Shown here: positions 1-64,000 of the stretch, piece by piece
How the letters are laid out: each line of letters opens with the position of its first letter
How positions within the stretch are numbered: position 1 is the first letter of the stretch
Virus record (IMG/VR): IMGVR_UViG_3300022903_000002
Location: 32,001-96,000 of that record
From: a virus
DNA: 64,000 nt
Reading direction: 5' to 3' (one strand)
The notes under the pieces: generated by a model
Database searches by the model: none
The model's input: the letters and a program-made list of their open reading frames with translations, nothing else
What the model was told of the DNA's origin: nothing
Made by a program: the position numbers and the translations under genes

Positions 1-103
1 CCGTCGGCGCACGACAACGCGTCAACTGCGACCGCGAAGACGCATACGCCGTGTGGCGGGCACTGACGACGACCCTGTTCGCTGACGGCGGCACGGCCCC
101 GAA

Positions 104-811
104 GTGGGCGATGCGTCTACCAGAAGCCAGCAGCCGGTGACCATCCCGCTGATCGTGTTGACGAACGGCCGCCGCGACTGCATCTCCCAGACGATCCCCA
201 GCATCACCAAGCACCTGACCGGCTACGGCGACATGGTCATCGTGGACGACTCCGGGGACAAGGACTATCGGGCGTGGCTTGCCGTCGAGTTCCCGGACGC
301 TCTCGTCACTGCCGTAGCCTCGGAGGCCGCCGGGTACTGGCGGGCGATGCGGACCGTCTGGGCGATCGCCCGAGGCTCCGGAGCCGACACGGTAGTGATG
401 TGGGAAGACGACTTCGTTCTCCTCGACGACATCGACGTAGCGTGCCTCGACCGCGTCCTCGACGAGCACCCATACCTGACACAGATCGCTCTGCGCCGGC
501 AGCCGTGGTTCGCCAACGAGATCGCGCACGGCGGGACGCTGGAAGCCCTGGAAGTGCAGGGCCAGACGTTCGCCGAGACCAGCGACGGCAGACACCATTG
601 GATCGAGCACCGCGCCTGCTTCACCGGCAACCCGTGCTTCATCCGGCGCAGGACATTCGAGCGCGACTGGCCCGAGGGCGCATGGTCGGAGTCCCGCTTC
701 GGCCGGCTCCTCTTCGCCGACCCTGACGCCCGTGGCGCGTACTGGGGACGTCGCAGCGACCCGCCCCACGTGGAGCACATCGGACACGAGCGGGTCGGGA
801 CGGAGTATTAG
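104..811 (+). CDS. GT2-like glycosyltransferase
   Basis: IVLTNGR...VIVDDSGD N-terminus, MWEDDF acidic motif, C-terminal HIG; true start may be GTG near 137. Confidence 0.7.
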   Translation: MGDASTRSQQPVTIPLIVLTNGRRDCISQTIPSITKHLTGYGDMVIVDDSGDKDYRAWLAVEFPDALVTAVASEAAGYWRAMRTVWAIARGSGADTVVMWEDDFVLLDDIDVACLDRVLDEHPYLTQIALRRQPWFANEIAHGGTLEALEVQGQTFAETSDGRHHWIEHRACFTGNPCFIRRRTFERDWPEGAWSESRFGRLLFADPDARGAYWGRRSDPPHVEHIGHERVGTEY

Positions 812-813
812 TA

Positions 814-1041
814 ATGGACAGCCTCGAAGCTCTTCAGCGGGCAGTGCTCGACGCGGAGCGCATCTACGGCATAATCCGCGACGATCTCCAGCGTCAGCTT
901 GACGCGGATGGCCATCAGCACCTGACGCCAGAACAGATGCGCGATCCGAACGGCCGATTCATCCTCCTGGACGCGCTCACCGCGATCGTCAATGCGCGGG
1001 CCACTCAGCTATGGGCCACACAGTCACTCGACCGCTCTTAA
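814..1041 (+). CDS. hypothetical protein
   Basis: ATG 3 nt after the GT stop; 75 aa. Confidence 0.6.
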   Translation: MDSLEALQRAVLDAERIYGIIRDDLQRQLDADGHQHLTPEQMRDPNGRFILLDALTAIVNARATQLWATQSLDRS

Positions 1042-1066
1042 AACATCTTCTGAGGTGGCTGCCGCC

Positions 1067-1630
1067 ATGGCTTTGAACGACCACGCCTCCACACTCCGCC
1101 AGGCAGCACTCGACGCCTCACAGCGCCTCCACGCCCAGATCGAAGGCGAGTTCGCTCTCCGCCCCGGCGTCGACCGCAACGAGACCACCCTCGACGCCGA
1201 ATTCGACATCCGCTCCACCGCCGAGACCTTCTACGCCTGGCTGAACGGCACCACCCACCTCAGCCTCGAACGCGGCCCAGTCACGAAGCAGACCCCCGGC
1301 AGCCCCGCCGGTACAACCCTGAACGAGGAGAGCACTGTGCAGATCCATGACGACGAGCAGTTCACCCTGTCCGTCCACACCACCGACGCCAAGGGCTTCG
1401 AAACCAGCGACCAGATCGACTGGGCCGTCGACAACACCGACGCCGTCACCCTCCAGGTCTCCGACGACGGCCGCTCCTGCACCGTCGTAGCTGGCCAGCC
1501 CGGCTCGGCCGTGATCACGGTGACGGACTCCGCCACCGACCCGGTCCTGTCCGCGACCGAAGCCGTCGACGTGGTCGCGGGCGGTACGGCGACGATCACC
1601 CTGACCGAGGGCGACGTCACCAAGCAGTAG
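1067..1630 (+). CDS. protein with C-terminal Ig-like (Big_2-like) domain; probable second in-frame start at 1337
   Basis: GAGGTGG before ATG 1067; GAGGAG before GTG 1337; Thr/Val-rich beta-strand pattern (IDWAVDN...CTVVAGQPGSAVITVT). Confidence 0.55.
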   Translation: MALNDHASTLRQAALDASQRLHAQIEGEFALRPGVDRNETTLDAEFDIRSTAETFYAWLNGTTHLSLERGPVTKQTPGSPAGTTLNEESTVQIHDDEQFTLSVHTTDAKGFETSDQIDWAVDNTDAVTLQVSDDGRSCTVVAGQPGSAVITVTDSATDPVLSATEAVDVVAGGTATITLTEGDVTKQ

Positions 1631-1661
1631 GTCTCAAGCTCCCGGCCTGCCTCGTACTTTC

Positions 1662-1708
1662 TGGAAGTGGGGCGTGCGTGCGCAGGTCGGGTCAAAGCCC
1701 CACTTCCA
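1662..1708 (+). promoter_or_regulatory. 12-bp inverted repeat (hairpin or terminator)
   Basis: TGGAAGTGGGGC ... GCCCCACTTCCA in the intergenic region. Confidence 0.45.
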
Positions 1709-1723
1709 ACTCAAGGATCGCTC

Positions 1724-2005
1724 ATGCAGAGCAAGCTTCCTGATCGCGACACTCGCGAATACGAGTGGTGGCTCGCAGGCGCTACCGCCGAGGTTGAGGC
1801 ACGCAAGGAAGGCCGCAGCAAACCCGGACTTCAGGTGCGCAGCTTCGTTGATGGGCTCGCCGAACACTATGGCGAGCTTGACGAGGCGCAGATCGCCGCA
1901 TTTGTGTTCAAGGTCTACACGGCTGGCCTGCCGCTGCGGATTCGGATCCGTCTTGCCCTGAAGGGCCCCACGTTCTCACCGCGCGGTAAGGGCAGTAATG
2001 GGTGA
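1724..2005 (+). CDS. hypothetical protein
   Basis: AAGGA before ATG 1724. Confidence 0.5.
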   Translation: MQSKLPDRDTREYEWWLAGATAEVEARKEGRSKPGLQVRSFVDGLAEHYGELDEAQIAAFVFKVYTAGLPLRIRIRLALKGPTFSPRGKGSNG

Positions 2006-2216
2006 GCCCCGCCGCTTCTACCTCCAGCGCGATACCGACGTAACCGGCGCGAGCGGTGTCGGCCGTGTCGCTGACGGCATTCTCTGGCCCGACGGCACCG
2101 CAACCGTCCACTGGCGAGGTGAGGACAACAGCGAAGTGTCCTGGCCGACCGGAATCGCAGGCATCGAACGCCGCTCCGGCCACGGCGGTGCGACCCGCAT
2201 CGTCTGGATCGACTGA
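1998..2216 (+). CDS. conserved actinophage small protein
   Basis: RRFYLQRDTDVTGASGVGRVADGILWPDG motif; overlaps upstream stop. Confidence 0.7.
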   Translation: MGEPRRFYLQRDTDVTGASGVGRVADGILWPDGTATVHWRGEDNSEVSWPTGIAGIERRSGHGGATRIVWID

Positions 2217-2233
2217 CAGGGGAAGGCCAGGTC

Positions 2234-2458
2234 ATGCCAGCCCACCAGAAGGCATACCGCCGCATCTTCGACATGGTCGCCCAGGCGAAATCCAGTAGAG
2301 ACCAAGACCGCTGGCTGGATGAGGCTCTGGACCTCCGGCAGCGGGCAACAGACTGGGACGCCGACCAATGGGGTTTCAACCCCGACCTGTGGATGGAAGC
2401 CGAGCGCGCCGAACTCGCGAGCCGCGGCGGCAACGACTGGCCCCAGGAACGCGCGTGA
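2234..2458 (+). CDS. hypothetical protein
   Basis: Purine-rich RBS; stop overlaps next start (GTGA). Confidence 0.6.
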   Translation: MPAHQKAYRRIFDMVAQAKSSRDQDRWLDEALDLRQRATDWDADQWGFNPDLWMEAERAELASRGGNDWPQERA

Positions 2459-3171
2459 GGGTCCTTGTAGCCATTCCGTGGAGACCGCAGCCTGACCGCA
2501 TCTACGCCCACGATCTGACCGTCCAGCGCTACAGGGAGCTTCTCCCCGACGCCGACATCGTGGACGTCGACACTGACCATGACCCGTTCAGCCTCGCCGC
2601 CTGCCGCAACAAGGGCGTCCGCCTCGCCGAAGGGGACGGCCACGACGTGGTCGTACTCGGCGACGCAGACACACTCGCGGAGCAGGAGCCTCTCCTCGCC
2701 GCCATCGACAGCGCGCGCAGCAGCGGCAAGGTACACCTGCCGTACACCTTCTACAGGTCCCTCGGCTTCTACGGCACCAACCAACTACTCAACGGCTTCC
2801 CGATCGAGACCTGCGACAACGTGACCATCCCCACGGCCACGAGCGGCGTCTATGTCGCCACCCCCGCGATCTGGTGGGCATGCGGCGGCCAGGACGAACG
2901 CATGCTCGGCTGGGGCATGGAAGATGTCGCGTGGCTCGTCGCCCACCGGGCGCTACTCGGCGGTGAACCTGTCCGGCATGACGGCAGCGTCTACGCACTT
3001 CACCACGAGTCCGCAGCCAAGCAAGGCGACCAGTACGAGCGGAACGTCGCGCTCTACCACCGCTACATCGAAGCTGGCGACTCCGGAAACCCCGACGCTG
3101 TACGCGCGGTCGTCGCCGAACATGCCGACGCTGTGACCTGCGGCAAGTCAACATCGTCCACCGGCGGGTAA
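2455..3171 (+). CDS. GT2/galactosyltransferase-like glycosyltransferase
   Basis: VAIPWR, FSLAACRNKG, DAD motif, GGQDERMLGWGMED, LHH. Confidence 0.8.
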   Translation: MRVLVAIPWRPQPDRIYAHDLTVQRYRELLPDADIVDVDTDHDPFSLAACRNKGVRLAEGDGHDVVVLGDADTLAEQEPLLAAIDSARSSGKVHLPYTFYRSLGFYGTNQLLNGFPIETCDNVTIPTATSGVYVATPAIWWACGGQDERMLGWGMEDVAWLVAHRALLGGEPVRHDGSVYALHHESAAKQGDQYERNVALYHRYIEAGDSGNPDAVRAVVAEHADAVTCGKSTSSTGG

Positions 3172-3178
3172 GCAGCTC

Positions 3179-3808
3179 CTACTGCCCGACCGCACTGATG
3201 CGCACCTGGGAACTCTTAGGCCCGTAGTCGACCCGGTACAACGGACTCCCTGCACTGTCGGTCACCTCAAGCGCACCCGGCCCGCCAGGGATGTTGTACA
3301 TCCACACGCCGGACACATACCTACCAGGCGACGGAGCCGGCTGTTCGATACCCGCCCACTCCTGACCCAGGCCATGACACGTACCTATCGTCCCCGGAGT
3401 CGTATCCGCCTGCCGCCCATCAAGCCCGAACCACTGCGACCCCGTCTGCGCATCAGTATCGTCACTGGAGTATTTGACCGTCCCGACGTTCCGCAACTTG
3501 AAGCTGACACACAGCGTCACAGTGCCCTTCGGATCCGAAGATGCCCGCGGCCGGGTCTTGAGCCCCGTCACGGTGATCTCCAAGTTCGCTGCACCTTCCG
3601 CTGTCGGCATCTGGTACTTGAACGGCCGCCCTACCTGGACCGCCGGCACGGGGATGTCGCTGGTCTTCGCGGTCGGCATGCACTCAGGGACCGCCTCATC
3701 GCACGGCTTGCCCGACTGAGCCCGCTTACCTGAAGCCTTGTGTTCCGCTCCGCCGCAGCCCGCAAGTGACAGGGCAAGCGCAGCGGTTACGAGGAGTGTC
3801 GTTTTCAT
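3179..3808 (-). CDS. lipoprotein (moron-like)
   Basis: Signal peptide MKTTLLVTAALALSLAGC with lipobox LAGC; opposite strand to neighbours. Confidence 0.7.
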   Translation of the reverse strand: MKTTLLVTAALALSLAGCGGAEHKASGKRAQSGKPCDEAVPECMPTAKTSDIPVPAVQVGRPFKYQMPTAEGAANLEITVTGLKTRPRASSDPKGTVTLCVSFKLRNVGTVKYSSDDTDAQTGSQWFGLDGRQADTTPGTIGTCHGLGQEWAGIEQPAPSPGRYVSGVWMYNIPGGPGALEVTDSAGSPLYRVDYGPKSSQVRISAVGQ

Positions 3809-3981
3809 GACAGAGGGGACGGGCGAACTGCCCAGGTGGTTCGCACCGCCGCCGGATCCGGCCATGCGGGACTGTCGTAGATGCGTGAGACACTAGATCA
3901 GACGTTCGAACTTAATAAGAGACCCCCGCGAGTGCTACCAACACTCCGGGGGCATGGCCGACCTGATGAGAGCAGATCGAC

Positions 3982-4800
3982 ATGACAGAGGCTACCCCCA
4001 AGTACTGTGCCGCCTGCGGAACGCCGTTTGCAGATGAGTCGCCGACAGGTAACAGGCGGTTCTGTTGTCGCAGGTGCTGGCGTCGGGCCAAGGAGCGGAG
4101 ATCGCGGGGCGTCTCAGAGCGAGATGTAGCTACGGTTTCGGATTGCGTGGCATGCGGAGCATCCCTCGCCGGGCGTCCGCACGGGACCAGACACTGCTCG
4201 AACGCCTGTTACCAGCGGGCGAGGAGACGCGAGAGGCTTGGCCAGCCGATAGCTGACCGAGCTGAGGAGATCGCCTGTCGGCGCTGCGGAGACCTGGTAT
4301 ATCGCCAGCACTGGTCCTTCACGCTGTACTGCTCCAAACGGTGTCGCGAGGCATACAACGCGTACCGCTACTTCAAGATGAGACGCCCCGAGATCGAACG
4401 AGCGTGCTTGGCGTGCGGTGCACCGATCTCCCCAGACGACACGCTCAGCAAGAAGTACTGCGATAGGCGATGCGCGGGACGCAATCGGTCGCCAGACGTC
4501 ATCTTCAGGTACGTGAATGCACGTCGCGCCTTGCTCTCCGGAGCCACAGCGCGTCGCGTCCCAAAGCGGGTACTGAGGCGTCTACGGTCAGCGATCTGCT
4601 TCTACTGCGGGAGCAAAGCCAACACTGTGGATCATGTGGTGCCTCTATCTCGTGGAGGCCAGCACGCAGAGGGCAACCTCGTACCTGCGTGCCGATCGTG
4701 CAACAGCAGCAAGGCCGACAAACTGTTGATCGAGTGGAGGTTGTGGCGCCGTGGTCGAGAACTCGCCGAACGACGTTCAGAAAGTTCAGCGGCTGCGTGA
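3982..4800 (+). CDS. HNH endonuclease with four N-terminal Cys-rich zinc-finger repeats
   Basis: Repeated CxxCG...CxxxC units; CFYCG...DHVVPLSRGG...NLVPACRSCNSSK. Confidence 0.9.
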   Translation: MTEATPKYCAACGTPFADESPTGNRRFCCRRCWRRAKERRSRGVSERDVATVSDCVACGASLAGRPHGTRHCSNACYQRARRRERLGQPIADRAEEIACRRCGDLVYRQHWSFTLYCSKRCREAYNAYRYFKMRRPEIERACLACGAPISPDDTLSKKYCDRRCAGRNRSPDVIFRYVNARRALLSGATARRVPKRVLRRLRSAICFYCGSKANTVDHVVPLSRGGQHAEGNLVPACRSCNSSKADKLLIEWRLWRRGRELAERRSESSAAA

Positions 4801-5002
4801 CTGGGCAGTAAGCGGCCCGGGCCGAGCCCTCTTCAACTGGGGCACAGCTGGCGACTTCGCTAGGTGCGAGGCGTTCTATAAGGGCAAGATGCCCGAGCGG
4901 ATGATCCCTGGCTGGTGCGCCACGCTCCACAAGCTCGCTACTGGCGCAACACCCGGCCACGCTCCCGGAGAAGAAGTGGCACGCAAGACCACAGGCCACT
5001 AG
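4751..5002 (+). CDS. conserved phage protein
   Basis: WGTAGDFARC...GWCATLH motif; GGAGG upstream; overlaps HNH 3' end. Confidence 0.6.
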   Translation: MVENSPNDVQKVQRLRDWAVSGPGRALFNWGTAGDFARCEAFYKGKMPERMIPGWCATLHKLATGATPGHAPGEEVARKTTGH

Positions 5003-5004
5003 CA

Positions 5005-5340
5005 ATGGCAAGACGCATCCAAGAGAACCCACGTGACCGGGTCGAGTCCGCAGGGCAGTGGCGCTCAGCACCTCGACCCGTCGACTGGCCGGCCCGGGTC
5101 GAAGCTGTACTAGCTAGGGACAGGGCCTGTCGATGGGATGGCCTCGGCGTCATGTGCGGCAGCATCGAGAGGCTTGAGGTCGACCACATCGGTGACCCTC
5201 GAGACCACAGGCTCGAGAACCTTCGAGTGTTGTGTCATCGCCATCATGCGAAGCGCACCGCGCTCCAATCGGCAGCAGCGCGACAGGCAAAGCGCATCCC
5301 GCGGACCAGGCCGAAGGAGCAGCATCCCGGCCTTCTCTGA
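5005..5340 (+). CDS. small HNH endonuclease (packaging-associated type)
   Basis: VLARDRAC...EVDHIGDPRDHRLENLRVLCHRHH; lies immediately before the terminase genes. Confidence 0.8.
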   Translation: MARRIQENPRDRVESAGQWRSAPRPVDWPARVEAVLARDRACRWDGLGVMCGSIERLEVDHIGDPRDHRLENLRVLCHRHHAKRTALQSAAARQAKRIPRTRPKEQHPGLL

Positions 5341-5344
5341 TCGC

Positions 5345-5460
5345 TGTAGTCACGCCCCGTGAGGGTGGGGGGAGCCCCCAAGGCCATCCATGAGCGAGCC
5401 CGCTAGCGTATTGCGCCTGCCAGTCAGTACGGGTTCAGAAGCCGTGAACAGCGATTCAAA
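5345..5460. other. putative cos/packaging-site region
   Basis: Non-coding gap between small HNH and terS containing a G-run (GGGTGGGGG); inferred from position only. Confidence 0.35.
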
Positions 5461-5486
5461 TCTTGGATGACTGCGGGAGGTGGCCG

Positions 5487-5912
5487 ATGCCTGGTCCCGT
5501 TCCGAATCGTTCCGACCAGCGGCGACGCCGGAACAAGGAGCCTGGCGGGGGAGTCACCCGCTCGGCTGGCGCCGAGAAGGTCGTCGCTCCTCCTGCTGAG
5601 CCTCATTGGCATTCGCTCGCGGTCGACTGGTATGAGAGTCTCGCGAAGTCGGGTCAGAGCGCCTTCTATGAGCCCAGCGATTGGGCCACGGCACGCTATG
5701 TAGCTGAGGCGATGTCTCGGAATCTTGAGAACAGCCGGTTCTCGGCGCAGCTCTTCGCGGCCGTGATGGCTGCCTCTACGACGCTCCTGGTTACCGAGGG
5801 AGATCGCCGGCGTTTGCGGGTCGAGTTGGAGCGGGCTGCCGCTGCGGTCGATGCCGATGAGGAGGCGGCGGTCGCTGAGCTCGATGAGTGGCGTGACCGA
5901 CTCTCCGGCTAA
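5487..5912 (+). CDS. terS: terminase small subunit
   Basis: MPGPVPNRSDQRRRRN start, WYESL..SGQ..FYEPSDW, LLVTEGDRRRLRVEL; GGGAGG RBS. Confidence 0.85.
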   Translation: MPGPVPNRSDQRRRRNKEPGGGVTRSAGAEKVVAPPAEPHWHSLAVDWYESLAKSGQSAFYEPSDWATARYVAEAMSRNLENSRFSAQLFAAVMAASTTLLVTEGDRRRLRVELERAAAAVDADEEAAVAELDEWRDRLSG

Positions 5913-7539
5913 CCGGCTCGTTACGCTCCCTTCGGGTGTTCCGGAGTTCACGCTCGGCTGGGAGGTCGTGCGTTGGGCCGGGATGTATTTGAAGCATCCG
6001 AATGGGCCGCGGGCTGGTCAGCGGTGGAAGTTCGTGGAGAGCCAGATCCGTTTCCTCCTTTGGTGGTATGCGGTTGATGAGGACGCGAACTGGCTGTTCC
6101 ATCACGGTGTCCGCCGGCTGAGTAAGGGGTCTGGGAAGTCGCCGTTCGCTGCGTTGATGGCGTTGGCGGAGTTGTGCGCGCCGGTTCGGGTGGACTATTT
6201 CGACCCGAAGGCGCCGGGCGGGCTGGTCGGTAAGCCGGTTGATATGCCGCTGGTGCAGATCGCTGCTACGGCGGAGTCGCAGACTGCGAACACTATGCGG
6301 ATGGTGCGGGCGTTCGCTCCGAAGGGTTCCCGCCTGGTCCAGGAGTACAAGCTCGATCCGGGGAAGACGAAGTATTACAAGGCCCCGGAGGGCACGCTCG
6401 AGGTCATCACGTCGTCAACGACCGCGGCGGAGGGCGCTGAGGCGAGCTTCATCGTCGGCGATGAGACGGAGCATTGGAAGCCGTCGAATGGTGGCCCGGA
6501 GCTCGCGGCGACGCTCGAGGACAACCTCACGAAGAGCGGCTCGCGGATGCTGGAGACCTGCAACGCGTGGGTTCCCGGTTTGGGGACGGTTGCGGAGACG
6601 TCGTATGACGGCTGGCTCGCGCAGGAGGAAGGCCGGACCCGCGGCGAGTCGAAGGTGTTGTACGACGCGCGGATCGCCCCTCCGGAGACGGATCTGACGG
6701 ACGAGGCGTCGCTGATGGTGGCGCTGGAGTTCGTCTACGAGGACTGTTTCTGGCAGAAGCTTCGGCCGATCATGGAGCGGATCTGGGATCCGCGGTCGAA
6801 GCCGGATGATTCCAAGCGTAAGTATTTGAACTGGCCGACGGCGGCGCAGGATGCGTGGACGACGAAGGAATCCTGGGCGGCGTGTACTGACGTGACGCAG
6901 GTTGTCGCTGACGGTGAAGAGATCGTTGCTTTCTTCGACGGGTCGAAGTCCCGGGATGCGACTGCGTTGATCGGTTGCCGCGTGTCGGACGGTTTCGTCT
7001 TTACGGTCGGCGTGTGGGAGCCGGACACGACGCACACCACCGAGTCGGTTGTGCCTGTCGGGCAGGTCGACGCGGCTGTGGAGCAGATGTTCTCGCGCTG
7101 GGATGTGCTGGCGTTCTTCGCGGACGTCAAGGAGTGGGAAGGGTTCACGAAGGTCACCTGGCCGGAGCGGTACACCGAGGACCTTCTGCTTCATTCCGTT
7201 CCGTCCGGTAATGACCCGCAGGTGATCGCGTGGGACATGCGGTCTCACACCTATGACTTCACGCTCGCTTGTGAGTTGACCGAGGCGGAGATCCGGGACC
7301 GTGGGTTTGCTCACGATGGCGACTCGCGTGTGTTGCGGCATGTGACGAACGCTCGCCGCCGGCCGAACCGCTATGGGGTCTCGATCGGTAAGGAATCGCC
7401 GGACAGCCCCAACAAGATCGATGCCGCGGTTTGTGTTGTCGGTGCACGGATGGTGCGCCGGAAACTGCTGGCTTCACCGGAGTGGAAGAAACGCTCGGCG
7501 AAGAAGACCCGAACTGGCCGTGTGTACGGATTCTCCTAA
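5884..7539 (+). CDS. terL: terminase large subunit
   Basis: Walker A-like KGSGKS, Walker B IVGDE, nuclease FFDGSKSRDATAL and KIDAAV. Confidence 0.92.
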   Translation: MSGVTDSPANRLVTLPSGVPEFTLGWEVVRWAGMYLKHPNGPRAGQRWKFVESQIRFLLWWYAVDEDANWLFHHGVRRLSKGSGKSPFAALMALAELCAPVRVDYFDPKAPGGLVGKPVDMPLVQIAATAESQTANTMRMVRAFAPKGSRLVQEYKLDPGKTKYYKAPEGTLEVITSSTTAAEGAEASFIVGDETEHWKPSNGGPELAATLEDNLTKSGSRMLETCNAWVPGLGTVAETSYDGWLAQEEGRTRGESKVLYDARIAPPETDLTDEASLMVALEFVYEDCFWQKLRPIMERIWDPRSKPDDSKRKYLNWPTAAQDAWTTKESWAACTDVTQVVADGEEIVAFFDGSKSRDATALIGCRVSDGFVFTVGVWEPDTTHTTESVVPVGQVDAAVEQMFSRWDVLAFFADVKEWEGFTKVTWPERYTEDLLLHSVPSGNDPQVIAWDMRSHTYDFTLACELTEAEIRDRGFAHDGDSRVLRHVTNARRRPNRYGVSIGKESPDSPNKIDAAVCVVGARMVRRKLLASPEWKKRSAKKTRTGRVYGFS

Positions 7540-7551
7540 GGGGGGTTGCTC

Positions 7552-9000
7552 GTGGCCCCGCTGGCGGAAGGTAATGCGATCAGCATCGCGACAAAGCTAC
7601 TGGCGAAGCGTGAGGACGAGCAGCCCCGTTTGCAGAAGATCGCCGCGTACATGCGTGGTGACCAGGCGTCGGTGTATGTCCCGAAGGGCGCCCGCCAGGA
7701 GTATCGGTGGCTGATTCGCCGGGCCAAGGTCAACATGCTGCCGCTGGTTGTCACGGCTGTGGCGCAGGCGCTGTTCGTGGATGGGTATCGGCCGGAGAAG
7801 TCCTCGGATAACGCCCGAGCGTGGGGTTACTGGCAGGCGAACCGGATGGACGGCCGTCAGCATGGCCTGCACCGGTCGGCGCTGAAGTACGGGGTGGCGT
7901 ACAACGTCGTCCTCCCGGGTGAGCTCGCCGGCCAGAAGATGCCCGTGATCACCCCGAAGTCGCCGCGACGGATGACGGCGTTCTACGCGGATCCGATCGA
8001 TGATGAGTGGCCGCTGTTCGCGATCGAGGAGATGGTCGTGAACCTCGCGCCCGGTAAGGCGCAGCGGCAGGTTCTTCTCTACGACGACAATTTTCGGTAT
8101 CCGCTTGTCGGGGATGTGAAGCGCGGTGCGAAGCTCGAGCTTGACGCCGCTGGTGTCGCGGAGCATGGCCTCGGGGTGTGCCCGGTCGTCCGGTACCGCG
8201 ACGGCGATGACCTCGACGGCGATGAGTGTGTCCGCGGTGAGGTCGAGCCCCTGTTTGATGTTCAGGACCAGCTGAATTCGACGACGTTCGGCCGGATGAT
8301 GGCTGAGACCTACGCGGCTTTCAGGCAGCGTTGGGCGACGGGCATGGTCGCTGAGGATGAGAACGGTAATCCGCAGGCACCGTTCCAGGCGATGGTCGAC
8401 AAGCTGTGGGTTGCGACGGACTCGGACACGAAGTTCGGTGAGTTCTCCCAGACGGATTTGGCGGGGTATTTGGAGAGTGCTGAGGCGTCGATCAAGAACA
8501 TGGCGACGATGTCGCAGACGCCCCCGCACAACCTGCTGGGCGCCATGGTCAATCTCAGCGCAGAAGCTCTCAACGCTGCCAGAGACGGCCTGAACTCGAA
8601 GATCGCGGAACGCAAGAGCGTGTTCGGTGAGGCGCACGAGCAGACCCTCCGTCTGGCAGCGCATGCCGCCGATGATGACTCCGGGTGGAACGACATGTCC
8701 GCTCAGGTCGTGTGGCGTGACACGGAGGCGAGGAGCCTTGCGCAGACGGTCGATGCGCTCGGGAAACTCGTTCAGATGCTGGGTGTGCCGCCCGAGGTGC
8801 TGTGGGAGAAGATCCCCGGCGTCACACAAACCGACGTGAAGCGCTGGCAGGACGCCGCGGAGAAGGGCGATGCGATCGCCCAGTTGGACGGAATGATCGA
8901 CCGGCAGATGAGTCCCGCTGTGCCGGCACCGAACGGTTCGCGTGTGACGGCATCACCGACTGCCGAGCCGCCCGCACTGACGTCAGGGAGAGCCGGTTAA
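7552..9000 (+). CDS. portal protein (SPP1 gp6-like)
   Basis: About 480 aa after terL; WQANRMD, HGLGVCPVV, AFRQRWATG, NLSAEAL, WRDTEARSLAQ. Confidence 0.9.
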   Translation: MAPLAEGNAISIATKLLAKREDEQPRLQKIAAYMRGDQASVYVPKGARQEYRWLIRRAKVNMLPLVVTAVAQALFVDGYRPEKSSDNARAWGYWQANRMDGRQHGLHRSALKYGVAYNVVLPGELAGQKMPVITPKSPRRMTAFYADPIDDEWPLFAIEEMVVNLAPGKAQRQVLLYDDNFRYPLVGDVKRGAKLELDAAGVAEHGLGVCPVVRYRDGDDLDGDECVRGEVEPLFDVQDQLNSTTFGRMMAETYAAFRQRWATGMVAEDENGNPQAPFQAMVDKLWVATDSDTKFGEFSQTDLAGYLESAEASIKNMATMSQTPPHNLLGAMVNLSAEALNAARDGLNSKIAERKSVFGEAHEQTLRLAAHAADDDSGWNDMSAQVVWRDTEARSLAQTVDALGKLVQMLGVPPEVLWEKIPGVTQTDVKRWQDAAEKGDAIAQLDGMIDRQMSPAVPAPNGSRVTASPTAEPPALTSGRAG

Positions 9001-9428
9001 TGTTCGATTCGTCGCAGCATCCGAGAGCGGCAGCGGGCGCTGCATCTGGCGGGCAGTTCATCTCCTACGACTCGGAGAAGAAACACGGCACTGGATACGG
9101 GCACAAGGACGGCGATCCGCGTGTGAAGCGTCTCCAGGAGGCGTTGAACAGGCTCGGGTTCACGGACTCCAAGAGCCGCCACCTCGAGGTGGATGGGCAG
9201 CTGGGGCCGTTGACGACGCAGGCTGTTAAGGCCGCGCAGAAGAAGCTCGGGGTGAAGGAAGACGGGCGTGTCGATGCGGCGCTGCTGAAGCGGCTGGCGA
9301 GCCTGTCGAAACACAACGTCGCGAGTATCGGCATGGACTCGCTGCTTCGTAGCGCGGCGAAGAAGACCGCTGCGAAGCGCGTCAAGAAGGCTACGACGGT
9401 CGCTACTGTCCGCAAGCCCGCGAAGTGA
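9000..9428 (+). CDS. peptidoglycan-binding domain protein
   Basis: HPR...GGQF N-terminus; VKRLQEALNRLGF...VDGQLGPLTTQAVKAAQ...DG; basic tail. Confidence 0.75.
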   Translation: MFDSSQHPRAAAGAASGGQFISYDSEKKHGTGYGHKDGDPRVKRLQEALNRLGFTDSKSRHLEVDGQLGPLTTQAVKAAQKKLGVKEDGRVDAALLKRLASLSKHNVASIGMDSLLRSAAKKTAAKRVKKATTVATVRKPAK

Positions 9429-10201
9429 CAAGTCGGCATGCCGCTGACCAGTATCGCCGACAGCAGGTGTTGATCTCAGCGACTCTGAGCCGCGACGTCG
9501 TCCGCCTGTTGAAGAACCTGTTCAACCCTGCGAACCCTGGCCCGTCTTGGGCTGCAGCACGTTCGGTTGTCGCGGCGCTGGTTCGCGATCAGCGGCGCAG
9601 GTCAGCGGATCTCGCGGCACGGTTCTATCGAGATGCTCGGCTCTCAGCGGGTGTATCCGGCGGGTTCACACCGGCGGCACCGCTTGAGCTTGACGAGGAG
9701 CGGCTGGTCAAGTCGCTCGACGCGACCGGGATCGGGGCGTTCCAGAAGTCGCTGCGGGCTGGTGCCTCGCCGGATCGGGCGGTGGACAGATCCGCGGTGA
9801 CGTTGTCCGGTAGCGCGTCGAATCTCGCTCTCGAGGGGGGCCGGTCGGTTGTCGACCTGAGTGTCCAGGCTGACGACGAGGCGATCGGGTGGGCGCGCGT
9901 CACGGACGCTGATCCGTGCCCGTGGTGCCTGATGATGGCTTCCCGCGGCGCCATCTACCGTTCGGCGGGATCCGCTGGCGGGGCGAAGAGCTCCCGCTTC
10001 ATCGGCGATGGTGACTTCAAGTGGCACAACCATTGCGGGTGCGTCGCTGTCGCCGTGTGGCACGACGATGATCCGGTGTTGAAGACCGCCGACGACCTGT
10101 ACGACCAGTGGCTGCAGGTCACTGCCGGGCATTCCGGGCGGGACGCGGTCAACATCTGGCGTCGCTACTGGGAGAACCGCGACGACCAGCCGGCCCCATA
10201 G
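9425..10201 (+). CDS. MuF-like minor head/capsid maturation protein
   Basis: WARV...CPWCLMMASRG...WHNHCGC. Confidence 0.8.
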   Translation: MTSRHAADQYRRQQVLISATLSRDVVRLLKNLFNPANPGPSWAAARSVVAALVRDQRRRSADLAARFYRDARLSAGVSGGFTPAAPLELDEERLVKSLDATGIGAFQKSLRAGASPDRAVDRSAVTLSGSASNLALEGGRSVVDLSVQADDEAIGWARVTDADPCPWCLMMASRGAIYRSAGSAGGAKSSRFIGDGDFKWHNHCGCVAVAVWHDDDPVLKTADDLYDQWLQVTAGHSGRDAVNIWRRYWENRDDQPAP

Positions 10202-10217
10202 CCGTCGCTCCTTAGAC

Positions 10218-10243
10218 CAGGCGCCTTCACGGGCGCCTTTTTC
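10218..10243 (+). terminator. Rho-independent terminator
   Basis: AGGCGCC-TTCACG-GGCGCCT followed by a T-run. Confidence 0.65.
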
Positions 10244-10322
10244 ATGCCCGCAGCCAATGAGGTGACGGGCTGACCTGCCACGCCTACGCGATGTGGGTGT
10301 GGCTGACCGGAAGAAGAAAACG

Positions 10323-10955
10323 ATGAGCCAGGACGCGACGTCCGACGCATCTGAAAACACCACCACTGCCTCGGCGACCGAGGCCGATGACACCACCCAG
10401 ACCGAGCAGGTAGCCGGAAGCGCCGTCCAGAACGATCAGCAGAGCGATGGCAAGGGCGAGCAGCCCGCCAAGAGCAAGTCCGGCACGGATGAGGACAAGC
10501 TCGGCGATGGCGGGAAGCGGGCTCTACAGGAAGAGCGGAAGGCTCGGCGCGACGCCGAGAAGAACCTCACCGCACTTCAGGCACGTCTGCAGGAGTTCGA
10601 GGACCGCGACAAGACCGAACTGCAGAAGGCCATCGAACGTGCTGAGGCGGCCGAGAAGGGCGCTTCGAGCATGCGGGTGACGAACACCCGCCTGATGGCC
10701 GCAGCTACGCACAACATCCCGGCGAACCTGATCGAGTTGCTTGGCGACGGCACCGACGAGGAGATCGACGCGAAGGCGGCGTCCCTTGCTGCGGCTCTCG
10801 CGTCTGCCGCACCGCCTCCCACTCCGGCCGAGCCGGAGAAGAAGGCACCCGCACAGACGCGCCCTGTCGAGTCCCTCACTGCCGGTGCACAGCCCGCGGG
10901 CGAGACGCCCACTGACATGAACACGATTCTGCGGCAGATGGCTGGCCGCGGCTAA
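10323..10955 (+). CDS. capsid scaffolding protein
   Basis: Acidic N-terminus, LGDGGKRALQEERKARR coiled coil; lies before the capsid gene. Confidence 0.8.
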   Translation: MSQDATSDASENTTTASATEADDTTQTEQVAGSAVQNDQQSDGKGEQPAKSKSGTDEDKLGDGGKRALQEERKARRDAEKNLTALQARLQEFEDRDKTELQKAIERAEAAEKGASSMRVTNTRLMAAATHNIPANLIELLGDGTDEEIDAKAASLAAALASAAPPPTPAEPEKKAPAQTRPVESLTAGAQPAGETPTDMNTILRQMAGRG

Positions 10956-11029
10956 CCCCCTGATTGATCGCAGCAACCGGACCGTTGGCACGGGCCGGGG
11001 CCGCTGCATGCCTGAAAGGAAGTCCCCCC

Positions 11030-11998
11030 GTGCCGACCTACAACTCTGGTATCACTCGGGATGGCAGCGACGACCCGCTGATCCCCGTCCCGGTCTCCAA
11101 CCAGATCATCCAGGAGATGCCGACGAGCAGCTTCATGCTGCAGCGCGCCGGCCGCGTCCAGATGTCCACGAAGTCCCAGCGTCAGCCGGTCCTGGACGTT
11201 CTGCCGATGGCCTACTGGGTCTCCGGTGACACCGGGATGAAGCAGACCTCGGCCGTGGACTGGAAAAACGTGTCGCTGGTCGCTGAGGAGCTCGCGGTCA
11301 TCGTCCCGATCCCCGAGTCGTACCTCGACGACGCGCAGGTCCCCCTGTGGGACGAGGTCCGGCCGCGGATCGTAGAGGCGTTCGGCGCGAAGATCGACGG
11401 AGCCGCGATGTTCGGTCTCGATAAGCCGTCCTCGTGGCCCGCCGCGATCTACCAGTCGGCGGTCGCCGCCGGCAACACCGTCCGGACCGGAGCGGCAGCG
11501 GACTTCGGCGTGGACGTCGCCGCGATCGGTGAGGTCGTCGCCCGCGACGGTTTCGCTGTCAACGGCTTCGCGGCCCGCCCGGGTCTGACGTGGAAGCTCG
11601 TGGCGATGCGGTCGTCGCAGGGCGTGCCGCTGTACCAGCCGAACCTGCAGGACGGCACCGGCCCCGGCCAGCTGTACGGCTACCCGGTCAGCGAGGTCAA
11701 CAACGGGTCCTGGGACTCCGACGAAGCCGAACTCATCGCCGGTGACTGGACGAAGGCGATCATCGGGATGCGGCAGGACATCACCTGGAAGATGTTCGAC
11801 CAGGGTGTCATCTCCGACGGTTCCGGTGCTGTGGTCCTGAACCTCATGCAGCAGGACTCGGTGGCGCTGCGCGTCACGATGCGCGTCGCCTACGCCACGT
11901 CGAACCCGGTCACCACCCTCAACACCACCGAGAACACCAGATTTCCCTTTGGGGTCGTACAGGCCTCGACGGCGGACAGTGTCGCGGGTTCTGCCTGA
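11030..11998 (+). CDS. major capsid protein (HK97 fold)
   Basis: GAAAGGA RBS; LIP..VSNQII, AYWV, LYGYPV, GDW...IGMRQDIT, NLMQQDSVALR. Confidence 0.92.
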   Translation: MPTYNSGITRDGSDDPLIPVPVSNQIIQEMPTSSFMLQRAGRVQMSTKSQRQPVLDVLPMAYWVSGDTGMKQTSAVDWKNVSLVAEELAVIVPIPESYLDDAQVPLWDEVRPRIVEAFGAKIDGAAMFGLDKPSSWPAAIYQSAVAAGNTVRTGAAADFGVDVAAIGEVVARDGFAVNGFAARPGLTWKLVAMRSSQGVPLYQPNLQDGTGPGQLYGYPVSEVNNGSWDSDEAELIAGDWTKAIIGMRQDITWKMFDQGVISDGSGAVVLNLMQQDSVALRVTMRVAYATSNPVTTLNTTENTRFPFGVVQASTADSVAGSA

Positions 11999-12065
11999 TC
12001 CGTGTTGGTCGGGCGTCGTGGCTGCTGCGCGCTGGCTGCGGCGCCTGACCTTTCGGAGGTGACTG

Positions 12066-13052
12066 ATGCGGATCCTGGCGATGGTCGCGGCGTATCCACC
12101 TGACCGCTGTGTGGGCTCGTGGATCATGACGCATGCGCTGCTGCGGGCACTCGTCGCCCGCGGCCATCAGGCGGATGTGGTGCTCACGGCGGCGTCAGGG
12201 GCTCCGTATGCCCTCGACGGTGTGAACGTGTGGCCGCACGTCGACAAGGGCGACCCGTTCCGGTTCATTCAGGACGCCGATGTGCTGGTCGCACATGCGG
12301 AGTCCGCAGGCCGGGCGGTGGCGCTGGGGGAGATGTGGGGTGTACCGGTCGTGAGGCTGGCACACAACACGAGCCCGACCACGGAGTCGTCGATGCGTCG
12401 CCGTGCGGCGGCGCTGACGGTCTTCAACTCCCAGCACATGGCGGACCTGTTCGCCGCGGAGGCGGGACCGTCGATCGTTGTGCGTCCACCGGTCGACCCA
12501 GCGGAGTACGCGACGACACCGGGTGATCACGTCACACTCATCAACGTCACACACGACAAGGGCGCCGAGACGTTCTACTCGCTCGCCGAACGGTTCCCCG
12601 ATGTGCCGTTCCTCGGTGTTGAGGGCGGCTACGGCGTACAGGTCACCGACGACCTGCCCAACGTCGAGATCGTCCCGCACACGCCCGCGGATCGGATGCG
12701 GAACGTCGTGTATGCCCGCACCCGGGTCCTGTTGATGCCGTCCGCTTACGAGTCGTGGGGTCGTACCGGTGTTGAAGCGATGACGAGCGGCATCCCGGTT
12801 CTCGCACATCCCGCGGCCGGCCTAAAAGAGTCACTCGGCGACGCGGGCGTGTTCGTGGACCGAGACGACATCAATGGGTGGGAGCGGGAGCTCCGGCGCC
12901 TGTTGGATGGCCGCCGGTGGCGTCATGCGTCGAAACGCGCGAAGGCGCGGGCTGTCGAGCTCGACCCGTCCCCTGACCTTGCTGTGTGGTGTGCGGAGCT
13001 CGAGACGCTGGGTGCGCAACGTGCCCGGTTCCGTCCTCTCACCCGTGCCTGA
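12066..13052 (+). CDS. GT4-family (GT-B) glycosyltransferase
   Basis: LLMPSAYESWGRTGVEAMTSGIPVL (EX7E motif); GGAGG RBS. Confidence 0.88.
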   Translation: MRILAMVAAYPPDRCVGSWIMTHALLRALVARGHQADVVLTAASGAPYALDGVNVWPHVDKGDPFRFIQDADVLVAHAESAGRAVALGEMWGVPVVRLAHNTSPTTESSMRRRAAALTVFNSQHMADLFAAEAGPSIVVRPPVDPAEYATTPGDHVTLINVTHDKGAETFYSLAERFPDVPFLGVEGGYGVQVTDDLPNVEIVPHTPADRMRNVVYARTRVLLMPSAYESWGRTGVEAMTSGIPVLAHPAAGLKESLGDAGVFVDRDDINGWERELRRLLDGRRWRHASKRAKARAVELDPSPDLAVWCAELETLGAQRARFRPLTRA

Positions 13053-13679
13053 GTGGAGGTGAGCGTGGACGCTCTCGCAACCGTCGAGGACCTCGAGGCG
13101 CGGCTCGGACGCGACCTCACCACCGAAGAAGCCGTGCGTGCCAGCGCGATGCTCGCGGACATGTCCGCGATGATCCGTTCGTACACGGGCCAGGACTTCA
13201 CGGTCACCGACGATGACCAGGTGACCTTGCGGGGGGTCGGCGGGGAGATTCGCCTGCCGCAGCGACCGGTAACAGAGGTGTCCACGGTCGTCGCGATTGG
13301 CGGCGACGGACTCCCCGATGTTCCACTGGTCGACTGGGTATGGGACGGCATCGACACCATCCGCGTCGGTGACGGCAGCTTCGTCATCAACCTGCCCGAA
13401 GTGTGGTGGGACGATGACGGATACCCGGGCACCTACCGGGTCACATACAGCCACGGATACGAGGAGACACCCGGGGACGTCCTCGCGGTCATCTGCGGGG
13501 CGATCCTGCGGGTCTTCATCAACCCGAACGGCTACCGCTCCGAGACTGTCGGGTCCTACTCGGTGACCTACGCGTCCCCTGGTGCGGGCGAAACCGTTGG
13601 TACATCCCTGACGCGGGCCGACCGGTTGGTTCTCGACCGCTACCGGCGTAAGGCCGGGACGATCAAGGTCAGGCGTTGA
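13053..13679 (+). CDS. head-tail connector/adaptor
   Basis: LATVEDLEARLGR..., NPNGYRSETVGSYSVTY. Confidence 0.8.
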   Translation: MEVSVDALATVEDLEARLGRDLTTEEAVRASAMLADMSAMIRSYTGQDFTVTDDDQVTLRGVGGEIRLPQRPVTEVSTVVAIGGDGLPDVPLVDWVWDGIDTIRVGDGSFVINLPEVWWDDDGYPGTYRVTYSHGYEETPGDVLAVICGAILRVFINPNGYRSETVGSYSVTYASPGAGETVGTSLTRADRLVLDRYRRKAGTIKVRR

Positions 13680-13993
13680 TGCTCGGCCCACACACCGTCA
13701 CCGTCATCCAGCCCGCGAGCCGGGACAACTGGGGTGACACCCAGACTGGCGACACCGAGACCAACGTGCCGGGGTGTTTCTGGCAGCCGCGCTCCACCTC
13801 GGAACGGACGACCGGCCAGGACACCGTGATGATCAACCCGTGGGTGTCGATGCCACCGTCAGCACCAATCGCAGCGACGAGCCGCGTCCGGTTCGACGGC
13901 GTCACCTACGAGGTCGTCGGCGAACCCGCCCTGCACCACACACCCAGAGGACCGCACCACTTCGAGGTGGAGCTGAACGAGGTCAAGGGGTGA
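13679..13993 (+). CDS. head-tail stopper
   Basis: Position; YEVVGEP, HHFEVEL. Confidence 0.75.
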   Translation: MLGPHTVTVIQPASRDNWGDTQTGDTETNVPGCFWQPRSTSERTTGQDTVMINPWVSMPPSAPIAATSRVRFDGVTYEVVGEPALHHTPRGPHHFEVELNEVKG

Positions 13994-13996
13994 GCT

Positions 13997-14293
13997 ATGG
14001 CCCGGGAAATCTCCTACACGCCTGATTACAAGGGCACGGGCAAGCTGATGCGCGGTAAGGAGATGGAGGCCTTCATGCGCCTCAAAGCGCAGGAAGGCAA
14101 GCAGTACGCCGAGGTGATCGCACCGCGCGAAACAGGCGAGTACGCGTCGGCTTTCCGTGTCGCCTCGACCCGCTCCGGCGACCGCGCTACCGCCTACCTG
14201 TACAACGACTCTGATCACGCGTACCTCGTCGAGTACGTCGATGACTACCGAACCCTCGGCGTCGTCGCGGACATCATCGAGAACGGTCTGTGA
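13997..14293 (+). CDS. neck protein (HK97 gp10-like)
   Basis: IAPRETGEYASAF, HAYLVEY; position. Confidence 0.7.
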   Translation: MAREISYTPDYKGTGKLMRGKEMEAFMRLKAQEGKQYAEVIAPRETGEYASAFRVASTRSGDRATAYLYNDSDHAYLVEYVDDYRTLGVVADIIENGL

Positions 14294-14673
14294 TGACCGT
14301 CCTCGCACCGTTCCCGGACGTGGAACGCGCGGTTGGCGACCTCGTAACCGGCCTCGGAACGGCAGGGTCGGAAACGAACATCACCCTGCAGTCCACGCTT
14401 CCGTACATCCGGATCCGCCGCCTTGGCGGTTCCGATGACCGCGTCACCGACGCCGCCCGCGTGGACGTGCACGTGTACGACACGAATGCCACGTCGGCGA
14501 AAGAGATCTCCGAGCAGATCCGGCAGCGGCTGATCTCAGGGCCATCTATGACCGCCCATGGCGTCATCGACCGGGCCTGGACCGAGATCGGCCCGCAGAC
14601 GATCCCAGCCGATGACACCGCGGATATCCGTCAGGTCGTCGCCACTTACCGCATTTCGATGCGCCGCCGCTGA
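14293..14673 (+). CDS. tail terminator protein
   Basis: FPDVE, LPYIRIRRLGG, RVDVHVY. Confidence 0.8.
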   Translation: MTVLAPFPDVERAVGDLVTGLGTAGSETNITLQSTLPYIRIRRLGGSDDRVTDAARVDVHVYDTNATSAKEISEQIRQRLISGPSMTAHGVIDRAWTEIGPQTIPADDTADIRQVVATYRISMRRR

Positions 14674-14752
14674 CCAGCGGCTCCTTTTTCAGGCCCGCCA
14701 GCCTGTCCCAGCCCCGCCCGCGGGGCCACCTATCCCGCAGAGGGGAACATCC

Positions 14753-15421
14753 ATGGCTGGCGTCAGCTATGACGATCTTCAACAGCGCAATGCCGCGCTG
14801 ATCTTCAAGGCCCTGCAGGGGTCCGTGTTCGTCGCCCCGTCGAGCGTCGCAGCGATCACCGCACTGACCGACACCGACAAGCTCCTCAAGGAACTCCCCG
14901 AAGGGTACGAGGACGTCGGCTGGATCAGCGACGACGGAGCCCAGTTCTCCCGCGACACCGACACTAGCGACATCACCGGCTGGGGAAGTGTGGAGCCGCT
15001 CCGCTCGGACGTCACACAGGACACCACCACGCTGCAGATGGAAGCCCTGGAGACCAAGAAGTCGACGATCGGTCTCTACACAGGCGCCGACATGGACGCG
15101 GTGACCCCGGACCCGGTCTCCGGTGAGGTCAGCATCCAGAAGCCCGCCCGGCCCGGGTTCCGCTACTACCGGGTCCTCGCTGTTGCCGTGGACCTCACCG
15201 ATGACGGCGAGTACTACGTCGCCCGGTTCCTGCCGCGGGCCCGCGTCACGGACTACGACGACCAGAACATGCAGTCCAGCGACGACTCGCCGATCACCTG
15301 GCCTGTCACGATGACGGGCTACGAGGACCCCCTTCTCGGCTACTCGGAGAACTACCTGTTCGGAGGCCCCGGCTGGGCGACGAGGCTCGCCGCGATGGGC
15401 TTCGAGCCCATCGGCTCCTGA
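14753..15421 (+). CDS. major tail (tube) protein
   Basis: AGAGGGG RBS; GYEDVGWISDDG, GWGSVEPLRSD, FGGPGW. Confidence 0.88.
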   Translation: MAGVSYDDLQQRNAALIFKALQGSVFVAPSSVAAITALTDTDKLLKELPEGYEDVGWISDDGAQFSRDTDTSDITGWGSVEPLRSDVTQDTTTLQMEALETKKSTIGLYTGADMDAVTPDPVSGEVSIQKPARPGFRYYRVLAVAVDLTDDGEYYVARFLPRARVTDYDDQNMQSSDDSPITWPVTMTGYEDPLLGYSENYLFGGPGWATRLAAMGFEPIGS

Positions 15422-15502
15422 TACGTCGCGGCGGCCGGTCTAGCTGGCGGGCCCCGGCCGCCGCGACTCCAAGGCCCGCCAGCACAAGAGAAGGGTCCGG
15501 CC

Positions 15503-15688
15503 GTGGCCGCAGCAAGCTCCCAATACCCCGTCTACGTGTCACCGGACGGCGAGAAGGAACAGTTCGCGACGTCGCCAGCCCGTGAGGTGCAACTCAGGCA
15601 TGCGGGCTGGCGGCTCAAATCCGAACCTCGCAAGAAGAAGACGCCGAGCGGTGACCTGAGCCGCTGGCAGCAACCCACCACCAACTGA
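15503..15688 (+). CDS. small hypothetical protein
   Basis: 61 aa between the tail tube and chaperone genes, with RBS. Confidence 0.55.
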   Translation: MAAASSQYPVYVSPDGEKEQFATSPAREVQLRHAGWRLKSEPRKKKTPSGDLSRWQQPTTN

Positions 15689-15703
15689 CAGAGAGGCCCG
15701 CCA

Positions 15704-15985
15704 ATGGCCGCCAAGAAGAACCAGTTCCAGCTCGCCGTCTACCGGGCGGAGGCCGTCAAGGCGCCGTTCGAGCTGATCATCGACGAGAAGACCAGCGTCA
15801 TGATCCCGCCGCCGAGTACCGATGATGTTCTCGCCGTCGCCGAGGCGGCCACTCCGCGCGAGCAGTTGCGGCTCCTCGCCGGCGACCAGTTCGGGACACT
15901 GATGGAGCACATCAGTGATGAGCCCGGCGGGATCTTGAAGCCTCTGCTGAACGATATGACCAGTCACTTCAAGCTGGGGGAATAG
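15704..15985 (+). CDS. tail assembly chaperone (G)
   Basis: Ends ...KLGE* over the slippery GGGGGAA. Confidence 0.8.
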   Translation: MAAKKNQFQLAVYRAEAVKAPFELIIDEKTSVMIPPPSTDDVLAVAEAATPREQLRLLAGDQFGTLMEHISDEPGGILKPLLNDMTSHFKLGE

Positions 15986-16440
15986 CGCGCGCTGCTGGCC
16001 TGATCGACAGGTACGGCAGCGCGATCCGCGCTGACCTGCGCCGATTCTACGGCGTGGACATGCTTGATTTCTTCCGGGACAGATTGTCGGCACAAGAGAT
16101 CCTCGACTATCTCGAGCACATGCCGCGCACGTCCGCGTATCACACGGCCATTGCGGAGGACGAGGACCTTGCCGAGCAACTGGCGGGAATGCCAGATCAG
16201 AAGCCGGGACCGCCGCGGCTAGCGGAGTTTTCACCAGAGGTGCAGGTCCTTGCTGAGGTGCGGGATCTGGTGGCGACGCTCATCAACGTGCAGATCGCCC
16301 GGGCCGGCAAGAAACCATCGAAGGTGAAGCCTTACCCGCGGCCCGTATCGGCGGTTGAGCAGGTCCGCCGGCGGGAGCGGTACCGGAAGCACACGTCGCT
16401 GGTCGCACAACTCATTCCCGGGTCGGATCGACAGCGGTAG
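15976..16440 (+). CDS. tail assembly chaperone GT extension via -1 programmed frameshift
   Basis: GGGGGAA at 15976-15982; the -1 frame reads IARAAGLIDRYGSAIRADLRRFYGVD... open to 16440. Confidence 0.8.
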   Translation, partial: GGIARAAGLIDRYGSAIRADLRRFYGVDMLDFFRDRLSAQEILDYLEHMPRTSAYHTAIAEDEDLAEQLAGMPDQKPGPPRLAEFSPEVQVLAEVRDLVATLINVQIARAGKKPSKVKPYPRPVSAVEQVRRRERYRKHTSLVAQLIPGSDRQR

Positions 16441-16473
16441 CCCACGGCACGAGTCCCAGACGGGGGTGGTGTC

Positions 16474-19400
16474 GTGGCCGCTCAAGTCGGTGCTGCTTAC
16501 ATCAAGGTCGCTCCGAACCTCGCCGGTTTCCACCGCACGATCACCAAAGAGCTAAAAAGCCTCAGCCCGCAGGTCAAGAAGATCGGGTTGGGGCTCGGCC
16601 GGAACCTTGGCGACGGCATCAAGGTCGGCCTCGGCGACCCGCTTTCCGGACCGCTGGATGAGTCCACCAAGAAGCAACGGCAGAAAGGCCCCAAGCAGGG
16701 CGAAGAGGTCGCTGGGGCGTTCGCGAAGGGTTTCGAGAAGCGCCTGAAGGCAGCGTTTCAGGCCCTGCCGAAAGCCGAAATCGACGCTGATTCCTCACCC
16801 GCCGACAAGAAGATCGCGGAGCTTCGGCGACAGCTTGAGGCACTCTCCGGCAAGACCGTCGGTGTCGACATTGACGCGGGTGCGGCTCTCTCAGAGGTCG
16901 CCGCGATCCGGTCCGAGTTGGAGGCACTGGACGGCCACGAGTCGATCCAGGTCGATGTCGACGCCGCTGCGGCCCTGGCGGAGCTCACCGCGGTACAGGT
17001 CGAGGTCGATCGGGTAGATGGGCGCACAGCCCGTGTGAACGTCAACGCGGACGTGTTGCCGGCGTTGGCTGGTATCGGGCTTGTCAGCACGGCGTTGCTT
17101 GGTCTGACGGCGATTCCGATTGCGGCGACGGTCGGTGTGGGGATCCTGTCGCTGGTCGGTCCGCTTGGTGCGGCGGGAGCTGGGTTCGCTGGTCTTGCTG
17201 CGGTCGCGACTCCGTCGATCAACCGTATCGGCGAGGCGCTGAAGGTCCAGAAGCAGGCGCAGGACGCGTCGACGGGTAGTGCCGCGCAGGCCGCGGCGGC
17301 GAACAAGAAGCTCGCCGCGACGATGGCGGCTCTGTCGCCTGCTGAGCGCGACGTGCTCAAGTCGTGGAACGGGCTGCGGACGGCGTTCACGGGCTGGGCG
17401 AAGGAACTGCAGCCTGCCGTGCTCCCGCTGTTCACGCGCGGCATCAACCTGGTGAAGCAGGCTCTGCCCGGGTTGACGCCGATCGTGAAAGGCGCGGCCG
17501 GCGCGGTCAACGGTCTCCTCGGGGACGTTACCCGCGCGGCTCAGTCGCCGTTCTGGCGGCAACTACGGACGAATATCACAGGTCTGGTGCCGACGTCGAT
17601 CACGGGTTTCGGGAAGATCGCCGGGAACATCGCGACGGGTCTGGCTGGGATCGTGTCCGCGTTCTTGCCGTATGCGCCCACGATCTTGTCGTTCATCACC
17701 CGGATCACCGCGGGTTTCGCCCGTTGGGGCCAGGGGCTGGGGACCTCGAACGGCTTCGCGAAGTTTATGGCCTACGTCAAGCAGAACGCGCCGCTGATCC
17801 TCGAGACGGTCAAGCAGCTCGGCTTGTCGATCGCGCACATTGTGTCGTCGCTGGCACCACTCGGCCCGGCCGTCCTCGGCGGCTTCGGGCTGCTGCTGCG
17901 GTTTATCGGCATGCTGACGCCCGGCGAGATCCAGGCCATCGCGATCGCGTTCACGCTCCTGTCGGTGTCGATCTGGGCCGTGAATTTCGCGCTTGAAGCC
18001 AATCCGGTGGTGCTTGTCATAACGCTGATCGTCGCTCTTGTGGCGGCGGTCGTCTTGGCGTTCAACCACGTGACGTGGTTCCACAATGCGGTGGTCGCGG
18101 CGTTCAACGGCATCAAGGCCGCGGTCCTGTTCGTCTGGAATTCGGTCTTGAAGCCGACGTTCTCGGCTCTCGTGGTCGCTTTCCAAGCGATCAGCACGGT
18201 CGTGATGTGGCTGTGGCGGAACGTGATCTCCCCGGCATTCAGCGCCATCTCGCTGGCCGCACGGATCCTGTTCGCGATCGTCGCCGTTGCCGTCCTGGCG
18301 CCGCTGGTCATCGCGTTCAACATCCTCAAGGCCGTGATTCTGGCTTGGTGGCACATCGTTGTGGTGCCAGCGTTCGCGGCGGTGCAGGCGGTCATCGCGG
18401 CAGCATGGGTGGTGATCCACCCGATCCTGGCCGCGCTCGGCGTCGCGGTCCGCGCTGTTGGCGCTGCGGCGATGTGGCTGTGGCACAACGCGATCGTGCC
18501 GGCCTGGAACGGCATCAGCCTTGCAATTGCCACCGTGTACAACACGGTGATTCACCCGATCTTGAACGCGCTGAACGCGGTGCTACGGAACGTGATCGCC
18601 CCGGTTTTCCGGTGGATCTACACATCGGTGATCAAGCCGATGTTCCAGGCGGCGGGCGCTGTGATCCGTAACGTCTGGAACACCGCTATAAGTCCGGCGT
18701 TCAACGCTCTTAAGTCGGGTGTGAACGCGGTCAAGAACGCGTTCTCCACCGCTGTCTCGGCAATCGGGCGAATCTGGAAGGGCCTGGAGTCCGCCACCAA
18801 GAAACCCGTCCAATTTGTTGTCAACACGGTCTACAACAACGGCATCCGTTCCGTGTGGAACAAGGTCGCCGGCCTAGTTCACCTGCCTCAGCTGCCTGCG
18901 GCGAAGTTCGCTCAGGGCGGTATCTTCCCGGGCTACACGCCCGGCAAGGACCCGTACTCCATGCCGATGGCCGCCTTCTCTGGCGGCGAGGCCGTCATGC
19001 GGCCCGAGTTCACCCGAGCGGTCGGCCCCGGGTTCGTGTACGCGGCGAACAAGGTAGCTCGCAAGCGTGGGCCTGGCGGTGTCCGGGATTTCCTCGCGAA
19101 CGGTGAGATGAAGTTCGCGACGGGCGGGATCCTGCCCGGACGGCATGTGGCGGCATTCGCGAATGGCGGCATCATCGGAGGGATCCTCGGGGCCGTCAAG
19201 CGTGCCAGCAGTCTCGTGGTTCGCGGCGCGTCATCGGTCCTCGGCGGGGGTGCGAGCGCGTTCGCGAAGACCGTCCTCAACCCGATCCTGTCTCGGATCC
19301 CGGGGGCGGATTCGCCGTGGGCGCAGGGCATCCTGTCCCTGCCGAAACGGATGATCGATGGGTTCATCTCCTGGCTGCACACAGCCATCGATCCGAAGCT

Positions 19401-21216
19401 CGGCGGTGACGCGCATGGTGTTGTCGCCGCAGCGAAGAAATACATCGGTATCGGCGACGATAGAGGACCTAACAACAACATCTTCAGCCGCTGGTGGGGA
19501 ATGCCGGGCGGGCCTTGGTGCTTCGCGGCCGGAACACTTGTGGACACCCCACAAGGCTTGGTCCCGATCGAGAACCTCAAGGTCGGCGACCCGGTCTACA
19601 CCGGAACCGGCAATGTCCAGCGGGTGTCGTGTCTGTACAGGAGGCAGAAAGAGCTGTGGCGCGTCGTCGCCATGGGAATGCCCGAGACCTTCACGACCGA
19701 AGACCATCCGTATCTTGTGCGTAAGCGCCTCGCTGGGCGGAAGCGGGCGTTTGCGGAGCCGCAGCGCACATCGGTCAAGGACCTCCGGAAGGGGGACCTG
19801 ATCGGCCTTCCGCTCGGGCCGGAAGGAACGACGAAGTACGACCCGGACCTGAGTTACGTCCTCGGCATGTATGTCGCCGACGGATGCCGGAGCAAGGGCA
19901 CCGTGATCTTCTCGGATGCCCCTGGTGAGACCGAACGGATCCTAACCGCCCTCAAGCGCGCCGGCTTCGATCGAGCATGGACCACACGTAACGGCGGTGG
20001 GACGAACACGGGCATCACCGACAGCGGCCTCTACGAACTGTGCGGGAAGTTCGGGGACCTGGCACACAACAAGGAGATCCCCGATGAAGTCCACGCTTGG
20101 GATGCCGCCGCCAGGACCGCTTTCGTAGAGGGGTTCCTCGCCGGGGACGGGCACCTGAACGATGCGATCTCGTGCGGTGGTTCGCCGCGCTGGGAGGTCA
20201 CGACCGTTTCACCGAAGTTGGCCGTCGGGCTGGCCAAACTACTGCGGTCCCTGGGGTTCCTCCCGTCGGTGAATGACGGTCGCCCTGAACAATCGCTGAC
20301 GATCTGCGGACGGGATACACACTGCCGGAAGCAGTTCAAGCTGAGCTGGCGGAACGCCCATCGCGATGAACTTACCTATCACCATTACGTCGAAGAGGAC
20401 GGTGTCATCTGGGTTCCGGTTCGTGAGGCGGAGCCGACGGGGCGAGTCGAGTGCGTGTATGACATCACCGTTCCTGGCGAGCACACATTCATCGCTAACG
20501 GAGCGTATTCGTTCAACTGCGCCATGTTCGTTTCTCGTGTCATCAAGGACGCCCACGCCGAGAAGTACTACTCCGGATATCCGACGGCGCTGGCCGCCGG
20601 GTACAACTCGATGCGGCATGTCAGTAGCGGGCAAGCTGGTGACCTCGCCACATACAACGGCGGCGGTCACATCAACATCATCGAGAAACCCGCTGGCGGG
20701 GCGTACATGACGATCGGCGGGAACCAGAACGCGCTCGTACAGCGCGGTATCCGGTCTCCCGGCCTGATTTTGCGCCCGGCGTTCGCGAACGGCGGGATCA
20801 TCGGCCGAGAAGCGCAGCGCCTGTTCAAGCACGACGCACCGCGGCAGATCGACAAGCACGAACTGCAGACGCCGATGGTGCAACTCATGCGTTCGCTGCC
20901 GTCCGGGCAGATGAGCAACGTTGTCCGCGCGATCACGAAGAAGCACCTCACCGTCGCGAACGCCGGCGTCTACGACGACGGAGGTGTTATTGCCCCTGGG
21001 TTGAACCTTGTCGCGAACGCGTCACGAAAACCGGAAGCGCTGCTGAGCAACGCGCAGTGGCGTGGCATCACCGAGGCCGCCGCTGGTGGCGACACGCACT
21101 ATCACGCGCACCTGGACGAGATGACGCAGGCGGCCTACGGCACGCAGATCCGCTCGACATTCCACGCGATGGAAACCCAGCGGGCCATGAAAGAGCGCAT
21201 CGGACGGAGGCGCTGA
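16474..21216 (+). CDS. tape measure protein with C-terminal CHAP domain interrupted by an intein
   Basis: 1580 aa, Ala-rich, W-spaced amphipathic repeats, FAxGG motifs; follows the chaperones. Confidence 0.92.
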   Translation: MAAQVGAAYIKVAPNLAGFHRTITKELKSLSPQVKKIGLGLGRNLGDGIKVGLGDPLSGPLDESTKKQRQKGPKQGEEVAGAFAKGFEKRLKAAFQALPKAEIDADSSPADKKIAELRRQLEALSGKTVGVDIDAGAALSEVAAIRSELEALDGHESIQVDVDAAAALAELTAVQVEVDRVDGRTARVNVNADVLPALAGIGLVSTALLGLTAIPIAATVGVGILSLVGPLGAAGAGFAGLAAVATPSINRIGEALKVQKQAQDASTGSAAQAAAANKKLAATMAALSPAERDVLKSWNGLRTAFTGWAKELQPAVLPLFTRGINLVKQALPGLTPIVKGAAGAVNGLLGDVTRAAQSPFWRQLRTNITGLVPTSITGFGKIAGNIATGLAGIVSAFLPYAPTILSFITRITAGFARWGQGLGTSNGFAKFMAYVKQNAPLILETVKQLGLSIAHIVSSLAPLGPAVLGGFGLLLRFIGMLTPGEIQAIAIAFTLLSVSIWAVNFALEANPVVLVITLIVALVAAVVLAFNHVTWFHNAVVAAFNGIKAAVLFVWNSVLKPTFSALVVAFQAISTVVMWLWRNVISPAFSAISLAARILFAIVAVAVLAPLVIAFNILKAVILAWWHIVVVPAFAAVQAVIAAAWVVIHPILAALGVAVRAVGAAAMWLWHNAIVPAWNGISLAIATVYNTVIHPILNALNAVLRNVIAPVFRWIYTSVIKPMFQAAGAVIRNVWNTAISPAFNALKSGVNAVKNAFSTAVSAIGRIWKGLESATKKPVQFVVNTVYNNGIRSVWNKVAGLVHLPQLPAAKFAQGGIFPGYTPGKDPYSMPMAAFSGGEAVMRPEFTRAVGPGFVYAANKVARKRGPGGVRDFLANGEMKFATGGILPGRHVAAFANGGIIGGILGAVKRASSLVVRGASSVLGGGASAFAKTVLNPILSRIPGADSPWAQGILSLPKRMIDGFISWLHTAIDPKLGGDAHGVVAAAKKYIGIGDDRGPNNNIFSRWWGMPGGPWCFAAGTLVDTPQGLVPIENLKVGDPVYTGTGNVQRVSCLYRRQKELWRVVAMGMPETFTTEDHPYLVRKRLAGRKRAFAEPQRTSVKDLRKGDLIGLPLGPEGTTKYDPDLSYVLGMYVADGCRSKGTVIFSDAPGETERILTALKRAGFDRAWTTRNGGGTNTGITDSGLYELCGKFGDLAHNKEIPDEVHAWDAAARTAFVEGFLAGDGHLNDAISCGGSPRWEVTTVSPKLAVGLAKLLRSLGFLPSVNDGRPEQSLTICGRDTHCRKQFKLSWRNAHRDELTYHHYVEEDGVIWVPVREAEPTGRVECVYDITVPGEHTFIANGAYSFNCAMFVSRVIKDAHAEKYYSGYPTALAAGYNSMRHVSSGQAGDLATYNGGGHINIIEKPAGGAYMTIGGNQNALVQRGIRSPGLILRPAFANGGIIGREAQRLFKHDAPRQIDKHELQTPMVQLMRSLPSGQMSNVVRAITKKHLTVANAGVYDDGGVIAPGLNLVANASRKPEALLSNAQWRGITEAAAGGDTHYHAHLDEMTQAAYGTQIRSTFHAMETQRAMKERIGRRR
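19519..20517 (+). mobile_element. intein (333 aa) with LAGLIDADG homing endonuclease
   Basis: Block A CFAAGTLV, block B TTEDHPY, LAGLIDADG-like YVLGMYVADG and FVEGFLAGDG, block F VYDITV..EHTFIANG, terminal FN followed by Cys+1. Confidence 0.92.
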
Positions 21217-22161
21217 ATGCCGCTGCTCGTCAAACGGCCGTCCGCGCCGGCGGCTCCGCAGTCACCGGGGTTCAACCCGGATCGGCTCGGTGTGACGTAC
21301 ATCGATCCGGACGGGCATGCGTGGGCGTGGGGTGATCTGACGGCGAAGGTGTTCGCGACGGCGGTGGCCGGTCTCGGTTCACCACCTGTCGCGTTCACCC
21401 AGCTCGGTTTGCCGTCCGGGGGTGCCTTCGCGCAGTCACATCTGGCCGCGGCTCGTACCATCACGGTCGGCCTGTATGCCTACGACGATGAGGACCAGGG
21501 CGCGTTCCTTGCGCTGGTGGACCGTCTCGCTCGAGCTCTATGGTCGCAGCGGGATGGGAAGCCCGCGCCGGGGATCCTGGTGATCGCACGCCCGGACGGG
21601 ACAGCCCGGCAGATCCAGGTGTACTGCACTGACGGCATGGACCTGTCCGACGACGACCGGACGAAGTCAGGCCTGATGTGGGCGACGTATCCGGTCACGC
21701 TCGCGGCCCCAGACCCGTTCTTCGAGGACGCTGACGCGACCTCACGGGAGTTCGGCTCCTCGACTACTGCTGGCATTCCACCGATGCCACCGATCGTGTT
21801 GTCGCCGTCGTCGCTGCTCGGGGATACGACGGTCGACAATTCCGGTGACGCTGACGCGTACCCGATCTGGACGATCCACGGGCCCGGCACACCCACCTTG
21901 TCGAACGTCACGACGGGCCGATCGTTCGGGCTGGATGTGAGCCTCGGCGATGACGAGGTCGTTGTGGTCGACACTCGGCCCGGTATGCAGTCCGCGGTCG
22001 ACCAGGACGGCGTTAACCGTTGGGCGGATCTGGTCCGGTCGAGTCCGCGTGACTTGTGGCAGCTCGTCCCGGGCGTGAACGAGCTAAGCCTGACGATCGG
22101 CGATTCCGATGCCGGGTCGAAGATCAGCCTGTCGTTCACGCGCCGCTGGTTGAGGGCCTGA
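21217..22161 (+). CDS. distal tail protein (Dit)-like
   Basis: Follows TMP; LAAPDPFF, NSGDADAYPIWTIHGP, LVPGVN. Confidence 0.8.
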   Translation: MPLLVKRPSAPAAPQSPGFNPDRLGVTYIDPDGHAWAWGDLTAKVFATAVAGLGSPPVAFTQLGLPSGGAFAQSHLAAARTITVGLYAYDDEDQGAFLALVDRLARALWSQRDGKPAPGILVIARPDGTARQIQVYCTDGMDLSDDDRTKSGLMWATYPVTLAAPDPFFEDADATSREFGSSTTAGIPPMPPIVLSPSSLLGDTTVDNSGDADAYPIWTIHGPGTPTLSNVTTGRSFGLDVSLGDDEVVVVDTRPGMQSAVDQDGVNRWADLVRSSPRDLWQLVPGVNELSLTIGDSDAGSKISLSFTRRWLRA

Positions 22162-22162
22162 C

Positions 22163-23335
22163 ATGGCCGTGATGGTCGAAGTCCGTGACGGTGACCTGAA
22201 CAGTATCGGCCCGCTGACGTGGACGAAGGTTGACCTTACGGCCCGCTACAACGCGGTCGGGGCGTGGTCGATCACCGTCCCGGCTACCGATAAGAACATC
22301 GAGTTGACGAACATCCCGAGCCTGGGTGTGGTCGTGGACTGGAACGGCGTCTATCGGTTCACGGGCCCTATGGAGACGTGGGCACCGTCGAAGTCCCTTG
22401 ACGATGCCGGGCAGGTCACGGACACGATCACCCTTTCCGGTGCCGATGACCTGGCGCTGATCGCGAACCGGACCGCGTACCCGGACCCGGCGTCGTCCTG
22501 GGCGTCACAAACGGTGTCGGGTGAGGACGCCCAGACGGCGGTGCCATGCGAAACCGCCATCAAACACTACGTGAACGTCAACGCAGGCCCGGGCGCTCTC
22601 GCAGCCCGCAGGGCACCGCATCTGACGGTCGCGTCGAGTCTCGGCATGGGCGGCACCGTGTCCTACAGCGCCCGCTTCGCTGACGGCGTCGACCTTGAGC
22701 TGATGGACATCATCCGGCTGCTCATCGCCTCCGGTGGGCCGCTCGGTGTGACGGTCACTCAGCAGGGCGGGTCGCTGGTGTTCGACACCTACGAACCCCG
22801 CGACCTGTCCGAAACCGCCTGGTTTTCGTTCGCGCTCGGGAACCTTCGTGGCGTCGACCTGTCCGATGCGGCGCCGACGATCACCAATGCGCTTGTCCGC
22901 GGCTCGACGACGTTCGTTGAGGTCGCCGGCGCCGGCGCGGGTGATCCGTGGCGGCGTATCGAGACGATCGTCGACCAGTCCAGTTCCACCGACTCAACGG
23001 AGATGACGCAGGCCGGCCAGGACGCCCTCAGCCAGGGCGCGGGCGCGGCACAAATGTCGATCTCGACGGTTGACCTGCCGTTGCTGTCGTTCGGGACTGA
23101 CTACGGGCTGGGGGACACGGTCACGGTCGAGGTCCGAGATGGCGTCACGTACCAGGACATCGTGTCCGCAGTGCAGCTCACCGCGGATGACAGCGGCCAG
23201 AACTACGTGGAGACCGCGACGCCGACGGTTGGCGCGTCGGAGTCCGACATCGGCGATGACCAGACCGCCTCAGCGCAACTCGCAGCGCGAGTCAGGGCGC
23301 TTGAGAAGCAGATCCGACGACTTCAGGCAGGATGA
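22163..23335 (+). CDS. minor tail/baseplate hub protein (Gp37-like)
   Basis: RYNAVGAW, FGTDYGLGDTVTV, C-terminal coiled coil. Confidence 0.78.
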   Translation: MAVMVEVRDGDLNSIGPLTWTKVDLTARYNAVGAWSITVPATDKNIELTNIPSLGVVVDWNGVYRFTGPMETWAPSKSLDDAGQVTDTITLSGADDLALIANRTAYPDPASSWASQTVSGEDAQTAVPCETAIKHYVNVNAGPGALAARRAPHLTVASSLGMGGTVSYSARFADGVDLELMDIIRLLIASGGPLGVTVTQQGGSLVFDTYEPRDLSETAWFSFALGNLRGVDLSDAAPTITNALVRGSTTFVEVAGAGAGDPWRRIETIVDQSSSTDSTEMTQAGQDALSQGAGAAQMSISTVDLPLLSFGTDYGLGDTVTVEVRDGVTYQDIVSAVQLTADDSGQNYVETATPTVGASESDIGDDQTASAQLAARVRALEKQIRRLQAG

Positions 23336-24267
23336 GCATGGCCTACGACGAACCGATGCCGACCCCGGACGGCAACACCGTTTCGACGATGACTGACTGG
23401 GAGGCGTACTGGGTCGGTGGTCTCGGCGGAGCGTCTGGTGTCGTCGCGGGGAAGCTCGGGGAGTTGGCCCCGTCGATCAACTCCGGTTCCCGGACGGTGT
23501 CGACCGCGACCGGCGCCGCGTTCGTCAGAGGGTTCTACGTGCAGAACCCGACTACCACCCACACGGCGAGTGTGCCGGCGCAGTCGGTCGGGGATCGCGT
23601 GGACCGTCTGGTTTTGCGGCTCGATCGGACTGCGAGCGTCGCAGCGAATTGGTTGAAGCCCGTGATTTTGCAGGGCTCTTCGGGGTCGTCGACGCCACCG
23701 ACGATGCAGGTGTCCACTGACGGGTCCTACGACGAACCGATCGCACGGTGGACCACGAAAGCGGACGGATCCCTGACGGGCCTCGTTGATGAGCGGCGCA
23801 GGTCCGGCGGCCAGTTCCTCGTGTTCAACTCCGCGGCGAGACCGCCGGCGTCGCCGCCCCGGCAGGGCTACGAACTCGACACCGGCCGTCCCGTATACGC
23901 GGACGGCAGCAACTGGAACTACTACGAAACCGATACCGGCTTCCAGAATGTGGCGATCACCGGGTTCTGGGCGGTCGGCGGGTTCACACCACAGATCCGT
24001 CTGCGGAACGGCTGGGTGTACCTGCGCGGATCTATCGCGCGGACTACGAACACGCTGCAGTCCACGGACACGAATTCACCGATCGGCACGATCCCGACCC
24101 AGTTCCGGCCGGCGGGTACACACAACTGGGCGGCTGTGACGTCGTCGATGGGCCATGTGCGGCTCCAGGTGGACTACAGCACGGGCGCGTTGGCAGTTGT
24201 TGATCTGTCCGCTGACATCACGGTCGGCCGCACGGTGTACCTCGACACGGCATGGATCGCTGGCTGA
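23332..24267 (+). CDS. minor tail protein
   Basis: GAAFVRGFY, DRVDRLVLRLD, C-terminal fibre-like IPTQFRP domain. Confidence 0.72.
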   Translation: MSMAYDEPMPTPDGNTVSTMTDWEAYWVGGLGGASGVVAGKLGELAPSINSGSRTVSTATGAAFVRGFYVQNPTTTHTASVPAQSVGDRVDRLVLRLDRTASVAANWLKPVILQGSSGSSTPPTMQVSTDGSYDEPIARWTTKADGSLTGLVDERRRSGGQFLVFNSAARPPASPPRQGYELDTGRPVYADGSNWNYYETDTGFQNVAITGFWAVGGFTPQIRLRNGWVYLRGSIARTTNTLQSTDTNSPIGTIPTQFRPAGTHNWAAVTSSMGHVRLQVDYSTGALAVVDLSADITVGRTVYLDTAWIAG

Positions 24268-24386
24268 TGCCGCTCCTCGTCAAGCGTCCAGTGCGGCCAG
24301 AGTCCCAGTGGGTGCTGCCACCGATGCCTCCGATCGGCTCGGCCAGCGAAGAATCCGATGACGACCCAGAGCAGGAGACGGTGTGA
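24267..24386 (+). CDS. 39-aa mini-ORF resembling Dit motifs
   Basis: MPLLVKRPVRPESQWVLPPMPPIGSASEESDDDPEQETV*; overlaps both neighbours (TGATG, GTGA); absent from the ORF track. Confidence 0.5.
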   Translation: MPLLVKRPVRPESQWVLPPMPPIGSASEESDDDPEQETV

Positions 24387-24940
24387 GGCACATGTTCGGC
24401 GGCGACTTGGCCGCTTGGTCCACTGATCTGGGTGACGAAGCAACGAGTATCAACGGTCAGGATGGGCGCGTCGCCCTGTTCATCCCCGACGCACCCATCG
24501 AGTTCTGGTCGGCGATCACAGGCGGTACACCGTACACGGATCTCCTCGACAACCTCGGTACGCCGACGACATCGGTTACGACCGACACGAACGGCGAGTT
24601 TCCGCAATTCCAGGGGCCCGATGATGTCTGGTACATGTGGGCGGACGGCTCCGGTGACGGCTCCGGCCCGCGCCGGCTGATCGTCGCCACGGACCTCGCT
24701 GACACGGTCGCGGCGAACAAGGACTCCCTCACGGACCTGATCGGCACTGTCACTGACCTGCAGTCTCTCGTCGCCTCGTCGCTGGGGATCATCGAGTACG
24801 ACAGCGTCGGTGCGGCGTGGCCGGACCGACCTGAGGATTCGCGGATCTACATGTGGGTGGGGCCGACGGCACCGACGGTGGGCGGCACGGGAATGCAGGA
24901 TGGCCGGGACTTCTGGCTCAACCCGGTGCCGGTGAGCTGA
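24383..24940 (+). CDS. minor tail/structural protein
   Basis: FWSAITGGTPYTDLLD...FQGPD motif. Confidence 0.65.
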   Translation: MRHMFGGDLAAWSTDLGDEATSINGQDGRVALFIPDAPIEFWSAITGGTPYTDLLDNLGTPTTSVTTDTNGEFPQFQGPDDVWYMWADGSGDGSGPRRLIVATDLADTVAANKDSLTDLIGTVTDLQSLVASSLGIIEYDSVGAAWPDRPEDSRIYMWVGPTAPTVGGTGMQDGRDFWLNPVPVS

Positions 24941-24941
24941 G

Positions 24942-25880
24942 GTGCCTTACGCACGCCTGTATGCAGCGTCGGGTCTGCGGCTACTGCCGTTGGATGGCGG
25001 CCCGGCAGTCGTTCCGGGCGGGGGAGGTGGGGAAGGGCCGCCGGACAACCCTCCGCCGACTGGGAACCGAAATTCGATGCTGGTCGGTGCTGCCGGGGTC
25101 AACTTGTCCGGCTCGGATTTCCCTGCGCTGGATGCGGCGGCCGGGCCGTTCACGGTCCGCAGGAGCTACGACACGAGCCTCCCTGCGACGTTCGCTGCGA
25201 GTGTCGCTGGGATTGATGTGGGTGTCCGCGCGTCGGTGTGGTCATGTAAGCCCGATCTGGCCCAACTCGCTAGTGGTGCTCTCGACTCAGCGATCCACGC
25301 TTTCGTGACGTCGATCCCGGACACACATGTGGCCTGGCTGACGGTGTGGCACGAACCCGACGGCAAGATCCGCAAAGGCCAGTTCACATTGGCCGCGTAC
25401 CTCCCAGCGTTCAAGCGGTTCTGCGAGGTCGTCAAGAGCGTCGGCAAGGCTCACGTGTATACGACGCAGATCCTCGAAGCGTGGTCAGGGCAGCATCCGG
25501 CGGTCGGGACGACGTATGCGGATCTGTGGCCGGGTGATGGGCTTGTGGACTGCTACGGCGTGGACGGCTACTCCAACACCGGTAGCGGGTCGGCTCTGTG
25601 GGGTCCTGCGGTGACGTTCGCGACGGGCAAGGGGATCCCGTGGGGGATCGCTGAGGTCGGGTGTGCGGGGGCGATGGACACGTCGTGGATGCAGGCGCAG
25701 GCGGACTATGCCGGGACGCATAAGGCTGGTGGGTTGCACACGAAGTGCGCGTACTTCTGCTGGTTCAGCAACACAACCGGTGGTGTCCTCGCGACGCCCG
25801 GCACCGACTCGGCCGCGGTAGCGAAGGCGAAGAGTATCTCGCAGGCCTACTTTACGGACGTAAACAGCTACCTGCTCTGA
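24942..25880 (+). CDS. GH26-like glycoside hydrolase
   Basis: WHEPD (acid/base), WPGDGLVDCYGVDGY, WGIAEVG (nucleophile). Confidence 0.7.
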   Translation: MPYARLYAASGLRLLPLDGGPAVVPGGGGGEGPPDNPPPTGNRNSMLVGAAGVNLSGSDFPALDAAAGPFTVRRSYDTSLPATFAASVAGIDVGVRASVWSCKPDLAQLASGALDSAIHAFVTSIPDTHVAWLTVWHEPDGKIRKGQFTLAAYLPAFKRFCEVVKSVGKAHVYTTQILEAWSGQHPAVGTTYADLWPGDGLVDCYGVDGYSNTGSGSALWGPAVTFATGKGIPWGIAEVGCAGAMDTSWMQAQADYAGTHKAGGLHTKCAYFCWFSNTTGGVLATPGTDSAAVAKAKSISQAYFTDVNSYLL

Positions 25881-25956
25881 GCAGCGCCAACGAACAATGC
25901 GGCTAGCGCAAGGTTTGGATCCACGGTTGCCTCCTGGGTGGGGTCGTCCAGGTGGG

Positions 25957-26316
25957 TCAGTTGCGCCCAGTCCGGCGCCGCTCACGCCACGCGGCGCGCT
26001 CGGCAATATTGATTTTTGCGATCCGGTCGGCCTCGACCAGTTGCGGTTGGAACTGGGCCACGATCTGATCGTCGAAACCCAGGCCGTATGCGAGTGTCCT
26101 CATAGTGACGATCGTGCTTATCGATTCCTCGACAGCGACCGGCATGTCGTCAGAGTTCGCCTGCGTGCTCCGGCCGATCTCCACGAGGCGGTTGTATCCC
26201 CCGCACTCCAAGCAAGAGGGCGCGTGGTGCCCAGCGAAGTGCCAAGAGGTCTCGCGGGCCAACGCTTGCCACTGCCGGCTGGTCAGCGTGATTCGGTAGG
26301 ACTCGATCAGTTCCAC
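25957..26316 (-). CDS. hypothetical protein
   Basis: GGAG RBS; co-oriented with the Phd-like gene. Confidence 0.6.
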   Translation of the reverse strand: MELIESYRITLTSRQWQALARETSWHFAGHHAPSCLECGGYNRLVEIGRSTQANSDDMPVAVEESISTIVTMRTLAYGLGFDDQIVAQFQPQLVEADRIAKINIAERAAWRERRRTGRN

Positions 26317-26331
26317 AGCGTCTCCATTCGG

Positions 26332-26685
26332 TCAGGCGGCGGTGTAGCCGTCGCCGCGCAGTTCAGTCTCGCGCCCGCGCAGATAGCTGTCAGCATCATC
26401 GCTGCATACGACCGAGTCGTCGCAAACATCACCATCGACCGTGTAGATCTCGCGGACCTCTTCGCCGTTCCGGATGACCTTGACGGCCTCGGTTCCTTCG
26501 TCGGTGGTGCGGGTGTAGGTGGTCTCGGTCACGGCGGTCTCCTTGATGCGGTCGAGGGGGACTATTGCGGCGTATCGCCTGCCGCGTCGGGTCAGGTAGG
26601 TAACGGCCCCTTCGAGGGCGGCATCGTCAACGAGGCTCCCGAGGGTTTTCCGGGCTTCCTCGACTCCGATCTCTTTCTCACTCAC
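26332..26685 (-). CDS. Phd/YefM-like antitoxin N-domain plus acidic C-domain
   Basis: IGVEEARKTLGSLVD...TYLTRRGRRYAAIVP. Confidence 0.7.
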   Translation of the reverse strand: MSEKEIGVEEARKTLGSLVDDAALEGAVTYLTRRGRRYAAIVPLDRIKETAVTETTYTRTTDEGTEAVKVIRNGEEVREIYTVDGDVCDDSVVCSDDADSYLRGRETELRGDGYTAA

Positions 26686-26691
26686 AGGCTC

Positions 26692-26714
26692 AACCTTACC
26701 GAACCTTAAGGTTC
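26692..26714. promoter_or_regulatory. palindromic operator upstream of the Phd-like gene
   Basis: Perfect palindrome GAACCTTAAGGTTC at 26701-26714 plus extra AACCTTA at 26692. Confidence 0.5.
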
Positions 26715-26772
26715 CTGTCTATCGCTATCGCGCCGCCGTGCGCATTCCTCCGTATCTACCTGAAGGAGCCGC

Positions 26773-27828
26773 ATGGCTATCGCGTTTCGTGCGTCCGCTG
26801 AGGCGCACGTCACCTCCGGGTCACTCACCCTCACGATCCCCGGCGCTGTCCAGGCCGGTGACCTCCTCGTCCTCGTCGGCGGTATGAACAACGCAGGCAA
26901 CGCCGCCTACGACTGGAGTACGCCGTCCGGGTGGACGAAGAAGGATGATCGCAGCGTCGGCTCCAACCTGTACGGCGTCGTCTACGTCAAAACCGCCACC
27001 AGCGGCGACTCCGGCGCCAGCCTCACCCTCGCCTCCAGCAACACCGGCAAGAGCTGCGCGATCATCGCCGCATACTCCGGACTCGACCAATCCGCGCCCG
27101 TCGACGTCATCGCAGGCCTCTCCGAGACGACCTCCACCGTCTCCCACGCCACCCCAACCGTCGCGTCGACACTGGACCAGGACTGGGTGATCATCGCCGC
27201 GGTCCAGTCCAACTCGGTAGCCGAGTCGTGGGGCACCGCATCCGGCTACACGAAACGGCAGGACTCCCTCGACAACACGCTCCCGTCCGGGCACGTCACC
27301 GCGACACTCCAGGACAAAGGACCGGAGTCGGTCGGCACGTATGGGGGAGAGGTCCTCACCGCCGCGTCCGCGTCGTCGAAGGCGGCGATGTGGACGATCG
27401 GGATCTCCCCGCAGCAGTCCACGCAGACCGCGCGCCCCACCTCCGACATCGATATCACCAGCGCAGTCGGCGTCCCAAGCCCTGGGGTCGGCAGCGGCGT
27501 GTACGCGCGCCTCGCCGAGAACACCGACTCCAGCTACGCCGAGATCAGCAACGGCGGCGACGTCGAGGTCGGGTTCGCCTCGCTGATCGATCCGCAGGCC
27601 AGTACCGGGCACACCCTCACCTACCGCGCTTGGTACGCCGGCGGGGCATCGAGCGGCACCCAGACGGTCACGCTGAAACGTGGGTCGACGACGATCGCGT
27701 CGTGGACGGACACTCTCACCGCGAGCCCGCAGACGTTCACCCACACCCTGAACGGGACGCAGGCTGACAGCATCCCGACGGGGGACTACTCCAACCTTCG
27801 GGTCCGGTTCGCGCCGAGCGTGAGCTGA
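26773..27828 (+). CDS. Ser/Thr-rich tail fibre/minor tail protein
   Basis: AAGGAG RBS; MAIAFRAS, VQAGDLLV, TPSGWT. Confidence 0.65.
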   Translation: MAIAFRASAEAHVTSGSLTLTIPGAVQAGDLLVLVGGMNNAGNAAYDWSTPSGWTKKDDRSVGSNLYGVVYVKTATSGDSGASLTLASSNTGKSCAIIAAYSGLDQSAPVDVIAGLSETTSTVSHATPTVASTLDQDWVIIAAVQSNSVAESWGTASGYTKRQDSLDNTLPSGHVTATLQDKGPESVGTYGGEVLTAASASSKAAMWTIGISPQQSTQTARPTSDIDITSAVGVPSPGVGSGVYARLAENTDSSYAEISNGGDVEVGFASLIDPQASTGHTLTYRAWYAGGASSGTQTVTLKRGSTTIASWTDTLTASPQTFTHTLNGTQADSIPTGDYSNLRVRFAPSVS

Positions 27829-28733
27829 TGGCCCACATCTCCAGCATCACCAAAGTCCAGAACTCCTCCGCGACCGTCGTCACGATCACGCTCACCGCGG
27901 CCGTCTCCGCCGGCCACACGCTGATCGGCGGGATCTGCTGGGAAGCCGCCGCCGGGACGGTCCCGACGATCTCGAGCATCGTCGACTCCCGCAGCAACAC
28001 GTGGACGACCACACCCGATGACAGCGTGGTCGCGGCGACGACACTCGCGGTCGCGGTCATCCGGGCGAGGGTGACGACGGCGCTGCAGGTCGGCGACACG
28101 ATCACCATCACGATCAGCGCCGCCCGTTCCAAATGGGCGATCCAGATCGACGAGTTCGATGATGTCAACGCCTCAAGCCCGAAAGACGTCGTCGCACACA
28201 ACGCGCCAGGGTCCTCTACCTCCCTGGCGTCGGGTACGACAGCGACGACCGCGCAGGCCTACGAACTCCTGTACGCGGTGTTCGGTCTCGGCACGGGCCG
28301 CACGATCACGATCCCGTCAGGCTGGTCCGGCGGCGCGTCTGTTGAGACGACCGGCGGCACCGACCGTGCCCTGCAGGCCGCCTGGAAATACCAGGCCACG
28401 ACCGGCGCGCAGTCGGTGACGTTGACGCTCAACACGGCATCGACCTACGGCGGGGTCATCGCCGCCTACAAAGCGACAAGCCTCGCCCCACCGCTCGGCC
28501 GCGTATCGCAGGTGAAACTGCAGGTGCCGCAGGCGACAGCACCCGCTGTGGGTCGTGTCTCCCAGGTCCGGCTCGCTGTCCCGGTAGGCGCTACCGGCGT
28601 GGTCCGCGTCGCACAGGTCAAACTCCGGGTCCCGACCCTCACCGGCCAGACGCCGTATTCGGGCATCAAAGGCGCGGTCGACGGAGTACTCACCGACTCC
28701 GCGATCTCGACCGCGCAGAACGGAGCGGTGTGA
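27828..28733 (+). CDS. minor tail protein
   Basis: Thr/Ala-rich; three C-terminal repeats (GRVSQVKLQVP, GRVSQVRLAVP, VRVAQVKLRVP). Confidence 0.65.
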   Translation: MAHISSITKVQNSSATVVTITLTAAVSAGHTLIGGICWEAAAGTVPTISSIVDSRSNTWTTTPDDSVVAATTLAVAVIRARVTTALQVGDTITITISAARSKWAIQIDEFDDVNASSPKDVVAHNAPGSSTSLASGTTATTAQAYELLYAVFGLGTGRTITIPSGWSGGASVETTGGTDRALQAAWKYQATTGAQSVTLTLNTASTYGGVIAAYKATSLAPPLGRVSQVKLQVPQATAPAVGRVSQVRLAVPVGATGVVRVAQVKLRVPTLTGQTPYSGIKGAVDGVLTDSAISTAQNGAV

Positions 28734-29173
28734 TGCGCCACCCCGGCTGGCGGCTCCGTTTCGAAACCAACCCGTTCGGCACCATGGCCGCGTTCGCCGC
28801 AGTCGTCCTCGGCTCCCTCGGCGTGATCCTCGGTGACGGCGTGAGCCAGGGTATGACGCTCAGCTTGCATGCCACCGCGAACGTCACCGCGCACCTGTGG
28901 GGTGCGGCGTTCGCCGTCGGCGGGATCTTGAAGCTGGTCGGCCTCTACGCGGGCCGCACGACCATCGAAACGCCAGGCCTGTGGGCGATGACCGGAGGCT
29001 ATGCCTTCTATTCGATCACCGTCACTCTCGGCCTGGGCATGCACGGCCTGGCCGCAGGGATCATCTCCGGCGCGATGACGATCGGATGCCTGATCAAAAC
29101 CCACATCATCATGGCTCGAGCGAGGCAGGTGACACGCCGCGTCGAGGCGACCGGAGGCGATGAGGAGGCGTGA
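28733..29173 (+). CDS. multi-pass membrane protein (holin-like)
   Basis: About four hydrophobic segments. Confidence 0.6.
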   Translation: MRHPGWRLRFETNPFGTMAAFAAVVLGSLGVILGDGVSQGMTLSLHATANVTAHLWGAAFAVGGILKLVGLYAGRTTIETPGLWAMTGGYAFYSITVTLGLGMHGLAAGIISGAMTIGCLIKTHIIMARARQVTRRVEATGGDEEA

Positions 29174-29514
29174 GCGTGCACACATCAGATGTGATCGTCT
29201 CAATCGCTCAGGTCGCCGCAGGAGGCACGATCGTCCAAGGCGTACTGGCGTTCTTCCGCCGCCGTACAGAACTACGGCAGCTCGACACTCAGTCCGACAG
29301 CGTCATCGTCGGGACCGCCGAACACGTCGTGGTTTTGCTGCGGACCGAACTCGACGCCGCGAAGGACGAGATCAAAAAGCTCAAAGCGGATCACGCCAGT
29401 GAACGCGCGGATATGCAGCGTCAACTCACGCGCCTCGGAGACCAGATCTCAACGGTCCGCGCGGAGAACGTGGTGATGAAAGCGGAGATAGAGCGCCTGC
29501 AAAAAGAAGCATGA
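29170..29514 (+). CDS. membrane-anchored coiled-coil protein
   Basis: N-terminal TM segment followed by coiled coil, typical of the lysis region. Confidence 0.65.
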   Translation: MSVHTSDVIVSIAQVAAGGTIVQGVLAFFRRRTELRQLDTQSDSVIVGTAEHVVVLLRTELDAAKDEIKKLKADHASERADMQRQLTRLGDQISTVRAENVVMKAEIERLQKEA

Positions 29515-29542
29515 CATGCCATTGCTCGGTTAGGGGCTGCTC

Positions 29543-30034
29543 GTGGCTGATCATGTCTGCTCGCTGAAGTACGACCCGGCCGTAGATGGGTCGCAGTCGA
29601 TCCCGGGCGACGGCGCATACCACCTCGTCAGGTTCCCCTACGGGGGTCACGAGTCGTATGACCCGGACAACATGCACGCCCAATCCCGCGGCGGCAGCGA
29701 CCACCCGTTCAGCAGCCAACAGGCCGGGCTGATCTGGCCGGCGCTCCCATCTGGCAGATCAGCGTGGGCCGAGATCAAAGCGATGATCCAGTGGAAGCCA
29801 GGGAACGCGACCGAGTACCGAGACCGGTTCACCCGCGACCCGCTGAACCTGTCGACCGGAGCGGACTCCACCTGCACTGAACACCGTCCACCATCGCCGG
29901 GCATGCAGTGCTTCGCGAAGGCCTGGGCGATGTGGATGTCCCCAGAGACCCCCCTCGGGCTGATGGTCGCCCACAACTCCTCCTCGCCGATCCGGCTTGA
30001 CGTGTGCGAGTTCAAGATCTCCTACCGCACGTAA
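29543..30034 (+). CDS. hypothetical protein
   Basis: 163-aa ORF in the operon. Confidence 0.6.
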   Translation: MADHVCSLKYDPAVDGSQSIPGDGAYHLVRFPYGGHESYDPDNMHAQSRGGSDHPFSSQQAGLIWPALPSGRSAWAEIKAMIQWKPGNATEYRDRFTRDPLNLSTGADSTCTEHRPPSPGMQCFAKAWAMWMSPETPLGLMVAHNSSSPIRLDVCEFKISYRT

Positions 30035-30053
30035 ACCCCCGAACCATCCCACC

Positions 30054-30083
30054 GAAGCCTCAGGCACCCGCCTGGGGCTTTTC
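30054..30083 (+). terminator. hairpin terminator
   Basis: GAAGCCTCAGGC-ACCC-GCCTGGGGCTTTTC. Confidence 0.55.
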
Positions 30084-30101
30084 GCATTGAGAGGGGCGAC
30101 C

Positions 30102-30986
30102 ATGCCCGATCAGGACGTCGAAGAGTTCGTTCCGCCGCCGGCAGGGGAGACGGTCCCGCCGCCCGGCCCGTCTGACCGCGGCGCACCCGACCTCCCGGAC
30201 CCGCCCGATGACGGCGTCGAGTACGTCGACCCGCTCGCACACGAGGAGGGGGACCGCCGGAAGCTGACCGCTGCGGCGACAGCACCGACGGGTTCGCAGG
30301 TGCTGGCGTATGCCCGCACATTCAAGGGCGTCGCGGACGGCCGACGGCGGGAGAACGAGAACGACTTCACCCACTGGTACTACGGCAACTCCACCGCCGC
30401 ATCGTTCTGCCTGATCTTCATCTGTTACGTCTTCAACCACTTCGACGTGCTCGTGACGTTCCTGGGCGGGAAGATCGCGTACTGCCCGGACGTGAAGAAG
30501 CGCGTCGGCTCCAAGTTCCACACCACCAGATCCGACATCCGGCCGGGCGACCCGGTCCTGTTCGACTTCAACAACACGAACGAGCCCGAGCATGTCGGCC
30601 TGTTCGTGAAGTGGCTGAACGACTCCCACACCATGTTCGAGTCGTTCGAGGCGAACACGACCGGCGGTGGCAGCAGCGACTGGATTGGCGCCAAGACCCG
30701 CTACTGGTCGGACGTGTTCGGCTACGTCAAGCCTGGTCTCGCCCCGGAGAACCCCAATGCGTACCCCGGCAAGATCTACCGGTATGTCAAGGGTGACCTG
30801 ATGCACGATGACCACATCGAGTGGGCGCAGGGCCGCCTCAACGCGAAGGGCGCATCGCCGAAGCTTGTCGCGGACGGCGTGTACGGCACGAAGACCCGCG
30901 ACGAGGTTAGCGATTTCCAGTCCGCGAACGGACTCACGAAGGACGGGGAAATCGGCCCGAAGACCTGGGCGAAGCTCGGGGCCTAA
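30102..30986 (+). CDS. endolysin: CHAP catalytic domain plus C-terminal PG-binding domain
   Basis: FCLIFI (Cys), RPGDPVLFDF...EHVGL (His), EANT; ADGVYGTKT...FQ...DGEIGPKTW. Confidence 0.85.
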   Translation: MPDQDVEEFVPPPAGETVPPPGPSDRGAPDLPDPPDDGVEYVDPLAHEEGDRRKLTAAATAPTGSQVLAYARTFKGVADGRRRENENDFTHWYYGNSTAASFCLIFICYVFNHFDVLVTFLGGKIAYCPDVKKRVGSKFHTTRSDIRPGDPVLFDFNNTNEPEHVGLFVKWLNDSHTMFESFEANTTGGGSSDWIGAKTRYWSDVFGYVKPGLAPENPNAYPGKIYRYVKGDLMHDDHIEWAQGRLNAKGASPKLVADGVYGTKTRDEVSDFQSANGLTKDGEIGPKTWAKLGA

Positions 30987-31047
30987 CCCCCCGTTTCCTG
31001 CCCTCGCTGATTCCTGCCGGGGGCTTTCGTCGTGTCTGGAGGGCAAT

Positions 31048-31899
31048 TTGACGATCAAGTTCCAGGGCGGCCGGCTCGCACCGGACCGCAGCAAGCCGCG
31101 GCTGTTGCTGCGCCCGTTCATGGGCACTGTCACTGCGGCTCCCTCTTCGGTGGATTGGCACAGCAACGTCGCTGACTGGCCCATGTACCTCAACGATCAG
31201 GTGGGGTCCTGCACGGAAGCGATGGTCGGCCACAACCTGCAGAACACCTCCACCTACGGCGACGGTGCGACCGTCACCATCGGCGACGATGACGTCCTAG
31301 CCGCCTACGTGCGGGTGTCCGGCTACCGCCCAGGCGACCCGTCGACCGACAACGGTGCCGTCCTGCAGAACGTGTACAACGACTGGCGGAAGAACGGCGT
31401 CGGCGGACACCGGACCCTGGCGTTCGCTGAGGTCGATGTCTCGGATCTGAACGAGGTCAAGACCGCCGTTGCAACGTTCGGGGCCGCAGGCTTCGGCATC
31501 ACTGTGACGCAGCAGATGATGACGGATTTCAACGCCGGGAAGGGCTGGACCCGTGCCGGCGACAGGAAGCTCGGCGGGCATGCGGTCGTCGCGGTCGGCT
31601 ACGACGTCGACGGCGTAGACATCGTCACGTGGGCGACTGCGATCCGGATGACGTGGACGGTGTTCCAGAAGGTCTGCGAGGAAGCCTGGATAGCTGTCCT
31701 GCCCGAATGGCTCAATGATCAGTCCGGCAGGGACCCGCTGGGCGTGGACCTGCTCGGGCTCGGTGAGGCCTTCTCGGCACTCACCGGTGAGGTGAACCCT
31801 TTCCTCCCGTCCCCAGCCGCAAGCCCGGCCCAGGCCCTTCCGCAGCGCCTGTTGACGTGGCTGATCAGACTCTTGCAGCGGCTGCTCGGGCGTGGCTGA
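31048..31899 (+). CDS. papain-like (C1-type) cysteine peptidase
   Basis: NDQVGSCT (Cys), GGHAVVAVGYD (His), IVTW; GGAGG before TTG. Confidence 0.7.
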   Translation: MTIKFQGGRLAPDRSKPRLLLRPFMGTVTAAPSSVDWHSNVADWPMYLNDQVGSCTEAMVGHNLQNTSTYGDGATVTIGDDDVLAAYVRVSGYRPGDPSTDNGAVLQNVYNDWRKNGVGGHRTLAFAEVDVSDLNEVKTAVATFGAAGFGITVTQQMMTDFNAGKGWTRAGDRKLGGHAVVAVGYDVDGVDIVTWATAIRMTWTVFQKVCEEAWIAVLPEWLNDQSGRDPLGVDLLGLGEAFSALTGEVNPFLPSPAASPAQALPQRLLTWLIRLLQRLLGRG

Positions 31900-31969
31900 G
31901 GCTGCGCCACCTCGGCGCTAACGAATCGATGGCCAAGGAACTCATCGCGTGGATAGCGGCGAAGAATCT

Positions 31970-32203
31970 ATGAGTGAAGTGCGTCGCGTCGAGCGCGACG
32001 AGGACGGCCACCCCGTCTGGGTGCACTACTGCTCGGCCACATCACCGGGATTCGATCCGGTGGCCCGGGTGACGCTGCCGCTCGGCCCGCAGGGCTGGGA
32101 ATGGACCGAAGACGGCGGGCTGACGCCGTCGATCCTGTGCCACGGCTGCGGCGCGCACGGCTTCTGGGTCGGCGGCGAGCGTCCGTACTGGCGCGCCTGC
32201 TGA
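31970..32203 (+). CDS. small Cys/His protein (DUF6527-like)
   Basis: LTPSILCHGCGAHGFW. Confidence 0.55.
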   Translation: MSEVRRVERDEDGHPVWVHYCSATSPGFDPVARVTLPLGPQGWEWTEDGGLTPSILCHGCGAHGFWVGGERPYWRAC

Positions 32204-32311
32204 CAATCGGATTTCAACCCAAGCGGCTCCGGCTTACATTCCGAGCCGCCAAATGTAAGTGCCCCGGCCCGCCGTCGCGCGGGCTTCTCTCATGTAAGGG
32301 GAGGAACCTCC

Positions 32312-32656
32312 GTGAAGCACATCAGCTTTTCCAAAGATCCGGCCCTGTGGCTTACGCTCGCCCTGGCGGTCGCTCAGTTCGTGTCCATGTCGCTGCACCT
32401 GTCGACGGACCAGCAGAATGCGACGTCCGTGATCGTGACGGGCGTGTACACGATCATCCTGGCGTTCACGACCCGGCCTCTGCAGGTGGGTCTGATCACC
32501 GGATCGATTGCGACGATCGCCACGGCGATGGGCGCGTACTACGTGCACATCGGCCCGGACTGGGTGTCCGCGATTAACGCCCTCGTCGTCGGGGTGCTCG
32601 GCGCGCTGACGATGCTGCGCGTGTCGCCGGCCCCGTCGTTGGCCGCCAAGCCGTAA
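32312..32656 (+). CDS. holin
   Basis: GGGAGG RBS; KDPALW, four TM segments, ends RVSP. Confidence 0.75.
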   Translation: MKHISFSKDPALWLTLALAVAQFVSMSLHLSTDQQNATSVIVTGVYTIILAFTTRPLQVGLITGSIATIATAMGAYYVHIGPDWVSAINALVVGVLGALTMLRVSPAPSLAAKP

Positions 32657-32703
32657 AGACCTCCGCTGCGCGTCATCGCCTGCGCGTAGCGGAGCCCAAC
32701 AAG

Positions 32704-32752
32704 AAGCCCCACCCCCTGTCGCCTTTCGCGGCGGGGGTGGGGCGGCTTTTTG
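32704..32752 (+). terminator. terminator between convergent genes
   Basis: AAGCCCCACCCCCTG...GCGGGGGTGGGGCGGCTTTTT. Confidence 0.6.
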
Positions 32753-32762
32753 CTGCCTGGAG

Positions 32763-33536
32763 TCAGTGCTGGTTGCGTCGCCGCCACATCAGCAGGCCCG
32801 TACCGCCGCCAAGCGCGACCACCAGACCGCCGGCGACCATCAGCGCCGTGTTCGCGCTGCCGCTGCTCGACCCGTCACCGGTCTGCGGTGCACCCGACGG
32901 AACAGTCGTGGGTGTCGACCCGCCGCCACCGCTCGGGCTCGTCGGTGTGGTGCTCGGGGTTGGTGTGGGGGAGTGGCTCGGCTTATGCGGCCTGCACCCC
33001 AGCGAGTAGACGTGCCCATCGAACGACACCGAGGTCACCAAAGCCGTGTTGCCTGCGTCGTTCGCATACCCCACCCCGAAGCTGAGAATGGTAGTGGCCG
33101 CCGTGTAGTTCCACTTCCCGACCAGGTCGGCTGGGGAACTGGCTGGCTGACCCTGACTACCCTCACCTGATGCGATCTTGCTGGACCACCACTTGCCGTC
33201 CGCGGTCTTGTTGATGGTGCTGTAGGGCGCGGTGGTTTCCAGTTTGAACAGCGGCAGCACGCCCTTAAACAGGTGCGCTTGGAATCCGCTGTTGGGCACG
33301 TGTGTCAGCGTGTACGCCGCTGCCGGTTTGTGGTGGATCAGCGACGGCCCGTCGAACAGCATGCCGCGGCGGAGCTGCTTTGGTTTCAGCGCGGTCTCGT
33401 CAGGGTTGACGTACCAGTCGGCGTTGCAGGTGCTGTGATCGCCGGTGCTGCCCGTTTGTGCACTCGCGTAGGTGGCGGGTGCTATCGCGAGCATGGCCGC
33501 GGCGACGACGCCAGCCATAGCGAGGATGCGTCTCAT
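32763..33536 (-). CDS. secreted, sortase-anchored surface protein
   Basis: Signal peptide MRRILAMAGVVAAAML...ASA, Pro/Thr linker, APQTG, TM segment and RRR tail. Confidence 0.78.
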   Translation of the reverse strand: MRRILAMAGVVAAAMLAIAPATYASAQTGSTGDHSTCNADWYVNPDETALKPKQLRRGMLFDGPSLIHHKPAAAYTLTHVPNSGFQAHLFKGVLPLFKLETTAPYSTINKTADGKWWSSKIASGEGSQGQPASSPADLVGKWNYTAATTILSFGVGYANDAGNTALVTSVSFDGHVYSLGCRPHKPSHSPTPTPSTTPTSPSGGGGSTPTTVPSGAPQTGDGSSSGSANTALMVAGGLVVALGGGTGLLMWRRRNQH

Positions 33537-33798
33537 ACGACAGGTGCTCATTTCTGCGGGGAATGACGTAATGAGACGCCTGTTGCTGGTGTGGGGTTGG
33601 CGGTTGGCGCATTCAGGACACCCATGACCGATAGTCATGCGAACGTGACGGGTCGTGTCGCACCCCGTACTAAGGGAGGCGGCTGGCGGCGCGACCGGCA
33701 TGAGTCCACGGTTCCAGGACGGCGGCGATACCTGGCGCTCTTTATGCTGTCCCGGACCCTATAGACCGCTAGAGAGCGCGAGATCCGGCGCTCCGCCG

Positions 33799-34284
33799 TC
33801 AGCGTCGCCTGAGGAGACGTTCCCACCAGGTCGGAGGGACGTAGTCGAAGATGTAAGCCCCATCCTCAGTAACAGCGCCAGTCCTCGACTTCGCGTAGAC
33901 CGGACCGCGATCGTCTCCAGTTACCGGCTTCATCCCTGCGATATCTGGGAGGACATTGAGCTCGGACACCTCACCGTCATACGGTCCGCCGGACAGGAGG
34001 ATACGGTATTGCTGGGCAGCGGACGCCTCATCGCCGGCCGGCTGAGGGACAGCGTGAAGCGCTGGCTTTGCCGGTTCGTTGCGAGCCGCCGCGGAGTGTT
34101 CGAATGCGAAGACGTGGGCACCGTCGGAGGTCGTCTGCCCCGTAGGGACGTAGAACAGGTTCACGCCCCTTTGCCTCGGGTGGCGCAACTGGACGATGTC
34201 AGGGAATTTGCGGATCCGCACTCGTTCGCCGTCGCACGGTCCGCCGAACAGGTGGATCCGGTACTCCTGGCCGCCGGAAGTCAT
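33799..34284 (-). CDS. hypothetical protein with internal duplication
   Basis: YRIHLFGGPCDGE / YRILLSGGPYDGE and DGAHVF / DGAYIF. Confidence 0.6.
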   Translation of the reverse strand: MTSGGQEYRIHLFGGPCDGERVRIRKFPDIVQLRHPRQRGVNLFYVPTGQTTSDGAHVFAFEHSAAARNEPAKPALHAVPQPAGDEASAAQQYRILLSGGPYDGEVSELNVLPDIAGMKPVTGDDRGPVYAKSRTGAVTEDGAYIFDYVPPTWWERLLRRR

Positions 34285-34387
34285 CGGTCGCTCCGTCTCT
34301 GGGCGGGTGGCGCGACACCTCAGCGCGAAGATCAGGTTCCGCATGCGCCCCCTCCCGCCCTGTTCAGCGTTGTGAAGCAGGGGGGCG

Positions 34388-34561
34388 TTACGGGAGCGGC
34401 ACGAACTCAGCGCCCAGCCGCCTCAGTTTCTCCGCCGCGGCCTGCTCGTCCATGCCGACGAGCCGTAGCCCCCGGCCGCGTCCGTAGGGTGCAGCGTCCA
34501 CGACCTTCCCGTTCCGGATGACGATGCCGAACGTCGCGCGGGGGAGCGATACCCAAATCAT
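34388..34561 (-). CDS. small conserved protein
   Basis: WVSLPRATFGIVIRNGKVVDAAP. Confidence 0.6.
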   Translation of the reverse strand: MIWVSLPRATFGIVIRNGKVVDAAPYGRGRGLRLVGMDEQAAAEKLRRLGAEFVPLP

Positions 34562-34584
34562 GCGGTCAGCAGGATCGACCAGCT

Positions 34585-34827
34585 TCACGATGCGCTGTCC
34601 TCGGTGATCCCGCACGCCCCGCATGTCCACCCCGAAAGGGCGCAGTCCGACCCGCAACCATTCCAGTTACGGCACGTCGAACACTCTCGCCCGTTATGAA
34701 GCGCCCTCGCGGGCTGGCCGCACGTAAGGCATACGGCGACCTGGCCAGAGCCTCCACCCATCGCGCGGGGAAGGACGTTGCCGCTGTGGTCGGTCTCGTG
34801 GACGTCGCGGACCTCGAAGTTGCTCAC
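34585..34827 (-). CDS. Cys-rich small protein
   Basis: Several CxxC motifs; coupled to the recombinase stop. Confidence 0.55.
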   Translation of the reverse strand: MSNFEVRDVHETDHSGNVLPRAMGGGSGQVAVCLTCGQPARALHNGRECSTCRNWNGCGSDCALSGWTCGACGITEDSAS

Positions 34828-35837
34828 GTCTCGCTCGCTTCCTGGTGGAGAGGCTCAGCCTCGCGGTCAGCCAACGTCTTTCGTCTGCGGGCCGCCAGGA
34901 CGAGCCCAGGTCGCTTGTCGCGCCGGTTGCGCGCCCGGTCGTACCGACGAGTGGTCTTCGGATCCCGATGCCCCAGGGCGTCCTGTACGTCCACCAGCGG
35001 CACGCCTTCGTCCAGCGCGTGCGTGGCCATGGTGTGTCGCAGCGAGTGTGGGCCGAGCCGTTCCCACGACTTGATGCCCGCCGTGCGGGCGAGATGCCGG
35101 ATCAGCCTCCAGGCATACGCCTGATCGATGCGGAAGCCGGAGACGTTCAGGAACAGAGGCTCATCTTTTGCGGGCTTGCCGCGCTCCGCGAGGTAGGCAT
35201 CGAGCGCTTCGGCGGCAATCTCCTCGATATGGCGGTGCGTGATGCTGCCGCCCTTCATAGTCAGGGCGATGGTCCGCTCGCCCTCGTTCCAGCCGAGGTC
35301 TCCGATGTTGGCGGCTACCACTGAGCCGACGCGTAGGCCGGCGTAGAACAGGACGGCGATCAGGGCCGCCGAACGCTTGCAGTCAGCCTCTGCGGCGTCG
35401 AGCAGCTGGTTGAGTTCGGCTTCGCTCAGCCCGACGGCGTTAGAGACGCTCTGGTCGATCTTGGGCCGCTTCACGGCCTTGGCGGGGTTGGTCTCGATGA
35501 CCTCTTCGTCGGTGAGGTACTGGTACCACGAGGACACGACGGCCAGGCGGCGGGAGATCGAAGCGGGGGAGTAGCTCACCTGCTGGAGTGCGTGCTTGTA
35601 GGCATCCACGTGAGCGCGGCGGACCTTGAGCGGGTCGAGGTCGCGCTCGGCGCACCAGGGGAGCCAGCCGGGAACCTTCATACGTGGGGCGGTGCTCATG
35701 AGGTCGCGAGCGTAAGCGACCTTGGTGTGTTCGCTGCCCTGGGCGAGTAGCCATGCAGCGACCATCTGCCGGATCGTGTCTTCAGCATCGTTTGACCGCG
35801 CGGGAAGAGGCGCGACAGTCGGTTCGAGGGCGGTCAT
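34824..35837 (-). CDS. XerC/D-like tyrosine recombinase
   Basis: SAM-like N-domain, GLR, KGG, HSLRH, LGH...TTRRY; no arm-binding domain. Confidence 0.9.
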   Translation of the reverse strand: MTALEPTVAPLPARSNDAEDTIRQMVAAWLLAQGSEHTKVAYARDLMSTAPRMKVPGWLPWCAERDLDPLKVRRAHVDAYKHALQQVSYSPASISRRLAVVSSWYQYLTDEEVIETNPAKAVKRPKIDQSVSNAVGLSEAELNQLLDAAEADCKRSAALIAVLFYAGLRVGSVVAANIGDLGWNEGERTIALTMKGGSITHRHIEEIAAEALDAYLAERGKPAKDEPLFLNVSGFRIDQAYAWRLIRHLARTAGIKSWERLGPHSLRHTMATHALDEGVPLVDVQDALGHRDPKTTRRYDRARNRRDKRPGLVLAARRRKTLADREAEPLHQEASET

Positions 35838-36736
35838 CTCTTCCACAAGTGGACCTTCTCTCCGCCGAGCATCGGCGCTCCCTCGGGGCCTTTAACATGG
35901 GGGGCGATCCAAACCGGGCGATGAACCTCACGCTTTGGGTGCCATTGCTGTCGCCAGTGTCCCCTGACGATCCACTGGTGGTGGTATTCCCGTCCTGATG
36001 CTTCGGATTCGTCCGAGGATGTCTGGGAGCGTCGCAAGGTGATGATCCTCACGGGGGCCGCTTCAGGATCGATCCGAGCTATACGTTTGCGGTCAGCGCG
36101 AGAGTAGGTCGCGTCTTCAATGTTCAGGATCGACTGCTGCATCAGTGTCCAGAATGTCTTCGTGACCGCGCCGTGTTTCTGGGCGCTATCGACATCGGCT
36201 GGCTTCCCGGGTTCTTGTCCGAACGACCACCAGCCGGGGACATGTGTCTCGTGAACTAGCGGGAGCATCCGCCTTGTCGCTTCGACCAGTTTGGGATACG
36301 CGGAGATCTGGTCCGTGTAGTCCCGGCGCTCTGTCAGCCAGATCGTTTGAACACCCTGGCCTTCGAGTACAGCCCAAGCGAACCCGTGGACTCTCTCCGT
36401 AATGGGTTCGAACACGTTTGGAGCTACTTCGACTTCGTAGTCTCGATTCCAAAGAGGTTCGGGAGTGTAGAGCAGGCCGACCATCGAGGGAAGATCCTCT
36501 TGTTGCAGAGAGTAGTCAGGGATGGTTTTTGCAGCCTCGACCGCCAGTTGGGCCATCTGCGGAGCGACGTAGTAGAGGTCAACGCTCACGGAGGCGAGAA
36601 GATCAGCAAACTTGATCCGCATTGCTGTAGGCGTCTCAGATGGGTAGACGTTGTCGAAGAACGCCTCGGCGCGACCGTCTCGGTACCAGGCCAAGAGGTC
36701 ATGCTTGATCATCGGTAGATCGACTGCGCGGATCAT
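35834..36736 (-). CDS. conserved hypothetical protein
   Basis: HQWIVRGHWRQQW...WIAPHVKGP motif; more AT-rich codons. Confidence 0.7.
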   Translation of the reverse strand: MIRAVDLPMIKHDLLAWYRDGRAEAFFDNVYPSETPTAMRIKFADLLASVSVDLYYVAPQMAQLAVEAAKTIPDYSLQQEDLPSMVGLLYTPEPLWNRDYEVEVAPNVFEPITERVHGFAWAVLEGQGVQTIWLTERRDYTDQISAYPKLVEATRRMLPLVHETHVPGWWSFGQEPGKPADVDSAQKHGAVTKTFWTLMQQSILNIEDATYSRADRKRIARIDPEAAPVRIITLRRSQTSSDESEASGREYHHQWIVRGHWRQQWHPKREVHRPVWIAPHVKGPEGAPMLGGEKVHLWKR

Positions 36737-36763
36737 GTCTCATTCTCTCATTTCCGCAGGTCA

Positions 36764-36791
36764 GATTCAGATAAATGGAATTATCCTTGCA
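36764..36791. promoter_or_regulatory. dif-like recombination site candidate
   Basis: 11-6-11 layout GATTCAGATAA-ATGGAA-TTATCCTTGCA. Confidence 0.45.
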
Positions 36792-37507
36792 CTGATTAGG
36801 GGCCCCGAACCCCTGTTGAGCCGGGTTTCTGTCTGGTCGAGCATGCGTAGAAGTAGGTCCGCCAGCAGGACCGCCTCACTGGCTATCACCGGATCGTCGT
36901 AGTCGACGGCCCGGTGAGACGTCGGGTTCTTGAACAGTCCGATCGCGCCGGCGAAGAGAAACATCGCCGCTTCCTGCTCGCCGCCGTCCGCTGCCGTGTC
37001 GACCAGCGGTCCCGGGCCCTGCCGAGAGAACGCCTGCTTCATCAGTGCTACGCCCAGTGTCGAGCCAGGCAGATTAGCGAGTTCGCGTACTCGGATTTCG
37101 ACTTCGCGCATAGCCGCGAAGACCGCCAACTCGTACTCACCAAGGAGGAACTGTTGCTCTACCTGCTGAGCAATCCGGGAATGAAGGGCCATCCCGAGCC
37201 GTTCGGCTGCCGCAAGCTTGGCTATTCCGTACTTCAGTGTCTCACGACCAAGCCTGCTTACGCGGTATGCGTCTGGGGACATCTGAGAGGGATCAGGTGT
37301 TACTAGTCCGTGTGTCATGAGCCACCCCCAACCCTCGCCGAGCGCGGCGCTGATCTCTGGGTCCTGTGCAGTGCCGTAATTCTCTGCCGCGCGCATCCAG
37401 TTCCGCCAGTTCGAACCTCTGCTAGAGGCATAGCTCTGGAGGATGAGGAGAGCCAGCGCATCGATTGGTAGGGCAAGTGTCTCTTGCTTCGAACGGTTCC
37501 AACTCAT
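36767..37507 (-). CDS. TIGR02391 (Ymh)-like protein
   Basis: AVFAAMREVEIRVR, GVALMKQAF, LFAGAIGLFKNPTSH. Confidence 0.82.
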   Translation of the reverse strand: MSWNRSKQETLALPIDALALLILQSYASSRGSNWRNWMRAAENYGTAQDPEISAALGEGWGWLMTHGLVTPDPSQMSPDAYRVSRLGRETLKYGIAKLAAAERLGMALHSRIAQQVEQQFLLGEYELAVFAAMREVEIRVRELANLPGSTLGVALMKQAFSRQGPGPLVDTAADGGEQEAAMFLFAGAIGLFKNPTSHRAVDYDDPVIASEAVLLADLLLRMLDQTETRLNRGSGPLISARIIPFI

Positions 37508-37572
37508 CCGGGCATCATCCTTGGCGGCGGGCGTGGGGGGCTAGCTTCCTCAACTTTCTAATCTCGACAAGA

Positions 37573-37824
37573 TCAACTATCGCTCGGCCGGTCCCACGTC
37601 TCCCGAATCTCAATGACCTCTACCCGCTTCTCGACCGGAAGGTCATCAAGGAACCGCGCGTCGCCGTAGGCCGCCCGCTTGGCTTCAATGGCCTGTTCCT
37701 CGCTGGCTGCGATGAAAGGCACCCATGTTGCGGTGCACCACGCGCCGTTTGGGTTCTCGCGGCGGAGGTGGAATGTATGTATGGAGTCGTCCGTGGCTGA
37801 AGCACCATGCGTAGGTCTGCTCAA
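37573..37824 (-). CDS. hypothetical protein
   Basis: GGAGAGG RBS. Confidence 0.55.
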   Translation of the reverse strand: MSRPTHGASATDDSIHTFHLRRENPNGAWCTATWVPFIAASEEQAIEAKRAAYGDARFLDDLPVEKRVEVIEIRETWDRPSDS

Positions 37825-37870
37825 GCATCGCTGCCGCCTCTCCTTGGTGATCTTGGGGGTTTGTTTTGCG

Positions 37871-38242
37871 TCACCCGTATTGGAGTGCGCAGCCGTGGTC
37901 GGCGCAGTGCTCCATGCCGTCGATGAGCGACCGCAGCGCCTGAAGGTCGAACGACTCGTTCTCGTTCAGGTTCGGTGCGATCCCCCACTGCTCGGCGACG
38001 ACACGGAGGCGCGGCAACATCCGCCGGCAGTTCTCGGAGGAGATGAACCCATGCACGTCACTGGAGTTCAGGAGCGGCTCCAGCGCGGTCGGGTGGTCTT
38101 CCCAGTCGCGCGGGAGTACTTCGGTGCTGAAGCCGCGCATCTTGTCGAGGTCGATGCCGTCAAGCGAGGCGAGGCGCTTACGGAACATTCCGTAGCCGAC
38201 GTAGTCCCACTGGGCGCCGCCGGGGCTGAACGAGACTCCCAT
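37871..38242 (-). CDS. conserved hypothetical protein
   Basis: WDYVGYGMFRKRLA...LEPLLNSSDVHG. Confidence 0.7.
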   Translation of the reverse strand: MGVSFSPGGAQWDYVGYGMFRKRLASLDGIDLDKMRGFSTEVLPRDWEDHPTALEPLLNSSDVHGFISSENCRRMLPRLRVVAEQWGIAPNLNENESFDLQALRSLIDGMEHCADHGCALQYG

Positions 38243-38252
38243 ATTCGCCCCC

Positions 38253-38546
38253 CTATCTATCGCTGGTGGGCGGTTCGTTGATGCTGGCTGGTTGCGGCTG
38301 ATGGCCCTTGCCGTTGCCGCCGCACTTCTCGGTAAGCATGCGTCCGCGCGGGAGATAAAGGGCTCCGCCGCAGTCGCCGCACCGGGTGATCATCCAGACC
38401 TTGTCGACGCCCGCGCCGCATTCGCACATGGCGGGCGGGTTGTAGCCGTCGAAGTGGAGACCGTCGTGGTCGCACCGATATCTCACGTATCCGGCAGGCC
38501 GGGACGTGTCGTTGCCGTAGGTGGCGGCATAATTGGGGGTGAGCAT
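38253..38546 (-). CDS. Cys-rich hypothetical protein
   Basis: GGAG RBS; CxC and CxxC motifs. Confidence 0.6.
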   Translation of the reverse strand: MLTPNYAATYGNDTSRPAGYVRYRCDHDGLHFDGYNPPAMCECGAGVDKVWMITRCGDCGGALYLPRGRMLTEKCGGNGKGHQPQPASINEPPTSDR

Positions 38547-38549
38547 GGG

Positions 38550-38891
38550 TCAGGCTCCTACTGGTCGCGTGATCCACTGGACTCGGATACGGGGGTGCTC
38601 CCCCGCGTGCTCGTTAGCGGACCTCTCGGCGCCGCGGCGGGTCTTGTAGTTGTTCGCAGTCCACGGGCAACTCCCGCAACGCCACGAGTACGTATCGTCA
38701 CGGAACGGGTTCGCATACACGTTCATGGACGAGCCGACGATGATCGAGCCGGCAGGTGGCGGGGCTGCCTTGGCGACGGTTTGGACGATCTCGCTGATGG
38801 AGGTCCGTTCCGCAGCGGACCTGAAGACGCGTTGCGCGGTGTCGATGTCACCGCGGGCGATCGCAGCGATGACGGCCTTGGCGTCGCTCAT
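38550..38891 (-). CDS. hypothetical protein with C-terminal C2H2-like motif
   Basis: WRCGSCPW...ANEHAGEH. Confidence 0.6.
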   Translation of the reverse strand: MSDAKAVIAAIARGDIDTAQRVFRSAAERTSISEIVQTVAKAAPPPAGSIIVGSSMNVYANPFRDDTYSWRCGSCPWTANNYKTRRGAERSANEHAGEHPRIRVQWITRPVGA

Positions 38892-39760
38892 GCCGCCTCC
38901 CGCTTCTCCGGGTAACGGCGGTGGGTTGCCCAGCCGTCCTCGGTGAGGACGTAGCGGCCCTTCTGGTAGCCGAGGTGTGTTGGGACCGGTTCGGAGAGTA
39001 GGCCTGCGTCAATGAGCGGGTGGATGTATTCCTCGGCTCCGCGAGGCAGGCGATCCGGATACCAGACATGCTTGGCGTCCGGCCGGTCCGGATTCGTCAT
39101 CATGTCCAGTAGGTCGTCGCCAGCCTTCGCGACCTGTACGCGCGTGAGGTGGCAGCCGAGTTCGCCACGGGCGGCCATGGCGAGGATGCGGCGTTGTGTC
39201 GCGTTCGGCTTGCCCGTGTACGGGTCGTACCAGCCGAGGAACGGCTCACGCCCGGCTTCGGCCTTGACCCACTCTTCCTGGTAGGTCATCGCGCCATGGC
39301 GGCAGTCCTGGATACCGGTGTGGAACATTGCGGGCGGGCCACCGGGAAGTTTCAGGTTGTCGCCGGGGAACGTCACGGGCTTCTGTCGGGTCGAGATCGG
39401 TTCCTCGCAGTACCAGCAGGCGCCCTCAGGGATCGACATGAGGCGTCGCGCTCGGCGGAGGGCATGGCTCGCTTTCGACTGCTCGCGCAGGTCCCGGCAC
39501 GGCACGGGTTCGCCGCAGTGGGCGCAGACGGCGTAGTGCTCGGGCAGGACACGCCACGCTTGGTGGTCCTCGCCGTAGATGGAGATGCCTTCGGCTGCGG
39601 GGTCGTCGGCGCGCTGGAGGAAGATCTGCCCGGAGCCAGCGAGGACATCGATGACGCGGTACACGCGATCTTCGTGGGCGATGAGCCGGCCGACTGGTGG
39701 CGTGCGGCCGTACACGCGTCGCTCACCGATCTCATCGAGGACGTGCTGGTACTCGCTCAC
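38888..39760 (-). CDS. hypothetical protein with Zn-binding motifs
   Basis: GGAGG before GTG; CAHCGEPVPC, CWYCEEPI. Confidence 0.65.
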   Translation of the reverse strand: MSEYQHVLDEIGERRVYGRTPPVGRLIAHEDRVYRVIDVLAGSGQIFLQRADDPAAEGISIYGEDHQAWRVLPEHYAVCAHCGEPVPCRDLREQSKASHALRRARRLMSIPEGACWYCEEPISTRQKPVTFPGDNLKLPGGPPAMFHTGIQDCRHGAMTYQEEWVKAEAGREPFLGWYDPYTGKPNATQRRILAMAARGELGCHLTRVQVAKAGDDLLDMMTNPDRPDAKHVWYPDRLPRGAEEYIHPLIDAGLLSEPVPTHLGYQKGRYVLTEDGWATHRRYPEKREAA

Positions 39761-39818
39761 TGGCCCTCCTGGTCGGTGATGGACTGCCGGGTCCGCTCGA
39801 TCAGCGCAGCGAGTGCGA

Positions 39819-40178
39819 TCACGGGGAGCCCTCCTGTGTCTCTCCAGCCCTACCGGGGGCATCGGGCGTCTCGCGGTTGATCAGGATTAGCTCGCGGACG
39901 CAGGTCGCCCGGATGTCGCGGACGCAACCGGCGATGAAGCGCTCACCGCGCCGGTTGAGTTGGACTGTGGTCTTAACACCAGCCAAGCCGTGCAGGTTGG
40001 TCCACTCCGGATCGTCGGAGTGGATGTGCAGGTCGATGAACAGGTTCGGGCCCCGGTTCTGACGGCAGAGCGCTCGGTAGTCACGCTCGGCCCTCCTTTG
40101 TTCGCGGACGAGCCGACCTGCTTCGAGGATCGCGCGGGCGACGACTCGGGGTGCGGCGATCACGCCGGACATATCCAT
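39819..40178 (-). CDS. hypothetical protein
   Basis: GGAGG RBS; operon context. Confidence 0.5.
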   Translation of the reverse strand: MDMSGVIAAPRVVARAILEAGRLVREQRRAERDYRALCRQNRGPNLFIDLHIHSDDPEWTNLHGLAGVKTTVQLNRRGERFIAGCVRDIRATCVRELILINRETPDAPGRAGETQEGSP

Positions 40179-40179
40179 C

Positions 40180-40491
40180 TCAGCCCTCCTGAGCCTCTGT
40201 GGCCCCGCCGGTCGCCTCCGTAGCCGCAGACACGGGAGAGGGGGCGTCAGCGTTGCTCTCAGGCTCGCTGCGGTAGTCGAGGTGTGGCACGCCTGCCACG
40301 CACATCGCCCCGCAGTGCTGGCAGTGGAACTGGCCCAGCGGCGCGCCAACGAGCTGTTGCGGCTCCCACGGCCATGGGCAACGCTCGCCCATCTCGTTCA
40401 GCGGGGCGTCGATGCTCATGTCCCTGGACAGGTCCAGGGCGACGGCATCCTTCGGTGCAATGTCTTTCCAAGATCGGACGGTCTCAGCCAT
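40180..40491 (-). CDS. hypothetical protein
   Basis: CPWPW...FHCQHCG...PHLDY. Confidence 0.6.
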   Translation of the reverse strand: MAETVRSWKDIAPKDAVALDLSRDMSIDAPLNEMGERCPWPWEPQQLVGAPLGQFHCQHCGAMCVAGVPHLDYRSEPESNADAPSPVSAATEATGGATEAQEG

Positions 40492-40495
40492 CGGT

Positions 40496-41701
40496 TCAGT
40501 CCTCTCCGCCCGTGGGGGCGTCCGGGGTCGTCTCAGGGAGGAGATTGCCGCTCCAGTCGACTCCGGCTCGGCGGGTTACCTCGGCGTCTCCGGGGGCCTC
40601 AGGGGCGTCCAGGGCGGCAAGGACTTCCGTGGCGAGACATTCGTAGGCCGTCCGCCAGGCGTTCCACCTGACCTCCTCGACGCCGTTCTTAGCCTCGTTC
40701 ACACGCGTCGCTGCCGAGCGGGCTCGCCTCTTCCAATCGGACGTGAGCGCTCGGATGGCGGCCTTGAGCGCGTCCCGCTCGGTCTCGGCCGCGACAACAC
40801 GGTCATCGTCAGGTGGCGGGACGTCCAGCGGAACCCACACGCCGCCGCGCTGCTCCTCGGTGCGGAAGACACCGAACGCGCGGCGGTAGCGGATGCGGTC
40901 ACCGGTCTCTGGGCTCCACACTTCGTGCCAATTCTCGCGGTGACTACGCGGCAGGTCGCACTGGATCGGGAATGACCAATGGACGGAGATGCAGCGGCTC
41001 TCGTCGGACAGGTCCGGTGTGATCTCAGCGCTCATCGTTTGTCTCCTCGGTGGTGGCCTGTCGCCCTCGGCCGCTATCGCGCGGGTCACGGCCCGCTGGT
41101 GCTGCTCGATACGGGAGGACAGCTCGGCCTCGGCGTGCTCGGCGCGGGCGGTCAGGTGAACCAGGTGCTCGTCCCGGACCGACAGGGCGGCAGCAGCCAG
41201 ATCGGCGAAGCTCGCACCGACGAAGTGGGCGAGGCCGACGGAGCCGTCGTATGGCGGGCGCTCCGGCAGGACGCTCGCCTTGACGCGCGCTTCGATCGCT
41301 TCGGCCATCCGGGCGGGCAGGTCACCGGGATCACCAGCCAGAGCGGCCAGCATGCGGTCGGCGATGTCACGGCCCCAGGCCGCAGCGATGCTGTCCGCGA
41401 TCGTGTGGACCTGCCCAAGGGAGTCGCCGTCAGCGCAGGAGAAGAACCCGTAGTTCGCGAACGGGTACATCCGCATCCAGTTCGTGGCGACCTCGGTCAG
41501 GCGCTCGCGCAGGCCCTCAGCGGTTACGGGTGCGCGCTCGCTGGCGGCACGAAGAGCGTCGAGGAGACGGCAGGCGGAGTGCCAGACCTCACCCTCCCCG
41601 TAGGTCTTCAGGTGCTGAGCGACCTGAGCGACATCATCGAACGAGGCTGTCACAGTCGCCGGGTCAGCGGTTACGGGTGCGGTTGTGTCGTCCGTGGTCA
41701 C
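40496..41701 (-). CDS. mosaic hypothetical protein (second in-frame start at 41035)
   Basis: Long ORF; internal GAGGAG before ATG. Confidence 0.6.
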   Translation of the reverse strand: MTTDDTTAPVTADPATVTASFDDVAQVAQHLKTYGEGEVWHSACRLLDALRAASERAPVTAEGLRERLTEVATNWMRMYPFANYGFFSCADGDSLGQVHTIADSIAAAWGRDIADRMLAALAGDPGDLPARMAEAIEARVKASVLPERPPYDGSVGLAHFVGASFADLAAAALSVRDEHLVHLTARAEHAEAELSSRIEQHQRAVTRAIAAEGDRPPPRRQTMSAEITPDLSDESRCISVHWSFPIQCDLPRSHRENWHEVWSPETGDRIRYRRAFGVFRTEEQRGGVWVPLDVPPPDDDRVVAAETERDALKAAIRALTSDWKRRARSAATRVNEAKNGVEEVRWNAWRTAYECLATEVLAALDAPEAPGDAEVTRRAGVDWSGNLLPETTPDAPTGGED

Positions 41702-42123
41702 GATCGCTCCTCACCGGTTGCTGCCATTCGGTAGGTATCGCACGGCCACATGTCTCCACACGCCACGCAGTAGTTGCCAGTCATGCCGCCCGGCGCGGTC
41801 TCACGCGCGTGCCATGCGCCGATCCTGGACAGGCGCTCTTCCAGGGTCTGGATCCGCTGTATGGCGAGGTAGGTCCGCGCGTCGAGGTTCCGCTCGTCGA
41901 TCCATGCACCTCGACCGCGAGGAATGTTGGCCAGGTCGAGTAGATGGTGCGCGACGACCGCGAACATGAGTTGCTCGGCGACGGCCGTCGGCAGGTCCGG
42001 CGGCCCAGGGTTCGGGAGGATCGGGTGTGGCTTGCCCTGGAGGATCTGGAGGAGCGTCCAGTTGATCTCCCCCGGCTCGGTGGTGTCGTCCTGCGGTGTG
42101 CGCTCGGGTGCGGGCTCAAGCAT
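41698..42123 (-). CDS. hypothetical protein
   Basis: C-terminal H...CVACG..WPCDT motif. Confidence 0.6.
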   Translation of the reverse strand: MLEPAPERTPQDDTTEPGEINWTLLQILQGKPHPILPNPGPPDLPTAVAEQLMFAVVAHHLLDLANIPRGRGAWIDERNLDARTYLAIQRIQTLEERLSRIGAWHARETAPGGMTGNYCVACGDMWPCDTYRMAATGEERS

Positions 42124-42376
42124 CGTTGCCTCCTGCCGATGCGCTCTGCGGTACCTGCGTGTGATGCTCGGCCTGCCACGCCACGATCTGCTCACGAGCC
42201 GCAGCGATACCGTCTAGATGCCGCTGCGGCGATCCCGCCCGGCGGCACAGGTCCTCGTACTCGACCAGCAGCCACGGCGTCACCTGATCCTGAGCGCGGA
42301 ACACGAACACGGGCTCGTCCTCGCCGATGTCGCCGCACTCCAGCTCGACACGTCCGTACTTACGATCACAGGCCAT
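42116..42376 (-). CDS. conserved small phage protein
   Basis: DEPVFVFRAQD motif. Confidence 0.65.
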   Translation of the reverse strand: MACDRKYGRVELECGDIGEDEPVFVFRAQDQVTPWLLVEYEDLCRRAGSPQRHLDGIAAAREQIVAWQAEHHTQVPQSASAGGNDA

Positions 42377-42679
42377 CTCAGGTCTCTTTCTTTTTGGGTG
42401 ATGGCGGGGTTTTCTGCGGCGCTCCTTACTGCGGAGGATTCGCATTCGCGTGGTATCGAGTTTGAGGGGAAGTCGCTATCGGATACGCTCCCGCCATTTT
42501 ATCAAGTTCGACGTGATCGGCAGGCGTTAATGAATGGCTACCGGGAAAGCGTGATTAAGCTGATTGCGGAATCCAGCTAGTTCCGCACCTACGACAAAGA
42601 CAACTGCGGGATCTAGCGTGAATAGGTGTCGGCTGCTCGCAGTTCGGCCAGGGCGGCTGAGCGAGAAGCAGCGGATCGC

Positions 42680-42886
42680 TCACCGGATCACCCGGTCCCG
42701 GTCGGCGTCCCACGCGGTGCAATGCGAAGCGGTCCGGCCGTCGTCCCAGCGGATCGTGATCTGCCATGCCGGCCATACGGGACGGTCGGTTTCGATGCCT
42801 AGGACGTCGTACTCCTGCCCCCAGTAGCCGCAGTAGTAGCGGCCACCGACGCGCTGGGGGCCGATCTCGCGGGCGAAGGCGGTCAC
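42680..42886 (-). CDS. hypothetical protein
   Basis: Coupled ORF; WDDGRTASHCT. Confidence 0.6.
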   Translation of the reverse strand: MTAFAREIGPQRVGGRYYCGYWGQEYDVLGIETDRPVWPAWQITIRWDDGRTASHCTAWDADRDRVIR

Positions 42887-43104
42887 CGGTTGAGCCTTTC
42901 GCAGTTGCTGCAGTTAGGTGCGCCGAGGTTCATGGGATCGGCCCTGTCCGGGTCGGCGACGAGAAGGACGCCGCACAAGGCCCGCGGCACTTTCAGCCCG
43001 AGGCGGTCCAGCCAGTACTGGATGTCTCCGACGATATGGACGTAGTTGTCGTCGCTGCTGCTGGGGGCGAGGCGGGTGTCGGTCTGTGGAGCGGATCTGG
43101 CCAT
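42883..43104 (-). CDS. small Cys/His protein
   Basis: AGGAAG RBS; ALCG...CSNC. Confidence 0.55.
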   Translation of the reverse strand: MARSAPQTDTRLAPSSSDDNYVHIVGDIQYWLDRLGLKVPRALCGVLLVADPDRADPMNLGAPNCSNCERLNR

Positions 43105-43147
43105 GGTCTTCCTTCTCTCTGCTAGCTGATGGTGTGGCCGTAGACGT

Positions 43148-43821
43148 TCATGGGGTGACTTCTTGGCAACACGAGATCAGGGAGGTATCGCGGTGCCTCT
43201 GCTGGTGTTTCCCTGCGGCGGTGCGCGCCTTATCGATGCCTTTGACGTGCTTGATCGCCTCGCATCGGCCGCAGTAGACGAAGTCGTGGCGTGGTTCCGG
43301 CCCGGGCCCGTAGCCGATCGCGTCTTCTATCGGAACGCTGACTTCGGCAGCGAAGTGGGCCAGTAGAGCGGCGGCGGCGTCTTTGCTGATTCGGCTCATG
43401 CCTGACCTGCCCTGCAGGCGCAGTACACGGTCCGGCCTCGGCCGCCGTTGCGGTACTCGACCCACTCCCCGCGGTCCCAGCACTCAGTGCAGTCATACGG
43501 AGGCATGCCTCAGCCCCGCTTCCATGGGTCCGGAAGGCGAGCCGCGCGGGATCCCTGCGTGACCATCGTCGCGAAATCCAGCTGCGTCATCTCGAAGCTC
43601 ATCAGGAGCTTGCCTCGGGCGTAAACCTCGACCTGCACGCCGCCGCCACAGGGCTTGAACTGAATCGTGTCTGTCATGGCTCAGGCCACCTCCACGTCGG
43701 AGACGGTGAAGTCAGGCCAGTCATCCGCTGCCATGCCTCTGACGGCGTCCTCGTTCGCGCCGCGGTAGTCCATGTCGAAGCTGCCGTTCGAGCTTGAGAG
43801 GGTGACGACGAAGAGCGCCAT
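43148..43821 (-). CDS. run of four tiny ORFs (43681-43821, 43510-43677, 43396-43506, 43148-43399)
   Basis: Hand-translated, closely packed ATG ORFs beginning MALFVV, MTDTIQ, MPPYDC and MSRISK. Confidence 0.5.
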
Positions 43822-43823
43822 GT

Positions 43824-44129
43824 TCAGGCCGCCTTAAGGAACGCGTAGAAGACCTCCGCCTCGGCGATCAACAGCGCCGGGTCATCATCCGGATCGCGAT
43901 CGAAGTCGCGGTTGTTGGACGCCCTGAACAGAGACCGGTAGCGGGCGTCCTGCTCCGCTGCGTCTCCGGTCTCCACCCAGTCGATGAGGACCTTCGCGTT
44001 AGCTGCGACCGCGCCCGGGTTGCTTCGCTCGGTGGTCAGGTCGCCGGCGTAGCCGAGTACGTGATCGCGGCGGATCCGGACGGTACTCTCCCGAGGTTTT
44101 TCGGGGGCGTTGATCGAGTTGAGTTCCAT
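43824..44129 (-). CDS. hypothetical protein
   Basis: Operon context downstream of traB. Confidence 0.6.
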   Translation of the reverse strand: MELNSINAPEKPRESTVRIRRDHVLGYAGDLTTERSNPGAVAANAKVLIDWVETGDAAEQDARYRSLFRASNNRDFDRDPDDDPALLIAEAEVFYAFLKAA

Positions 44130-44132
44130 AGT

Positions 44133-44384
44133 TCAGGCCATCGCTTTCATGTTGGCGAGGTGGCGCTGGCCGACCTCGGTGATCGTGTACGACGTGTGCA
44201 CCGCACCGCGGACCGCGGACAGATAGCCGGAGTCGGCGAGCTGGTGCAGGGCCGCGCGGATGTAGGAGGCCGGCACGCCAGGCTGGACGCGCTGCAGATC
44301 CCCGATCGTGTGCGGCAGATCGTTGGTGAAGGCGGCCAGGACCGCGTTGTTCACGTCATTCCAGGCGGCGTCGGTAGAACCCAT
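44133..44384 (-). CDS. winged-HTH-like small protein
   Basis: YIRAALHQLADSGYL...YTITEVG. Confidence 0.6.
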   Translation of the reverse strand: MGSTDAAWNDVNNAVLAAFTNDLPHTIGDLQRVQPGVPASYIRAALHQLADSGYLSAVRGAVHTSYTITEVGQRHLANMKAMA

Positions 44385-44420
44385 GGCGGGTGTGTCCTTT
44401 CGGGAGTGGGGGGAGGAGGG

Positions 44421-46364
44421 TTAGGCGGCGACTGACGCCAGCCGCTGTTTGCCCCGTTCGGTGATGCGATACAGTCCGCGACCGGTCTTCTCGATCTCGC
44501 CCGAGGCGACCAGGTCGGTGAGAGCCTTGGTGATAGTGCGGAGCGCCGGCGGCGGGGACATGTGGGTCTGGATGAACCCGACCATCTCCCCTCGGTTCAC
44601 TTCCTGGCCGTCCCGCTCCGCCAGATAACTCAAGACGGCGTCTTCGCCGATGCGGGACTGGTCGGAGTCGTCCTGTGTGTCCGCCTTCGATGACTGGCTT
44701 TGTGGGGTGTGGGCGCTGGCTCCGTCGCCGCCGGCGACAGGACCGACGAACGGCTCGAGTTGCGCCGGCTCCCCGCTCGTTGCCCAACGTCGCGGCTTGA
44801 TGATCAGGAACGTTCGCATCGTCGCGGGACGGTCAGCGCCGGGCCCGAACACGTAACCGAGACCTGAAGTCGTGTCTCCGTTCGGCCATTCCTTGGGCAG
44901 CGTGCACGGGTCGACGGGCATCGACCCGTTGAACGCGACCTGGCCCGAGAGGCGGTTCGCGGTGCGGAACACGATGACGTTCCCGGCGGCGACTGCGTCA
45001 CGGATCGCCATGGAGTTGCCCAGGCTGTTCAACAGCGGCACTTGGGTGATTAGCCGGAATTTGATCCCGCACTTGCGGGACATCGCGATCATTTCCTCAA
45101 CGAGCGCACAGCAGACAGGGTCACCGAGGACGGTCTGCGCCTCGTCGACTGTGACGCTGATCATTGGCAGGCCGTGACGCGGGTCGCCGGGGGTGAACTC
45201 CTCGATGCCCTCGATCTCTTCGCCGTCCTCATCGACCCACCGGATCGTGGACATGAGTTCGTTGCGGGCGTACATACGGTCGCGGAGTTCACGGAGCCGG
45301 CCGCGGATCGCGTCGAGGCCACCAGCGAACTGAGCGACAGCGTTCTTCCACCCAGACTCGGAGTAGGACTGCCCGCGTTGCGGGTCCAGAAGGATCGAAG
45401 CGATCACACCAGAGTGGCGTTCCTCGGCGAGGAGGAGTTTGACGAGGACAGACTTCCCGGCGTCGGTGGATCCGGCGATGAGGTCGTGGACCGGCCCGGA
45501 CCGTGGCCGGTAGTGCCGGTACGAGACAGGATTCCCGTCGGTGTACACGCCGATACGGGAGACACCAGTGGCGGTTTTGAGAGTCGGCCCAGGCCAGTGG
45601 TGAACCTCCTGGAGCGGGTTCTCGGCCTGCACGAGCACCCGGAAGTGCCGAAGGGACCCGTCGGGGGCCGGTTCGATACTGATCGAGCCGGTCTTCAGGT
45701 GGAGTGCGCCACCGATGTCCTCGGTCGCCATAATCGCGCGCTTGTAGGTGCCTTTGGTGACTTCGCCCAGTCCGGCCCAGCCGCCGCGGATCTTCTCTAC
45801 TTCGAGGATCCGCGAGTGCTCGAGCGGGCCGCCTGAGCAGGAGACATGGAGGCGCCACGACTCGACCAGCTCCGGGTCCTCCGCGACGGGCGCGACCTCG
45901 GGCGCCTGGTGGTTGCGGATGCGGTAGCGCCACCACCACGGCAACGCGAACGCCCCACCGACGATCGCGAGCCACGCGGGCATCGGCTTGCCGACACCGT
46001 GCGCTGCGGCTTCCATGAGCCACAGCGTCGCCGCGATGATTGAGGTGACCGCGTGCAACTGCCGCCAGATATTCACGGCCTTGGCGTAGAGGGCCCACCA
46101 TGTGCCGCCGGCGGTTACCGCGCCGGTTGCGAGGACCGCCCACCACGGGGCACTGAACACCTCCAAGGCGAACCCAGTGACGTAGGCGCCGCCCATGACC
46201 TCGACGGGGATGAGTTGGCGGCGGAACCGTCTCCCGACCTTGAACGTCCCGGCGAGGGCCCGGTGCTCCTTCTTCGGAGCGGACGCCGCAGCGGCAACCG
46301 CTGGCTGGGACACGTCAACGCGAACCGTCTGCGGGTCCCGCTGCTCAACTGCTACGGCGTCCAT
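44421..46364 (-). CDS. traB: FtsK/SpoIIIE-family conjugative DNA translocase (TraB/TraSA-like)
   Basis: N-terminal TM segments, Walker A IAGSTDAGKS, Walker B VTVDEAQ, SRKCGI..LITQ, C-terminal wHTH (KALTDLVASGEIEKTGRGLY). Confidence 0.85.
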   Translation of the reverse strand: MDAVAVEQRDPQTVRVDVSQPAVAAAASAPKKEHRALAGTFKVGRRFRRQLIPVEVMGGAYVTGFALEVFSAPWWAVLATGAVTAGGTWWALYAKAVNIWRQLHAVTSIIAATLWLMEAAAHGVGKPMPAWLAIVGGAFALPWWWRYRIRNHQAPEVAPVAEDPELVESWRLHVSCSGGPLEHSRILEVEKIRGGWAGLGEVTKGTYKRAIMATEDIGGALHLKTGSISIEPAPDGSLRHFRVLVQAENPLQEVHHWPGPTLKTATGVSRIGVYTDGNPVSYRHYRPRSGPVHDLIAGSTDAGKSVLVKLLLAEERHSGVIASILLDPQRGQSYSESGWKNAVAQFAGGLDAIRGRLRELRDRMYARNELMSTIRWVDEDGEEIEGIEEFTPGDPRHGLPMISVTVDEAQTVLGDPVCCALVEEMIAMSRKCGIKFRLITQVPLLNSLGNSMAIRDAVAAGNVIVFRTANRLSGQVAFNGSMPVDPCTLPKEWPNGDTTSGLGYVFGPGADRPATMRTFLIIKPRRWATSGEPAQLEPFVGPVAGGDGASAHTPQSQSSKADTQDDSDQSRIGEDAVLSYLAERDGQEVNRGEMVGFIQTHMSPPPALRTITKALTDLVASGEIEKTGRGLYRITERGKQRLASVAA

Positions 46365-46436
46365 GGGTCTCCGTCCCTGGAAAATGTGAGATGTGGGGTG
46401 GGCCCGGGCGCGTCACCGCCCGGACCCGAATGCAGG

Positions 46437-47354
46437 TCAGCCGCTGTAGAAGCTCGTGTCGCCGACCTTCGCCGTGGCGCCCTGGACGGACTGCTCGACG
46501 TTCTCGTGGCCCTGCGTCCGCAGCTTTGTGCGCGCCGCCTCAGCGTTCGCGACGGTCTGCTCCGCGGCCTGCAGGCGCTGCGTCGCCGCGGTGCGCCGCT
46601 GCATCGCTGCATCCATCAGATCCGTCATCCCGCCGGCGGTCTCAGAACCCAGGCCCGCGTTCAGCAGGCTCGTGTTCGTGGACTCGTGCGCGGCGATCTC
46701 CTTGTCCGCTGCGGCGATCTCCGCTCGGGCTTCCTCGATCCGCCCTGCCGCTGCGCTGATCGTCGCGTCAAGGTGGGTGCGGTAGGTGCCGATGTTGGTG
46801 GTCTCACCGGTCATCGTGTCGGTCACTGTCGTTTCCTTTCCTGTTGGAGACTCACTGCCTGCCCCGGCCGGGACAGCCCGGAGAACGGCCGCGCCTCGAA
46901 CACGCGACGTCGGCTCCTCTGGTTTCGGGGTGGGTGTCGTCGGCTCCGGCTCGCTCGCCTCGGCCGCAGCGCCTCGCCGGAACTTCGCTTTGGCTCGTTC
47001 CCAGCCAGCGCGGATCGCGTTCCGCAGCGGCGGTACCGGCTCTCCGGTCGCGGCGCGGCGTTCCTGCCATTCCTGGTGCTGCTTCTTGGCAGCGACGAAT
47101 CCGTCCCGCATGTCGGCGACGGTCGGCGACCAGCCGTGCCGCAATTGGTATGCGAAATGACCGAGGGCGTTTCTTCGGGCACCCCACCACAGAGCGCGGG
47201 CGCGCCGGGATTTGTCCCAGCTCGGGTGTCGGCTTTTCAGTTCTTTGTTGAGTTGTTTCCGGTAGCGGTCTTGGGCGGTCCGGTATTCGGCGGCTTTGCC
47301 TTCGAATATGTGGCACAGCGCCCAGCCGATTGCGACGAGCAGTAGAAGTCCCAT
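46437..47354 (-). CDS. transfer-associated membrane/coiled-coil protein (internal start 46826)
   Basis: N-terminal TM; AGGAAAGGA before internal GTG; Ala-rich helical C-domain; directly upstream of traB. Confidence 0.65.
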   Translation of the reverse strand: MGLLLLVAIGWALCHIFEGKAAEYRTAQDRYRKQLNKELKSRHPSWDKSRRARALWWGARRNALGHFAYQLRHGWSPTVADMRDGFVAAKKQHQEWQERRAATGEPVPPLRNAIRAGWERAKAKFRRGAAAEASEPEPTTPTPKPEEPTSRVRGAAVLRAVPAGAGSESPTGKETTVTDTMTGETTNIGTYRTHLDATISAAAGRIEEARAEIAAADKEIAAHESTNTSLLNAGLGSETAGGMTDLMDAAMQRRTAATQRLQAAEQTVANAEAARTKLRTQGHENVEQSVQGATAKVGDTSFYSG

Positions 47355-47358
47355 TACG

Positions 47359-47826
47359 TCACACCCCGAACAATTTTCCGATGACGGCGGCACCAGTCAC
47401 CGCGACGGTTGACAGGAAAGTGGCGAGCCAGCTACCGATGGTCCCGCCGATCTGCGGCCCGAAAGCGGGAAGTAGAAGCGCGGAAATCTCGGTGGTCCGG
47501 TTCGACTGGTGTTTCGGCCACAAGTCGTAGATGACGATGTAGGCGAGGACGAACGCGATCACAACGGGGATGGCAGCACCGACGTAGGGGATGGTGACGG
47601 CCCACCGCATCACGGTGACGGCCCACGAGGCGAGGAACGCGGCGGCGAACCCCACCCCGGCGATCAGGTACAGCCACGGCTTCAGGAACTCGATCTTGCC
47701 GAGGGGCTTCCAGTTCAGCAGCAGCGCGAACGTGATGCAGATGCCAGCGGCGCCGAGCGAGATGGCGGTGAAGTGGTGCGGGACAGACGCCGATACGGCG
47801 GCCTGCCTCGCAGCTACGGATGTCAA
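47359..47826 (-). CDS. Spd-like multi-pass membrane protein
   Basis: AAGGAGAGG before TTG; about four TM helices. Confidence 0.6.
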   Translation of the reverse strand: MTSVAARQAAVSASVPHHFTAISLGAAGICITFALLLNWKPLGKIEFLKPWLYLIAGVGFAAAFLASWAVTVMRWAVTIPYVGAAIPVVIAFVLAYIVIYDLWPKHQSNRTTEISALLLPAFGPQIGGTIGSWLATFLSTVAVTGAAVIGKLFGV

Positions 47827-47852
47827 GGGACCTCTCCTTCTGTGAGCAGGGA

Positions 47853-48329
47853 TTAGTGGAGTCGCCACACGATGACGGCGAAGATCAGGAAGCAGATCGA
47901 GCGGGCGGGTCGCTGGATCAGCCATGCGGCTGCGTACAGCGCCCAGGACGCGGGGATCGCGATGAGGAAGCAGTGGATGCGTTGCGCCAGGCGGAGGAAC
48001 GGAACGCCGCCAGCCATGGGGGCGGCCTTCGCGTAGGCGAGGAGCTCGTAGGTCGACGCAGGGTGCTCGGCTTTGAAGCCGGAGTTGCGCCCGGGCCAGT
48101 TCCCGAGCTTCGCGAGGGTCTCTTTGGCTTGGGAGATCCACAGGTCGACGACCTCGTCTACGGCGCTGAAGTCCTCTTCCTCATCGGTGTCGGCGCCGCG
48201 TTCGCGGTCACCTTCGGTTACACTCTCCTCGCGCGCACCCGGGCGCGCCCGCGCGTCGCGCCCCTCCGTCGCGTAGGGGACCTCTTCTTCGAGCAACGGC
48301 CCGTTGCCCATTGCGCTTTGCCTCATCAC
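47853..48329 (-). CDS. Spd-like membrane protein
   Basis: C-terminal TMs, WLIQRPAR. Confidence 0.6.
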   Translation of the reverse strand: MMRQSAMGNGPLLEEEVPYATEGRDARARPGAREESVTEGDRERGADTDEEEDFSAVDEVVDLWISQAKETLAKLGNWPGRNSGFKAEHPASTYELLAYAKAAPMAGGVPFLRLAQRIHCFLIAIPASWALYAAAWLIQRPARSICFLIFAVIVWRLH

Positions 48330-48547
48330 TGCCCGTCACCTCCTTCCAGATACTGGATGCGCGTGTTGATGAGCCTGATCATCTGGTCGACCTCCGTTAC
48401 GGACAGGCCTGCTGGCAGGTCGGCGACGATCCGCCGCCAGCGGTCGAACTGGACCGCGACGCGCTCCTGCGGGGTCCGCACCCGGCGGGCCTTCCGGTCA
48501 AGGAGTGCCTGGCGTCGCTCGGCGCGTGCCTCGGATCGAGTGCTCAC
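48326..48547 (-). CDS. hypothetical protein
   Basis: Coupled ORF. Confidence 0.55.
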   Translation of the reverse strand: MSTRSEARAERRQALLDRKARRVRTPQERVAVQFDRWRRIVADLPAGLSVTEVDQMIRLINTRIQYLEGGDGQ

Positions 48548-48777
48548 GGGGTCGCCTCGACGTCTGACTGCTCGGCGTGAGCGCCCTGCGGCTTGATGTA
48601 GGTCCGGTACGCCCAGATGGCAGCGATGCCGAGTGTGATGATCACGATCAGCCCGACGAATCGCATGTACGTGTGGAGGTTGCGATCCATAGCGGTCGCG
48701 ACCACTCCGCCGGCGACCGCCCCGGAGATGGTTGCGGCAACAACGGTCGTGACCACTGGCCTGATGTTGGTGGTCAT
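48544..48777 (-). CDS. small two-TM membrane protein
   Basis: Two hydrophobic segments; coupled to neighbours. Confidence 0.6.
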   Translation of the reverse strand: MTTNIRPVVTTVVAATISGAVAGGVVATAMDRNLHTYMRFVGLIVIITLGIAAIWAYRTYIKPQGAHAEQSDVEATP

Positions 48778-50300
48778 CCGGTCTTCACCTCACTGGTCTG
48801 CTGGTGGTCTTTTGGGGTGGTCGCGTCCGCCTGGTCGTTGCCGCGGTGTCCGCCTCCGACCGGTCGCGGACCGGCCTCCTGGATCCGCTTGAGAGCCCAA
48901 CTCGGGGAGAACCCGAACCGCTTGGCGAGGGCACGCTTCGACAGCGGCGACCCTGCCTGGACACTGGCGAGGTACGCGTCCACTGCACGCTGGTTGTCCT
49001 CGGTGGATGGTTGCGGCTTGGTGGTCGCGTTCACATGGTCGCGTCCGGTCTTCCGGGTGGACTTCTTGGCCGGTCGCGTCCGGTTGGCCGGGTGGTCTTT
49101 TGGGGTGGTCGCGTCCGCCTGGTCACTGGACGCAGGAGGCTGGACGTTCGGGTAGTCGCGTCCACTGGTTTCGATGGCGGCGCGTCCGGTCGCGGTAGTG
49201 GTCGCGTCCACCGGTCGCGGGGTGGTCGCGTCCACCGGTCGCGGGGTGGTCGCGTCCACCGGTCGCGGGGTGGTCGCGTCCAGGTGGTCGCTCGGCCGCG
49301 TCCGGGTGGTCGCGGACAGGGTGGTCGCGGCGCCGTCCGTCCAGAACAGCCGGACGCGGGTCTTGGGTCCGGTGACCGGACGCGCGACGGTGGACGCGAC
49401 CACCAACCGGACGGAGGGCCGGCGGTCTTTCGCGAGCCGCTTCTGGTTCTTCGCGATCGCCCTCTTGCGGTCGATCCTGTCGATCTCCGTGACGGCCGCG
49501 GTCCACGCCTCGTCAACGGTTCTGATGCCGTAGCGGACCGCGAGGGACCATGCATGCCACGTGATGCGCGGGAACCGCAGCCACCGGAGGATCCCGAACC
49601 GCGGCCGGGCCTCAGCGACCTTCCCTTTCGCGCGCAGGTGCTTGCGGTGAATCAGCGAGGAGTACAGCTCCCACAGGGCGATGCCGACGAGGCTCATGGC
49701 ACCGTAGGAGACCGCTTTGGGGTTGGGGTCGAGGTTGATGTGCTGACGTATCGTCTGCGCGTTAAGGCGTTCGGTGACGACAGGGCAGGCGTGCCAGTAG
49801 TTCATCGCGCCGGCCGAGCAGGCGAACAGCCAAGTCGCGAACCGGAATAGTGCGCCCCGGTCACCATCTTTGCGCGCTTGGTGGTACATCCAGCCGGTGA
49901 AAGCGGTCGTCAGCTCCCATGCGGCGGCAAATATCAGGGCGCCGAGAAGGGGCCAGCCGAGTTTGTCGTGCGCGAATCCGATCTGCCCAATCCACGCGAC
50001 CGCCATAGGAGCGAGAATCGGCCCCGTGATCATGACTCGCCGACCGACCGTTGGCATTAGCGCCTGGATCTTCTTCGCAAGTTTCTGCCGGGCGTGCTGG
50101 CGTCGAATGCGGCGCTTCGCCTGTTCGTTGGCGCGGGTCTGCTTCTTCTCCTCGTCGAGGATCAGTTTCTGCCGCTCGCGCTGAAGGCGCAGCTGTTCCC
50201 GTTCGTGGCTGAGACGAACACGGGTCTCTTCGGTGATGCGTGCCTGCTCGGCGGAGACCTGGATACGGGTGGCTTTGCGGTCGGCGGGGATCTCGCTCAT
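48774..50300 (-). CDS. SpdB2/DUF2637-like spread protein
   Basis: N-terminal coiled coil, four TMs, RWLRFPRITW motif, repeat region, C-terminal HTH (LSKRALAKRFGFSPSWA). Confidence 0.72.
   Translation of the reverse strand: MSEIPADRKATRIQVSAEQARITEETRVRLSHEREQLRLQRERQKLILDEEKKQTRANEQAKRRIRRQHARQKLAKKIQALMPTVGRRVMITGPILAPMAVAWIGQIGFAHDKLGWPLLGALIFAAAWELTTAFTGWMYHQARKDGDRGALFRFATWLFACSAGAMNYWHACPVVTERLNAQTIRQHINLDPNPKAVSYGAMSLVGIALWELYSSLIHRKHLRAKGKVAEARPRFGILRWLRFPRITWHAWSLAVRYGIRTVDEAWTAAVTEIDRIDRKRAIAKNQKRLAKDRRPSVRLVVASTVARPVTGPKTRVRLFWTDGAATTLSATTRTRPSDHLDATTPRPVDATTPRPVDATTPRPVDATTTATGRAAIETSGRDYPNVQPPASSDQADATTPKDHPANRTRPAKKSTRKTGRDHVNATTKPQPSTEDNQRAVDAYLASVQAGSPLSKRALAKRFGFSPSWALKRIQEAGPRPVGGGHRGNDQADATTPKDHQQTSEVKTG
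48803..49330. repeat. GGTCGCG(TCC) direct-repeat array including a 24-bp tandem repeat
   Basis: GGTCGCGTCC at 48819, 49037, 49072, 49107, 49200, 49224, 49248, 49272 plus shorter GGTCGCG copies; about 34-bp duplication at 48803 and 49091. Confidence 0.9.
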
Positions 50301-50614
50301 GCCGCCACCTCGTCGCGTTGCTGCTGGATCTTCTGGCGTTCGTCGATGTTGTAACCGCCCCAGATGCCGTACTGGTCGTGACGGTCAAGCGCGTCTTCCA
50401 AGCAGTCGACACGGACCGGGCAGCCCTCGCAGATCGACCTAGCGAGCGGCGCACGCCGTCCCTTCGCCGGGTACCAGGCGTCCCCTCCGACGTCACGGCA
50501 CGCGGCGTCGTCCTGCCATTCGAGGCCCCGCATGTCCAAGGCGAGGGCATGGAGGAAGGAGGCGACACCACTGCCCCAGGGGGAGGATGCGTGGTGGCGT
50601 TGGCGGGCGGTCAT
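50297..50614 (-). CDS. whiB: WhiB-family Fe-S transcription factor
   Basis: WQDDAAC...ICEGCPVRVDC...GIWGG. Confidence 0.9.
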   Translation of the reverse strand: MTARQRHHASSPWGSGVASFLHALALDMRGLEWQDDAACRDVGGDAWYPAKGRRAPLARSICEGCPVRVDCLEDALDRHDQYGIWGGYNIDERQKIQQQRDEVAA

Positions 50615-50617
50615 GGC

Positions 50618-51061
50618 TCAGACCTCTTCGTTCGCGTTGTCGGGGAACAGCTCGGCGTCCAAGGCGGCGAGCCACTCTTCGTCCTTGCGGGACAGTTCGA
50701 CGGTCATGGACTCGGGATGGCCAGCCGGCGGGGCGTCGAAGGAGCGGACGACGCTGCAGCAGGAGCAGGTCTCCCCGTACTGGCGGAGCTCGCCATCGGT
50801 CACGTACTCCAGCGGCACCCAGCCGTGCCCGTCCCGGACGCAGTCCTCGATCTGCGTGCATGACGCGCACAGCATCTGCAGGGACCCGTCCGGCTGCTCG
50901 GTGATCGACCACATGAAGTCGACGGGCAGGAGGCGGAGGGCCGTACCGCGGGAAGTGAAGAGCGGCTGGACGTCCTCGTAGCCCTTCCACCAGTCCGGTC
51001 CACACATGTCGCAGGTTGCGGTGGTCGCACCATAGGTTTTGCCGAACGTCATCGGGTTCAC
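50618..51061 (-). CDS. Cys-rich hypothetical protein
   Basis: Multiple CxxC motifs. Confidence 0.6.
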   Translation of the reverse strand: MNPMTFGKTYGATTATCDMCGPDWWKGYEDVQPLFTSRGTALRLLPVDFMWSITEQPDGSLQMLCASCTQIEDCVRDGHGWVPLEYVTDGELRQYGETCSCCSVVRSFDAPPAGHPESMTVELSRKDEEWLAALDAELFPDNANEEV

Positions 51062-51173
51062 CTCCCGTTGGTGGTCGTGTCGGTGGTCTGGGTGTTGTCG
51101 GCGGCCTGCTGCTCGAGCTGGCGACGCAGGAACTGCTGATCGACTCCGTGGCCGACCGGGTCGGTGTAGGCGC

Positions 51174-51554
51174 TCATGACCGACCTCCTTCGGCGCGGGC
51201 GGGGTAGTGGTCGCCGAGGTGGTAGCGCTTGTACGTGCCCTCTGGCACGTTCAGGGAGTGCCGCTTGCCGTTCTTGCCGCGAACCACGAGGACCCACACA
51301 GACCGGCACTCCACCGGGAGGGGCATCTGCTTGCAGTACGGGGCGGGGCTCACCATGCGCAGGGAGCGTCGAGCGGTGACGACACCGGTGATGTTGGGCT
51401 TCGTCGTGGGCCTTGCGCTGGTGGGCCCTGGGTGGGTGGGTGCTGCGCTCGGAGGCTTTGTGGGCTCCGTGCGCGGCGCCGAGCCGGTGCTGGCGCATCC
51501 AGCCGTACCTACGAGCAAGCCAGCGGCAGCGACCACGCTGATGAGTTTCGTCAT
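51174..51554 (-). CDS. lipoprotein
   Basis: Signal peptide ending GTAGC. Confidence 0.65.
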   Translation of the reverse strand: MTKLISVVAAAGLLVGTAGCASTGSAPRTEPTKPPSAAPTHPGPTSARPTTKPNITGVVTARRSLRMVSPAPYCKQMPLPVECRSVWVLVVRGKNGKRHSLNVPEGTYKRYHLGDHYPARAEGGRS

Positions 51555-51691
51555 GCCGTCACCGCCCGGTCAGGGTGGAACTCGTGGTCGACGTCAGCGG
51601 CGCGGACGGTGTGTCCACCGTCGTCCCAGCAGTCGAACTGGATCGGGCCGCCGGTCAGGGACGTCTGGTGAATTGGGCAACGAGCGTTCAT
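51551..51691 (-). CDS. 46-aa small protein
   Basis: Hand-translated MNARCPIHQTSLTGGPIQFDC..., overlapping both neighbours. Confidence 0.55.
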   Translation of the reverse strand: MNARCPIHQTSLTGGPIQFDCWDDGGHTVRAADVDHEFHPDRAVTA

Positions 51692-52311
51692 CGGACGTCA
51701 CCGCCCGCGCTGTAGAGCGAAGCGATGACCTCATCGAGGTCGACGCCATCGTCCGCACTCAGATCCGAGAACGCCGGATCGGTGCTGTAGCCGTGGCGTC
51801 CCAGCACCTCACTGATCTCAGCGAGTGCCTCGGTGGCGTTCGCCGGGACCGGCCCGCCGCTCCCGCTGAGGCCCTCCACGATCCGGCTGACCGAGCCGGC
51901 GAGCACCGCCAGATCCATGTCGGCGCGCACCGCGGCGGGAATCCGCAGGTTCGGGTGAGGGGCGTGACCCTCGTGCTCGTGGCACTCGACCGTGGTGACG
52001 ACGAGGGAGTGAGTGGTTCCGCGGGTCTCGACGCGGCCCGTGGCGGTGACAGTTGGCGGTTGCAGGATCCTGCCCGGTCCGCGGACCGGACCGATCAGAT
52101 CACGGAACTCCTGGTAGTAGAGCGGGAAGACGATGATGCCGATGGATACGTGTTCGCCGCTCAGGCGGAACTCTGCCCAGTCGTTGCCTTGCCTGGTGCG
52201 GTGGGGGCTGTGGCCGTTGAGGATGCCGGTGACAGTGACGATCTCGCCGTCCTCGTGGAGACCGGCAGCGATCGAGGTGATCGACGGTCCCTGGATGGTG
52301 TAGGTCTTCAT
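51688..52311 (-). CDS. OB-fold nucleic-acid-binding protein
   Basis: VTVTGIL...TRQGNDWA...IIVFPLYY, similar to the DnaE C-terminal OB fold. Confidence 0.6.
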   Translation of the reverse strand: MKTYTIQGPSITSIAAGLHEDGEIVTVTGILNGHSPHRTRQGNDWAEFRLSGEHVSIGIIVFPLYYQEFRDLIGPVRGPGRILQPPTVTATGRVETRGTTHSLVVTTVECHEHEGHAPHPNLRIPAAVRADMDLAVLAGSVSRIVEGLSGSGGPVPANATEALAEISEVLGRHGYSTDPAFSDLSADDGVDLDEVIASLYSAGGDVR

Positions 52312-52577
52312 CGGTTCGCACCGCCGTCCTCGTCACCGAGGAACGTGCCGAGCACCTGGATGCCGTTCGAGATCGGAACCTCACGGACCGCAGGCTTGGA
52401 GATGCGGTCGCGGATCACGGAGACGAAGATCGCCAGGACGATGGCACCGAACGGGACGATCAGAATCGACGCTTCCGTGTAACGGATCCATGCGGGTGCG
52501 CTCATCGGGGTGAGGAGTGTGAGACCGAGGACCGCGTAGTAGGCGCCGACCGCAACGGTGGGCTTGTAGAGGGTCAT
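52308..52577 (-). CDS. two-TM membrane protein
   Basis: GGGAGG RBS; hydrophobic segments. Confidence 0.6.
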   Translation of the reverse strand: MTLYKPTVAVGAYYAVLGLTLLTPMSAPAWIRYTEASILIVPFGAIVLAIFVSVIRDRISKPAVREVPISNGIQVLGTFLGDEDGGANR

Positions 52578-52688
52578 GTCGTCACCTCCCGTTCTGGTGT
52601 TGGGTCTTGTCGTACTGGTCGCGGAGGAAGTCGCTCTCGCTGCTGTCGAAGTCGTCGCCGTAGTGCATGACGATGGGGAGGGCACGCA

Positions 52689-52916
52689 TCAGGACACCCC
52701 CGGCAGGTTGCGCTGGTGCTCCATGCCCATCGCGAACGCACCAGCGACGGCAGCGAGGAAGCCATCGACCTCGTCGGTGACGTCCGCGCCGTTCAGCTGA
52801 GCGTCCAGCGCGGCAGCGAGAGCGGTCACGTTGATGGAGGCGGGTACCCGGAACTGCGGGATGCTGTCGTCGTCCGCGATGGGGCGAGGAACGCCATGCT
52901 CTAGAGTGAGTGCCAC
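52689..52916 (-). CDS. hypothetical protein
   Basis: GAGAGG RBS before GTG. Confidence 0.5.
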   Translation of the reverse strand: MALTLEHGVPRPIADDDSIPQFRVPASINVTALAAALDAQLNGADVTDEVDGFLAAVAGAFAMGMEHQRNLPGVS

Positions 52917-53160
52917 AGGATCGGTTCCTCTCGTGATGGGGCGGTGACAGGTCCTGCTCGCCCCGTTCCGGTGTTCGCGCACCGGGCGGGGCTTCTTGCT
53001 GTTCGCGAGGGCGGTCACCATTCGGCTCGCCCCACATCGGTGATCTCTTGTTGACACCGGCAGGTCTGGCAGAAGGCGGTCTCGCCGATCGTCCACATCG
53101 ATGCACTACCGGTCGGCCACAGGTAGTGGGCGCAGACGAGCACGACTCGTAAGGCAGCCA

Positions 53161-53379
53161 TCAGGCGACCGCCTCAGGTAGTGGGGGGCTGATCCGACGC
53201 CGCTCCAAATATTCGGCGACCGACTGCTTGTAGATCTTGATGGGGGCGTTACGGGCAGGCCCCTTGACGGCCTGAAGCTCCCCGTTCCTGACGAGCCGCC
53301 TCACGGTCCACCGTGAGAGATGAAGCTCTTTGCAGGTCTCCGCTGTCGAAAGGAACACGTTGCTACCCTCGCTCTCCAT
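53161..53379 (-). CDS. xis: excisionase/Cro-like HTH protein
   Basis: LSTAETCKELHLSRWTVRRLVRNGEL; divergent from the repressor. Confidence 0.75.
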   Translation of the reverse strand: MESEGSNVFLSTAETCKELHLSRWTVRRLVRNGELQAVKGPARNAPIKIYKQSVAEYLERRRISPPLPEAVA

Positions 53380-53470
53380 GTAGCAGTACGCTACAAGATG
53401 CACCAAGATGCTGCAAGGGGGTCTGGCCAAGAGGTTGTTCCAACTTGTTGCAAGGCGCTACAACAGACCT
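53379..53470. promoter_or_regulatory. divergent promoter/operator region (genetic switch)
   Basis: TGTAGC..GCTACA inverted repeat; CAAGATGC and GCTACAA each occur twice. Confidence 0.5.
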
Positions 53471-53824
53471 ATGAGCGCAGATGAACCGGGCGCCCGTTTC
53501 GCAGCCGAGGTCGACGCCAGACGGAAAGCGATGGGTCGCGCGGTCGGGTGGCTGGAGGATCGATCGGGTATCGCTCGCAGCACGGTTGGCCGCTGGCGAA
53601 GAGGCCTTGCTGCGCCAACACCAGAGCCGGTGATCGCGATTGCCGATGCCCTCGGCATGGACCGGACGACAGCGCTGCAACTCGCTGGGCTCTCTCCGGC
53701 GATCGCGGTGGGTGAGGCGGGCGAGCCGATGGCGTTGACCAGGATTCACATTGATGTCCTGCTGGCCGAAATACGTAGGCGAATCCCCAATGCTGACGAC
53801 ACTGCGTCTGAAGGCTCGGACTAG
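53471..53824 (+). CDS. XRE-family HTH repressor
   Basis: LEDRSGIARSTVGRWRRG..P..VIAIADALG. Confidence 0.8.
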   Translation: MSADEPGARFAAEVDARRKAMGRAVGWLEDRSGIARSTVGRWRRGLAAPTPEPVIAIADALGMDRTTALQLAGLSPAIAVGEAGEPMALTRIHIDVLLAEIRRRIPNADDTASEGSD

Positions 53825-54002
53825 TAAGTGGTGGCAGGTTGTGGTTTCTTGGCGCACGACACCACCGTCCGCCTTGCGGGCGAACCACTGCCATGTAGCA
53901 AGGCTGCAACTCGCTGCAGTAACCATGGAGGGATACTGCAGTTCTGTGCACCATCCGCAGTTACCCTGCAATTACACGTTGAGAAGCCTCTAGGGAGGCG
54001 GG

Positions 54003-54665
54003 ATGGACCCGGCTCAGGAGTGGACGGGGCGCACAGCCACCGCGCTCCGCAAAGCCCTACGATTGACCGTCGACCGGTTCGCCAGCCGACTCGGAGTAGC
54101 ACCGCGGACTGTCGCGAATTGGTCAGCGCAGCCCGATATGGTCCCGCGCGTAAGCGTGCAGGACGCACTCGACGACCTGCTCGGCCAGGCGACTCCCGCC
54201 GTCCGAGAGCGCTTCACGGAACTTGCTGATGGCAATGAGGGTGCGTCGGTAGGCCATGCTCAATCGCTCCGTGTCGCGATCTCGGTGGTAACCCGGAATC
54301 GAGACGTGCTGCTCGTGAAGCGCCGTGATGACGGGGCAGGGATCTCTTGGCAGTTCCCGGCCGGCGTCATCAAACCGGGCGAACGCGGCGAAGACGTAGC
54401 CGTGCGGGAGACCCTTGGGGAGACCGGCGTTCACTGCATCGTGCAACAGCCGATCGGCTCCCGGCTCCACCCCGTGACGGGTGTGTACTGCGACTACTAC
54501 GCCTGCGACTTCCTCACGGGAGAAGCAGTGAACCGGGATACCGTGGAAAATGCCGGTGTCGCATGGGTGTCGCGCCAGGATCTGACCCGGTTCGTCGCCC
54601 GTGACAAGGTGTACCCGCCGATCTTGCGCTTCCTGGAGGAACAGCGTGACGCAGCCCACCGATAG
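54003..54665 (+). CDS. HTH-Nudix fusion protein
   Basis: N-terminal XRE-like HTH; degenerate Nudix box GVIKPGE...VRETLGETG. Confidence 0.82.
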   Translation: MDPAQEWTGRTATALRKALRLTVDRFASRLGVAPRTVANWSAQPDMVPRVSVQDALDDLLGQATPAVRERFTELADGNEGASVGHAQSLRVAISVVTRNRDVLLVKRRDDGAGISWQFPAGVIKPGERGEDVAVRETLGETGVHCIVQQPIGSRLHPVTGVYCDYYACDFLTGEAVNRDTVENAGVAWVSRQDLTRFVARDKVYPPILRFLEEQRDAAHR

Positions 54666-55083
54666 CCGCCCCGTCATCGCAGCGGCCGTGATCGTCAAAG
54701 ACGGTCGCTTCCTGCTCGTGCAGCGGGCCGTCTCGGAGGGCAGCCTGTCGTGGCAGTTCCCGGCCGGCGAAGTCGAGCAGGGCGAATTGGTAGAGGACGC
54801 GGCTGTTCGGGAGACCGCCGAGGAGGCCGGGCTCGTCGTTGTCGCTAAGAGCAGGCTGGGGGAACGGATCCATCCCGCCACGGGCCGCGAGATGGTCTAC
54901 GTCGAGTGCGAAGTCATCGACGGAGAAGCGCACGCCGCGGACGATGAGGAGATCGCTGCAGTCTCCTGGATCCGTCTCGACGAGATCCCCGAGTACGTCC
55001 CCTACGGCTTCTACAGGCCGGTGCACGAACACCTTGCCGAGAGGCTGGGAGGCGGACCGCGCGAGCGCACCACCGGCGAGTGA
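54646..55083 (+). CDS. Nudix hydrolase
   Basis: Complete Nudix box GEVEQGE...AAVRETAEEAG. Confidence 0.88.
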   Translation: MTQPTDSRPVIAAAVIVKDGRFLLVQRAVSEGSLSWQFPAGEVEQGELVEDAAVRETAEEAGLVVVAKSRLGERIHPATGREMVYVECEVIDGEAHAADDEEIAAVSWIRLDEIPEYVPYGFYRPVHEHLAERLGGGPRERTTGE

Positions 55084-55097
55084 AGTTCGGCTCACCC

Positions 55098-55126
55098 GAA
55101 GCCCTGGCCTAACGGCTGGGGCTTCT
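55098..55126 (+). terminator. hairpin terminator
   Basis: GAAGCCCTGGCC-TAAC-GGCTGGGGCTTC. Confidence 0.6.
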
Positions 55127-55442
55127 GTCATCTCTGGGGTCGATGTAGCAGCGGGGCGCTGAGAGCCACCAGGAACTCCCATATGGCTCGGACCTATAGT
55201 CGCCCATGAGCAAGGGGCTTTGCGGCCCGCACGTTCCTCCTGGGTGTCGTTTTTGAGGGCATGGCGAAACATGCGCCTCGCTGTCGAAGGCATAGCAATG
55301 GACTCCGTCCTCTCGGAGCGCCGTTCTCGCGTGCGCACGCGCGAGGGGCTCCTGGAAGGGGAAGGGGATAGGGGAAGGGGAAACCAATACTTCCCACCGT
55401 TACTACTCCCCTTCCCCTGTGCCCGACGGGTATCCCTCGCTT

Positions 55443-55758
55443 AGGGTTCCCGGAAGGGTTCGCTAAGGGTTCTTGGAACCCTTAGCGAAGGGTTGTGACC
55501 TGCAAGGACGCTGGTTCACGGGCTTGCGGCGAACCATGACCTCCCGCCCTCGAAACGGTTGGCCGAAATAGGGGTAGGAAAGCTGCAAAAACAGGGCCGG
55601 TGGCCGCAGTCAGCACGTCCGGTTGTGAGCCTCGTGAACTGCGAGCAGGAAAAATGCGGCAGGGCTTATGTTTCCCCAGGTAGAAACCCCCGGCGAAGGG
55701 TTCCCGTAACCCTTTATAGAACCCTTGGGGGAACCCTTAGAGAAGGGTTGTGACCTGC
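55443..55758. repeat. AAGGGTT/AACCCTT iteron-like clusters (candidate origin)
   Basis: About 10 copies in two clusters; palindrome TTCGCTAAGGGTTC-TTG-GAACCCTTAGCGAA; 29-bp near-perfect direct repeat at 55475 and 55730. Confidence 0.75.
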
Positions 55759-55868
55759 GCTTTCGCGTATCTCGCGCACAACACTGAGAAGGACGCTGAT
55801 CGGCGCGTGGTGGACTACCTGATCGAGCATGACCGGCGGGATCTGCTCGCGCCAGCCGTGTCCCGCGG

Positions 55869-56075
55869 CTAGACCCGCACGCCGTGGATCACCCAAGGGC
55901 GAATCTGGTCCTGCGTCGCTGACCCGCTGTACACCGATGCCGCTACGTTCGCGAGCGTTGCATGGACCTGGGCCTCAAGCAGAAGGTTCGTCTTCGTGGT
56001 CTCGTTCTTCTCGAACCTCGCCTTGTTGAGGAGGCTCTCGGCTTCCTTGACGTGCTGTGGTCCGTTCATCGCCAT
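55869..56075 (-). CDS. small conserved protein
   Basis: GPQHVKEAESLL...AQVHATLA motif. Confidence 0.6.
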   Translation of the reverse strand: MAMNGPQHVKEAESLLNKARFEKNETTKTNLLLEAQVHATLANVAASVYSGSATQDQIRPWVIHGVRV

Positions 56076-56226
56076 GTGCTCATCGTGCCCGATCGTTAGC
56101 TCTGCGAGCACCTGGTGACCTATGGCCGGTACCGGACCGATGCTTGCCCGGCCAGTCCCGTGAGCCCTGAAGGTGGCTGGGTTTAACGTGACGAACCGAG
56201 ACGAGATCCGATCAAAGGAGATCGCT

Positions 56227-56550
56227 GTGACTACTGATGCGCGCTCCGGCGCCGCCCCCGCCGAGAACCCCCAGGTCGATCGGGCCATGGCTGTATACGA
56301 CAACCTGAACGCGGCCGAGCAGCGTGAGGTGTTCCGGACGGTCTACCGTGCCGTGGCCGAGTACGGCCGTACACGCCACGTTGACCACCTCATCCGCCTC
56401 GCGGAAAGTGTGGAAGGGATGGTCCGCATCGAAAGTCACGACCCGGGCGCGCGCGAAGCGATCCGAGACAGCGCCAGTCGGCCGCTACCTCACAGCGCAG
56501 CCGAGGGCACTGACCTCGATGACGTGATCAAGGAGCTGCGGGAGGCGTAA
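56227..56550 (+). CDS. hypothetical protein (possible antitoxin)
   Basis: AAGGAG RBS; acidic C-terminal helix; TAATG-coupled to the next gene. Confidence 0.6.
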   Translation: MTTDARSGAAPAENPQVDRAMAVYDNLNAAEQREVFRTVYRAVAEYGRTRHVDHLIRLAESVEGMVRIESHDPGAREAIRDSASRPLPHSAAEGTDLDDVIKELREA

Positions 56551-56864
56551 TGGGCGGGTGGCGGTTAACCCCACACGGTGAGGCTGTCTTAGCCGAGTGG
56601 AAGAAGACCGCCACTCCCGCCCACCAGCACCGCTTAGGTGAGGTCCTCGACTCGATCGGAGATGGGTCGTGGGAAGGCCGCTGGTGGAATGAGCCGTACC
56701 CACCTAACCCGGACTTCACGGAACTCCGCGCCGGCGACGGGCTCATCGTCCTGGCGAAGGGGACCCTCGACGGCGAGGAAGAGCTCACGTGGATCGACTT
56801 CGCCGGGATCTGGGTCGTGGACCGTGACGACGCAGACCTGCCTATTTCCGAGGGCACCGACTAG
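56550..56864 (+). CDS. hypothetical protein (possible RelE-like toxin) with three TTA codons
   Basis: GGGAGG RBS; TTA at 56565, 56589, 56634. Confidence 0.6.
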   Translation: MGGWRLTPHGEAVLAEWKKTATPAHQHRLGEVLDSIGDGSWEGRWWNEPYPPNPDFTELRAGDGLIVLAKGTLDGEEELTWIDFAGIWVVDRDDADLPISEGTD

Positions 56865-57177
56865 ATTCACCGCGTGTCCCGCGGTCGTGCGGAGTCCCCG
56901 TAAGCCAGGCCCGGCGTCCTGAACCCCACAGGATCCCGGCGGAGCGAACATTCCTGACTTTGGACAATCCTTCAGAATCACCAAAGGTTAGAAGTTACTC
57001 TGGCCGAGCAGGCGACCGAGCGACCGCCTACCTGGGAGCAAATCCCGATCCGGCAAGTTGTAAACGAATCGCCTCAAGGCCGCCCGGACTGGTGCACGTC
57101 TGGTCTGGGACACAGAACGAGGCGCCCTCCACTGGAGGAACGCCTCGTCTGTCCGGACGGTCGGTCGGGTCAGGGGA

Positions 57178-57327
57178 TCAAATCTGAGCCCGACCGGCCA
57201 TCCGCTTCAACCTTCTCGCTGCGAGGGTGACTCCGAGGGCGAAGCCCCCGGCGCCGATCGCGAGTGCGCTGGCATAGAGTGCCGTCGCGTCGCAGCCCCG
57301 CAACGCTCTTCGTGCGTGCCGGTCCAT
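57178..57327 (-). CDS. 49-aa single-TM peptide
   Basis: GAGGAGG RBS; MDRHARR...LAIGAGGFALGVTLAARRLKR. Confidence 0.5.
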   Translation of the reverse strand: MDRHARRALRGCDATALYASALAIGAGGFALGVTLAARRLKRMAGRAQI

Positions 57328-57521
57328 ATGGTGGTTCACCTCCTCTCCGTCTTCGTGCGGACTGTTGACGTCCGCTGTGGAGGTGAGTGCCGCATGGGCG
57401 ACGAGGGGAACGTTAGTCGTGCCAGGGGTGGTGAGGTGGGGGATCGGACATTTGTTGCATGTGTCCGGTTTGGGGGGATCCTGCCCGCTGGGCTGTCGGG
57501 GGCGGTTCCTAGGATGCGGTC

Positions 57522-57737
57522 ATGGCCGACTTCGACATCCCTGCTGACCTCGTACAACTACGTCGTGACTTCGTGAAGGCCGATGCTGCCCGGGCCGACG
57601 AGGGCGAGTCCGCTGCGGAGGCGCACCGTGAGGCGCAGAGACTCGCGGAGGCGATCCACGACCACCCGTGGTGGGCCGTGTGCGGCGGGAACCGGTTCGA
57701 CGCCCGTATGGCGCTGATCGCCGCGGCGAAAGCCTGA
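57522..57737 (+). CDS. small hypothetical protein
   Basis: IPADLVQL...IHDHPWW motif. Confidence 0.6.
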   Translation: MADFDIPADLVQLRRDFVKADAARADEGESAAEAHREAQRLAEAIHDHPWWAVCGGNRFDARMALIAAAKA

Positions 57738-57840
57738 TATCGGGGGTTCAGGTCGCCCGCAACTAGACGACTTTCCGCAGGTCACTTCACATGCGACCGT
57801 GCGCGGGTACCGTCCCCATTGACACCCCTGGGAGGGCTCG

Positions 57841-57972
57841 ATGGGCGCACACGGCGGCGGTGGCAACTCGGACGGCAAAGGCGGGGACGGGAACAACCCG
57901 CGAGGTGGCTCCCACAGCGGCGGTTCCGGATCCGGCGGTAACGCCGGCGACGGCAACAAGCCCGGCAAGTGA
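57841..57972 (+). CDS. RiPP precursor peptide (imiditide/pamtide type), 43 aa
   Basis: GGGAGG RBS; MGAHGGGGNSDGKGGDGNNPRGGSHSGGSGSGGNAGDGNKPGK*; stop overlaps the methyltransferase start; absent from the ORF track. Confidence 0.75.
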   Translation: MGAHGGGGNSDGKGGDGNNPRGGSHSGGSGSGGNAGDGNKPGK

Positions 57973-59141
57973 CACCTGGCGACCTCGCCGCACGCATCGA
58001 CCGCCTGTGCGACCAGCTCGTCTCCAGCGGGGATCTACGAAGCCCTGTCTGGCGGGCTGCATTCCACGCGGTCCCGCGGCACCTGTTCGTCCCTGACAGG
58101 GCCTGGGCTTCCCCGAACGGCCCCGAAGCCGGCTACTCGATCGACCGTTCCTCCGACATGGACGGCTGGCTCGACGCCGTGTACTCCGACGCCGCGATCA
58201 TCACCCAACGCAACGACGGGCGAGCGGACGTCAACGGCGGTGGTGAACCGTCGAGTTCATGCTCCGCGCCGGCGACCGTCGCAGAGTTCCTCGAGTATCT
58301 GACCCCGGACGACTTCAACCGGGTCCTCGAGATCGGCACAGGAACCGGCTGGACTGCGGCGCTACTGTCGCACCGGGTCCGGGCCTGCAACGTCACATCC
58401 ATCGATATCGATCCGGTCGTGTCCGAGACGGCAGCGAAGAACCTCGCGGAGACGGACTACCATCCGCGGCTGATCGTGGGCGACGGGACGGCCGGCCACG
58501 GGTCCGGGGCGCCGTTCGACCGGGTTCATGTGGCGGTGGGCGTCGCGGACATCCCTCATGCGTGGGTCGACCAGACACGCCCGGGTGGGGTGATCGTGTT
58601 GCCGTTCATGCCCGGGTACGGCTTCGGGTGGCTCGCCCGCCTGCACGTCCTCGGTGACGGCACGGCGGTGGGCCGGTTCGTTGGGTCTGCCGGGTACATG
58701 ATGCTCCGCGGGCAGCGTCCGGCATGCCGGGCGATCCCAGATCTGCCGAAGGCCGGGCTGGTCGAGTCGACTACGCGACTGGATCCGCGGCGGGTCCACA
58801 CGGACACGAACGTCGACCTGTTCATCGCTGCGTCGATGCCGGGCGTTCAGGAGCGCCTCTTCTACGGCGACGGTGATGCGGCGGACGAGTGCACGCTGTG
58901 GCTCATCGAGTCGGGTGACACGGGGTCGTGGGCGTCCGTGGACTACGTCCCGGGCCGGGCCGAGTTCGTCGTGGAGCAGTACGGTGCGCGCCGTCTGTGG
59001 GACGAGGTTGAGGGGACGTACATGCGGTGGCTTGGCTGGGGGCGGCCGGGCATCGAACGGCTCGGGCTAACGGTCTCACCGGACGGCCAGTACGTGTGGT
59101 TGGACTCCCCGGACCGCGTGTTGACGCCGGGTGGGGGATGA
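57969..59141 (+). CDS. PIMT-like peptide aspartyl O-methyltransferase (RiPP maturase)
   Basis: VPRHLF, PSSSCSAP, VLEIGTGTGW, PFDRV, extra C-domain with VEQYGARRLWDEVE...GLTV...WLDSP. Confidence 0.88.
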   Translation: MTPGDLAARIDRLCDQLVSSGDLRSPVWRAAFHAVPRHLFVPDRAWASPNGPEAGYSIDRSSDMDGWLDAVYSDAAIITQRNDGRADVNGGGEPSSSCSAPATVAEFLEYLTPDDFNRVLEIGTGTGWTAALLSHRVRACNVTSIDIDPVVSETAAKNLAETDYHPRLIVGDGTAGHGSGAPFDRVHVAVGVADIPHAWVDQTRPGGVIVLPFMPGYGFGWLARLHVLGDGTAVGRFVGSAGYMMLRGQRPACRAIPDLPKAGLVESTTRLDPRRVHTDTNVDLFIAASMPGVQERLFYGDGDAADECTLWLIESGDTGSWASVDYVPGRAEFVVEQYGARRLWDEVEGTYMRWLGWGRPGIERLGLTVSPDGQYVWLDSPDRVLTPGGG

Positions 59142-59322
59142 CCTCGACGAGGCTCGTCACGTCAACGAGGGCGAGCGCCTGGTCCATTTCGCTGCGGCGG
59201 TAGTAGCCACGCCCGAGGAGGATGCGGTGGTGCCAGGACACCCTGATCCACTGCTGCGGGCCGTGGCCACGGTCGAGGACAACTATCTCAAGGCGTCGTC
59301 CGTCTGCGTCGACCATGACCAT
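58903..59322 (-). CDS. small hypothetical protein overlapping the methyltransferase 3' end
   Basis: MVMVDADGRRLEIVVLD...LVDVTSLVEV followed by a low-quality tail. Confidence 0.4.
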   Translation of the reverse strand: MVMVDADGRRLEIVVLDRGHGPQQWIRVSWHHRILLGRGYYRRSEMDQALALVDVTSLVEVIPHPASTRGPGSPTTRTGRPVRPLARAVRCPAAPSQATACTSPQPRPTDGAHRTAPRRTRPGPGRSPRTPTTPCHPTR

Positions 59323-59438
59323 GGCGGACAGAGTACCTACCTGGCAAAATGCGGTGTGGAGCTTAGCGCCCCCGCTTACTACTGGCCGGCGGGGGACTTC
59401 CAGGCGAACTTGTTGTTCCGGTTCAGGTCCCGCATCGG

Positions 59439-59765
59439 TCAGTCCTCCAGCTTGATCGCTCGCAGGGCCGCGTTGACCCGCTGCTCCCGTGCCGTGTTCG
59501 CGTGACTCGGGCGCGGCTTGCAGCAGGCAAGCTGCACACGCCATCGATCCTTGCCGAGATGGTCAGGAACGAGCTTCCACGACGCGGTTGTCGGTTCATC
59601 CACGATCAGTTCGAAGCCGCGCCACTGCAGTTCGGCGTTCCGGCCTACCTGCTCCAGCACGATCAGTTCCAGTGTCCGGCCGGCAAGGCGAAGGAACTCT
59701 GCGACGAGGATGCGATGAACGGCTGCGGCATAGCGCTGGGCGGCCTGCTCTGTGATCGTCGCCAT
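59439..59765 (-). CDS. hypothetical protein
   Basis: GAGG RBS; operon context. Confidence 0.55.
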   Translation of the reverse strand: MATITEQAAQRYAAAVHRILVAEFLRLAGRTLELIVLEQVGRNAELQWRGFELIVDEPTTASWKLVPDHLGKDRWRVQLACCKPRPSHANTAREQRVNAALRAIKLED

Positions 59766-59769
59766 CGGG

Positions 59770-59973
59770 TCAGTCCTCAACTTCCTGCCAGTCGGACACG
59801 ACCGTGTGTGTCGTGGCGTCGTAACTCAGGACGACGAGGACGCCCTCGCCTCGCTCGTTCTCCACGATCGCGTCCTCGGCATCCTCGCGCGAACCGAAGG
59901 GGAAGACGACACCTGTCTTCCAGCGGGCGCCGTACTGCTGCTTAATCTCGGGCTGCTTCTTGCGTGTGGCCAT
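59770..59973 (-). CDS. hypothetical protein
   Basis: Operon context. Confidence 0.6.
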   Translation of the reverse strand: MATRKKQPEIKQQYGARWKTGVVFPFGSREDAEDAIVENERGEGVLVVLSYDATTHTVVSDWQEVED

Positions 59974-59976
59974 CAG

Positions 59977-60138
59977 TCAGCGCTCCAGCTCTGCCAGGTA
60001 GGCGTTCAGGCTCTCGACCGTTGCCCGGAGATGCTGGACATTGATGACACCGCCGGTCTTGAGGATCTCGGCGGCCTTCTGGACGTCCCAGAGCGCGCGG
60101 TAGTAGGGCCTGTCGTCCGCCGCCGTGTTGGTACTCAT
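59977..60138 (-). CDS. hypothetical protein
   Basis: AAGGAA RBS. Confidence 0.55.
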   Translation of the reverse strand: MSTNTAADDRPYYRALWDVQKAAEILKTGGVINVQHLRATVESLNAYLAELER

Positions 60139-60231
60139 CTCGTTTTCCTTTGCTGCTGGGGGATGGTCTTGTCTGGTGCCCTCCCGTGTCTCGCTCACGG
60201 TGCCCGGCAGACCGGGAAAGGGCTGTGGAGG

Positions 60232-60528
60232 TCAGAAGAACTCGTGCCGGACGAACAGGACGCCTTCTTCCATCCACTCACCCCTCTCGGCGCGCGGACG
60301 GCGGATGTTCCGGCGGCCCGGCTCCGTGGGAACTACCTCTGCGATCATCTCCTCCGGGCTGTACTCAACGCCGTGCTCGGCGAAGATCCGGTGACCAGCC
60401 AGCATCGCCTTCCAGTCGGCGAAACTGTCGACACCCTCGGGGGCCTTGGCCGTGAAGTGCCCGGCGGCCCACTTGCCGATGTGGTCTGCCTCGTTGTCGG
60501 GGCTGTCGAGGTAGTAGTTGGTGCTCAT
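60232..60528 (-). CDS. conserved phage protein
   Basis: AAGGAG RBS; MSTNYY...HIGK...EHG...HEF. Confidence 0.65.
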   Translation of the reverse strand: MSTNYYLDSPDNEADHIGKWAAGHFTAKAPEGVDSFADWKAMLAGHRIFAEHGVEYSPEEMIAEVVPTEPGRRNIRRPRAERGEWMEEGVLFVRHEFF

Positions 60529-60799
60529 CCGGAACTCCTTCTCACTGGGGGTCGTATCTGGTGCCCCCCCGCGTCGTGAACGCGGAGCCGGTCTCACCGG
60601 AAAGGGCTAGGAATCAGGCTTTACCAGCTGCGGCGTCCCGAGACGACACGATCCGCATGCTCCCAGGCGCCCTTCACGTCGAACCCCCACCCGCGCGCCT
60701 CATCGAAAGCGGCGGCCCAGAGGTTCTTCTCGATGTCCTTGATCTCCACCGCACGGTCTCCTCGCTCGTTTCGGGGCTGGCTGATGCAGGCAGGCAAGG

Positions 60800-61072
60800 T
60801 CACCCGCAGGTCGGGCACGCCTCGTTGTTGTGCTCGACACCGCACCCACGGCACCTGTGGAACGACGCCCAGTACGCCTTCGCGTCGATGCGAGTGAGGG
60901 AGGACTCGCGGACCCCGCGGAGCTGAACGTCCCGGTCCGGGTCGGTGGCGAAGGCGATGTCGTAGTGGCCACACATGGCGCCGACGATCACGACCGTGCC
61001 GTGGTAGTTCGGCTTGGAGCCGTGGTACTCGGCGACGTCTCCGACCCGGAGCGTCATGGTCGCAGCGGTCAT
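60800..61072 (-). CDS. hypothetical protein with C-terminal Zn ribbon
   Basis: GAGGAG RBS; CRGCG...CPTCG. Confidence 0.6.
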   Translation of the reverse strand: MTAATMTLRVGDVAEYHGSKPNYHGTVVIVGAMCGHYDIAFATDPDRDVQLRGVRESSLTRIDAKAYWASFHRCRGCGVEHNNEACPTCG

Positions 61073-61178
61073 CTCGGTCTCCTCGGGTCGCAGTGGCGGG
61101 TGACCTCTACCCAGACCGTGTCGCCGGTGTGGGGGTCGGTTCCGATCTCGGTGCGGGTCATCCGTACTCCCTCGTGCT

Positions 61179-61255
61179 GTTTCTGTACTAACAGATTAAG
61201 GCTCGACATGCTGGTCATGCAAGGGTTCAGCTGATATTTTTGTGAGTACAGAAAC
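61179..61255. promoter_or_regulatory. inverted repeat in a divergent promoter region
   Basis: GTTTCTGTACTAACA / TGTGAGTACAGAAAC (14 of 15 complementary). Confidence 0.55.
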
Positions 61256-61280
61256 TGATCTCCAGCGGGAGGGTACGGCT

Positions 61281-61535
61281 ATGATTCCGTTCTCACAGAA
61301 ACCAGCCCCGAGGAGCGCCGTGCCACGCCCGCCAACAGGCGAAACCCCGATCCAGCACACCCGGGTTGACCAAGACGATTGGGACGACCTGGAGTCGGCG
61401 GTCGGACGCCAGCGCGCGAGGATCGTGCGCGACCTCATCCGCTGGTACCTGCGACGACCTGGCGCGGCATTGCCTGAGCGCCCATCCCGCGAACAGATCG
61501 CCGAAATCGCGCGGGCGCGGATCACGGGCGAATGA
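61281..61535 (+). CDS. ribbon-helix-helix-like regulator
   Basis: TPIQHTRVDQDDW...RARIVRDLIRWYL. Confidence 0.65.
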   Translation: MIPFSQKPAPRSAVPRPPTGETPIQHTRVDQDDWDDLESAVGRQRARIVRDLIRWYLRRPGAALPERPSREQIAEIARARITGE

Positions 61536-61855
61536 GCCGAGGGACCGCCGTCTACCGCCTCTACGATGCCGCCGACGTTCTCCTGTATGTGGGGGTAGCG
61601 AACAGGCCCGACGAGCGCTGGGGAACACACCGGAATAAACCCTGGTGGTCTCAGGTGGCACGGACCGAGATCGAGTGGCATCCGACCCGGGACATTGCGC
61701 TGCGGTGTGAAGCCGCAGTGATCCACGAGAAGAATCCGCTCCATAACCAGGTGGTCCCGAATCTGGATGGGTCAACAAAAGGGGCTCGTCTTCGGAGTGA
61801 CGCATCATGCCTCGCTATACGGCGTGGTCCTCGCCCCCGGAAGAGCCGGGGCTGA
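61532..61855 (+). CDS. GIY-YIG-like nuclease
   Basis: VYRLYD...LLYVG...RW..H...E..VI....P.HN. Confidence 0.75.
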   Translation: MSRGTAVYRLYDAADVLLYVGVANRPDERWGTHRNKPWWSQVARTEIEWHPTRDIALRCEAAVIHEKNPLHNQVVPNLDGSTKGARLRSDASCLAIRRGPRPRKSRG

Positions 61856-61913
61856 GAGAGAGCCGGGCCCGCTGCCACCCCTCAAGCGGAAACGGGCCCG
61901 GCGGTCTATGGGG

Positions 61914-63094
61914 TTACGCAGCGACCGTGACATCAGCAGCAGCGAGGACCCGGTCACGCCACTCCCGATACCGGGCCATCTCCTCCTCCGCCGCACCCTC
62001 AGCCAGGAGCTCACGCCCGAGGTCATGGACCGCGAGGATCTCAATGGTCGACGTCTCATCCATTGCCGTCTCCCGATGGAACCTCGACGGTGAAGTACCT
62101 GTAGCCGGCATCATTCCCGGTCCGGGTGCCGGGGCTGTCCGCACGCCACACGACGATCCCCACATCCCGCATGGCCGTGACGAGCCGCTCAACGTCATCG
62201 TTGTTGCCGCGGAGGCTCATCTTCGCGATGCCGGGCACGAGCGTGACCCCGGAGCGCTCACGATCCTCAGCGCGTGGCGAGGGTTCGCTGGCGCGCACGG
62301 CAAGCGCCTCATGCTTCGTGCGTTCCCACGAGTCGGAGGCGTAGCGGCTCTGATCTTCGCTCACGGCCCGCTCAACCGCGGTCCCGGCGGCGCGTCGCTG
62401 GAGAGACTCGCACGTCACGTTGCCTGCCTCGACGATGTCCTCGTATGTGGAGGTCACCCAGTGGTCGCCCCGGCAGGTCTGCACGAGACGCTCGACGCGG
62501 ATGGCCGGCTCATTGAGGCTGGACACCGACAAGTACGCCTCTACCGCGGACTCGCGTACCGTGCCCGAGTACAGGACGTCCTCGCCTGGGTGCTTCACGG
62601 TGTAGCGGTAGTCGCTCATCGGCCGCTCACCCCTGTGGCCCGGCCGTCGCCATCCACCTGCCCCTGGAGTTCACGGGCCTGCCGCCATGCAGCAGAGGCG
62701 ACCTCCCGCGACTCCTCATCCCCGTGCTCGCAGGCGATGAGCGTCAGCGTCTCGGCCTTGCGGCGCTGGTAGGGGAGAAGCTCGGCGGCAGGGACACCGT
62801 GGCGCTGCCCGAAGGCGGTGGCGATACGGGCGATCTCGCCGATCTCGGCGGCCAGACTCTGGGCGCTCACTGCTCCACCGCCTCGTGGTCGTCGCAGGCG
62901 AAGAGCGGGGAGTTGTCAGGCAGCGACCCGATGAACGTCTTCGGTCCGATGAGGGCGCGCTGGCAGTTCGCGTACACGCACCGCATGCCGGAGCGCTGGG
63001 CGAGGGTGAGGTTGGCGGGGTCGATCACTCGGCCTGGTTCGGCGGCCAGCAAACTTGGAGTCATTTCGACTGAGTCGAAAATCGCGTCGCTCAC
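61914..63094 (-). CDS. four coupled hypothetical ORFs (62867-63094, 62616-62870, 62056-62619, 61914-62063)
   Basis: Overlapping start/stop codons. Confidence 0.55.
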
Positions 63095-63624
63095 GAAGCC
63101 ACCTCCGTAACAGCTCCCAGTCGCTGCGCTCTCTTGCGCTCGGCTCGCTTACGCTCCCATTCGTTGTGGCACTTGCGGCACTTCCGCTCGCCGTGCGACC
63201 CGAGCTTGATGTTCTCGGGGGTATAGGCATGGCCGGCGGGGCATTCAGTCTTCAGGGTCTGCCAGTTCTTCCGCTGACCCTCTGTATTTATGCGGCCCCT
63301 GTTCACCTCAGGTGTTACTGCACGGAGGTGGAACGGGTTGCAGCAAGACCGGTGAGGGCACCTGTCTCCTGCGACACAACTCGGATTCCAGCTATGGCAG
63401 ATGTGGTCGATCTCCAGGCCAGGAGATATCGGTCCCACCATCTGCTCATAGACGAACCGATGTGGCCGGATCGTGGTGGTCTTTCCGCCACCCAGCCCGA
63501 TGGAATGGATCCCGTAGCCTCGGCCGTTCTGTGTGCCGAGCCACGGCCAACATTCGTCGGGACCTCGTTTTTGGATCCGGGACCAGATCCGGTCCGCGAG
63601 TGGGATGCGAGATGCGCGCGACAT
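63091..63624 (-). CDS. HNH homing-type endonuclease
   Basis: GGAGG RBS; CWPW..GYG..HRFVYE..GLEIDHIC..CCNPFHL..VT..N, C-terminal CPAGH..CRKC. Confidence 0.88.
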   Translation of the reverse strand: MSRASRIPLADRIWSRIQKRGPDECWPWLGTQNGRGYGIHSIGLGGGKTTTIRPHRFVYEQMVGPISPGLEIDHICHSWNPSCVAGDRCPHRSCCNPFHLRAVTPEVNRGRINTEGQRKNWQTLKTECPAGHAYTPENIKLGSHGERKCRKCHNEWERKRAERKRAQRLGAVTEVAS

Positions 63625-63641
63625 CAGGTTGACCTCCGGTC

Positions 63642-63879
63642 GGGAGCACGGGGAGCACGGACGTGCTTTTCGGGGGTGCTCTCGGTCCTCTGCTGTCCGA
63701 GCCTGTCCGGTCTCAACCAGGAGATTTAGGGTCTGACCTGCGTGGAGGTTTAGGGAAACCTCGTTCACACCGAAGAGGTCACTGGTTCGAACCCAGTATC
63801 GCCCACCCAAGGTCAGGCCCGCTTTTCCGGTCAGGACAAGATCGGCTAGAGCGGTTCTCGGGAGCACATCTGGGAGCAC
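63642..63879. repeat. integrase arm-type sites flanking the core (attP)
   Basis: GGGAGCAC at 63642, 63651, 63860, 63872. Confidence 0.7.
63761..63807 (+). other. att core: 3' half of tRNA-Val(CAC)
   Basis: TCG-TTCACAC-CGAAGAGGTCACTGGTTCGAACCCAGTATCGCCCACC covers the anticodon loop, T-arm and 3' acceptor strand; no 5' half upstream. Confidence 0.85.
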
Positions 63880-63908
63880 GGTAACACGGCAGAGAGACAT
63901 TTCGCCTG

Positions 63909-64000
63909 TCATGCGGTCCCACCATCCGTGTCGCTGAGCAGCTTGTGTAGCAACGGTACGGGCGATGTCGGACAGATCTCCCGACGTGCAGCGAGTGTTC
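63909..64000 (-). CDS. int: 3' end of probable tyrosine integrase (partial)
   Basis: Reads ...TLAARREICPTSPVPLLHKLLSDTDGGTA*, similar to C-termini of actinomycete tRNA-targeting integrases; points toward the att core. Confidence 0.55.
   Translation of the reverse strand, partial: TLAARREICPTSPVPLLHKLLSDTDGGTA

Follow-up and report, generated by a model that had tools for sequence, protein, structure and literature searches.

A class-1 LAGLIDADG intein, apparently selfish, at the predicted catalytic cysteine of an actinophage tape measure hydrolase domain

Introduction

The actinophage inteins described by Kelley et al. (2016, mBio; PMC5050341) reside in DNA-metabolism and packaging proteins, with no tail or lysin host reported; they are inserted within active-centre motifs, as is the one described here. 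The initial annotation of this locus considered actinophage inteins to be known mostly from terminases and DNA-metabolism enzymes, which is fair as a generalization, but tape measure proteins have already been listed as intein hosts (Gosselin, Arsenault and Gogarten, bioRxiv 10.1101/2025.01.02.630785). Gordonia phage BearBQ gp17 (OR253908) is one of these, with a class 1 LAGLIDADG intein according to the supplementary table of that preprint, in which its insertion site is not discussed. By our own reading of its sequence, the junctions are ...YVWGG..WGDC/C...VHN/SGAMS, and removal of the intein restores an NlpC/P60 “DCSG” motif. BearBQ gp17 thus resembles the protein considered here both in having a class-1 LAGLIDADG intein within an actinophage tape measure protein and in where this sits, namely the motif around the catalytic cysteine of a papain-like cell wall hydrolase module. 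The two differ in the exact insertion point (in BearBQ the catalytic Cys is at -1 and a Ser at +1, while here the catalytic Cys is itself at +1), in the hydrolase motif (DCSG vs. PWCAxFVS), and in the penultimate intein residue (the canonical His in BearBQ, Phe here). The inteins are only 24% identical (pairwise E 7e-10), and so represent independent invasions. The tape measure intein of Twinkle gp18, which was not detected by Pfam, was also considered as an active-site parallel and rejected; judged by eye, its position is upstream of the SLT domain.

Cell wall hydrolase modules in tape measure proteins have precedent in mycobacteriophage TM4, whose tape measure protein has peptidoglycan-hydrolase motifs (Piuri and Hatfull, 2006, as summarized in PMC3314691), presumed in that summary to be active during DNA injection. 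In the TM4-type proteins as presented there the motifs are uninterrupted, while the one described here is split by an intein. Among 224 mycobacteriophage endolysins, none is interrupted by an intron or intein (Payne and Hatfull, PMC3314691).

The intein and its host gene

The stretch of viral DNA analyzed (64,000 nt, referred to below as the window) comes from a siphovirus-type actinomycete phage. By gene position and homology, the long ORF in Table 1 encodes its tail tape measure protein: PHROG tape-measure families match the 1580-aa translation (best E 1e-75), and a profile of the family hits gp57, the tape measure protein solved in PDB 6v8i, at E 4e-45. The structural module around it is complete, with the expected neighbors; the estimated completeness of the virus record is 92%. 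A megablast search with this region in 50,697 phage records gave zero matches.

Table 1. Features of the tape measure region. Positions are numbered from the first nucleotide of the window.
Feature	Position	Strand	Remarks
Major tail protein	14558-15421		Precedes tape measure gene
Two tail-chaperone ORFs	15704-15985 and 16054-16440		Precede tape measure gene
Tape measure protein gene	16474-21216	+	ORF open; precursor 1580 aa, predicted spliced product 1247 aa
N-extein, aa 1-1015	16474-19518	+	Ends ...GMPGGPW; zero cysteines
N-terminal piece of split NlpC/P60-CHAP domain	19399-19518	+	~40 aa; boundary approximate
Class-1 intein with LAGLIDADG homing endonuclease, aa 1016-1348	19519-20517	+	333 aa; Pfam, exact indel, model
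Splicing block A, CFAAGTLVDTPQG	19519-19557	+	Cys1 (Cys1016), first nucleophile
Splicing block B, TFTTEDHPYLV	19687-19719	+	Thr60 and His63 of intein (T-x-x-H)
First LAGLIDADG motif, LGMYVADG, LSYVLGMYVADGCR	19849-19890	+	Acidic residue retained
Second LAGLIDADG motif, FLAGDG, FVEGFLAGDGHL	20122-20157	+	Acidic residue retained
Splicing block F, VECVYDITVPGEHTFIANG	20446-20502	+	Conserved Asp and His
Splicing block G, AYSFN	20503-20517	+	Terminal Asn1348; penultimate Phe1347, not His
C-extein	20518-21216	+	232 aa plus stop codon
+1 Cys codon, TGC	20518-20520	+	aa 1349, Cys1016 of spliced protein; splice nucleophile and predicted catalytic nucleophile
C-terminal piece of hydrolase domain	20518-20823	+	Pfam CHAP positions 11-81, E 1e-3, below cut-off
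Predicted catalytic His, GGGHINII	20668-20670 (codon)	+	
Conserved Asn, TIGGNQN	20722-20724 (codon)	+	
Dit (distal tail protein)	21217-22161		Directly after tape measure gene

The initial annotation proposed a 333-aa intein in this ORF, with coordinates that prove exact. The insert matches the Pfam domains Hint_2 (E 5e-10), Intein_splicing (1e-7), LAGLIDADG_3 (1.4e-5; 25.7 bits for the insert alone, over the cut-off of 22.5), and Hom_end (1e-3). Alignment with intein-free tape measure homologs, a check the annotation had suggested, shows these to run uninterrupted across the junction, making the insert an exact in-frame indel: the junctions are GGPW/CFAAGT upstream and AYSFN/CAMFVS downstream, the closest homolog (P0005, 1248 aa) reads ...GMPGGPWC/SMFVSRVIK, and more than 30 others read ...PWCAMFVS across the insertion point. 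The annotated lengths of 1580 and 1247 aa with and without the intein are likewise correct, and the product predicted after splicing matches P0005 colinearly, at 80% identity. Its tryptic peptide spanning the junction would be WWGMPGGPWCAMFVSR.

The 999-nt intein reading frame is intact. Cys1, the block B Thr and His, the block F Asp and His, the terminal Asn, and the +1 Cys are present in 10 of 10 orthologs, as is the conserved Asp of each of the two LAGLIDADG motifs, both of which had been recognized initially. Block B (T.DHPY) is invariant in all ten; block A begins CFAAGT in nine and CFAADT in the tenth (P0021). Modeled with AlphaFold (pLDDT 80.8), the precursor segment retrieves true inteins with Foldseek, best the endonuclease-containing TliVMA intein (7qsu, E 2e-19) and PI-SceI (1ef0, 2e-17), and also 1dq3, another with an endonuclease, and 6mwy; the endonuclease part matches PI-SceI, PI-PfuI, I-DmoI, and I-Tsp061I. 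Judged by its sequence and its predicted fold, the insert is a genuine class-1 intein with a two-motif monomeric LAGLIDADG homing endonuclease, and probably mobile.

The interrupted hydrolase domain

The flanks of the intein were initially read as the halves of a CHAP domain. The fold and the relatives do fit the NlpC/P60-CHAP group, but the Pfam CHAP profile (PF05257) scores only 19.9 bits on the C-extein (E 1e-3), below its gathering cut-off of 26; the +1 Cys marks the beginning of the match, at position 11 of the profile. Homologs score 20–26 bits for CHAP and 18 for NLPC_P60. The shorter, N-terminal piece aligns with residues 1–42 of the intein-free domain (in A2), and is modeled as part of the papain-like fold.

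That fold, which the annotation had predicted for the flanks, was modeled on an intein-free relative 60% identical to the window's protein (L004; pLDDT 66), rather than on the window's own domain. In VIA-align, the L004 model is closest to the NlpC/P60 domain of SagA (6b8c; Z 12.1, rmsd 2.5 A over 106 residues), followed by 7cfl (Z 11.4), the CHAP lysins 8h1i and 6ist (both 9.4), and the LysGH15 CHAP domain (7.6); the top ~29 rows are all NlpC/P60 or CHAP hydrolases. A Foldseek search with the hydrolase model returned nothing below 1e-3 (best E 0.05). The cysteine is at the N-terminus of a helix in the L004 model and two residues ahead of the first C-extein helix in the window's precursor model, and the conserved His begins a strand in both. 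With hhalign against E. coli MepS, only the His motif aligned, to the catalytic His (E 6e-4, probability just 29%); the Cys-to-His spacing is 50 residues here and 51 in MepS. A profile of the domain searched against the PDB likewise matched only in the His-motif region, to the LytN CHAP domain and NlpC/P60 entries (E 0.07–0.3). Fold and relatives together point to a member of the NlpC/P60-CHAP hydrolase superfamily (Pfam clan Peptidase_CA).

The Cys, His, and Asn of this domain are invariant among the homologs. For the +1 Cys this holds in 43 homologs (35/35 when aligned), and it is the sole cysteine of the predicted mature protein, as a single cysteine is in 39 of 43 homologs. The proposal that the +1 nucleophile of the intein is the enzyme's own catalytic cysteine is consistent with all of this: it is the only, and invariant, cysteine of a papain-like domain, and is predicted to be its catalytic nucleophile. 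Since the intein borrows this residue, the hydrolase cannot be intact before splicing.

Distribution and relatives

The same W/C site is occupied by orthologous inteins in at least 13 other long proteins (1483–2187 aa), nine of which were checked and are tape measure homologs. It is also occupied in some 20 small proteins, several with clear CHAP matches (33–51 bits, over the cut-off) and one carrying PG_binding_1. Altogether, W/C-site inteins make up at least 25 of the best 150 cluster representatives, small proteins with CHAP scores of 41–51 bits among them. At least another 49 of these are inteins at motif IV (P-C-Q) of C5 DNA methyltransferases, which are also the nearest relatives in the phage collection: a tblastn search there found only distant inteins in DNA methylase genes (28% identity, E 1e-20), carried for example by mycobacteriophages Brocalys, Pacc40, and Doug and by Propionibacterium phage B22. 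These too are class-1 LAGLIDADG inteins with the catalytic cysteine of the host enzyme at +1 (..GGFP/CQ..S.AG), but their host protein is unrelated to virion hydrolases, and their identity to the window's intein is just ~26–32%.

On a tree of the exteins, intein presence is patchy and requires at least six gains or losses; the window's protein groups with an intein-free sister (SH-aLRT 100). Apart from the window's, inteins of family members are 60–80% identical to each other while their exteins are merely 18–30% identical, which argues for horizontal transfer. By both of these sequence-based measures the intein behaves as a selfish element. Scanned for related loci, the viral contigs yielded one, L004, with no intein, and the genome contigs yielded 80 tape measure loci in prophages, most of them of Streptomyces, with the intein in none and the hydrolase domain in only six. 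A sliding identity plot against P0005 has no dip near the insertion site, and so gives no sign of a recent co-conversion tract.

Function, decay, or regulation?

The reading we consider highly probable is that of a selfish class-1 LAGLIDADG intein sitting directly 5' of the catalytic Cys codon of the tape measure hydrolase and spliced out after translation. We infer splicing itself, its timing, and the activities of endonuclease and hydrolase. Once the precursor is translated, the intein would fold, and Cys1 would form a thioester with Trp-1; the +1 Cys, the hydrolase's own nucleophile, would then accept the N-extein. Cyclization of Asn333 would follow, probably aided by the block F His, given that the penultimate residue is Phe, and an S-to-N shift would rebuild ...GGPW-CAMFVS... 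The outcome would be a 1247-aa tape measure protein with its hydrolase domain whole. Splicing would most likely be constitutive and cytoplasmic, and precede tail assembly. The W/C site would be targeted because it is invariant and supplies the only cysteine of the protein, and the endonuclease, if still active, would copy the intein into empty alleles during co-infection.

The window's intein has diverged further than any other of its family. Its identity is 48–52% to all orthologs except P0021 (40%), while its extein is 69% identical to that of P0003; it has the longest branch on the intein tree (1.54); and 32 of 130 positions invariant in the other nine orthologs (25%) are altered, including W66L, W83R, H123C, and E263C. 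In the endonuclease part, 19 of 66 such positions are altered. Divergence at otherwise invariant positions may have impaired the endonuclease and, conceivably, splicing efficiency. The penultimate Phe, noted initially and confirmed in the sequence, is a further departure: orthologs end in VHN (six) or VSN (three), the window's intein in SFN, and an FN ending is found in only two other proteins among the best 150 relatives. Chen, Benner, and Perler reportedly found in 2000 that an archaeal intein with a penultimate Phe splices. The intein might have drifted until it spliced poorly or never, leaving either a non-functional tape measure protein and a defective phage, or a protein that has lost its hydrolase domain. 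We consider this unlikely. All class-1 residues are kept (Cys1, block B Thr/His, block F Asp/His, Asn, and +1 Cys), the frame is unbroken over its full length, and many of the substitutions are conservative; the complete structural module in a nearly complete record also argues against it. The penultimate block G His is highly conserved yet dispensable for splicing, and inteins without it do splice (PMC7664689; PMC5050341). Non-His residues are common at this position in actinophage class-1 inteins; in those described by Kelley et al., the replacements are Gly, Lys, and Ser rather than Phe. Bethlehem gp51 (RDF) and other mycobacteriophage inteins of this kind are splicing-competent, and one non-His actinophage intein splices faster than its own His mutant (PMC5050341).

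The initial annotation went further, suggesting that tail length and cell wall penetration both depend on splicing, which could act as a conditional switch on infectivity. Splicing gated by redox state, metals, or temperature would control the supply of functional tape measure protein and virion hydrolase; in a related form, slow or conditional splicing would be a checkpoint for tape measure maturation, tail assembly, and hydrolase loading, with a selfish element co-opted for the purpose. A Cys1/Cys+1 disulfide is possible in principle, the window's intein has eight cysteines to the 3–5 of its orthologs, the unusual Phe might slow Asn cyclization, and variation in the penultimate residue has been suggested to tune the splicing rate of phage inteins (Kelley et al., PMC5050341). 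However, no sensor-specific feature was found, and the cytoplasm, where tails assemble, is reducing. P0005, the closest tape measure homolog, lacks the intein, so that the protein evidently has no need of it, and the patchy distribution and greater similarity of inteins than exteins fit a selfish element. With non-His penultimate residues so common, the infectivity switch is unsupported, and we regard gated splicing as quite improbable, and the co-opted checkpoint as equally so. Dependence of tail length on splicing is also unlikely as stated, judging from the probable effect of the insert: a tail lengthened by the intein was rejected as implausible, since 37 kDa of globular protein inserted into the C-terminal domain would more likely prevent the tail from assembling.

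Proteolytic processing close to the C-terminus is frequent among tape measure proteins. An autoprocessing domain like the bacterial intein-like ones, freeing a C-terminal fragment with no ligation of the exteins, would be in keeping with this and with weak Pfam matches to other Hint families (Vint, E 0.13), but is very improbable here: the insert replaces nothing, the joined flanks form a single conserved domain, which more than 30 homologs have without interruption, the terminal Asn and +1 Cys are both in place, a homing endonuclease is embedded, and true splicing inteins head the structural matches.

Implications

The insertion site has not previously been described in print, but the element itself looks like an ordinary selfish intein, and on its own brings no new mechanism to light. 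What it adds is the extension to a virion structural protein of a known rule, that the best-conserved catalytic residues are the ones to which inteins home; over its more than 1200 residues this protein has a single cysteine, the predicted nucleophile of the enzyme, and it is this residue that the intein exploits. The group to which it belongs, inserted at the catalytic Cys of CHAP-type cell wall hydrolases in both tape measure and small lysin-like proteins, is sizeable and apparently undescribed, and is related to the inteins that interrupt C5 DNA methyltransferases at their own catalytic Cys. For annotation practice, such inteins should be removed before tail length or domain content is predicted. 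The intein could also be a natural test case for how fast splicing needs to be for phage tail assembly.

The host gene and its surroundings

The linear 105,082-b IMG/VR virus record of which the window forms bases 32001–96000 is estimated to be 92% complete, and the gene order is that of a canonical siphovirus: terminase, portal, major tail protein, two tail-chaperone ORFs, tape measure, Dit, and minor tail protein (see table). By sequence, the gene carrying the intein is identified as encoding the tape measure protein: it matches PHROG tape-measure families (best E 1e-75), and the family profile finds gp57, a tape measure protein of solved structure (PDB 6v8i; E 4e-45). A short (F)AxGG(I/V) motif, also kept in homologues, is found in five copies spread over the C-terminal third of the protein, flanking the hydrolase domain; these could serve as linkers between domains or as sites of processing. 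A downstream ORF is a candidate endolysin distinct from the tape measure hydrolase.

Features of the tape measure region (window coordinates)
Feature	Position (nt)	Strand	Description
Major tail protein	14558–15421		upstream of tape measure gene
Tail-chaperone ORF	15704–15985		precedes tape measure gene
Tail-chaperone ORF	16054–16440		directly before tape measure gene
Tape measure gene	16474–21216	+	open over 1580 codons
(F)AxGG(I/V) motif	18904–18933		KFAQGGIFPG
(F)AxGG(I/V) motif	19111–19140		KFATGGILPG
(F)AxGG(I/V) motif	19153–19182		AFANGGIIGG
Intein	19519–20517	+	residues 1016–1348, 333 aa; starts CFAAGTLVDT, ends AYSFN, then CAMFVS
(F)AxGG(I/V) motif	20779–20808		AFANGGIIGR
(F)AxGG(I/V) motif	20971–21000		YDDGGVIAPG
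Dit	21217–22161		after tape measure gene, then minor tail protein
Candidate endolysin ORF	29997–30986	+	C-terminal PG_binding_1 (E 7e-14), no recognised catalytic domain

The sole related viral contig found, L004 (IMGVR_UViG_2866816733_000004), has an intein-free hydrolase domain at 60% identity; at 104,490 b, it is nearly equal in length to the record studied here. One intein-bearing homologue, P0025, is an NCBI “hypothetical protein” (NE236_41315) of Actinoallomurus purpureus, and CHAP-bearing prophage tape measure genes are present in Nocardiopsis and Microbispora, which hints at a phage host in the Streptosporangiales or a related actinomycete group.

A precise insertion

Translation of the ORF gives exactly the coordinates and junctions of the initial annotation, and alignment with intein-free homologues bears out an exact insertion. 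Among 5.8 billion proteins searched, 45 are relatives. The insert is missing from over 30 of these, which run through the W-C junction as ...GMPG(A/G)PWC(A/S)(M/I)FVS...; across 35 aligned sequences, neither the Trp preceding the intein nor the Cys following it varies. The nearest intein-free relative, P0005 (1248 aa; junction GGPWC-SMFVSRVIK), is colinear with the predicted spliced product (1247 aa) and 80% identical to it end to end, with no dip in identity near the junction.

The intein

Pfam searches with the insert alone find Hint_2 (E 5e-10), Intein_splicing (1e-7), LAGLIDADG_3 (1.4e-5, over the cut-off), and Hom_end (1e-3). Orthologous inteins, 40–50% identical to this one, are at the same W↓C point (arrow, insertion point) in nine more proteins (P0003, P0004, P0006, P0010, P0013, P0021, P0023, P0025, and P0026). 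All ten keep Cys1, block B (T-x-D-H-P-Y), block F (VYD(I/L)TVPGEH), the terminal Asn, the +1 Cys, and the Asp-Gly at the core of each LAGLIDADG motif (ADG and GDG), the two motifs having been recognised already in the initial annotation. Modelled with AlphaFold, the precursor segment (19399–20862; pLDDT 80.8) matches inteins containing homing endonucleases (TliVMA 7qsu, E 2e-19; PI-SceI 1ef0, 2e-17; PI-PfuI), and the central portion of the model matches I-DmoI, a LAGLIDADG endonuclease. These conserved residues and structural matches mark the element as an intein of class 1 that carries a two-motif LAGLIDADG endonuclease.

The penultimate residue is indeed Phe rather than His, as first noted, and only here: six of the ten inteins have His and three Ser. 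In mycobacteriophage class-1 inteins this His is poorly conserved, with Gly, Lys, or Ser in its place; one phage intein with penultimate Gly splices faster than its own His mutant, and the block-F His is able to take over the role (Kelley et al., PMC5050341). The same view of a missing penultimate His is held for inteins generally (PMC7664689). The block-F His is present here, and the absence of the penultimate one is no cause for alarm.

The interrupted hydrolase domain

The initial annotation described a CHAP signature. This stands at the superfamily level by fold. In Pfam, the match of the C-extein to the CHAP profile runs from position 11 of the profile onward, beginning at the +1 Cys, and its 19.9 bits are under the cut-off of 26; homologues score 20–26 bits for CHAP and ~18 bits for NLPC_P60. 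The domain modelled was that of the 60%-identical intein-free relative (L004:5875–6321), not the window's own spliced sequence, using a seven-sequence alignment (A2; pLDDT 66). Foldseek matches to this model are weak, the top ones all being NlpC/P60 or CHAP enzymes. A wide VIA-align search gives SagA NlpC/P60 (Z 12.1, rmsd 2.5 Å over 106 residues), CHAP endolysins (Z 9.1–9.4), and the LysGH15 CHAP domain (Z 7.6), with the top ~29 rows all NlpC/P60 or CHAP cell-wall hydrolases. On this ranking “CHAP” is a fair superfamily label, and the modelled structure is at least as close to NlpC/P60.

In the models, the conserved Cys is at a helix start or two residues before it, and the conserved His (GGGHINII) begins a beta strand. 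Around this His, the sequence aligns with the motif of the catalytic His in E. coli MepS (hhalign E 6e-4, though at low probability), and the Cys-to-His spacing is 50 residues compared to 51 in MepS. The strongest single argument for the function of the Cys is the cysteine count: the mature tape measure protein has exactly one, as do 39 of 43 homologues of 1061–2074 residues, so the intein's +1 nucleophile is the sole cysteine its host protein has to offer. This upholds the proposal that it is also the catalytic one; it is almost certainly the nucleophile of the predicted hydrolase.

Splicing and its possible consequences

The mechanism with the most support is ordinary class-1 splicing by a selfish homing intein, its site picked for being invariant and for offering a Cys. 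In the precursor, the hydrolase domain is parted by 333 residues and its nucleophile would be engaged in splicing, so the precursor is probably unable to act as an active hydrolase. A globular insert of 37 kDa, present in three copies, would hardly fit the tail tube, so splicing presumably precedes tail assembly; a dependence of tail length on splicing, as first proposed, is therefore unlikely. The further suggestion of a conditional switch on infectivity is without specific support, and the closest homologue, P0005, manages without an intein.

Mobility and divergence

A tree built from the C-terminal 475 residues of the exteins requires at least six gains or losses of the intein, each dictated by branches with good support; on it, intein-free P0005 is the sister of the window's protein (SH-aLRT 100). 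Among the other carriers, inteins are 60–80% identical and exteins just 18–30% (75 and 23% for P0003 and P0023), the mark of inteins passed on horizontally. The window's intein departs from this pattern: its branch is the longest, and it is ~50% identical to all others save P0021 (40%), with an extein 69% identical to that of P0003. It is altered, often conservatively, at 32 of 130 positions invariant in the nine orthologues (HINT-N 8/38, endonuclease 19/66, HINT-C 5/23), which may be read as an old or fast-evolving lineage. Its splicing residues are all intact; in so divergent a copy the endonuclease, and with it homing, may or may not be active still, and splicing efficiency could conceivably be impaired. 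Its G+C content (62.7%; GC3 77%) is a little under that of the flanking gene (64–65%; GC3 82%).

Relatives at catalytic cysteines

No tail or lysin host was reported in a 2016 survey of mycobacteriophage inteins (Kelley et al., PMC5050341), and Payne & Hatfull state that no intein interrupts any of 224 endolysins from mycobacteriophages. A recent preprint lists “tape measure protein” as a new actinophage intein host, with three cases (BearBQ gp17, Twinkle gp18, and Mcklovin gp18; all class 1, LAGLIDADG), without discussing the insertion sites (Gosselin, Arsenault & Gogarten, 2025, bioRxiv 10.1101/2025.01.02.630785). The intein of BearBQ gp17 (Gordonia phage, OR253908; residues ~1190–1570) splits ...YVWGG..WGDC↓...↓SGAMS, which is the catalytic motif (DCSG) of an NlpC/P60 domain; the catalytic Cys is at −1 there, whereas it is at +1 here, and the two inteins are only 24% identical. 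The Twinkle intein is upstream of an SLT domain. For the W↓C site, no description was found in the literature on inteins with CHAP domains or with tape measure proteins and peptidoglycan.

When 1.84 billion cluster representatives were scanned in full with HMMER, 4226 relatives came up at E ≤1e-3 (41 at E ≤1e-30). The W↓C(A/G)x(F/Y) context occurs in at least 25 of the best 150, in further long proteins (1483–2187 aa) and ~18 small ones (490–732 aa). CHAP scores over the cut-off (33–51 bits) in five of ten same-site proteins scanned; one also has PG_binding_1, by sequence an endolysin-like architecture. Six small proteins of 490–700 aa with a same-family intein at this site (P0054, P0055, P0060, P0062, and P0078, with CHAP over the Pfam cut-off, and P0090, with 23.4 bits; one with PG_binding_1) look like intein-interrupted lysins, a type of which no description was found in the literature searched.

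The nearest relatives away from the CHAP site are inteins at motif IV of C5 DNA methyltransferases (..GGFP↓CQ..S.AG; at least 49 of the best 150, for example P0066, P0081, P0097, and P0099), where the +1 Cys is likewise the catalytic nucleophile; tblastn matches in mycobacteriophage methylase genes are consistent with this context. Given both sites, the clade appears specialised in catalytic cysteines of unrelated enzymes and may have switched between such sites.

Follow-up and report, generated by a model that had tools for sequence, protein, structure and literature searches.

The window, a 64,000-nucleotide stretch of a 105-kb IMG/VR contig, carries a gene cassette centred on an FtsK-family DNA pump together with the virion genes of a phage. 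The features of the window are as follows (coordinates, strand, description and basis).

5884–32656, + strand: virion and lysis module on the same contig as the pump (Pfam/PHROG-type matches)
34824–35846, − strand: tyrosine integrase that closes the leftward gene run of the pump (Pfam Phage_integrase, 3e-29, and SAM-like domain)
44133–44384, − strand: winged-helix-like protein of 83 aa directly downstream of the pump (weak phrog_2440 and Rrf2 matches only)
44421–46364, − strand: TraB-like FtsK-family dsDNA translocase (the pump) of 647 aa (profiles, motifs and predicted fold)
46437–47354, − strand: membrane-anchored coiled-coil partner of 305 aa (one N-terminal TM helix and a C-terminal coiled-coil-like region)
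47359–47826, − strand: polytopic small membrane protein of 155 aa, Spd-like (at least four hydrophobic segments)
47853–48311, − strand: small protein of 152 aa with a C-terminal TM segment, Spd-like (TM prediction)
48326–48547, − strand: small basic protein of 73 aa, translationally coupled (4-nt overlap with the upstream gene)
48544–48777, − strand: 2-TM small membrane protein of 77 aa (4-nt overlap at each side)
48774–50300, − strand: SpdB2-like/DUF2637-like membrane protein of 508 aa (Pfam, PHROG, phage homologue and gene position)
48816–49408, no strand: candidate clt-like array of nine direct copies and one inverted copy of GGACGCGAC(CAC) (repeat search)
50297–50614, − strand: WhiB-family regulator coupled to the SpdB2-like gene (Pfam Whib, 5.7e-20)
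50618–51052, − strand: Cys-rich protein of 144 aa that travels with the cassette (43% identity, same position in viral contig G001 and in L073)
51688–52311, − strand: protein of 207 aa with a weak OB-fold-like match (similarity to a protein of Kitasatospora plasmid L005)
53161–53379, − strand: HTH_17 (excisionase/MerR-type) gene at the head of the leftward run (Pfam HTH_17, 1.5e-10)
54003–54665 and 54646–55083, + strand: divergent XRE-NUDIX fusion and NUDIX genes (Pfam NUDIX, 3.8e-15 and 4.9e-21; HTH_31 weak)
63909 to beyond the window end, strand not given: second, weak tyrosine-recombinase-like gene (catalytic domain 22.8 bits, under GA)

The genome is that of a temperate siphovirus of a mycelial/filamentous actinomycete, 105 kb in length and near-closed. 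Both contig ends are located inside one AAA_24 gene, and the GC level is even over the pump region. The IMG/VR record is classed as linear and uncultured, with a CheckV completeness of 92%. The virion module encodes TerL (phrog_9, 9e-68), an SPP1 portal (3e-40), an HK97 capsid (5e-27), a protease, a major tail protein, a 1580-aa tape measure and Sipho_Gp37, and the lysis genes encode a PG_binding lysin and a holin. The transfer module, on the phage's own backbone, appears to have the lysis genes on one side and the early/immunity region on the other. The initial annotation had described, in addition to this complete head, tail and lysis module, an intact FtsK-family translocase preceded by a coiled-coil partner, several coupled membrane proteins, a SpdB2/DUF2637-like gene and an excisionase-type gene divergent from an XRE repressor and two Nudix genes. 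Each of these was located, with a reservation for DUF2637 that is given below.

The pump begins with four moderately hydrophobic helices (residues 51–141; helices 32–146 in the AF2 model), continues with the Walker A (GSTDAGKS, residues 298–305) and Walker B (..TVDEAQ, residues 404–409) motifs and ends in a winged helix (residues 567–646). The AF2 model has a pLDDT of 80, and its best Foldseek matches are the conjugation coupling protein TcpA (4.5e-14) and the FtsK motor (1e-13), with a probability of 1.0. The NCBIfam profile NF041214 (plasmid_TraB) matches residues 73–557 with an E value of 2.7e-16, but the score of 59 bits is far under the equivalog cut-off of 800 bits, and the pump is thus a distant TraB relative. 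The Pfam FtsK_SpoIIIE match (0.0026) is under GA. The Walker residues are invariant among 97 pump homologues, and some members of the family match PF09397 (FtsK gamma domain). The closest homologue (79% identity) is found in a Streptosporangiaceae MAG, and 127 actinomycete plasmids contain homologues of 33–37% identity; no cultured-phage homologue was found at E 1e-5 in a search of 50,697 phage records. In bacterial genomes, the plasmid_TraB profile covers positions 7–394 of pump homologues but only 250–421 of chromosomal FtsK. In the tree, chromosomal FtsK splits from the pump family with a support of 97, and pumps borne by phages and by chromosomes interleave. The phylogeny that the initial annotation had proposed places the pump apart from chromosomal FtsK. 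By gene content, the assignment of the pump and its neighbours to a TraB/Spd-type dsDNA-transfer gene set, rather than to chromosomal FtsK, is supported.

The ORFs of the transfer block are all intact and tightly coupled. The junctions between the genes from 46437 to 50614 range from −4 to +26 nt, and similarly close junctions have been reported for spd operons (PMC4447253). The coiled-coil partner, which has no match in Pfam, PHROG or NCBIfam searches, adjoins the ATPase upstream in L015 (68% identity), L016, L007, G001 and L073, and L015 and L016 also retain the 83-aa winged-helix-like gene (45–55%) downstream of the ATPase. The small membrane proteins belong to no named family. The 155-aa protein is 55–77% identical in L007, G001 and L015 and more weakly similar in L021, L030 and L075; the 152-aa protein is kept in L015 (74%), L007, G001, L030 and L075, and the 73-aa basic protein in L015, L007 and G001. 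The SpdB2-like protein consists of an N-terminal coiled-coil-like region, a hydrophobic core, a long repeat-bearing C-terminal part and an HTH-like end. This layout fits the reported SpdB2 architecture, in which an N-terminal coiled coil is followed by a TM core and a C-terminal domain (PMC4447253), and therefore counts for a Spd-type unit. The protein also matches phrog_10376 (6e-12). Its membership in DUF2637 is putative, as the Pfam match (E 0.0019, 18.6 bits) is under the gathering score of 22.8 bits; its positional counterparts in G003, G004 and L019 exceed this score.

The repeat array (∼10 copies) occupies the 3′ half of the SpdB2-like gene, and its copies are found in codon phases 0, 1 and 2 (read as DAT, GRD and RTR). 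Ten of the 24 genome copies of the 8-mer lie within 0.6 kb, compared with 0.08 expected, and the array is the sole 8-mer cluster with at least six copies per 600 bp in the whole 105-kb genome. The out-of-frame copies alone give a Poisson P of ∼1.6e-6. G001, G003, G004, L017 and L019 have analogous arrays at the same place, each specific to its element and spread over two or three codon phases. The comparable arrays of plasmids L005 and L006 are single-phase coiled-coil codon repeats, and arrays of this kind are thus not always DNA signals. The protein segment in whose coding sequence the array lies is of low complexity and rich in repeats, which counts against a clt reading. By analogy to clt loci, whose direct 8–9-bp repeats are recognised by the cognate TraB (PMC4447253, PMC3583192), the array would be a clt-like candidate site.

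Several neighbouring genes recur with the cassette. A WhiB gene is also observed upstream of it in plasmids L005 and L006 and at many chromosomal loci, and the HTH_17 gene has a 51% identical counterpart in G001. The 207-aa protein shares 30% identity across 104 aa with the L005 protein annotated as OB-fold nucleic-acid-binding. In metagenome contig L080, a pump homologue has both Nudix genes (52–57% identical), in divergent orientation, 5.5 kb upstream, and NUDIX genes lie 2–4 kb downstream of the pump in L005 and L006.

The cassette is present in small integrase-linked chromosomal elements of Actinomadura and Spirillospora. The nearest chromosomal relatives span ∼7.5 kb and contain DUF2637, small genes, the pump and a 103-aa gene, followed by a tyrosine integrase. 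No fewer than three other viral contigs (G001, G003 and G004) carry the cassette together with TerL, portal or tape measure, and their head genes are of different families. The cassette is also present in an isolate prophage of Micromonospora maritima JCM 17013, in which the integrase end (489 kb), TerL (527 kb) and pump (566 kb) lie on one contig.

[quoted passage not shown] On these summaries, pZL12 and the window phage each combine virion genes and conjugal-transfer-type genes on a single DNA molecule. Unlike the window phage with its module-linked tyrosine integrase, pZL12 is described as a plasmid kept by ParAB (PMC4487206); no ParB gene was found in the phage. A pZL12-like 92-kb Streptomyces plasmid encodes a terminase, a portal and a TraB/FtsK-like ORF, but its pump is only a distant relative of the window pump, on a long branch in the tree. 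SpdB2 homologues on actinophages phiC31 and VWB were earlier proposed to help phage DNA spread (PMC4447253). Given both precedents, the novelty initially claimed for a virion–conjugation hybrid was overstated. In Streptomyces phage Hiyaa, the SpdB2-like protein has a counterpart of 38% identity, gp98, which lies 2 kb from gp102, a 698-aa FtsK-like protein with a similar wHTH end. Hiyaa gp102 has no detectable similarity to the window pump and misses the TraB profile, and an 8-mer search of the Hiyaa locus revealed no array.

The module shares with the Streptomyces TraB-clt-Spd systems (pSVH1, pIJ101 and pJV1; PMC4447253, PMC3583192) an FtsK-like pump that ends in a wHTH, direct 8–9-bp repeats (a cis site in the plasmids, a candidate in the phage) and a coupled small-membrane-protein operon with an SpdB2-type protein that has an N-terminal coiled coil and TM core. 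The pump resembles pIJ101 Tra (648 aa) in size and domain order (FtsK_SpoIIIE, then a MarR-type wHTH), but the two share very little sequence (25% identity over 173 aa), and no similarity was detected between the SpdB2-like protein and pIJ101 SpdB. Unlike these plasmids, the phage has WhiB, HTH_17 and XRE-Nudix as putative regulators rather than GntR TraR/KorA, its array lies within the SpdB2-like ORF in three frames, and the carrier is a 105-kb phage. As in AICEs such as pSAM2 (PMC2440964, PMC3218068), a single block brings together a tyrosine integrase, an HTH of the excisionase type, an FtsK-like Tra and Spd-like genes, and it also resembles pSAM2 at the family level in its Nudix genes, as Pif belongs to the Nudix family. 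In contrast to AICEs, phage genes surround the block, and RepSA, RepAM, Prim-Pol and an own att pair were not found in it.

The tyrosine integrase gene and the weak tyrosine-recombinase-like gene, which add to the initial annotation, bear on whether the module belongs to the phage. The integrase follows the pump at a distance of 8.6 kb, and integrases of 25–38% identity lie 0.4–3.4 kb past the pump in Actinomadura, Spirillospora, G001 and L034; the second gene adjoins XRE/HTH_3 regulators. A small Actinomadura-type integrase-linked element could have been inserted or recombined into the phage as an independent or decaying AICE that does not serve it. Such a captured passenger would account for the compact integrase-ended relatives and the interleaved tree, and the second recombinase-like gene could then be the phage's own integrase, but the catalytic-domain match of that gene is weak. 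The passenger reading is also opposed by the intact, tightly coupled ORFs and by a linkage kept across four phage lineages, and it is quite unlikely. The block is not flanked by any att-like direct repeat of more than 15 bp (exact matches reach at most 14–15 bp, which is chance level), Pfam, PHROG and NCBIfam profile searches found no Rep-family gene, and phage-family genes (phrog_15934, 1e-40; phrog_26381, 2e-31) separate the pump from the integrase. The module is therefore read as part of the phage rather than a nested AICE, as first proposed, and its recurrence in other viral contigs agrees with this reading.

A phage-integral module might also serve another use: manipulation of host septation or sporulation by FtsK and WhiB mimicry, exclusion of plasmids or phages, or mobilisation of host or satellite DNA. 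Streptomyces phages commonly carry FtsK-like, WhiB-like and ParB-like genes, which are usually interpreted as tools that modify host development (PMC13587820, PMC10117723); a WhiB gene is coupled to the cassette, and lytic BE-cluster phages have DUF2637 genes without a pump nearby. However, a private array on the element's own DNA, with different words in relatives, points to self-recognition, the pump architecture is nearer to plasmid Tra proteins than to FtsK, and small integrative elements, for which transfer is a plausible purpose, have the same cassette as their core. Another use is thus unlikely. A chimeric assembly that fused a phage and a conjugative element, conceivable for an uncultured, linear and 92% complete record, is highly improbable given the single gene that spans both contig ends, the even composition and the same combination in three other viral contigs and one isolate-genome contig.

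The reading that we prefer, a phage-integral AICE/plasmid-type dsDNA-transfer module that spreads phage DNA, is given a rough overall probability of 0.6. Its parts differ in strength: a TraB/Spd/clt-type unit integral to the phage is very probable, and actual movement of the phage genome by the module is a tentative proposal at slightly less than even odds. The observations are the identities and architecture of the genes, the repeat array and the patterns of conservation and linkage; binding, complex formation and any transfer are inferred. By analogy, the pump would be a hexameric, membrane-anchored, FtsK-type motor whose C-terminal winged helix would read a short DNA word, the GGACGCGACCAC repeats of the clt-like array. 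The small membrane proteins and the SpdB2-like protein would form a Spd-type channel complex. The WhiB and HTH_17 proteins and the XRE-Nudix/Nudix pair would regulate the module, and the Nudix pair could have an immunity function resembling that of Pif. After prophage excision, or during circular genome replication, the pump would load on the array and then translocate unprocessed double-stranded phage DNA through hyphal contacts or septal cross-walls. The size of the phage counts against this mechanism, as elements known to move by TraB-type transfer are 9–24 kb and the 105-kb phage is far bigger. Because the phage carries a plasmid-type pump, membrane partners and putative docking repeats, it may spread without virus particles. 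If so, lysogeny or infection would spread without virions, and the virion genes would serve long-range spread.

The predicted transfer block forms a minus-strand gene run that descends from 53379 to 43824, with two Nudix genes diverging from it.

53379 downwards, minus strand: HTH_17 gene, then small genes
next in the run: 207-aa protein with a weak OB-fold match; Cys-rich 144-aa protein; WhiB
50300 to 48774, minus strand: 508-aa DUF2637/SpdB2-like protein, followed by a 77-aa protein with two TM segments and a 73-aa protein
next in the run: 152-aa protein with a C-terminal TM segment; 155-aa polytopic protein; 305-aa protein with TM and coiled-coil segments
46364 to 44421, minus strand: 647-aa ATPase, followed by an 83-aa winged-helix-like protein and a 101-aa protein, down to 43824
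divergent from the run: XRE-NUDIX fusion gene and NUDIX gene

Re-annotation finds the description of this block and of the divergent XRE and Nudix genes in the initial annotation to be accurate. The genes from WhiB to the 305-aa gene are closely coupled, with junctions of −4 to +26 nt. Past the Nudix genes, a 666-bp gap contains two copies of GGAACCCTTAG(C/A)GAAGGGTTGTGACCTGC (55475–55503 and 55730–55758; 28 of 29 nt identical) at a spacing of 255 bp. Each copy carries a short hairpin (AACCCTT..AAGGGTT), and the copies may be terminators or operator-like sites.

The 647-aa ATPase is a plasmid-type pump, not an FtsK. The NCBIfam profile NF041214 (plasmid_TraB) aligns with residues 73–557 of the pump over profile positions 34–501 of 639 (59.2 bits, E 2.7e-16). 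This score lies far below the curated equivalog cut-off of 800 bits, and the pump is a distant TraB relative, not an equivalog. The Pfam FtsK_SpoIIIE match is sub-threshold. In three bacterial genomes, the plasmid_TraB profile covers positions 7–394 in the pump homologues versus only 250–421 in chromosomal FtsK. The Walker A (GSTDAGKS) and Walker B (TVDEAQ) motifs are intact, and G298, G303, K304, T405 and E408 are invariant among 26 sequences. An AF2 model of the pump (26 homologues, pLDDT 80) consists of N-terminal helices, an α/β domain, a RecA-like motor and a C-terminal winged helix. The possibly membrane-associated N-terminal region (residues 51–141) contains four helices with Kyte-Doolittle means of 1.07–1.34, modeled at a pLDDT of only 57–73. 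The C-terminal region (residues 567–646) adopts a helix-helix-helix-strand-strand fold at a pLDDT of about 90; its Pfam wHTH matches are weak, and homologues match the FtsK_gamma, MarR_2 and IclR HTH families. In Foldseek, the pump is closest to FtsK motors and to TcpA, the conjugation coupling protein of pCW3 (1e-13 to 4.5e-14). pIJ101 Tra is equally long and has its domains in the same order; the two proteins share 25% identity over the Walker region, and pIJ101 Tra has a MarR_2 domain at the place of the C-terminal winged helix.

Matches to the pump at 33–37% identity over about 400 aa were obtained by tblastn in 127 actinomycete plasmids, 113 of them from Streptomyces. Among cultured phages, tblastn gave no match to the pump at 1e-5 and megablast none to the block. 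A motor-domain tree of 31 rows splits off three chromosomal FtsK proteins with a support of 97 and places the pump family, on several long branches, with plasmid pumps, a pZL12-like plasmid ORF and pIJ101 Tra. The TraB-type assignment made in the initial annotation therefore holds against chromosomal FtsK. The tree contains few bona fide Tra references because a tblastn search with pIJ101 Tra returned only close kin and FtsK. FtsK/SpoIIIE-like genes of Streptomyces phages are documented and are usually read as modifiers of development (PMC13587820, PMC10117723); the FtsK-like Hiyaa gp102 has no similarity to the pump.

The source record is a single sequence of 105,082 bp, of which the window represents bases 32001–96000, and 179 genes were called in it with a codon-bias model. 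Its virion genes are arranged on the plus strand.

5.9–32.7 kb region, plus strand: TerL (phrog_9, 9e-68)
5.9–32.7 kb region, plus strand: portal, SPP1 type (3e-40)
5.9–32.7 kb region, plus strand: head protease
5.9–32.7 kb region, plus strand: capsid, HK97 type (5e-27)
5.9–32.7 kb region, plus strand: major tail protein
5.9–32.7 kb region, plus strand: tape measure of 1580 aa with an intein
5.9–32.7 kb region, plus strand: Sipho_Gp37
5.9–32.7 kb region, plus strand: lysin with a PG_binding domain
5.9–32.7 kb region, plus strand: holin

The plasmid_TraB match and the head, tail and lysis genes are located in the same contig, as the initial annotation had described. The portal is 43–46% identical to those of cultured Arthrobacter and Curtobacterium siphoviruses. 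The replication genes (DnaB-like helicase, AAA_24 and HNH) all lie outside the window. The last 120 nt of the record code for residues 1–40 of an AAA_24 ATPase, GPSGCGKT among them, and the first gene of the record, whose frame is open upstream, continues AAA_24 from profile position 59. The record ends are thus two halves of one gene, which indicates a circular or circularly permuted molecule; the halves are out of frame on direct joining, so a few bases are missing. The GC content of the window is even at 0.63–0.68, except for a 0.59 island at 36–38 kb. No tRNA gene was detected there. One of the early genes outside the window, at 19608–20408 of the record, has a Thg1-like tRNA-His guanylyltransferase domain in its first 131 residues (Pfam 4.8e-26).

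The SpdB2-like gene (48774–50300) was compared with the DUF2637 family, which we take to cover SpdB2. The Pfam match is 18.6 bits, under the gathering score of 22.8, so the DUF2637 assignment proposed for this gene falls short for the gene itself and stands for its positional counterparts, which score 26.9 bits in the Actinomadura/Spirillospora chromosomal locus L019 and 27.3 and 30.2 bits in the viral contigs G004 and G003. SpdB2 has an N-terminal coiled coil, about four TM helices and a C-terminal domain (PMC4447253). In the 508-aa protein, residues 20–80 are charged and heptad-like on sequence inspection, three hydrophobic segments are detected at a threshold of 1.0, and a fourth (150–172) was judged by eye. 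In the cultured phage Hiyaa, an SpdB2-like protein with 38% identity is encoded at a distance of 2 kb from an FtsK-like gene. pIJ101 SpdB shows no similarity to the SpdB2-like gene and no DUF2637 match.

The 3′ half of the SpdB2-like gene contains a repeat array, in which a repeat finder flagged GGTGGTCGCGTCC-type repeats. The coding strand has GGACGCGAC nine times in direct orientation at 48827–49280, with CAC after most copies, and once inverted at 49400. The copies occur in codon phases 0, 1 and 2 and are translated as DAT, GRD and RTR; the conserved unit is therefore the DNA and not a peptide. Ten of the 24 copies of the 8-mer in the genome (both strands) fall within 0.6 kb, where 0.08 are expected; for the four copies that are out of frame or inverted, taken by themselves, P is about 1.6e-6. 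Across the entire genome, this array is the sole 8-mer cluster with at least six copies per 600 bp. The clt loci of Streptomyces plasmids are direct 8–9-bp repeats that are read by the cognate TraB (PMC4447253, PMC3583192), and by analogy the array is a candidate clt, a private DNA address to which the predicted pump may bind. In each related element, the highest- or nearly highest-ranking 8-mer cluster occupies the same place with another word; in five of them its copies fall in two or three codon phases.

Repeat words at the position of the array in related elements
G001, viral contig: CCGGACCG, 7 direct copies
G003, viral contig: CCGGCCTC, 12 direct copies
G004, viral contig: CCCTCCGG, 7 direct copies
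L019, Actinomadura/Spirillospora chromosome: CCGACCCG, 12 direct copies
L017, Actinomadura/Spirillospora chromosome: GCCCCGAC, 6 direct copies

The arrays of two Kitasatospora/Streptomyces plasmids (L005 and L006) are single-phase coiled-coil codon repeats and were dropped as clt evidence. Three of the seven direct copies in G001 (24467–25044; L037:4467–5044) contain GACCCGGA, presumably the recognition word of pSVH1 TraB.

The cassette recurs in other genomes. Among 97 pump homologues, the best, from a Streptosporangiaceae MAG, is 79% identical, and in short MAG contigs (L015 and L016) the order of the 73-, 152-, 155- and 305-aa proteins, the pump and the small wHTH protein is kept at 45–79% identity. 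In another metagenome contig, a pump homologue has both Nudix genes 5.5 kb upstream, divergent and 52–57% identical. Streptomyces/Kitasatospora linear plasmids exhibit the same order with WhiB upstream and NUDIX downstream; BLAST similarity is limited to the pump. In Actinomadura/Spirillospora, a unit of about 7.5 kb begins with a DUF2637 protein of 397–430 aa above the Pfam threshold, continues with proteins of 76, 74, 200, 155 and 320 aa, and ends with a 662-aa pump, a 103-aa protein and a tyrosine integrase within about 0.4–1.5 kb. Such compact units of ~7.5 kb are observed at L019:5852–13692, where a Resolvase_N gene is next, and in L017, L018 and L020. No Rep gene was recognised in these four units, which may be minimal integrative transfer elements or remnants.

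A pump homologue is present in eight IMG/VR contigs, four of which (G001–G004) were examined in full. G003 is a 95-kb provirus whose left end carries an integrase; its genes at 15–38 kb include homologues of the TerL, portal and seven tail-region genes of this phage, and the DUF2637 gene and pump are located at 77–84 kb inside a long same-strand run of small genes. In the 75-kb G004, the cassette lies 5 kb from the lysin and tail genes in convergent orientation, and the portal (phrog_10963, 8e-119) and TerL (phrog_38, 2e-105) belong to families that differ from those of this phage. The 86-kb G001 contains the complete cassette, followed at 3 kb by an integrase, and has a tape measure and a TerL that is different again. 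G002 resembles an AICE-type end of a provirus call. In G004, the TerL gene has a same-strand neighbour at about 0.4 kb (L050:17893–19329, minus strand), whose 478-aa product carries a ParB-like nuclease domain at its N terminus (phrog_5475, 1.5e-69; ParB-like families around 1e-17).

The combination of virion and transfer genes could be an artefact of a chimeric contig, a possibility raised in the initial annotation. It recurs in the viral contigs and in the isolate Micromonospora maritima JCM 17013, where a 70% identical copy of the G003 integrase end lies at 489 kb of a single contig, ahead of a TerL homologue at 527 kb and the pump at 566 kb; chimeric assembly is therefore untenable. As for the co-occurrence of terL, capsid and traB, TerL and the pump are found together in G001, G003, G004 and M. 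maritima, and the Pfam capsid family PF05065 has no match in five viral records. This null result is uninformative because those phages use other head families.

The block could also be a nested element with its own ends. It resembles an AICE in combining an integrase, an FtsK-like Tra and Spd-like genes, and the only strong integrase (34824–35846) ends the same leftward run as the pump. It differs from an AICE in having neither its own att pair nor, among the larger ORFs, a replication gene. As the initial annotation had noted, no att pair or RepSA bounds the module: exact direct repeats shared by the integrase flank with any of the candidate right ends reach at most 12–15 bp, and no RepSA, RepAM or Prim-Pol was detected among the larger ORFs at 33.8–53.4 kb in Pfam, PHROG and NCBIfam scans. 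The 486 bp beside the integrase gave only short, noise-level attB matches in 301 Streptosporangiales-order genomes, and no att repeats were found inside G001, G002 or G003. The pump-to-integrase interval contains two PHROG families of phage proteins. In the motor-domain tree, phage-borne and chromosome-borne pumps interleave, and past capture of the transfer block by the phage is plausible. Also compatible with a nested element is a second, weak tyrosine-recombinase-like gene of 493 aa (Phage_int_SAM_3, 7e-6; catalytic domain only 22.8 bits), which begins at window position 63909, continues past the window end to 97390 of the genome and adjoins XRE-DUF5753 and HTH_3 regulators near the early genes. 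In our reading, the unit for transfer and integration now belongs to the phage backbone. A Hypoth_Ymh (TIGR02391-type) gene (36767–37192, minus strand; Pfam 9e-26) occupies the sole 0.59-GC stretch, between the integrase and the transfer module, and resembles an acquired accessory or defence-type gene.

A plasmid prophage is the remaining comparison. pZL12 is a Streptomyces plasmid-phage whose conjugal transfer is described as requiring a tra gene and two neighbours (Zhong 2010, as cited in PMC3583192), and pSLE1 is its relative (PMC4487206). Like pZL12, the phage combines a tra gene with virion genes in a single molecule, but it has an integrase. The pZL12 type is maintained as a plasmid by ParAB and a plasmid replicon; ParB_N was not found in the whole record, which argues against a pZL12-like plasmid prophage. 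Relative to pZL12, the lifestyle is integrative instead of plasmid, the pump clade is very divergent, and the seven-gene cassette is fixed and common to phages and minimal integrative elements. Also new are the recurrence of the cassette in phage lineages whose head genes are unrelated and the candidate repeat address, which is written into the SpdB2-like gene in three frames.

There is good support for what the module is and for its integration in a phage that forms virions, and by analogy with plasmid pumps the module could reasonably be expected to move the phage genome independently of virions. More tentatively, with a probability of about 0.35, these elements may represent a hitherto unrecognised class of large temperate actinophages with two transmission routes: virions and TraB-driven pumping of the unprocessed dsDNA genome via hyphal contacts or cross-walls. 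The class would comprise at least four lineages with unrelated head genes and the M. maritima JCM 17013 prophage, and the address for pumping would be a private repeat word that the SpdB2-like gene carries in all three frames. The Actinomadura pump-integrase units would be the same machine without a capsid, and phages and AICEs would form one evolutionary continuum.

The three-frame array provides a clean, testable prediction of a protein–DNA address, and a cultured strain with a related prophage places the question within experimental reach. Should the module work otherwise, it would still be a well-documented case of module exchange among AICEs, linear plasmids and phages. If it works as proposed, a temperate phage of a filamentous host could spread lysogeny or a running infection through the mycelium without lysis and without receptors, and the recurring FtsK-like and SpdB2-like genes of actinophages would be explained. 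The boundary between virus and conjugative element would then be blurred, and host range and phage resistance in antibiotic-producing actinomycetes would have to be read differently.

Follow-up and report, generated by a model that had tools for sequence, protein, structure and literature searches.

A phage gene for a SpdB2-like membrane protein contains an array of 17 co-oriented copies of the word GGTCGCG. What is this array for, and which protein would read it? The sequence analysed was a 64-kb window (the whole stretch of DNA under study, 64,000 nt) within a 105,082-bp single-contig genome with 65.5% GC. Genes for a large terminase, a portal, a major head protein, a tape measure protein and an integrase were present (window positions 5851-21216 and 34824-35846), and the genome is therefore that of a tailed temperate phage. 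This complete-looking phage genome additionally carries a plasmid-type TraB/Spd module, for which megablast against phage and plasmid collections returned zero matches.

The TraB/Spd module and the SpdB2-like protein

The module comprised the following genes (window positions):

50297-50614, minus strand: WhiB-family gene, directly upstream of the 508-aa gene
48774-50300, minus strand: SpdB2-like membrane-protein gene (508 aa), with a long N-terminal helix, a hydrophobic helical core, a low-confidence linker and a C-terminal HTH
46437-48777, minus strand: genes between the SpdB2-like gene and traB, for small membrane proteins and a 318-aa protein, co-oriented in a spd-like operon layout
44421-46364, minus strand: TraB/FtsK-like translocase gene (647 aa), with a C-terminal wHTH encoded at about 44421-44612

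The SpdB2-like gene lies 2.4 kb upstream of traB in the same orientation. The 647-aa protein gave weak matches to the NCBIfam plasmid_TraB and FtsK_SpoIIIE models and weak wHTH matches at its C-terminus. The order WhiB, DUF2637-like gene, TraB is common to the linear plasmids L095-L100; plasmids with this order are linear, 58-264 kb in length, and come from Streptomyces and Kitasatospora.

The 508-aa protein matched DUF2637 (PF10935) with E = 0.0019 and 18.6 bits, under the 22.8-bit Pfam cut-off, and its tblastn homologs include a phage gene annotated DUF2637. Residues 50-310 resemble membrane proteins of Streptomyces phages (e.g., Hiyaa) and of many Streptomyces linear plasmids, in which a DNA translocase gene sits a few genes downstream. 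An AlphaFold2 model, built on only 9 sequences (relatives), placed helices at residues 6-110, 117-292 and 433-475. The N-terminal helix, the helical membrane core, the C-terminal domain and the operon shared with traB together give a SpdB2-like layout. Two parts of the model concern the array:

49020-49421, minus strand: linker (codons 294-427), pLDDT <35 and probably disordered, with 14 of the 16 in-ORF word copies
48876-49004, minus strand: three-helix HTH (codons 433-475), pLDDT about 80, the proposed word reader

Foldseek with the full model gave zero significant matches, the best small folds being the LexA and DeoR DNA-binding domains (E about 0.7), and Pfam with the HTH alone gave sub-threshold matches to HTH_31 and HTH_24. 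Eight metagenomic relatives (P0004-P0011) had an HTH 70-90% identical to that of the phage protein and kept DATT, RTRP and PRPV at homologous places, with variable flanks. In two of them (P0007 and P0010, alignment A2), the linker and HTH were as in the phage protein and the N-terminal membrane domain was divergent; the tail and HTH therefore move as a module.

The word array in the phage and in related loci

The array and its parts were located as follows:

48694-49329, plus strand: array of GGTCGCG with 17 copies in one orientation, of which 8 belong to GGTCGCGTCC, from word counts
48694-48703, no strand assigned: perfect palindrome GGTCGCGACC at the distal array edge, within the next small gene; the form that dominates in relatives
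49186-49282, plus strand: 24-bp tandem repeat of 4 units, with two words per unit, 11 and 13 bp apart in different codon phases, and the peptide DATTPRPV
49392-49401, minus strand: one GGTCGCGTCC in the opposite orientation, bordering the array on its gene-proximal side

The sequence-only reading had reported eight copies of GGTCGCGTCC plus about nine more co-oriented GGTCGCG, and the recount gave exactly 8 (plus-strand starts at 48819, 49037, 49072, 49107, 49200, 49224, 49248 and 49272) within the 17. The number of GGTCGCGTCC copies expected in the whole window was 0.97, and the maximum in 100 shuffles was 4. Plus-strand GGTCGCG occurred 17 times in the array, 34 times in the 64-kb window and 42 times in the 105-kb genome, the expectation in 637 bp being about 0.17 per strand. 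The minus strand of the array region held only two copies, of which one belongs to the palindrome (48694-48703) and the other is the inverted copy (49395). In a k-mer enrichment check across the element, the array was the strongest 7-mer and 8-mer cluster genome-wide; the runner-up held 4-5 copies. The second strongest cluster (window 55351-55851) consisted of five AAGGGTT and four GAAGGGTT and was iteron-like, and the third (window 63501-64001) consisted of four GGGAGCAC within 400 bp.

On the coding (minus) strand the word reads CGCGACC and lies mostly within GGACGCGACCACC or CCCGCGACCGG. As a near-palindrome, GG(T/A)CGCG(A/T)CC, the site is of the operator type and not a polar 8-bp word. 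Spacing between copies was irregular (11 to 161 bp). The copies are not all independent, because part of the array is the 24-bp tandem repeat, and a 34-bp duplication is also present; at least nine copies stood in distinct sequence contexts.

Sixteen copies lie in the ORF, in codon phases 10/5/1, and the seventeenth lies in the next small gene. The in-ORF peptide contexts were xATT (10 copies), PRP (5 copies) and RDH (1 copy). Translation of the minus-strand ORF (48774-50300) gave QADATTP at the copy at 48819, TGRDHVN at 49037 and NRTRPAK at 49072, exactly as in the earlier claim that these three copies occupy three codon phases and encode DAT, GRDH and RTRP. Because 14 of the 16 copies are in the linker with pLDDT <35, the words sit where peptide constraint is lowest. 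The GC3 of 0.85 across codons 294-427 indicates that the reading frame is real. All 10 Ala-Thr dipeptides in the tail were encoded by GCGACC (vs. 14.9% of 148 elsewhere in the genome), and 5 of 7 Arg-Pro dipeptides were encoded by CGACCG (vs. 5.5% elsewhere); CGA is rare, representing 8.7% of the Arg codons of the genome. From the three codon phases and the forced unusual codons, selection on the array word appears to act at the DNA level.

The comparison covered over 100 related loci. Ninety loci with homologs of the conserved membrane domain were fetched, 87 were evaluable, and the 3′ tail of each gene was scanned for an over-represented 8-mer. The top 8-mer reached at least 5 copies (up to 19) in the tail of 55 of the 87 loci, and in those 55 loci no same-size control window from the flanking 16 kb reached the word count of the tail. 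The copies spanned all three phases in 45 of the 55 array-bearing loci. The words were lineage-specific (GGTCCGGACC, CCGAGACC, GCGAACCG, CCGGAACG and CCGGATC), with the palindrome GGTCCGGACC being the word of most Streptomyces plasmids. In the largest word class (21 loci), motif columns were 96.9% conserved, whereas other linker columns were 90.4% conserved; at third codon positions, the values were 96.0% and 87.1%, respectively. In some viral contigs the gene that follows the SpdB2-like gene downstream contains a continuation or a duplicate of the array (L005:9301-10101, L008:5201-6001 and L004:9601-10301), and the array is thus not strictly confined to one ORF.

The phage word was also found in loci identified through the HTH. 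We searched 401 genomes from the taxonomic order to which the closest N-terminal homolog belongs, with the C-terminal 108 residues of the phage protein. The matches were membrane proteins of 400-600 aa with a related HTH (33-50% identity) and recognition helices that read like SETWALKRVQE, compared with SPSWALKRIQE in the phage protein. For most of these proteins the BLAST similarity to the phage protein was limited to the HTH; their linker peptides were unrelated to the phage linker, and no Pfam family matched them. Their linker-coding regions contained GGTCGCG/CGCGACC arrays, each gene having 7 to 19 sites that lay in either orientation and in all phases, often in the form of the palindrome GGTCGCGACC. 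Among 13 loci of 18 kb each, 6 had this array as their top word cluster. No array accompanied short proteins whose recognition helix was different. About 4 kb upstream of the membrane-HTH gene, one bacterial genome has an unrelated cluster of 13 TTCTCCG within 600 bp (L114:3301-3900).

We conclude with high confidence that the array is a cluster of predicted protein-binding sites embedded in a coding region. The sequence-only reading had argued for selection on the DNA over the peptide, and the three phases, the forced codons and the retention of the word in relatives with a differing peptide all agree with it. Loss of the DNA motif with retention of the peptide repeat in homologs would have spoken against it, and the opposite was seen.

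Candidate readers of the word

With an iterated profile search, 45 loci proved to encode a TraB-like ATPase. When same-word and different-word pairs were compared (820 locus pairs), identity over the C-terminal 65 aa of the SpdB2-like protein, the HTH, predicted the word class with an AUC of 1.00, whereas identity of the TraB C-terminus gave an AUC of 0.55. Every word class had its own version of the SpdB2-like C-terminal HTH. The words of the two largest classes are both 10-bp palindromes, told apart by their central two bases only, and SpdB2 is known to oligomerise (PMC4447253), which together suit binding by a dimeric HTH. Co-inheritance alone could produce this co-variation, since array and HTH lie <600 bp apart in one gene, and they were separated in no locus compared.

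The explanation that we prefer, and that could prove right or wrong with equal ease, is that the array provides docking sites for the C-terminal HTH of the gene's own product, which would tether phage DNA at the membrane beside the TraB/Spd machinery. The SpdB2-like protein would be anchored in the membrane via its hydrophobic core, with its N- and C-termini probably cytoplasmic, and its HTH tails would bind the near-palindromic GG(T/A)CGCG(A/T)CC, of which there are about 17 in the gene that encodes the protein. Tied to the membrane in this way, the phage genome would lie close to the Spd proteins and to the TraB hexamer from the same operon, and its DNA would be offered to TraB-type double-strand translocation from one hyphal compartment or cell to the next. 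We infer binding by the HTH, the membrane topology and the role in spreading or transfer.

Several observations speak against docking by the gene's own HTH. In this phage the copies are co-oriented (17 vs. 2) and only one of them is a perfect palindrome, as would be expected more of a polar translocase word than of an operator bound by a dimer. Purified SpdB2 of pSVH1 was reported as a non-specific dsDNA binder (PMC4447253). The matches of the HTH to known folds and Pfam families were below significance. In addition, TraB has a C-terminal wHTH, and no other convincing clt candidate was found near traB.

The last point leads to TraB itself, to which the sequence-only reading had assigned the array as a clt locus. 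The C-terminal wHTH of TraB would read the word as TRS, and the hexamer would assemble there and pump the phage genome. The DNA-level repeats in a spd-like gene near a traB with a wHTH stood up to analysis, and the element resembles a clt system in part: the array has 17 GGTCGCG in 636 bp, where a cluster of repeats of about 7-9 bp within a few hundred bp is expected, and an FtsK-like TraB with a C-terminal wHTH is encoded on the element, 2.4 kb downstream in the same operon. Known clt loci are short direct repeat clusters bound by TraB (PMC4447253, PMC3583192). The array is also the sole strong word cluster near the module, and none was found downstream of the phage traB when a second, TraB-linked cluster was sought; the same search in the homologous loci returned single-phase peptide repeats only.

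TraB as the reader was not supported by the comparison of relatives, in which, judged from sequence, the cognate TraB wHTH did not predict the repeat. Different words occurred with TraB C-termini of 80-83% identity, and TraB C-termini of at least three unrelated types all co-occurred with GGTCCGGACC. One locus (L125) has the phage word and a recognition helix nearly identical to that of the phage, but a clearly different TraB wHTH. Two plasmids share a near-identical TraB wHTH but not the array: GCGGACAAC occurs 18 times in the DUF2637 gene of L097 (L097:2600-3420), a Streptomyces linear plasmid of 264 kb, and L098 lacks such copies. The word of relatives is palindromic and occurs in both orientations, which misfits a polar loading signal. 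The plasmids with the TraB closest to that of the phage (L095-L101) had mostly Ala/Glu-rich single-phase repeats in their DUF2637 genes and, L097 and L098 aside, do not bear on the choice of reader. We therefore consider reading by TraB unlikely; it stays alive because the copies are co-oriented here and no other clt candidate lies near traB.

Two side observations concern these plasmids. The GCGGACA(AC) copies of L097 are mostly in a single phase and encode the peptide ADN. In pNA13-type plasmids (L002:12297-14414), the TraB-like ATPase found by the profile is annotated ParM and is preceded by a 137-aa gene annotated TraB; just upstream, CCCGCTCC occurs 13 times (L002:11300-12200), probably as a peptide repeat.

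The array could also act in cis for some other function or protein, be it as a centromere-like partition site, as an operator roadblock for the spd-tra operon or as in-gene iterons, which we regard as quite improbable. Phage initiator genes can contain site arrays (lambda O/ori). The element itself has an integrase and is a temperate phage, and linear plasmids are among its relatives. SpdA2/sps affects segregational stability and not transfer (PMC4170104). The host gene, however, encodes a membrane protein and not an initiator or ParB, and the iteron-like AAGGGTT cluster (55351-55851) is separate from the array. Moreover, the word tracks the adjacent HTH, and another reader would need to co-vary with it too. 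An iteron origin within an initiator gene was ruled out by the membrane-protein host gene and by a GC content of 0.60-0.79 throughout the region around the array, with no AT-rich stretch beside it.

Finally, it is very improbable that the repeats have no DNA function and are a by-product of a Thr/Pro/Arg/Asp-rich low-complexity linker growing via slippage and duplication: the tandem repeat, the 34-bp duplication, the DATT and RTRP peptides kept in close relatives and the probably disordered, change-tolerant linker would agree with it, but the three phases, the irregular spacing, the forced codons in every Ala-Thr copy, the same word in unrelated linker peptides of other genomes and the lineage-specific arrays in 55 of 87 homologs, never equalled by control windows, do not.

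Known systems and biological meaning

Docking by the gene's own HTH was compared with four known systems. The clt repeats are 8-bp repeats in pSVH1, nine 9-bp repeats in pJV1 and four TGACACC in pWTY27 (PMC4447253, PMC3583192), and known clt loci, to which TraB binds, are situated in spacers near traB or korB (PMC4447253, PMC3583192, PMC11600335). The phage locus has in common with them a short GC-rich repeat cluster, an FtsK-like TraB with a C-terminal wHTH and a tra/spd gene set, and its array presumably marks element DNA for the translocation machinery. In contrast to clt, the phage array lies within coding sequence, has 17 copies instead of about 4-9, and consists of a near-palindromic word that in relatives follows the SpdB2-like HTH and not the TraB C-terminus. 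Membrane tethering would be a clt-like marking function performed by a different protein.

SpdA2 of pIJ101 binds palindromes (sps) inside its own gene (Thoma et al. 2014, PMC4170104). The likeness is that the sites lie within the spd-associated gene itself and are visible as a recurring peptide motif. The location of the phage array is thus that of a self-site of the SpdA2/sps type, and binding by the gene's own product is a prediction supported by the co-variation and by the independent loci that share HTH and word. The differences are considerable. SpdA2 is small and soluble, whereas the phage protein is a membrane protein of large size with no relationship to SpdA, and no SpdA-like match was found for the 508-aa protein. 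The sps site is a 12-bp palindrome that occurs 1-3 times and is conserved across plasmids, whereas the phage word is a different 7-10-mer with about 17 copies and depends on the lineage. As noted, sps affects stability and not transfer.

The pSVH1 protein SpdB2 forms oligomers, attaches to dsDNA and interacts with TraB (Thoma et al. 2015, PMC4447253), and SpdB2 homologs have been noted on actinophages (PMC4447253). The phage protein shares with SpdB2 an N-terminal coiled coil, about four membrane helices, a C-terminal domain and an operon place ahead of traB. It differs in that the DNA binding of SpdB2 was reported as non-specific and in that the phage protein falls under the DUF2637 cut-off; no description of word arrays in SpdB2-like genes was found in the literature searched, the coverage of which was incomplete.

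The fourth comparison concerns KOPS (FtsK) and SRS (SpoIIIE), polar 8-mers that are spread chromosome-wide and read by the wHTH of a hexameric dsDNA translocase. These are also short words, for which co-orientation matters, but the copies of the nearly palindromic phage word cluster within 640 bp, and relatives have the word in both orientations.

More tentatively, and with some doubt, we propose that SpdB2-like proteins of actinomycete plasmids, AICE-like elements and phages may be sequence-specific membrane DNA receptors with private in-gene linker arrays, and that these arrays, and not TraB repeats, may mark DNA for TraB-type translocation. The proposal bears on how Spd proteins move DNA through Streptomyces hyphae and tell their own element apart, a question that has been open since the pock phenotype. 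To our knowledge, the only recognition step defined so far is that of TraB and its 8-bp repeats. If the proposal is true, then a lineage-specific array and an HTH on the most conserved Spd protein would constitute a second, testable recognition step, and the variability of the gene's 3′ region would be explained. The array is a clear example of regulatory DNA hidden within a coding region, where a disordered linker frees the peptide to change. It would also provide a sequence signature for finding such modules, including those of phages that may spread as naked DNA, and in phages the proposed marking would allow virion-independent spread of the genome through a mycelium.

Follow-up and report, generated by a model that had tools for sequence, protein, structure and literature searches.

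The imiditide, or type I pamtide, class was established in 2023 through a combination of genome mining and in-vitro chemistry; its function is stated as unknown (PMC13001092). In the NmaA–NmaM pair of Nonomuraea maritima and the SpaA–SpaM pair of Streptomyces sparsogenes, a linear precursor of about 45 aa is followed by a PIMT homologue of 300–450 aa (10.1101/2023.04.07.536058; PMC10787088; PMC13001092). NmaM and SpaM each act on the linear peptide encoded next to them, methylating a single Asp whose ester is converted into an aspartimide and then into Asp/isoAsp (10.1101/2023.04.07.536058; PMC10787088). The published criteria for the class comprise a PIMT homologue of 300–450 aa with a GxGxG motif and a C-terminal extension of 110–180 aa carrying the WxxxGxP motif (defined in 10.1101/2023.04.07.536058), preceded on the same strand, within 500 bp, by an Asp-containing ORF of 30–75 aa and lacking a primary RiPP enzyme (ATP-grasp, lanthipeptide or lasso) in the vicinity. 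The imiditide enzymes also have a class-specific C-terminal motif of 41 aa, and PAMTs with a neighbouring precursor number about 1,500 in PMC10787088. The precursor is rich in Gly, Pro, Asp and Lys and has a conserved Asp near Gly/Pro; Gly and Pro each average about 17% across the class (PMC10787088). The words phage, prophage and virus are absent from 10.1101/2023.04.07.536058, from PMC10787088 and its supplements, and from PMC13001092, and a literature search for phage-borne imiditides or pamtides found nothing specific. An Asp methyl ester also leads to an aspartimide in the graspimiditides, through methyltransferases of the TIGR04188 family such as ThfM of fuscimiditide. The sublancin cluster of the Bacillus subtilis prophage SPbeta (10.1101/2020.10.01.322628) is an example of a ribosomal modified-peptide cluster on a temperate phage.

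We analysed a 64,000-nucleotide stretch of DNA (the window) that represents bases 32001–96000 of a single 105,082-bp contig with a GC content of 65.5%. Two plus-strand genes in this window probably form a self-contained imiditide/type I pamtide cassette on a temperate actinomycete phage, including the Asp modification proposed below. The first gene (57841–57972) is a 43-codon ORF with an ATG at 57841 and a TGA at 57970–57972. It encodes the peptide MGAHGGGGNSDGKGGDGNNPRGGSHSGGSGSGGNAGDGNKPGK, in which 19 of the 43 residues are Gly (44%), three are Asp (7%), three are Lys (7%) and two are Pro (4.7%). The dipeptide Asp-Gly occurs at residues 11–12, 16–17 and 37–38; the last of these, encoded at 57949–57954, is the candidate methylation/aspartimide site. 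A Shine-Dalgarno sequence, GGGAGGG, is located at 57830–57836, 4 nt 5' of the ATG, and GGAGG-type sites are found at this position in nearly all related loci. The TGA of the peptide gene shares bases with the GTG start codon of the enzyme gene at 57969, generating a GTGA overlap at 57969–57972. The original prediction had proposed a Gly/Asp-rich ORF of 43 aa with a strong ribosome-binding site, three DG motifs and a stop overlapping the start of a PIMT homologue, all of which are present in the sequence.

Further upstream, the word GTACCGTCC at 57807–57815 on the plus strand contains a −10-like TACCGT (TANNNT). The window and three bacterial loci (L015, L016 and L030) each have an exact copy 34–41 nt 5' of the peptide ATG, and versions with one or two mismatches occur in L004, L001/L008, L025, L059 and L078. 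This conservation suggests that GTACCGTCC may be a promoter brought by the cassette itself. Consensus scans of 55.5–60.5 kb returned no sigma-70 promoter, including at GTACCGTCC, and no intrinsic terminator.

The second gene (57969–59141, plus strand) encodes a PAMT-type, PIMT-homologous O-methyltransferase of 390 aa. The Pfam PCMT domain (6e-29) covers residues 58–217 only, leaving extensions of about 57 aa at the N-terminus and about 170 aa at the C-terminus. TIGR04188, the best NCBIfam model, aligned almost end to end (E 1.2e-86; enzyme residues 13–374, model positions 1–361 of 363), and phrog_13505 matched with 1.1e-120. The closest homologues are Actinoallomurus proteins of 59–70% identity. 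In an alignment of 22 homologues, the SAM-binding motif G123-T-G-T-G127 (58335–58349) has invariant G123, T124, G125 and G127. Residues S97, S99 and P101 are likewise invariant in the SSCSAP loop (residues 96–101; 58254–58271), which we take to be the counterpart of the PIMT substrate-binding loop. So are W354, G358 and P360 in the WxxxGxP motif W354-L-G-W-G358-R-P360 (59028–59048) of the C-terminal substrate-recognition domain. A PDB sequence search retrieved canonical PIMTs only, over residues 90–250, with no solved PAMT and no PAMT–peptide complex among the matches. Membership in a defence system was rejected, as the PADLOC match concerned the SAM-binding core to mad2 only (E 9.5e-15, residues 101–211).

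Taken against the published class features, the enzyme is 390 aa long, carries GTGTG at residues 123–127 and has a C-terminal extension of about 170 aa with WLGWGRP, and the upstream ORF encodes 43 aa with three Asp on the same strand and overlaps the enzyme start. The precursor is Pro-poor and otherwise agrees with the expected composition, with D37 and G38 invariant in related peptides. No ATP-grasp, lanthipeptide or lasso enzyme was detected by Pfam or PHROG among the ORFs at 53.1–62.8 kb. Two neighbouring families fit less well. The TIGR04188 score of 291.4 bits is below the curated cut-off of 380 bits for ATP-grasp-system methyltransferases, and no ATP-grasp ligase lies nearby. Canonical PIMTs are about 210 aa long and devoid of the extra domains, whereas this enzyme is extended at both ends and scores below the cut-offs of the canonical models TIGR00080 (83 versus 159 bits) and NF001453 (103.8 versus 188 bits). 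These sequence criteria of length, motifs, upstream ORF, precursor composition and neighbourhood therefore support assignment of the pair to the imiditides/type I pamtides, the two-gene identity that had been proposed on the basis of a short precursor and a PIMT homologue with an additional C-terminal domain. Indirect support comes from the MG[KR]H-type peptides that precede the closest homologues of the enzyme. A Gly content of 44% and a Pro content of 4.7% set the peptide apart from typical class members; by its sequence it belongs to a Gly-rich, Pro-poor subtype common to Actinoallomurus.

The pair resembles NmaA–NmaM and SpaA–SpaM in gene order and sizes, in the GxGxG motif and the C-terminal WxxxGxP domain, and in having no other RiPP enzyme nearby. 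The precursors share a conserved Asp beside a conserved Gly as well as basic, His-containing termini, and the homes of the described pairs in Streptosporangiales and Streptomyces are matched. The window pair differs in being carried by a phage and in a Gly and Pro content unlike the class average, and its probable modification site is a C-terminal Asp-Gly rather than the Asp-His of NmaA. Similarity to the graspimiditide methyltransferases extends over the full length, including the C-terminal domain, and the same Asp methyl ester-to-aspartimide chemistry would apply in the window by homology; in contrast to those systems, the score is sub-threshold, an ATP-grasp gene is lacking nearby and the peptide is linear instead of a ring-closed graspetide.

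To assess conservation of the small ORF, we searched a set holding one genome for each prokaryotic species with an alignment and retained 80 of the 538 enzyme relatives identified; IMG/VR scans added further loci. The upstream region was searched for a 25–75-aa ORF with [KRQ..]H within a few residues of the start codon and an end at or just before the enzyme start. This pattern matched 62 of the 92 loci. Eleven matches were false, being UvrA-like C-termini or the N-terminus of the enzyme itself, leaving 51; a few real peptides were missed by the pattern. Peptides of the form MG[KR]H...N-x-x-D-G occupy the coupled position in Actinoallomurus, Actinomadura and Nonomuraea genomes as well as in isolated Streptomyces phages, and the nearest Actinoallomurus and MAG copies (L012, L015 and L016) are 53–76% identical to the window peptide. 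Alignment of 17–19 loci revealed seven invariant residues, M1, H4, G23, G28, N34, D37 and G38. At the DNA level, indels among related loci are multiples of three, many Gly codons vary solely at the third base, and the ATG, the GGAGG and the RTGA stop/start overlap are retained. Nei–Gojobori dN/dS of the peptide gene ranged from 0.11 to 0.5, with synonymous sites near saturation (pS 0.45–0.70). Given its conservation in relatives, where it is also coupled to the enzyme gene and evolves under purifying selection, the small ORF is beyond chance and, on this comparative evidence, is a real gene. In two close Actinoallomurus relatives (L013 and L014) the enzyme is intact and the peptide gene has shrunk to 6–7 codons, suggesting that the enzyme may have other substrates.

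We modelled the enzyme–peptide complex using alignments for both chains and with SAM included, in three runs and with three controls. The median score of the three runs was 0.78, while the best of the three controls reached 0.00; of 80 solved complexes 58 attained this mark, as did 2 of 110 mismatched pairs. Agreement of contacts among the runs was at least 39%, and the peptide had a pLDDT of 41–44, its own fold being uncertain. The confident interface places peptide residues 35–43 against enzyme residues 22, 48–55, 74–78, 94–106 and 239–244; within it, enzyme residues 97, 99–100, 102–103 and 106 contact peptide residues 38–40. Asp37 is absent from the lowest-error contacts listed. As no solved PAMT–peptide complex was found by sequence, recall of a solved complex is a less likely source of this result. 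The model thus supports binding of the C-terminal part of the peptide by the enzyme.

In the mechanism that we propose, the peptide and the methyltransferase are translated as a coupled pair, and the extra domains of the enzyme would hold the C-terminal part of the 43-aa peptide. Using SAM, the enzyme would then methylate a single Asp side chain, most likely that of Asp37 within N-x-x-D-G, with a shift of +14 Da. The backbone nitrogen of Gly38 would attack the methyl ester to form an aspartimide, with a net change of −18 Da, and the aspartimide may hydrolyse to isoAsp or Asp. The chemistry is inferred by homology to NmaM and SpaM. Asp37 is the probable target, given that Asp37-Gly38 is invariant and that N-x-x-D-G is common even to the distant Streptomyces-phage peptides; Asp11 and Asp16 are possible alternative sites.

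The carrier contig is classed as a virus record. It encodes a large terminase, a portal protein, a 1580-aa tape measure protein, an HK97-type capsid protein and a lysin with a peptidoglycan-binding domain, along with DnaB, DUF5131 and Thg1 proteins and two tyrosine recombinases (34824–35846 and from 63909 onward). A gene of phrog_1366 is cut by the contig ends: positions 2–39 of the family match the last 40 codons and positions 73–268 the first gene, with about 100 nt missing. The ends of the record therefore join, leaving no host flanks, which rules out a location of the pair on the chromosomal flank of a mis-bounded provirus. By its gene content the carrier is a virion-forming phage genome, and phage carriage of the pair, part of the original prediction, was borne out. 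The host is likely Actinoallomurus or a near relative, judging only from the closest homologues.

The pair resides in a small plus-strand island inside a long minus-strand block. The second recombinase gene is about 4.8 kb away, and genes for Xis-like HTH_17 and HTH-Nudix proteins are 3–4 kb away. Almost all neighbouring ORFs at 53.1–62.8 kb are ORFans, and megablast of 55–62 kb gave no match among phage records, a set from which the phage's own record or near ones may have been absent. A possible third ORF of 124 aa (59131–59505, plus strand) has a GTG that overlaps the methyltransferase stop. Its status is uncertain: it competes with a minus-strand ORF at 59439–59780 (GC3 0.78 versus 0.75) and has no Pfam, PHROG or PADLOC match. 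Elsewhere, in the 44–55 kb block, a weak FtsK/SpoIIIE match was noted (E 7.7e-4), with no Pfam FtsK domain.

A tblastn search of 50,697 phage records identified full-length relatives of the enzyme, with 43–45% identity, in five isolated phages of Streptomyces venezuelae, and a broken copy in Saccharomonospora phage PIS 136. All five (PapayaSalad, Alderaan, Austintatious, Ididsumtinwong and Bioscum) are Austintatiousvirus phages that carry the pair. In PapayaSalad (gp25–gp24) and Alderaan (HQ601_00034–00033), 9 bp separate the end of a Gly/Ser/Asp-rich ORF of 47–48 aa from the enzyme gene. The pair is flanked by the lysis cassette on one side and the regulator/integrase region on the other, with transcription running towards the lysis genes. 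PapayaSalad gp25 is annotated as a hypothetical protein, and the Austintatiousvirus records list a methyltransferase and a hypothetical protein. These pairs share with that of the window a small ORF with an M-x-G-K-H start and G-G-N-x-x-D-G, a following phrog_13505 enzyme (394 aa), carriage by a phage and a position adjoining a regulatory/integration region. They differ in a 9-bp gap instead of an overlap, in genome size (34–38 kb versus 105 kb) and in the enzyme, which branches off deeply on its own and is most closely related to Streptomyces copies of 65–88% identity. Synteny with a regulator was considered as an inherited feature and rejected: the regulators of about 400 aa that adjoin the pair in PapayaSalad, L010 and L005 belong to different families, and an XRE helix-turn-helix, present in two of the three, is the sole common feature.

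IMG/VR searches with a single protein query returned nothing, and alignment queries recovered relatives. On three IMG/VR contigs (G007, G008 and G010) the pair is accompanied by capsid and portal genes on the same record, and in G008 it lies 1.8 kb upstream of the terminase gene. A second IMG/VR scan yielded about 42 contigs with full-length enzymes: about 18 of them encode an imiditide-like peptide, on about 12 the enzyme follows an ATP-grasp gene, and a single contig encodes a tetracysteine, cysimiditide-like peptide. On many of these contigs, under 1 kb separates the enzyme from the predicted provirus edge, so that it may belong to host flank; these were excluded as phage evidence.

We reconstructed a maximum-likelihood tree of 91 enzymes to trace the origin of the cassette. 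The window enzyme falls inside an Actinoallomurus clade, L004 groups with Actinomadura and L005 with Nonomuraea, and the Streptomyces phages form their own deep branch. A few Streptomyces strains have proteins with 85–88% identity to the Austintatious enzyme, and a chromosomal S. venezuelae protein has about 65% identity to it. The label 'viral' changes six times on the tree, and the starred branches force at least five changes. In the five Actinoallomurus genomes with the nearest copies, no PF05065 capsid gene was found near the enzyme, the closest being a weak match about 100 kb away. When the 134 ORFs of the contig were compared by tblastn with 90–91 related loci, the methyltransferase alone was shared; the unrelated flanks indicate that the bacterial copies are not prophages of the window's phage type. 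The cassette has a GC content of 69.1%, compared with 65.5% for the contig, 64–65% for the flanks and a mean of 66.2 ± 1.5% for 44 long genes. Taken together, these results suggest that a small cassette was captured repeatedly from the host genus; the direction of transfer is tentative, as the tree is unrooted.

Several explanations of the pair were weighed. A generic repair PIMT that happens to follow a chance ORF would account for the PCMT domain, and many homologues are named protein-L-isoaspartate O-methyltransferase in their sources. It is contradicted by the comparative evidence and has very little chance of being right: all canonical PIMT models score below cut-off, the enzyme has extra domains with WxxxGxP, and the upstream ORF is conserved with dN/dS of at most 0.5. 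It is also conceivable, though improbable, that the main substrates of the enzyme are Asp/isoAsp sites in phage or host proteins and that the peptide is a minor substrate, a regulator or a decoy. Retention of the enzyme after collapse of the peptide gene in two Actinoallomurus relatives would agree with such a role, as would the thousands of PAMTs that have no identifiable precursor, one group of which adjoins a Pro/Gly-rich FHA protein (PMC10787088). Against it stand the translational coupling kept across genera, the clear separation of the complex model from its controls and the modification of the adjacent peptide by characterised relatives.

What an imiditide cassette does for its carrier admits two accounts. 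One regards it as a passenger, a functional imiditide cluster captured as host DNA in the form of a small mobile two-gene module with its own promoter and without a selected benefit. The nesting of the enzyme among Actinoallomurus copies that are not near a PF05065 capsid gene, the absence of any flanking gene common to the window and the 90–91 related loci, the elevated GC, the ORFan neighbours and the promoter-like GTACCGTCC that travels with the cassette all agree with this account, which we consider possible but would not favour. Packaging constraints usually remove useless DNA from phage genomes. They count against a passenger here, as do the intact state of every invariant residue, the purifying selection on the peptide, the recurrent capture implied by at least five forced label changes and the retention of the pair in five isolated Austintatiousvirus phages. 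The other account was raised in general form by the original prediction, in which phage carriage reflects a role in phage biology or phage-mediated spread of the peptide class; this is plausible from the sequences compared and fits the at least five virus/host switches. In a more specific version that we put forward tentatively, imiditide cassettes would be selected phage accessory genes that unrelated actinophages have repeatedly captured from the genera they infect and usually carry next to the immunity/integration region, with a peptide that acts in the phage–host relationship. The sublancin cluster resembles the window pair in its carriage by a temperate phage but comes with a transporter, immunity and a demonstrated role in competition, none of which the window pair has, and its peptide is of an unrelated class.

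The pair thus belongs to a known peptide class whose carriage by phages is under-reported. Standard mining tools and phage annotators return a 'methyltransferase' and a 'hypothetical protein' for such loci, or miss the peptide. Complete phages carry intact and conserved pairs, with each phage's enzyme closest to that of its own host genus, and a very small type of peptide cluster is added to the short list of modified-peptide clusters of phages. The laboratory phages Alderaan and PapayaSalad carry the pair in the host Streptomyces venezuelae, which opens the question of function to knockout. If imiditide cassettes are selected phage accessory genes, a peptide bearing an aspartimide or isoAsp would have a role, for example in lysogenic conversion, in interference with competitors or other phages or in control of host development, and phages would provide the first handle on the biology of imiditide peptides.

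The phrog_1366 gene of the phage, which lies outside the window, is divided between the two ends of the 105-kb contig, with one piece at the contig end (L094:8963-9082) and the other at its start (L092:36-737). The two pieces are in different frames, and about 33 profile positions are absent between them; the gene product is a P-loop ATPase with the motif GPSGCGKT. That one gene spans both ends means that this 105-kb genome is closed or circularly permuted, and about 100 nt are missing at the junction. Within the window, a 647-aa protein (44421-46364) gave a weak PHROG match to FtsK/SpoIIIE (E 7.7e-4) and weak winged-helix matches at its C-terminus, and no FtsK_SpoIIIE domain was found in it by the Pfam scan. 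The phage also encodes a homologue of Thg1-like tRNA-His guanylyltransferase (Pfam Thg1, 9e-26) and a DUF5131 protein (3e-96), both in the 19.5-20.4 kb region of the contig (L092:19524-20000).

Two isolated phages bear related loci. In Streptomyces phage PapayaSalad, a tRNA-Arg gene (L001:2675-2768) precedes the peptide gene at a distance of about 60 bp. No tRNA gene is present anywhere in the window. In Saccharomonospora phage PIS 136 (L003:2929-3650), the gene for the PAMT homologue is interrupted and annotated as two fragments, PIS_118 and PIS_117. No Gly/Asp-rich peptide ORF precedes it, and the region upstream contains an HTH_31 gene and a DUF397 gene.

PAMT-type methyltransferases occur on further IMG/VR contigs classed as viral. 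The C-terminus of an ATP-grasp ligase (...FDF...ECNP.GQW.WLE...) directly precedes the enzyme in L113, L114, L117-L120, L122, L126, L127, L131, L135 and L136. These loci form graspimiditide-like clusters; several of them are found at provirus edges and may be host flank. On another metagenomic viral contig, a tetracysteine peptide (C..C.G.G ... D ... C..C.G.G; L124:100-260) is encoded upstream of a PAMT, forming a cysimiditide/type II pamtide-like pair situated 255 bp from the end of the contig.

Among named species, Actinoallomurus oryzae and A. acaciae have the enzymes nearest to that of the window. Their peptide genes have shrunk to 6-7 codons (MGQAGR* at L013:9930-10000 and VGQHSGR* at L014:7740-7810, respectively) while the methyltransferase is intact and the stop/start arrangement is retained. 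Such collapse indicates either decay or another substrate of the enzyme.

A conserved word, GTACCGTCC, containing a TANNNT hexamer (window 57807-57815), is situated 34-41 nt 5' of the peptide start in the window, and three bacterial loci from different genera share it at this position. Judged from this conservation, GTACCGTCC may be a promoter or operator carried along with the cassette.
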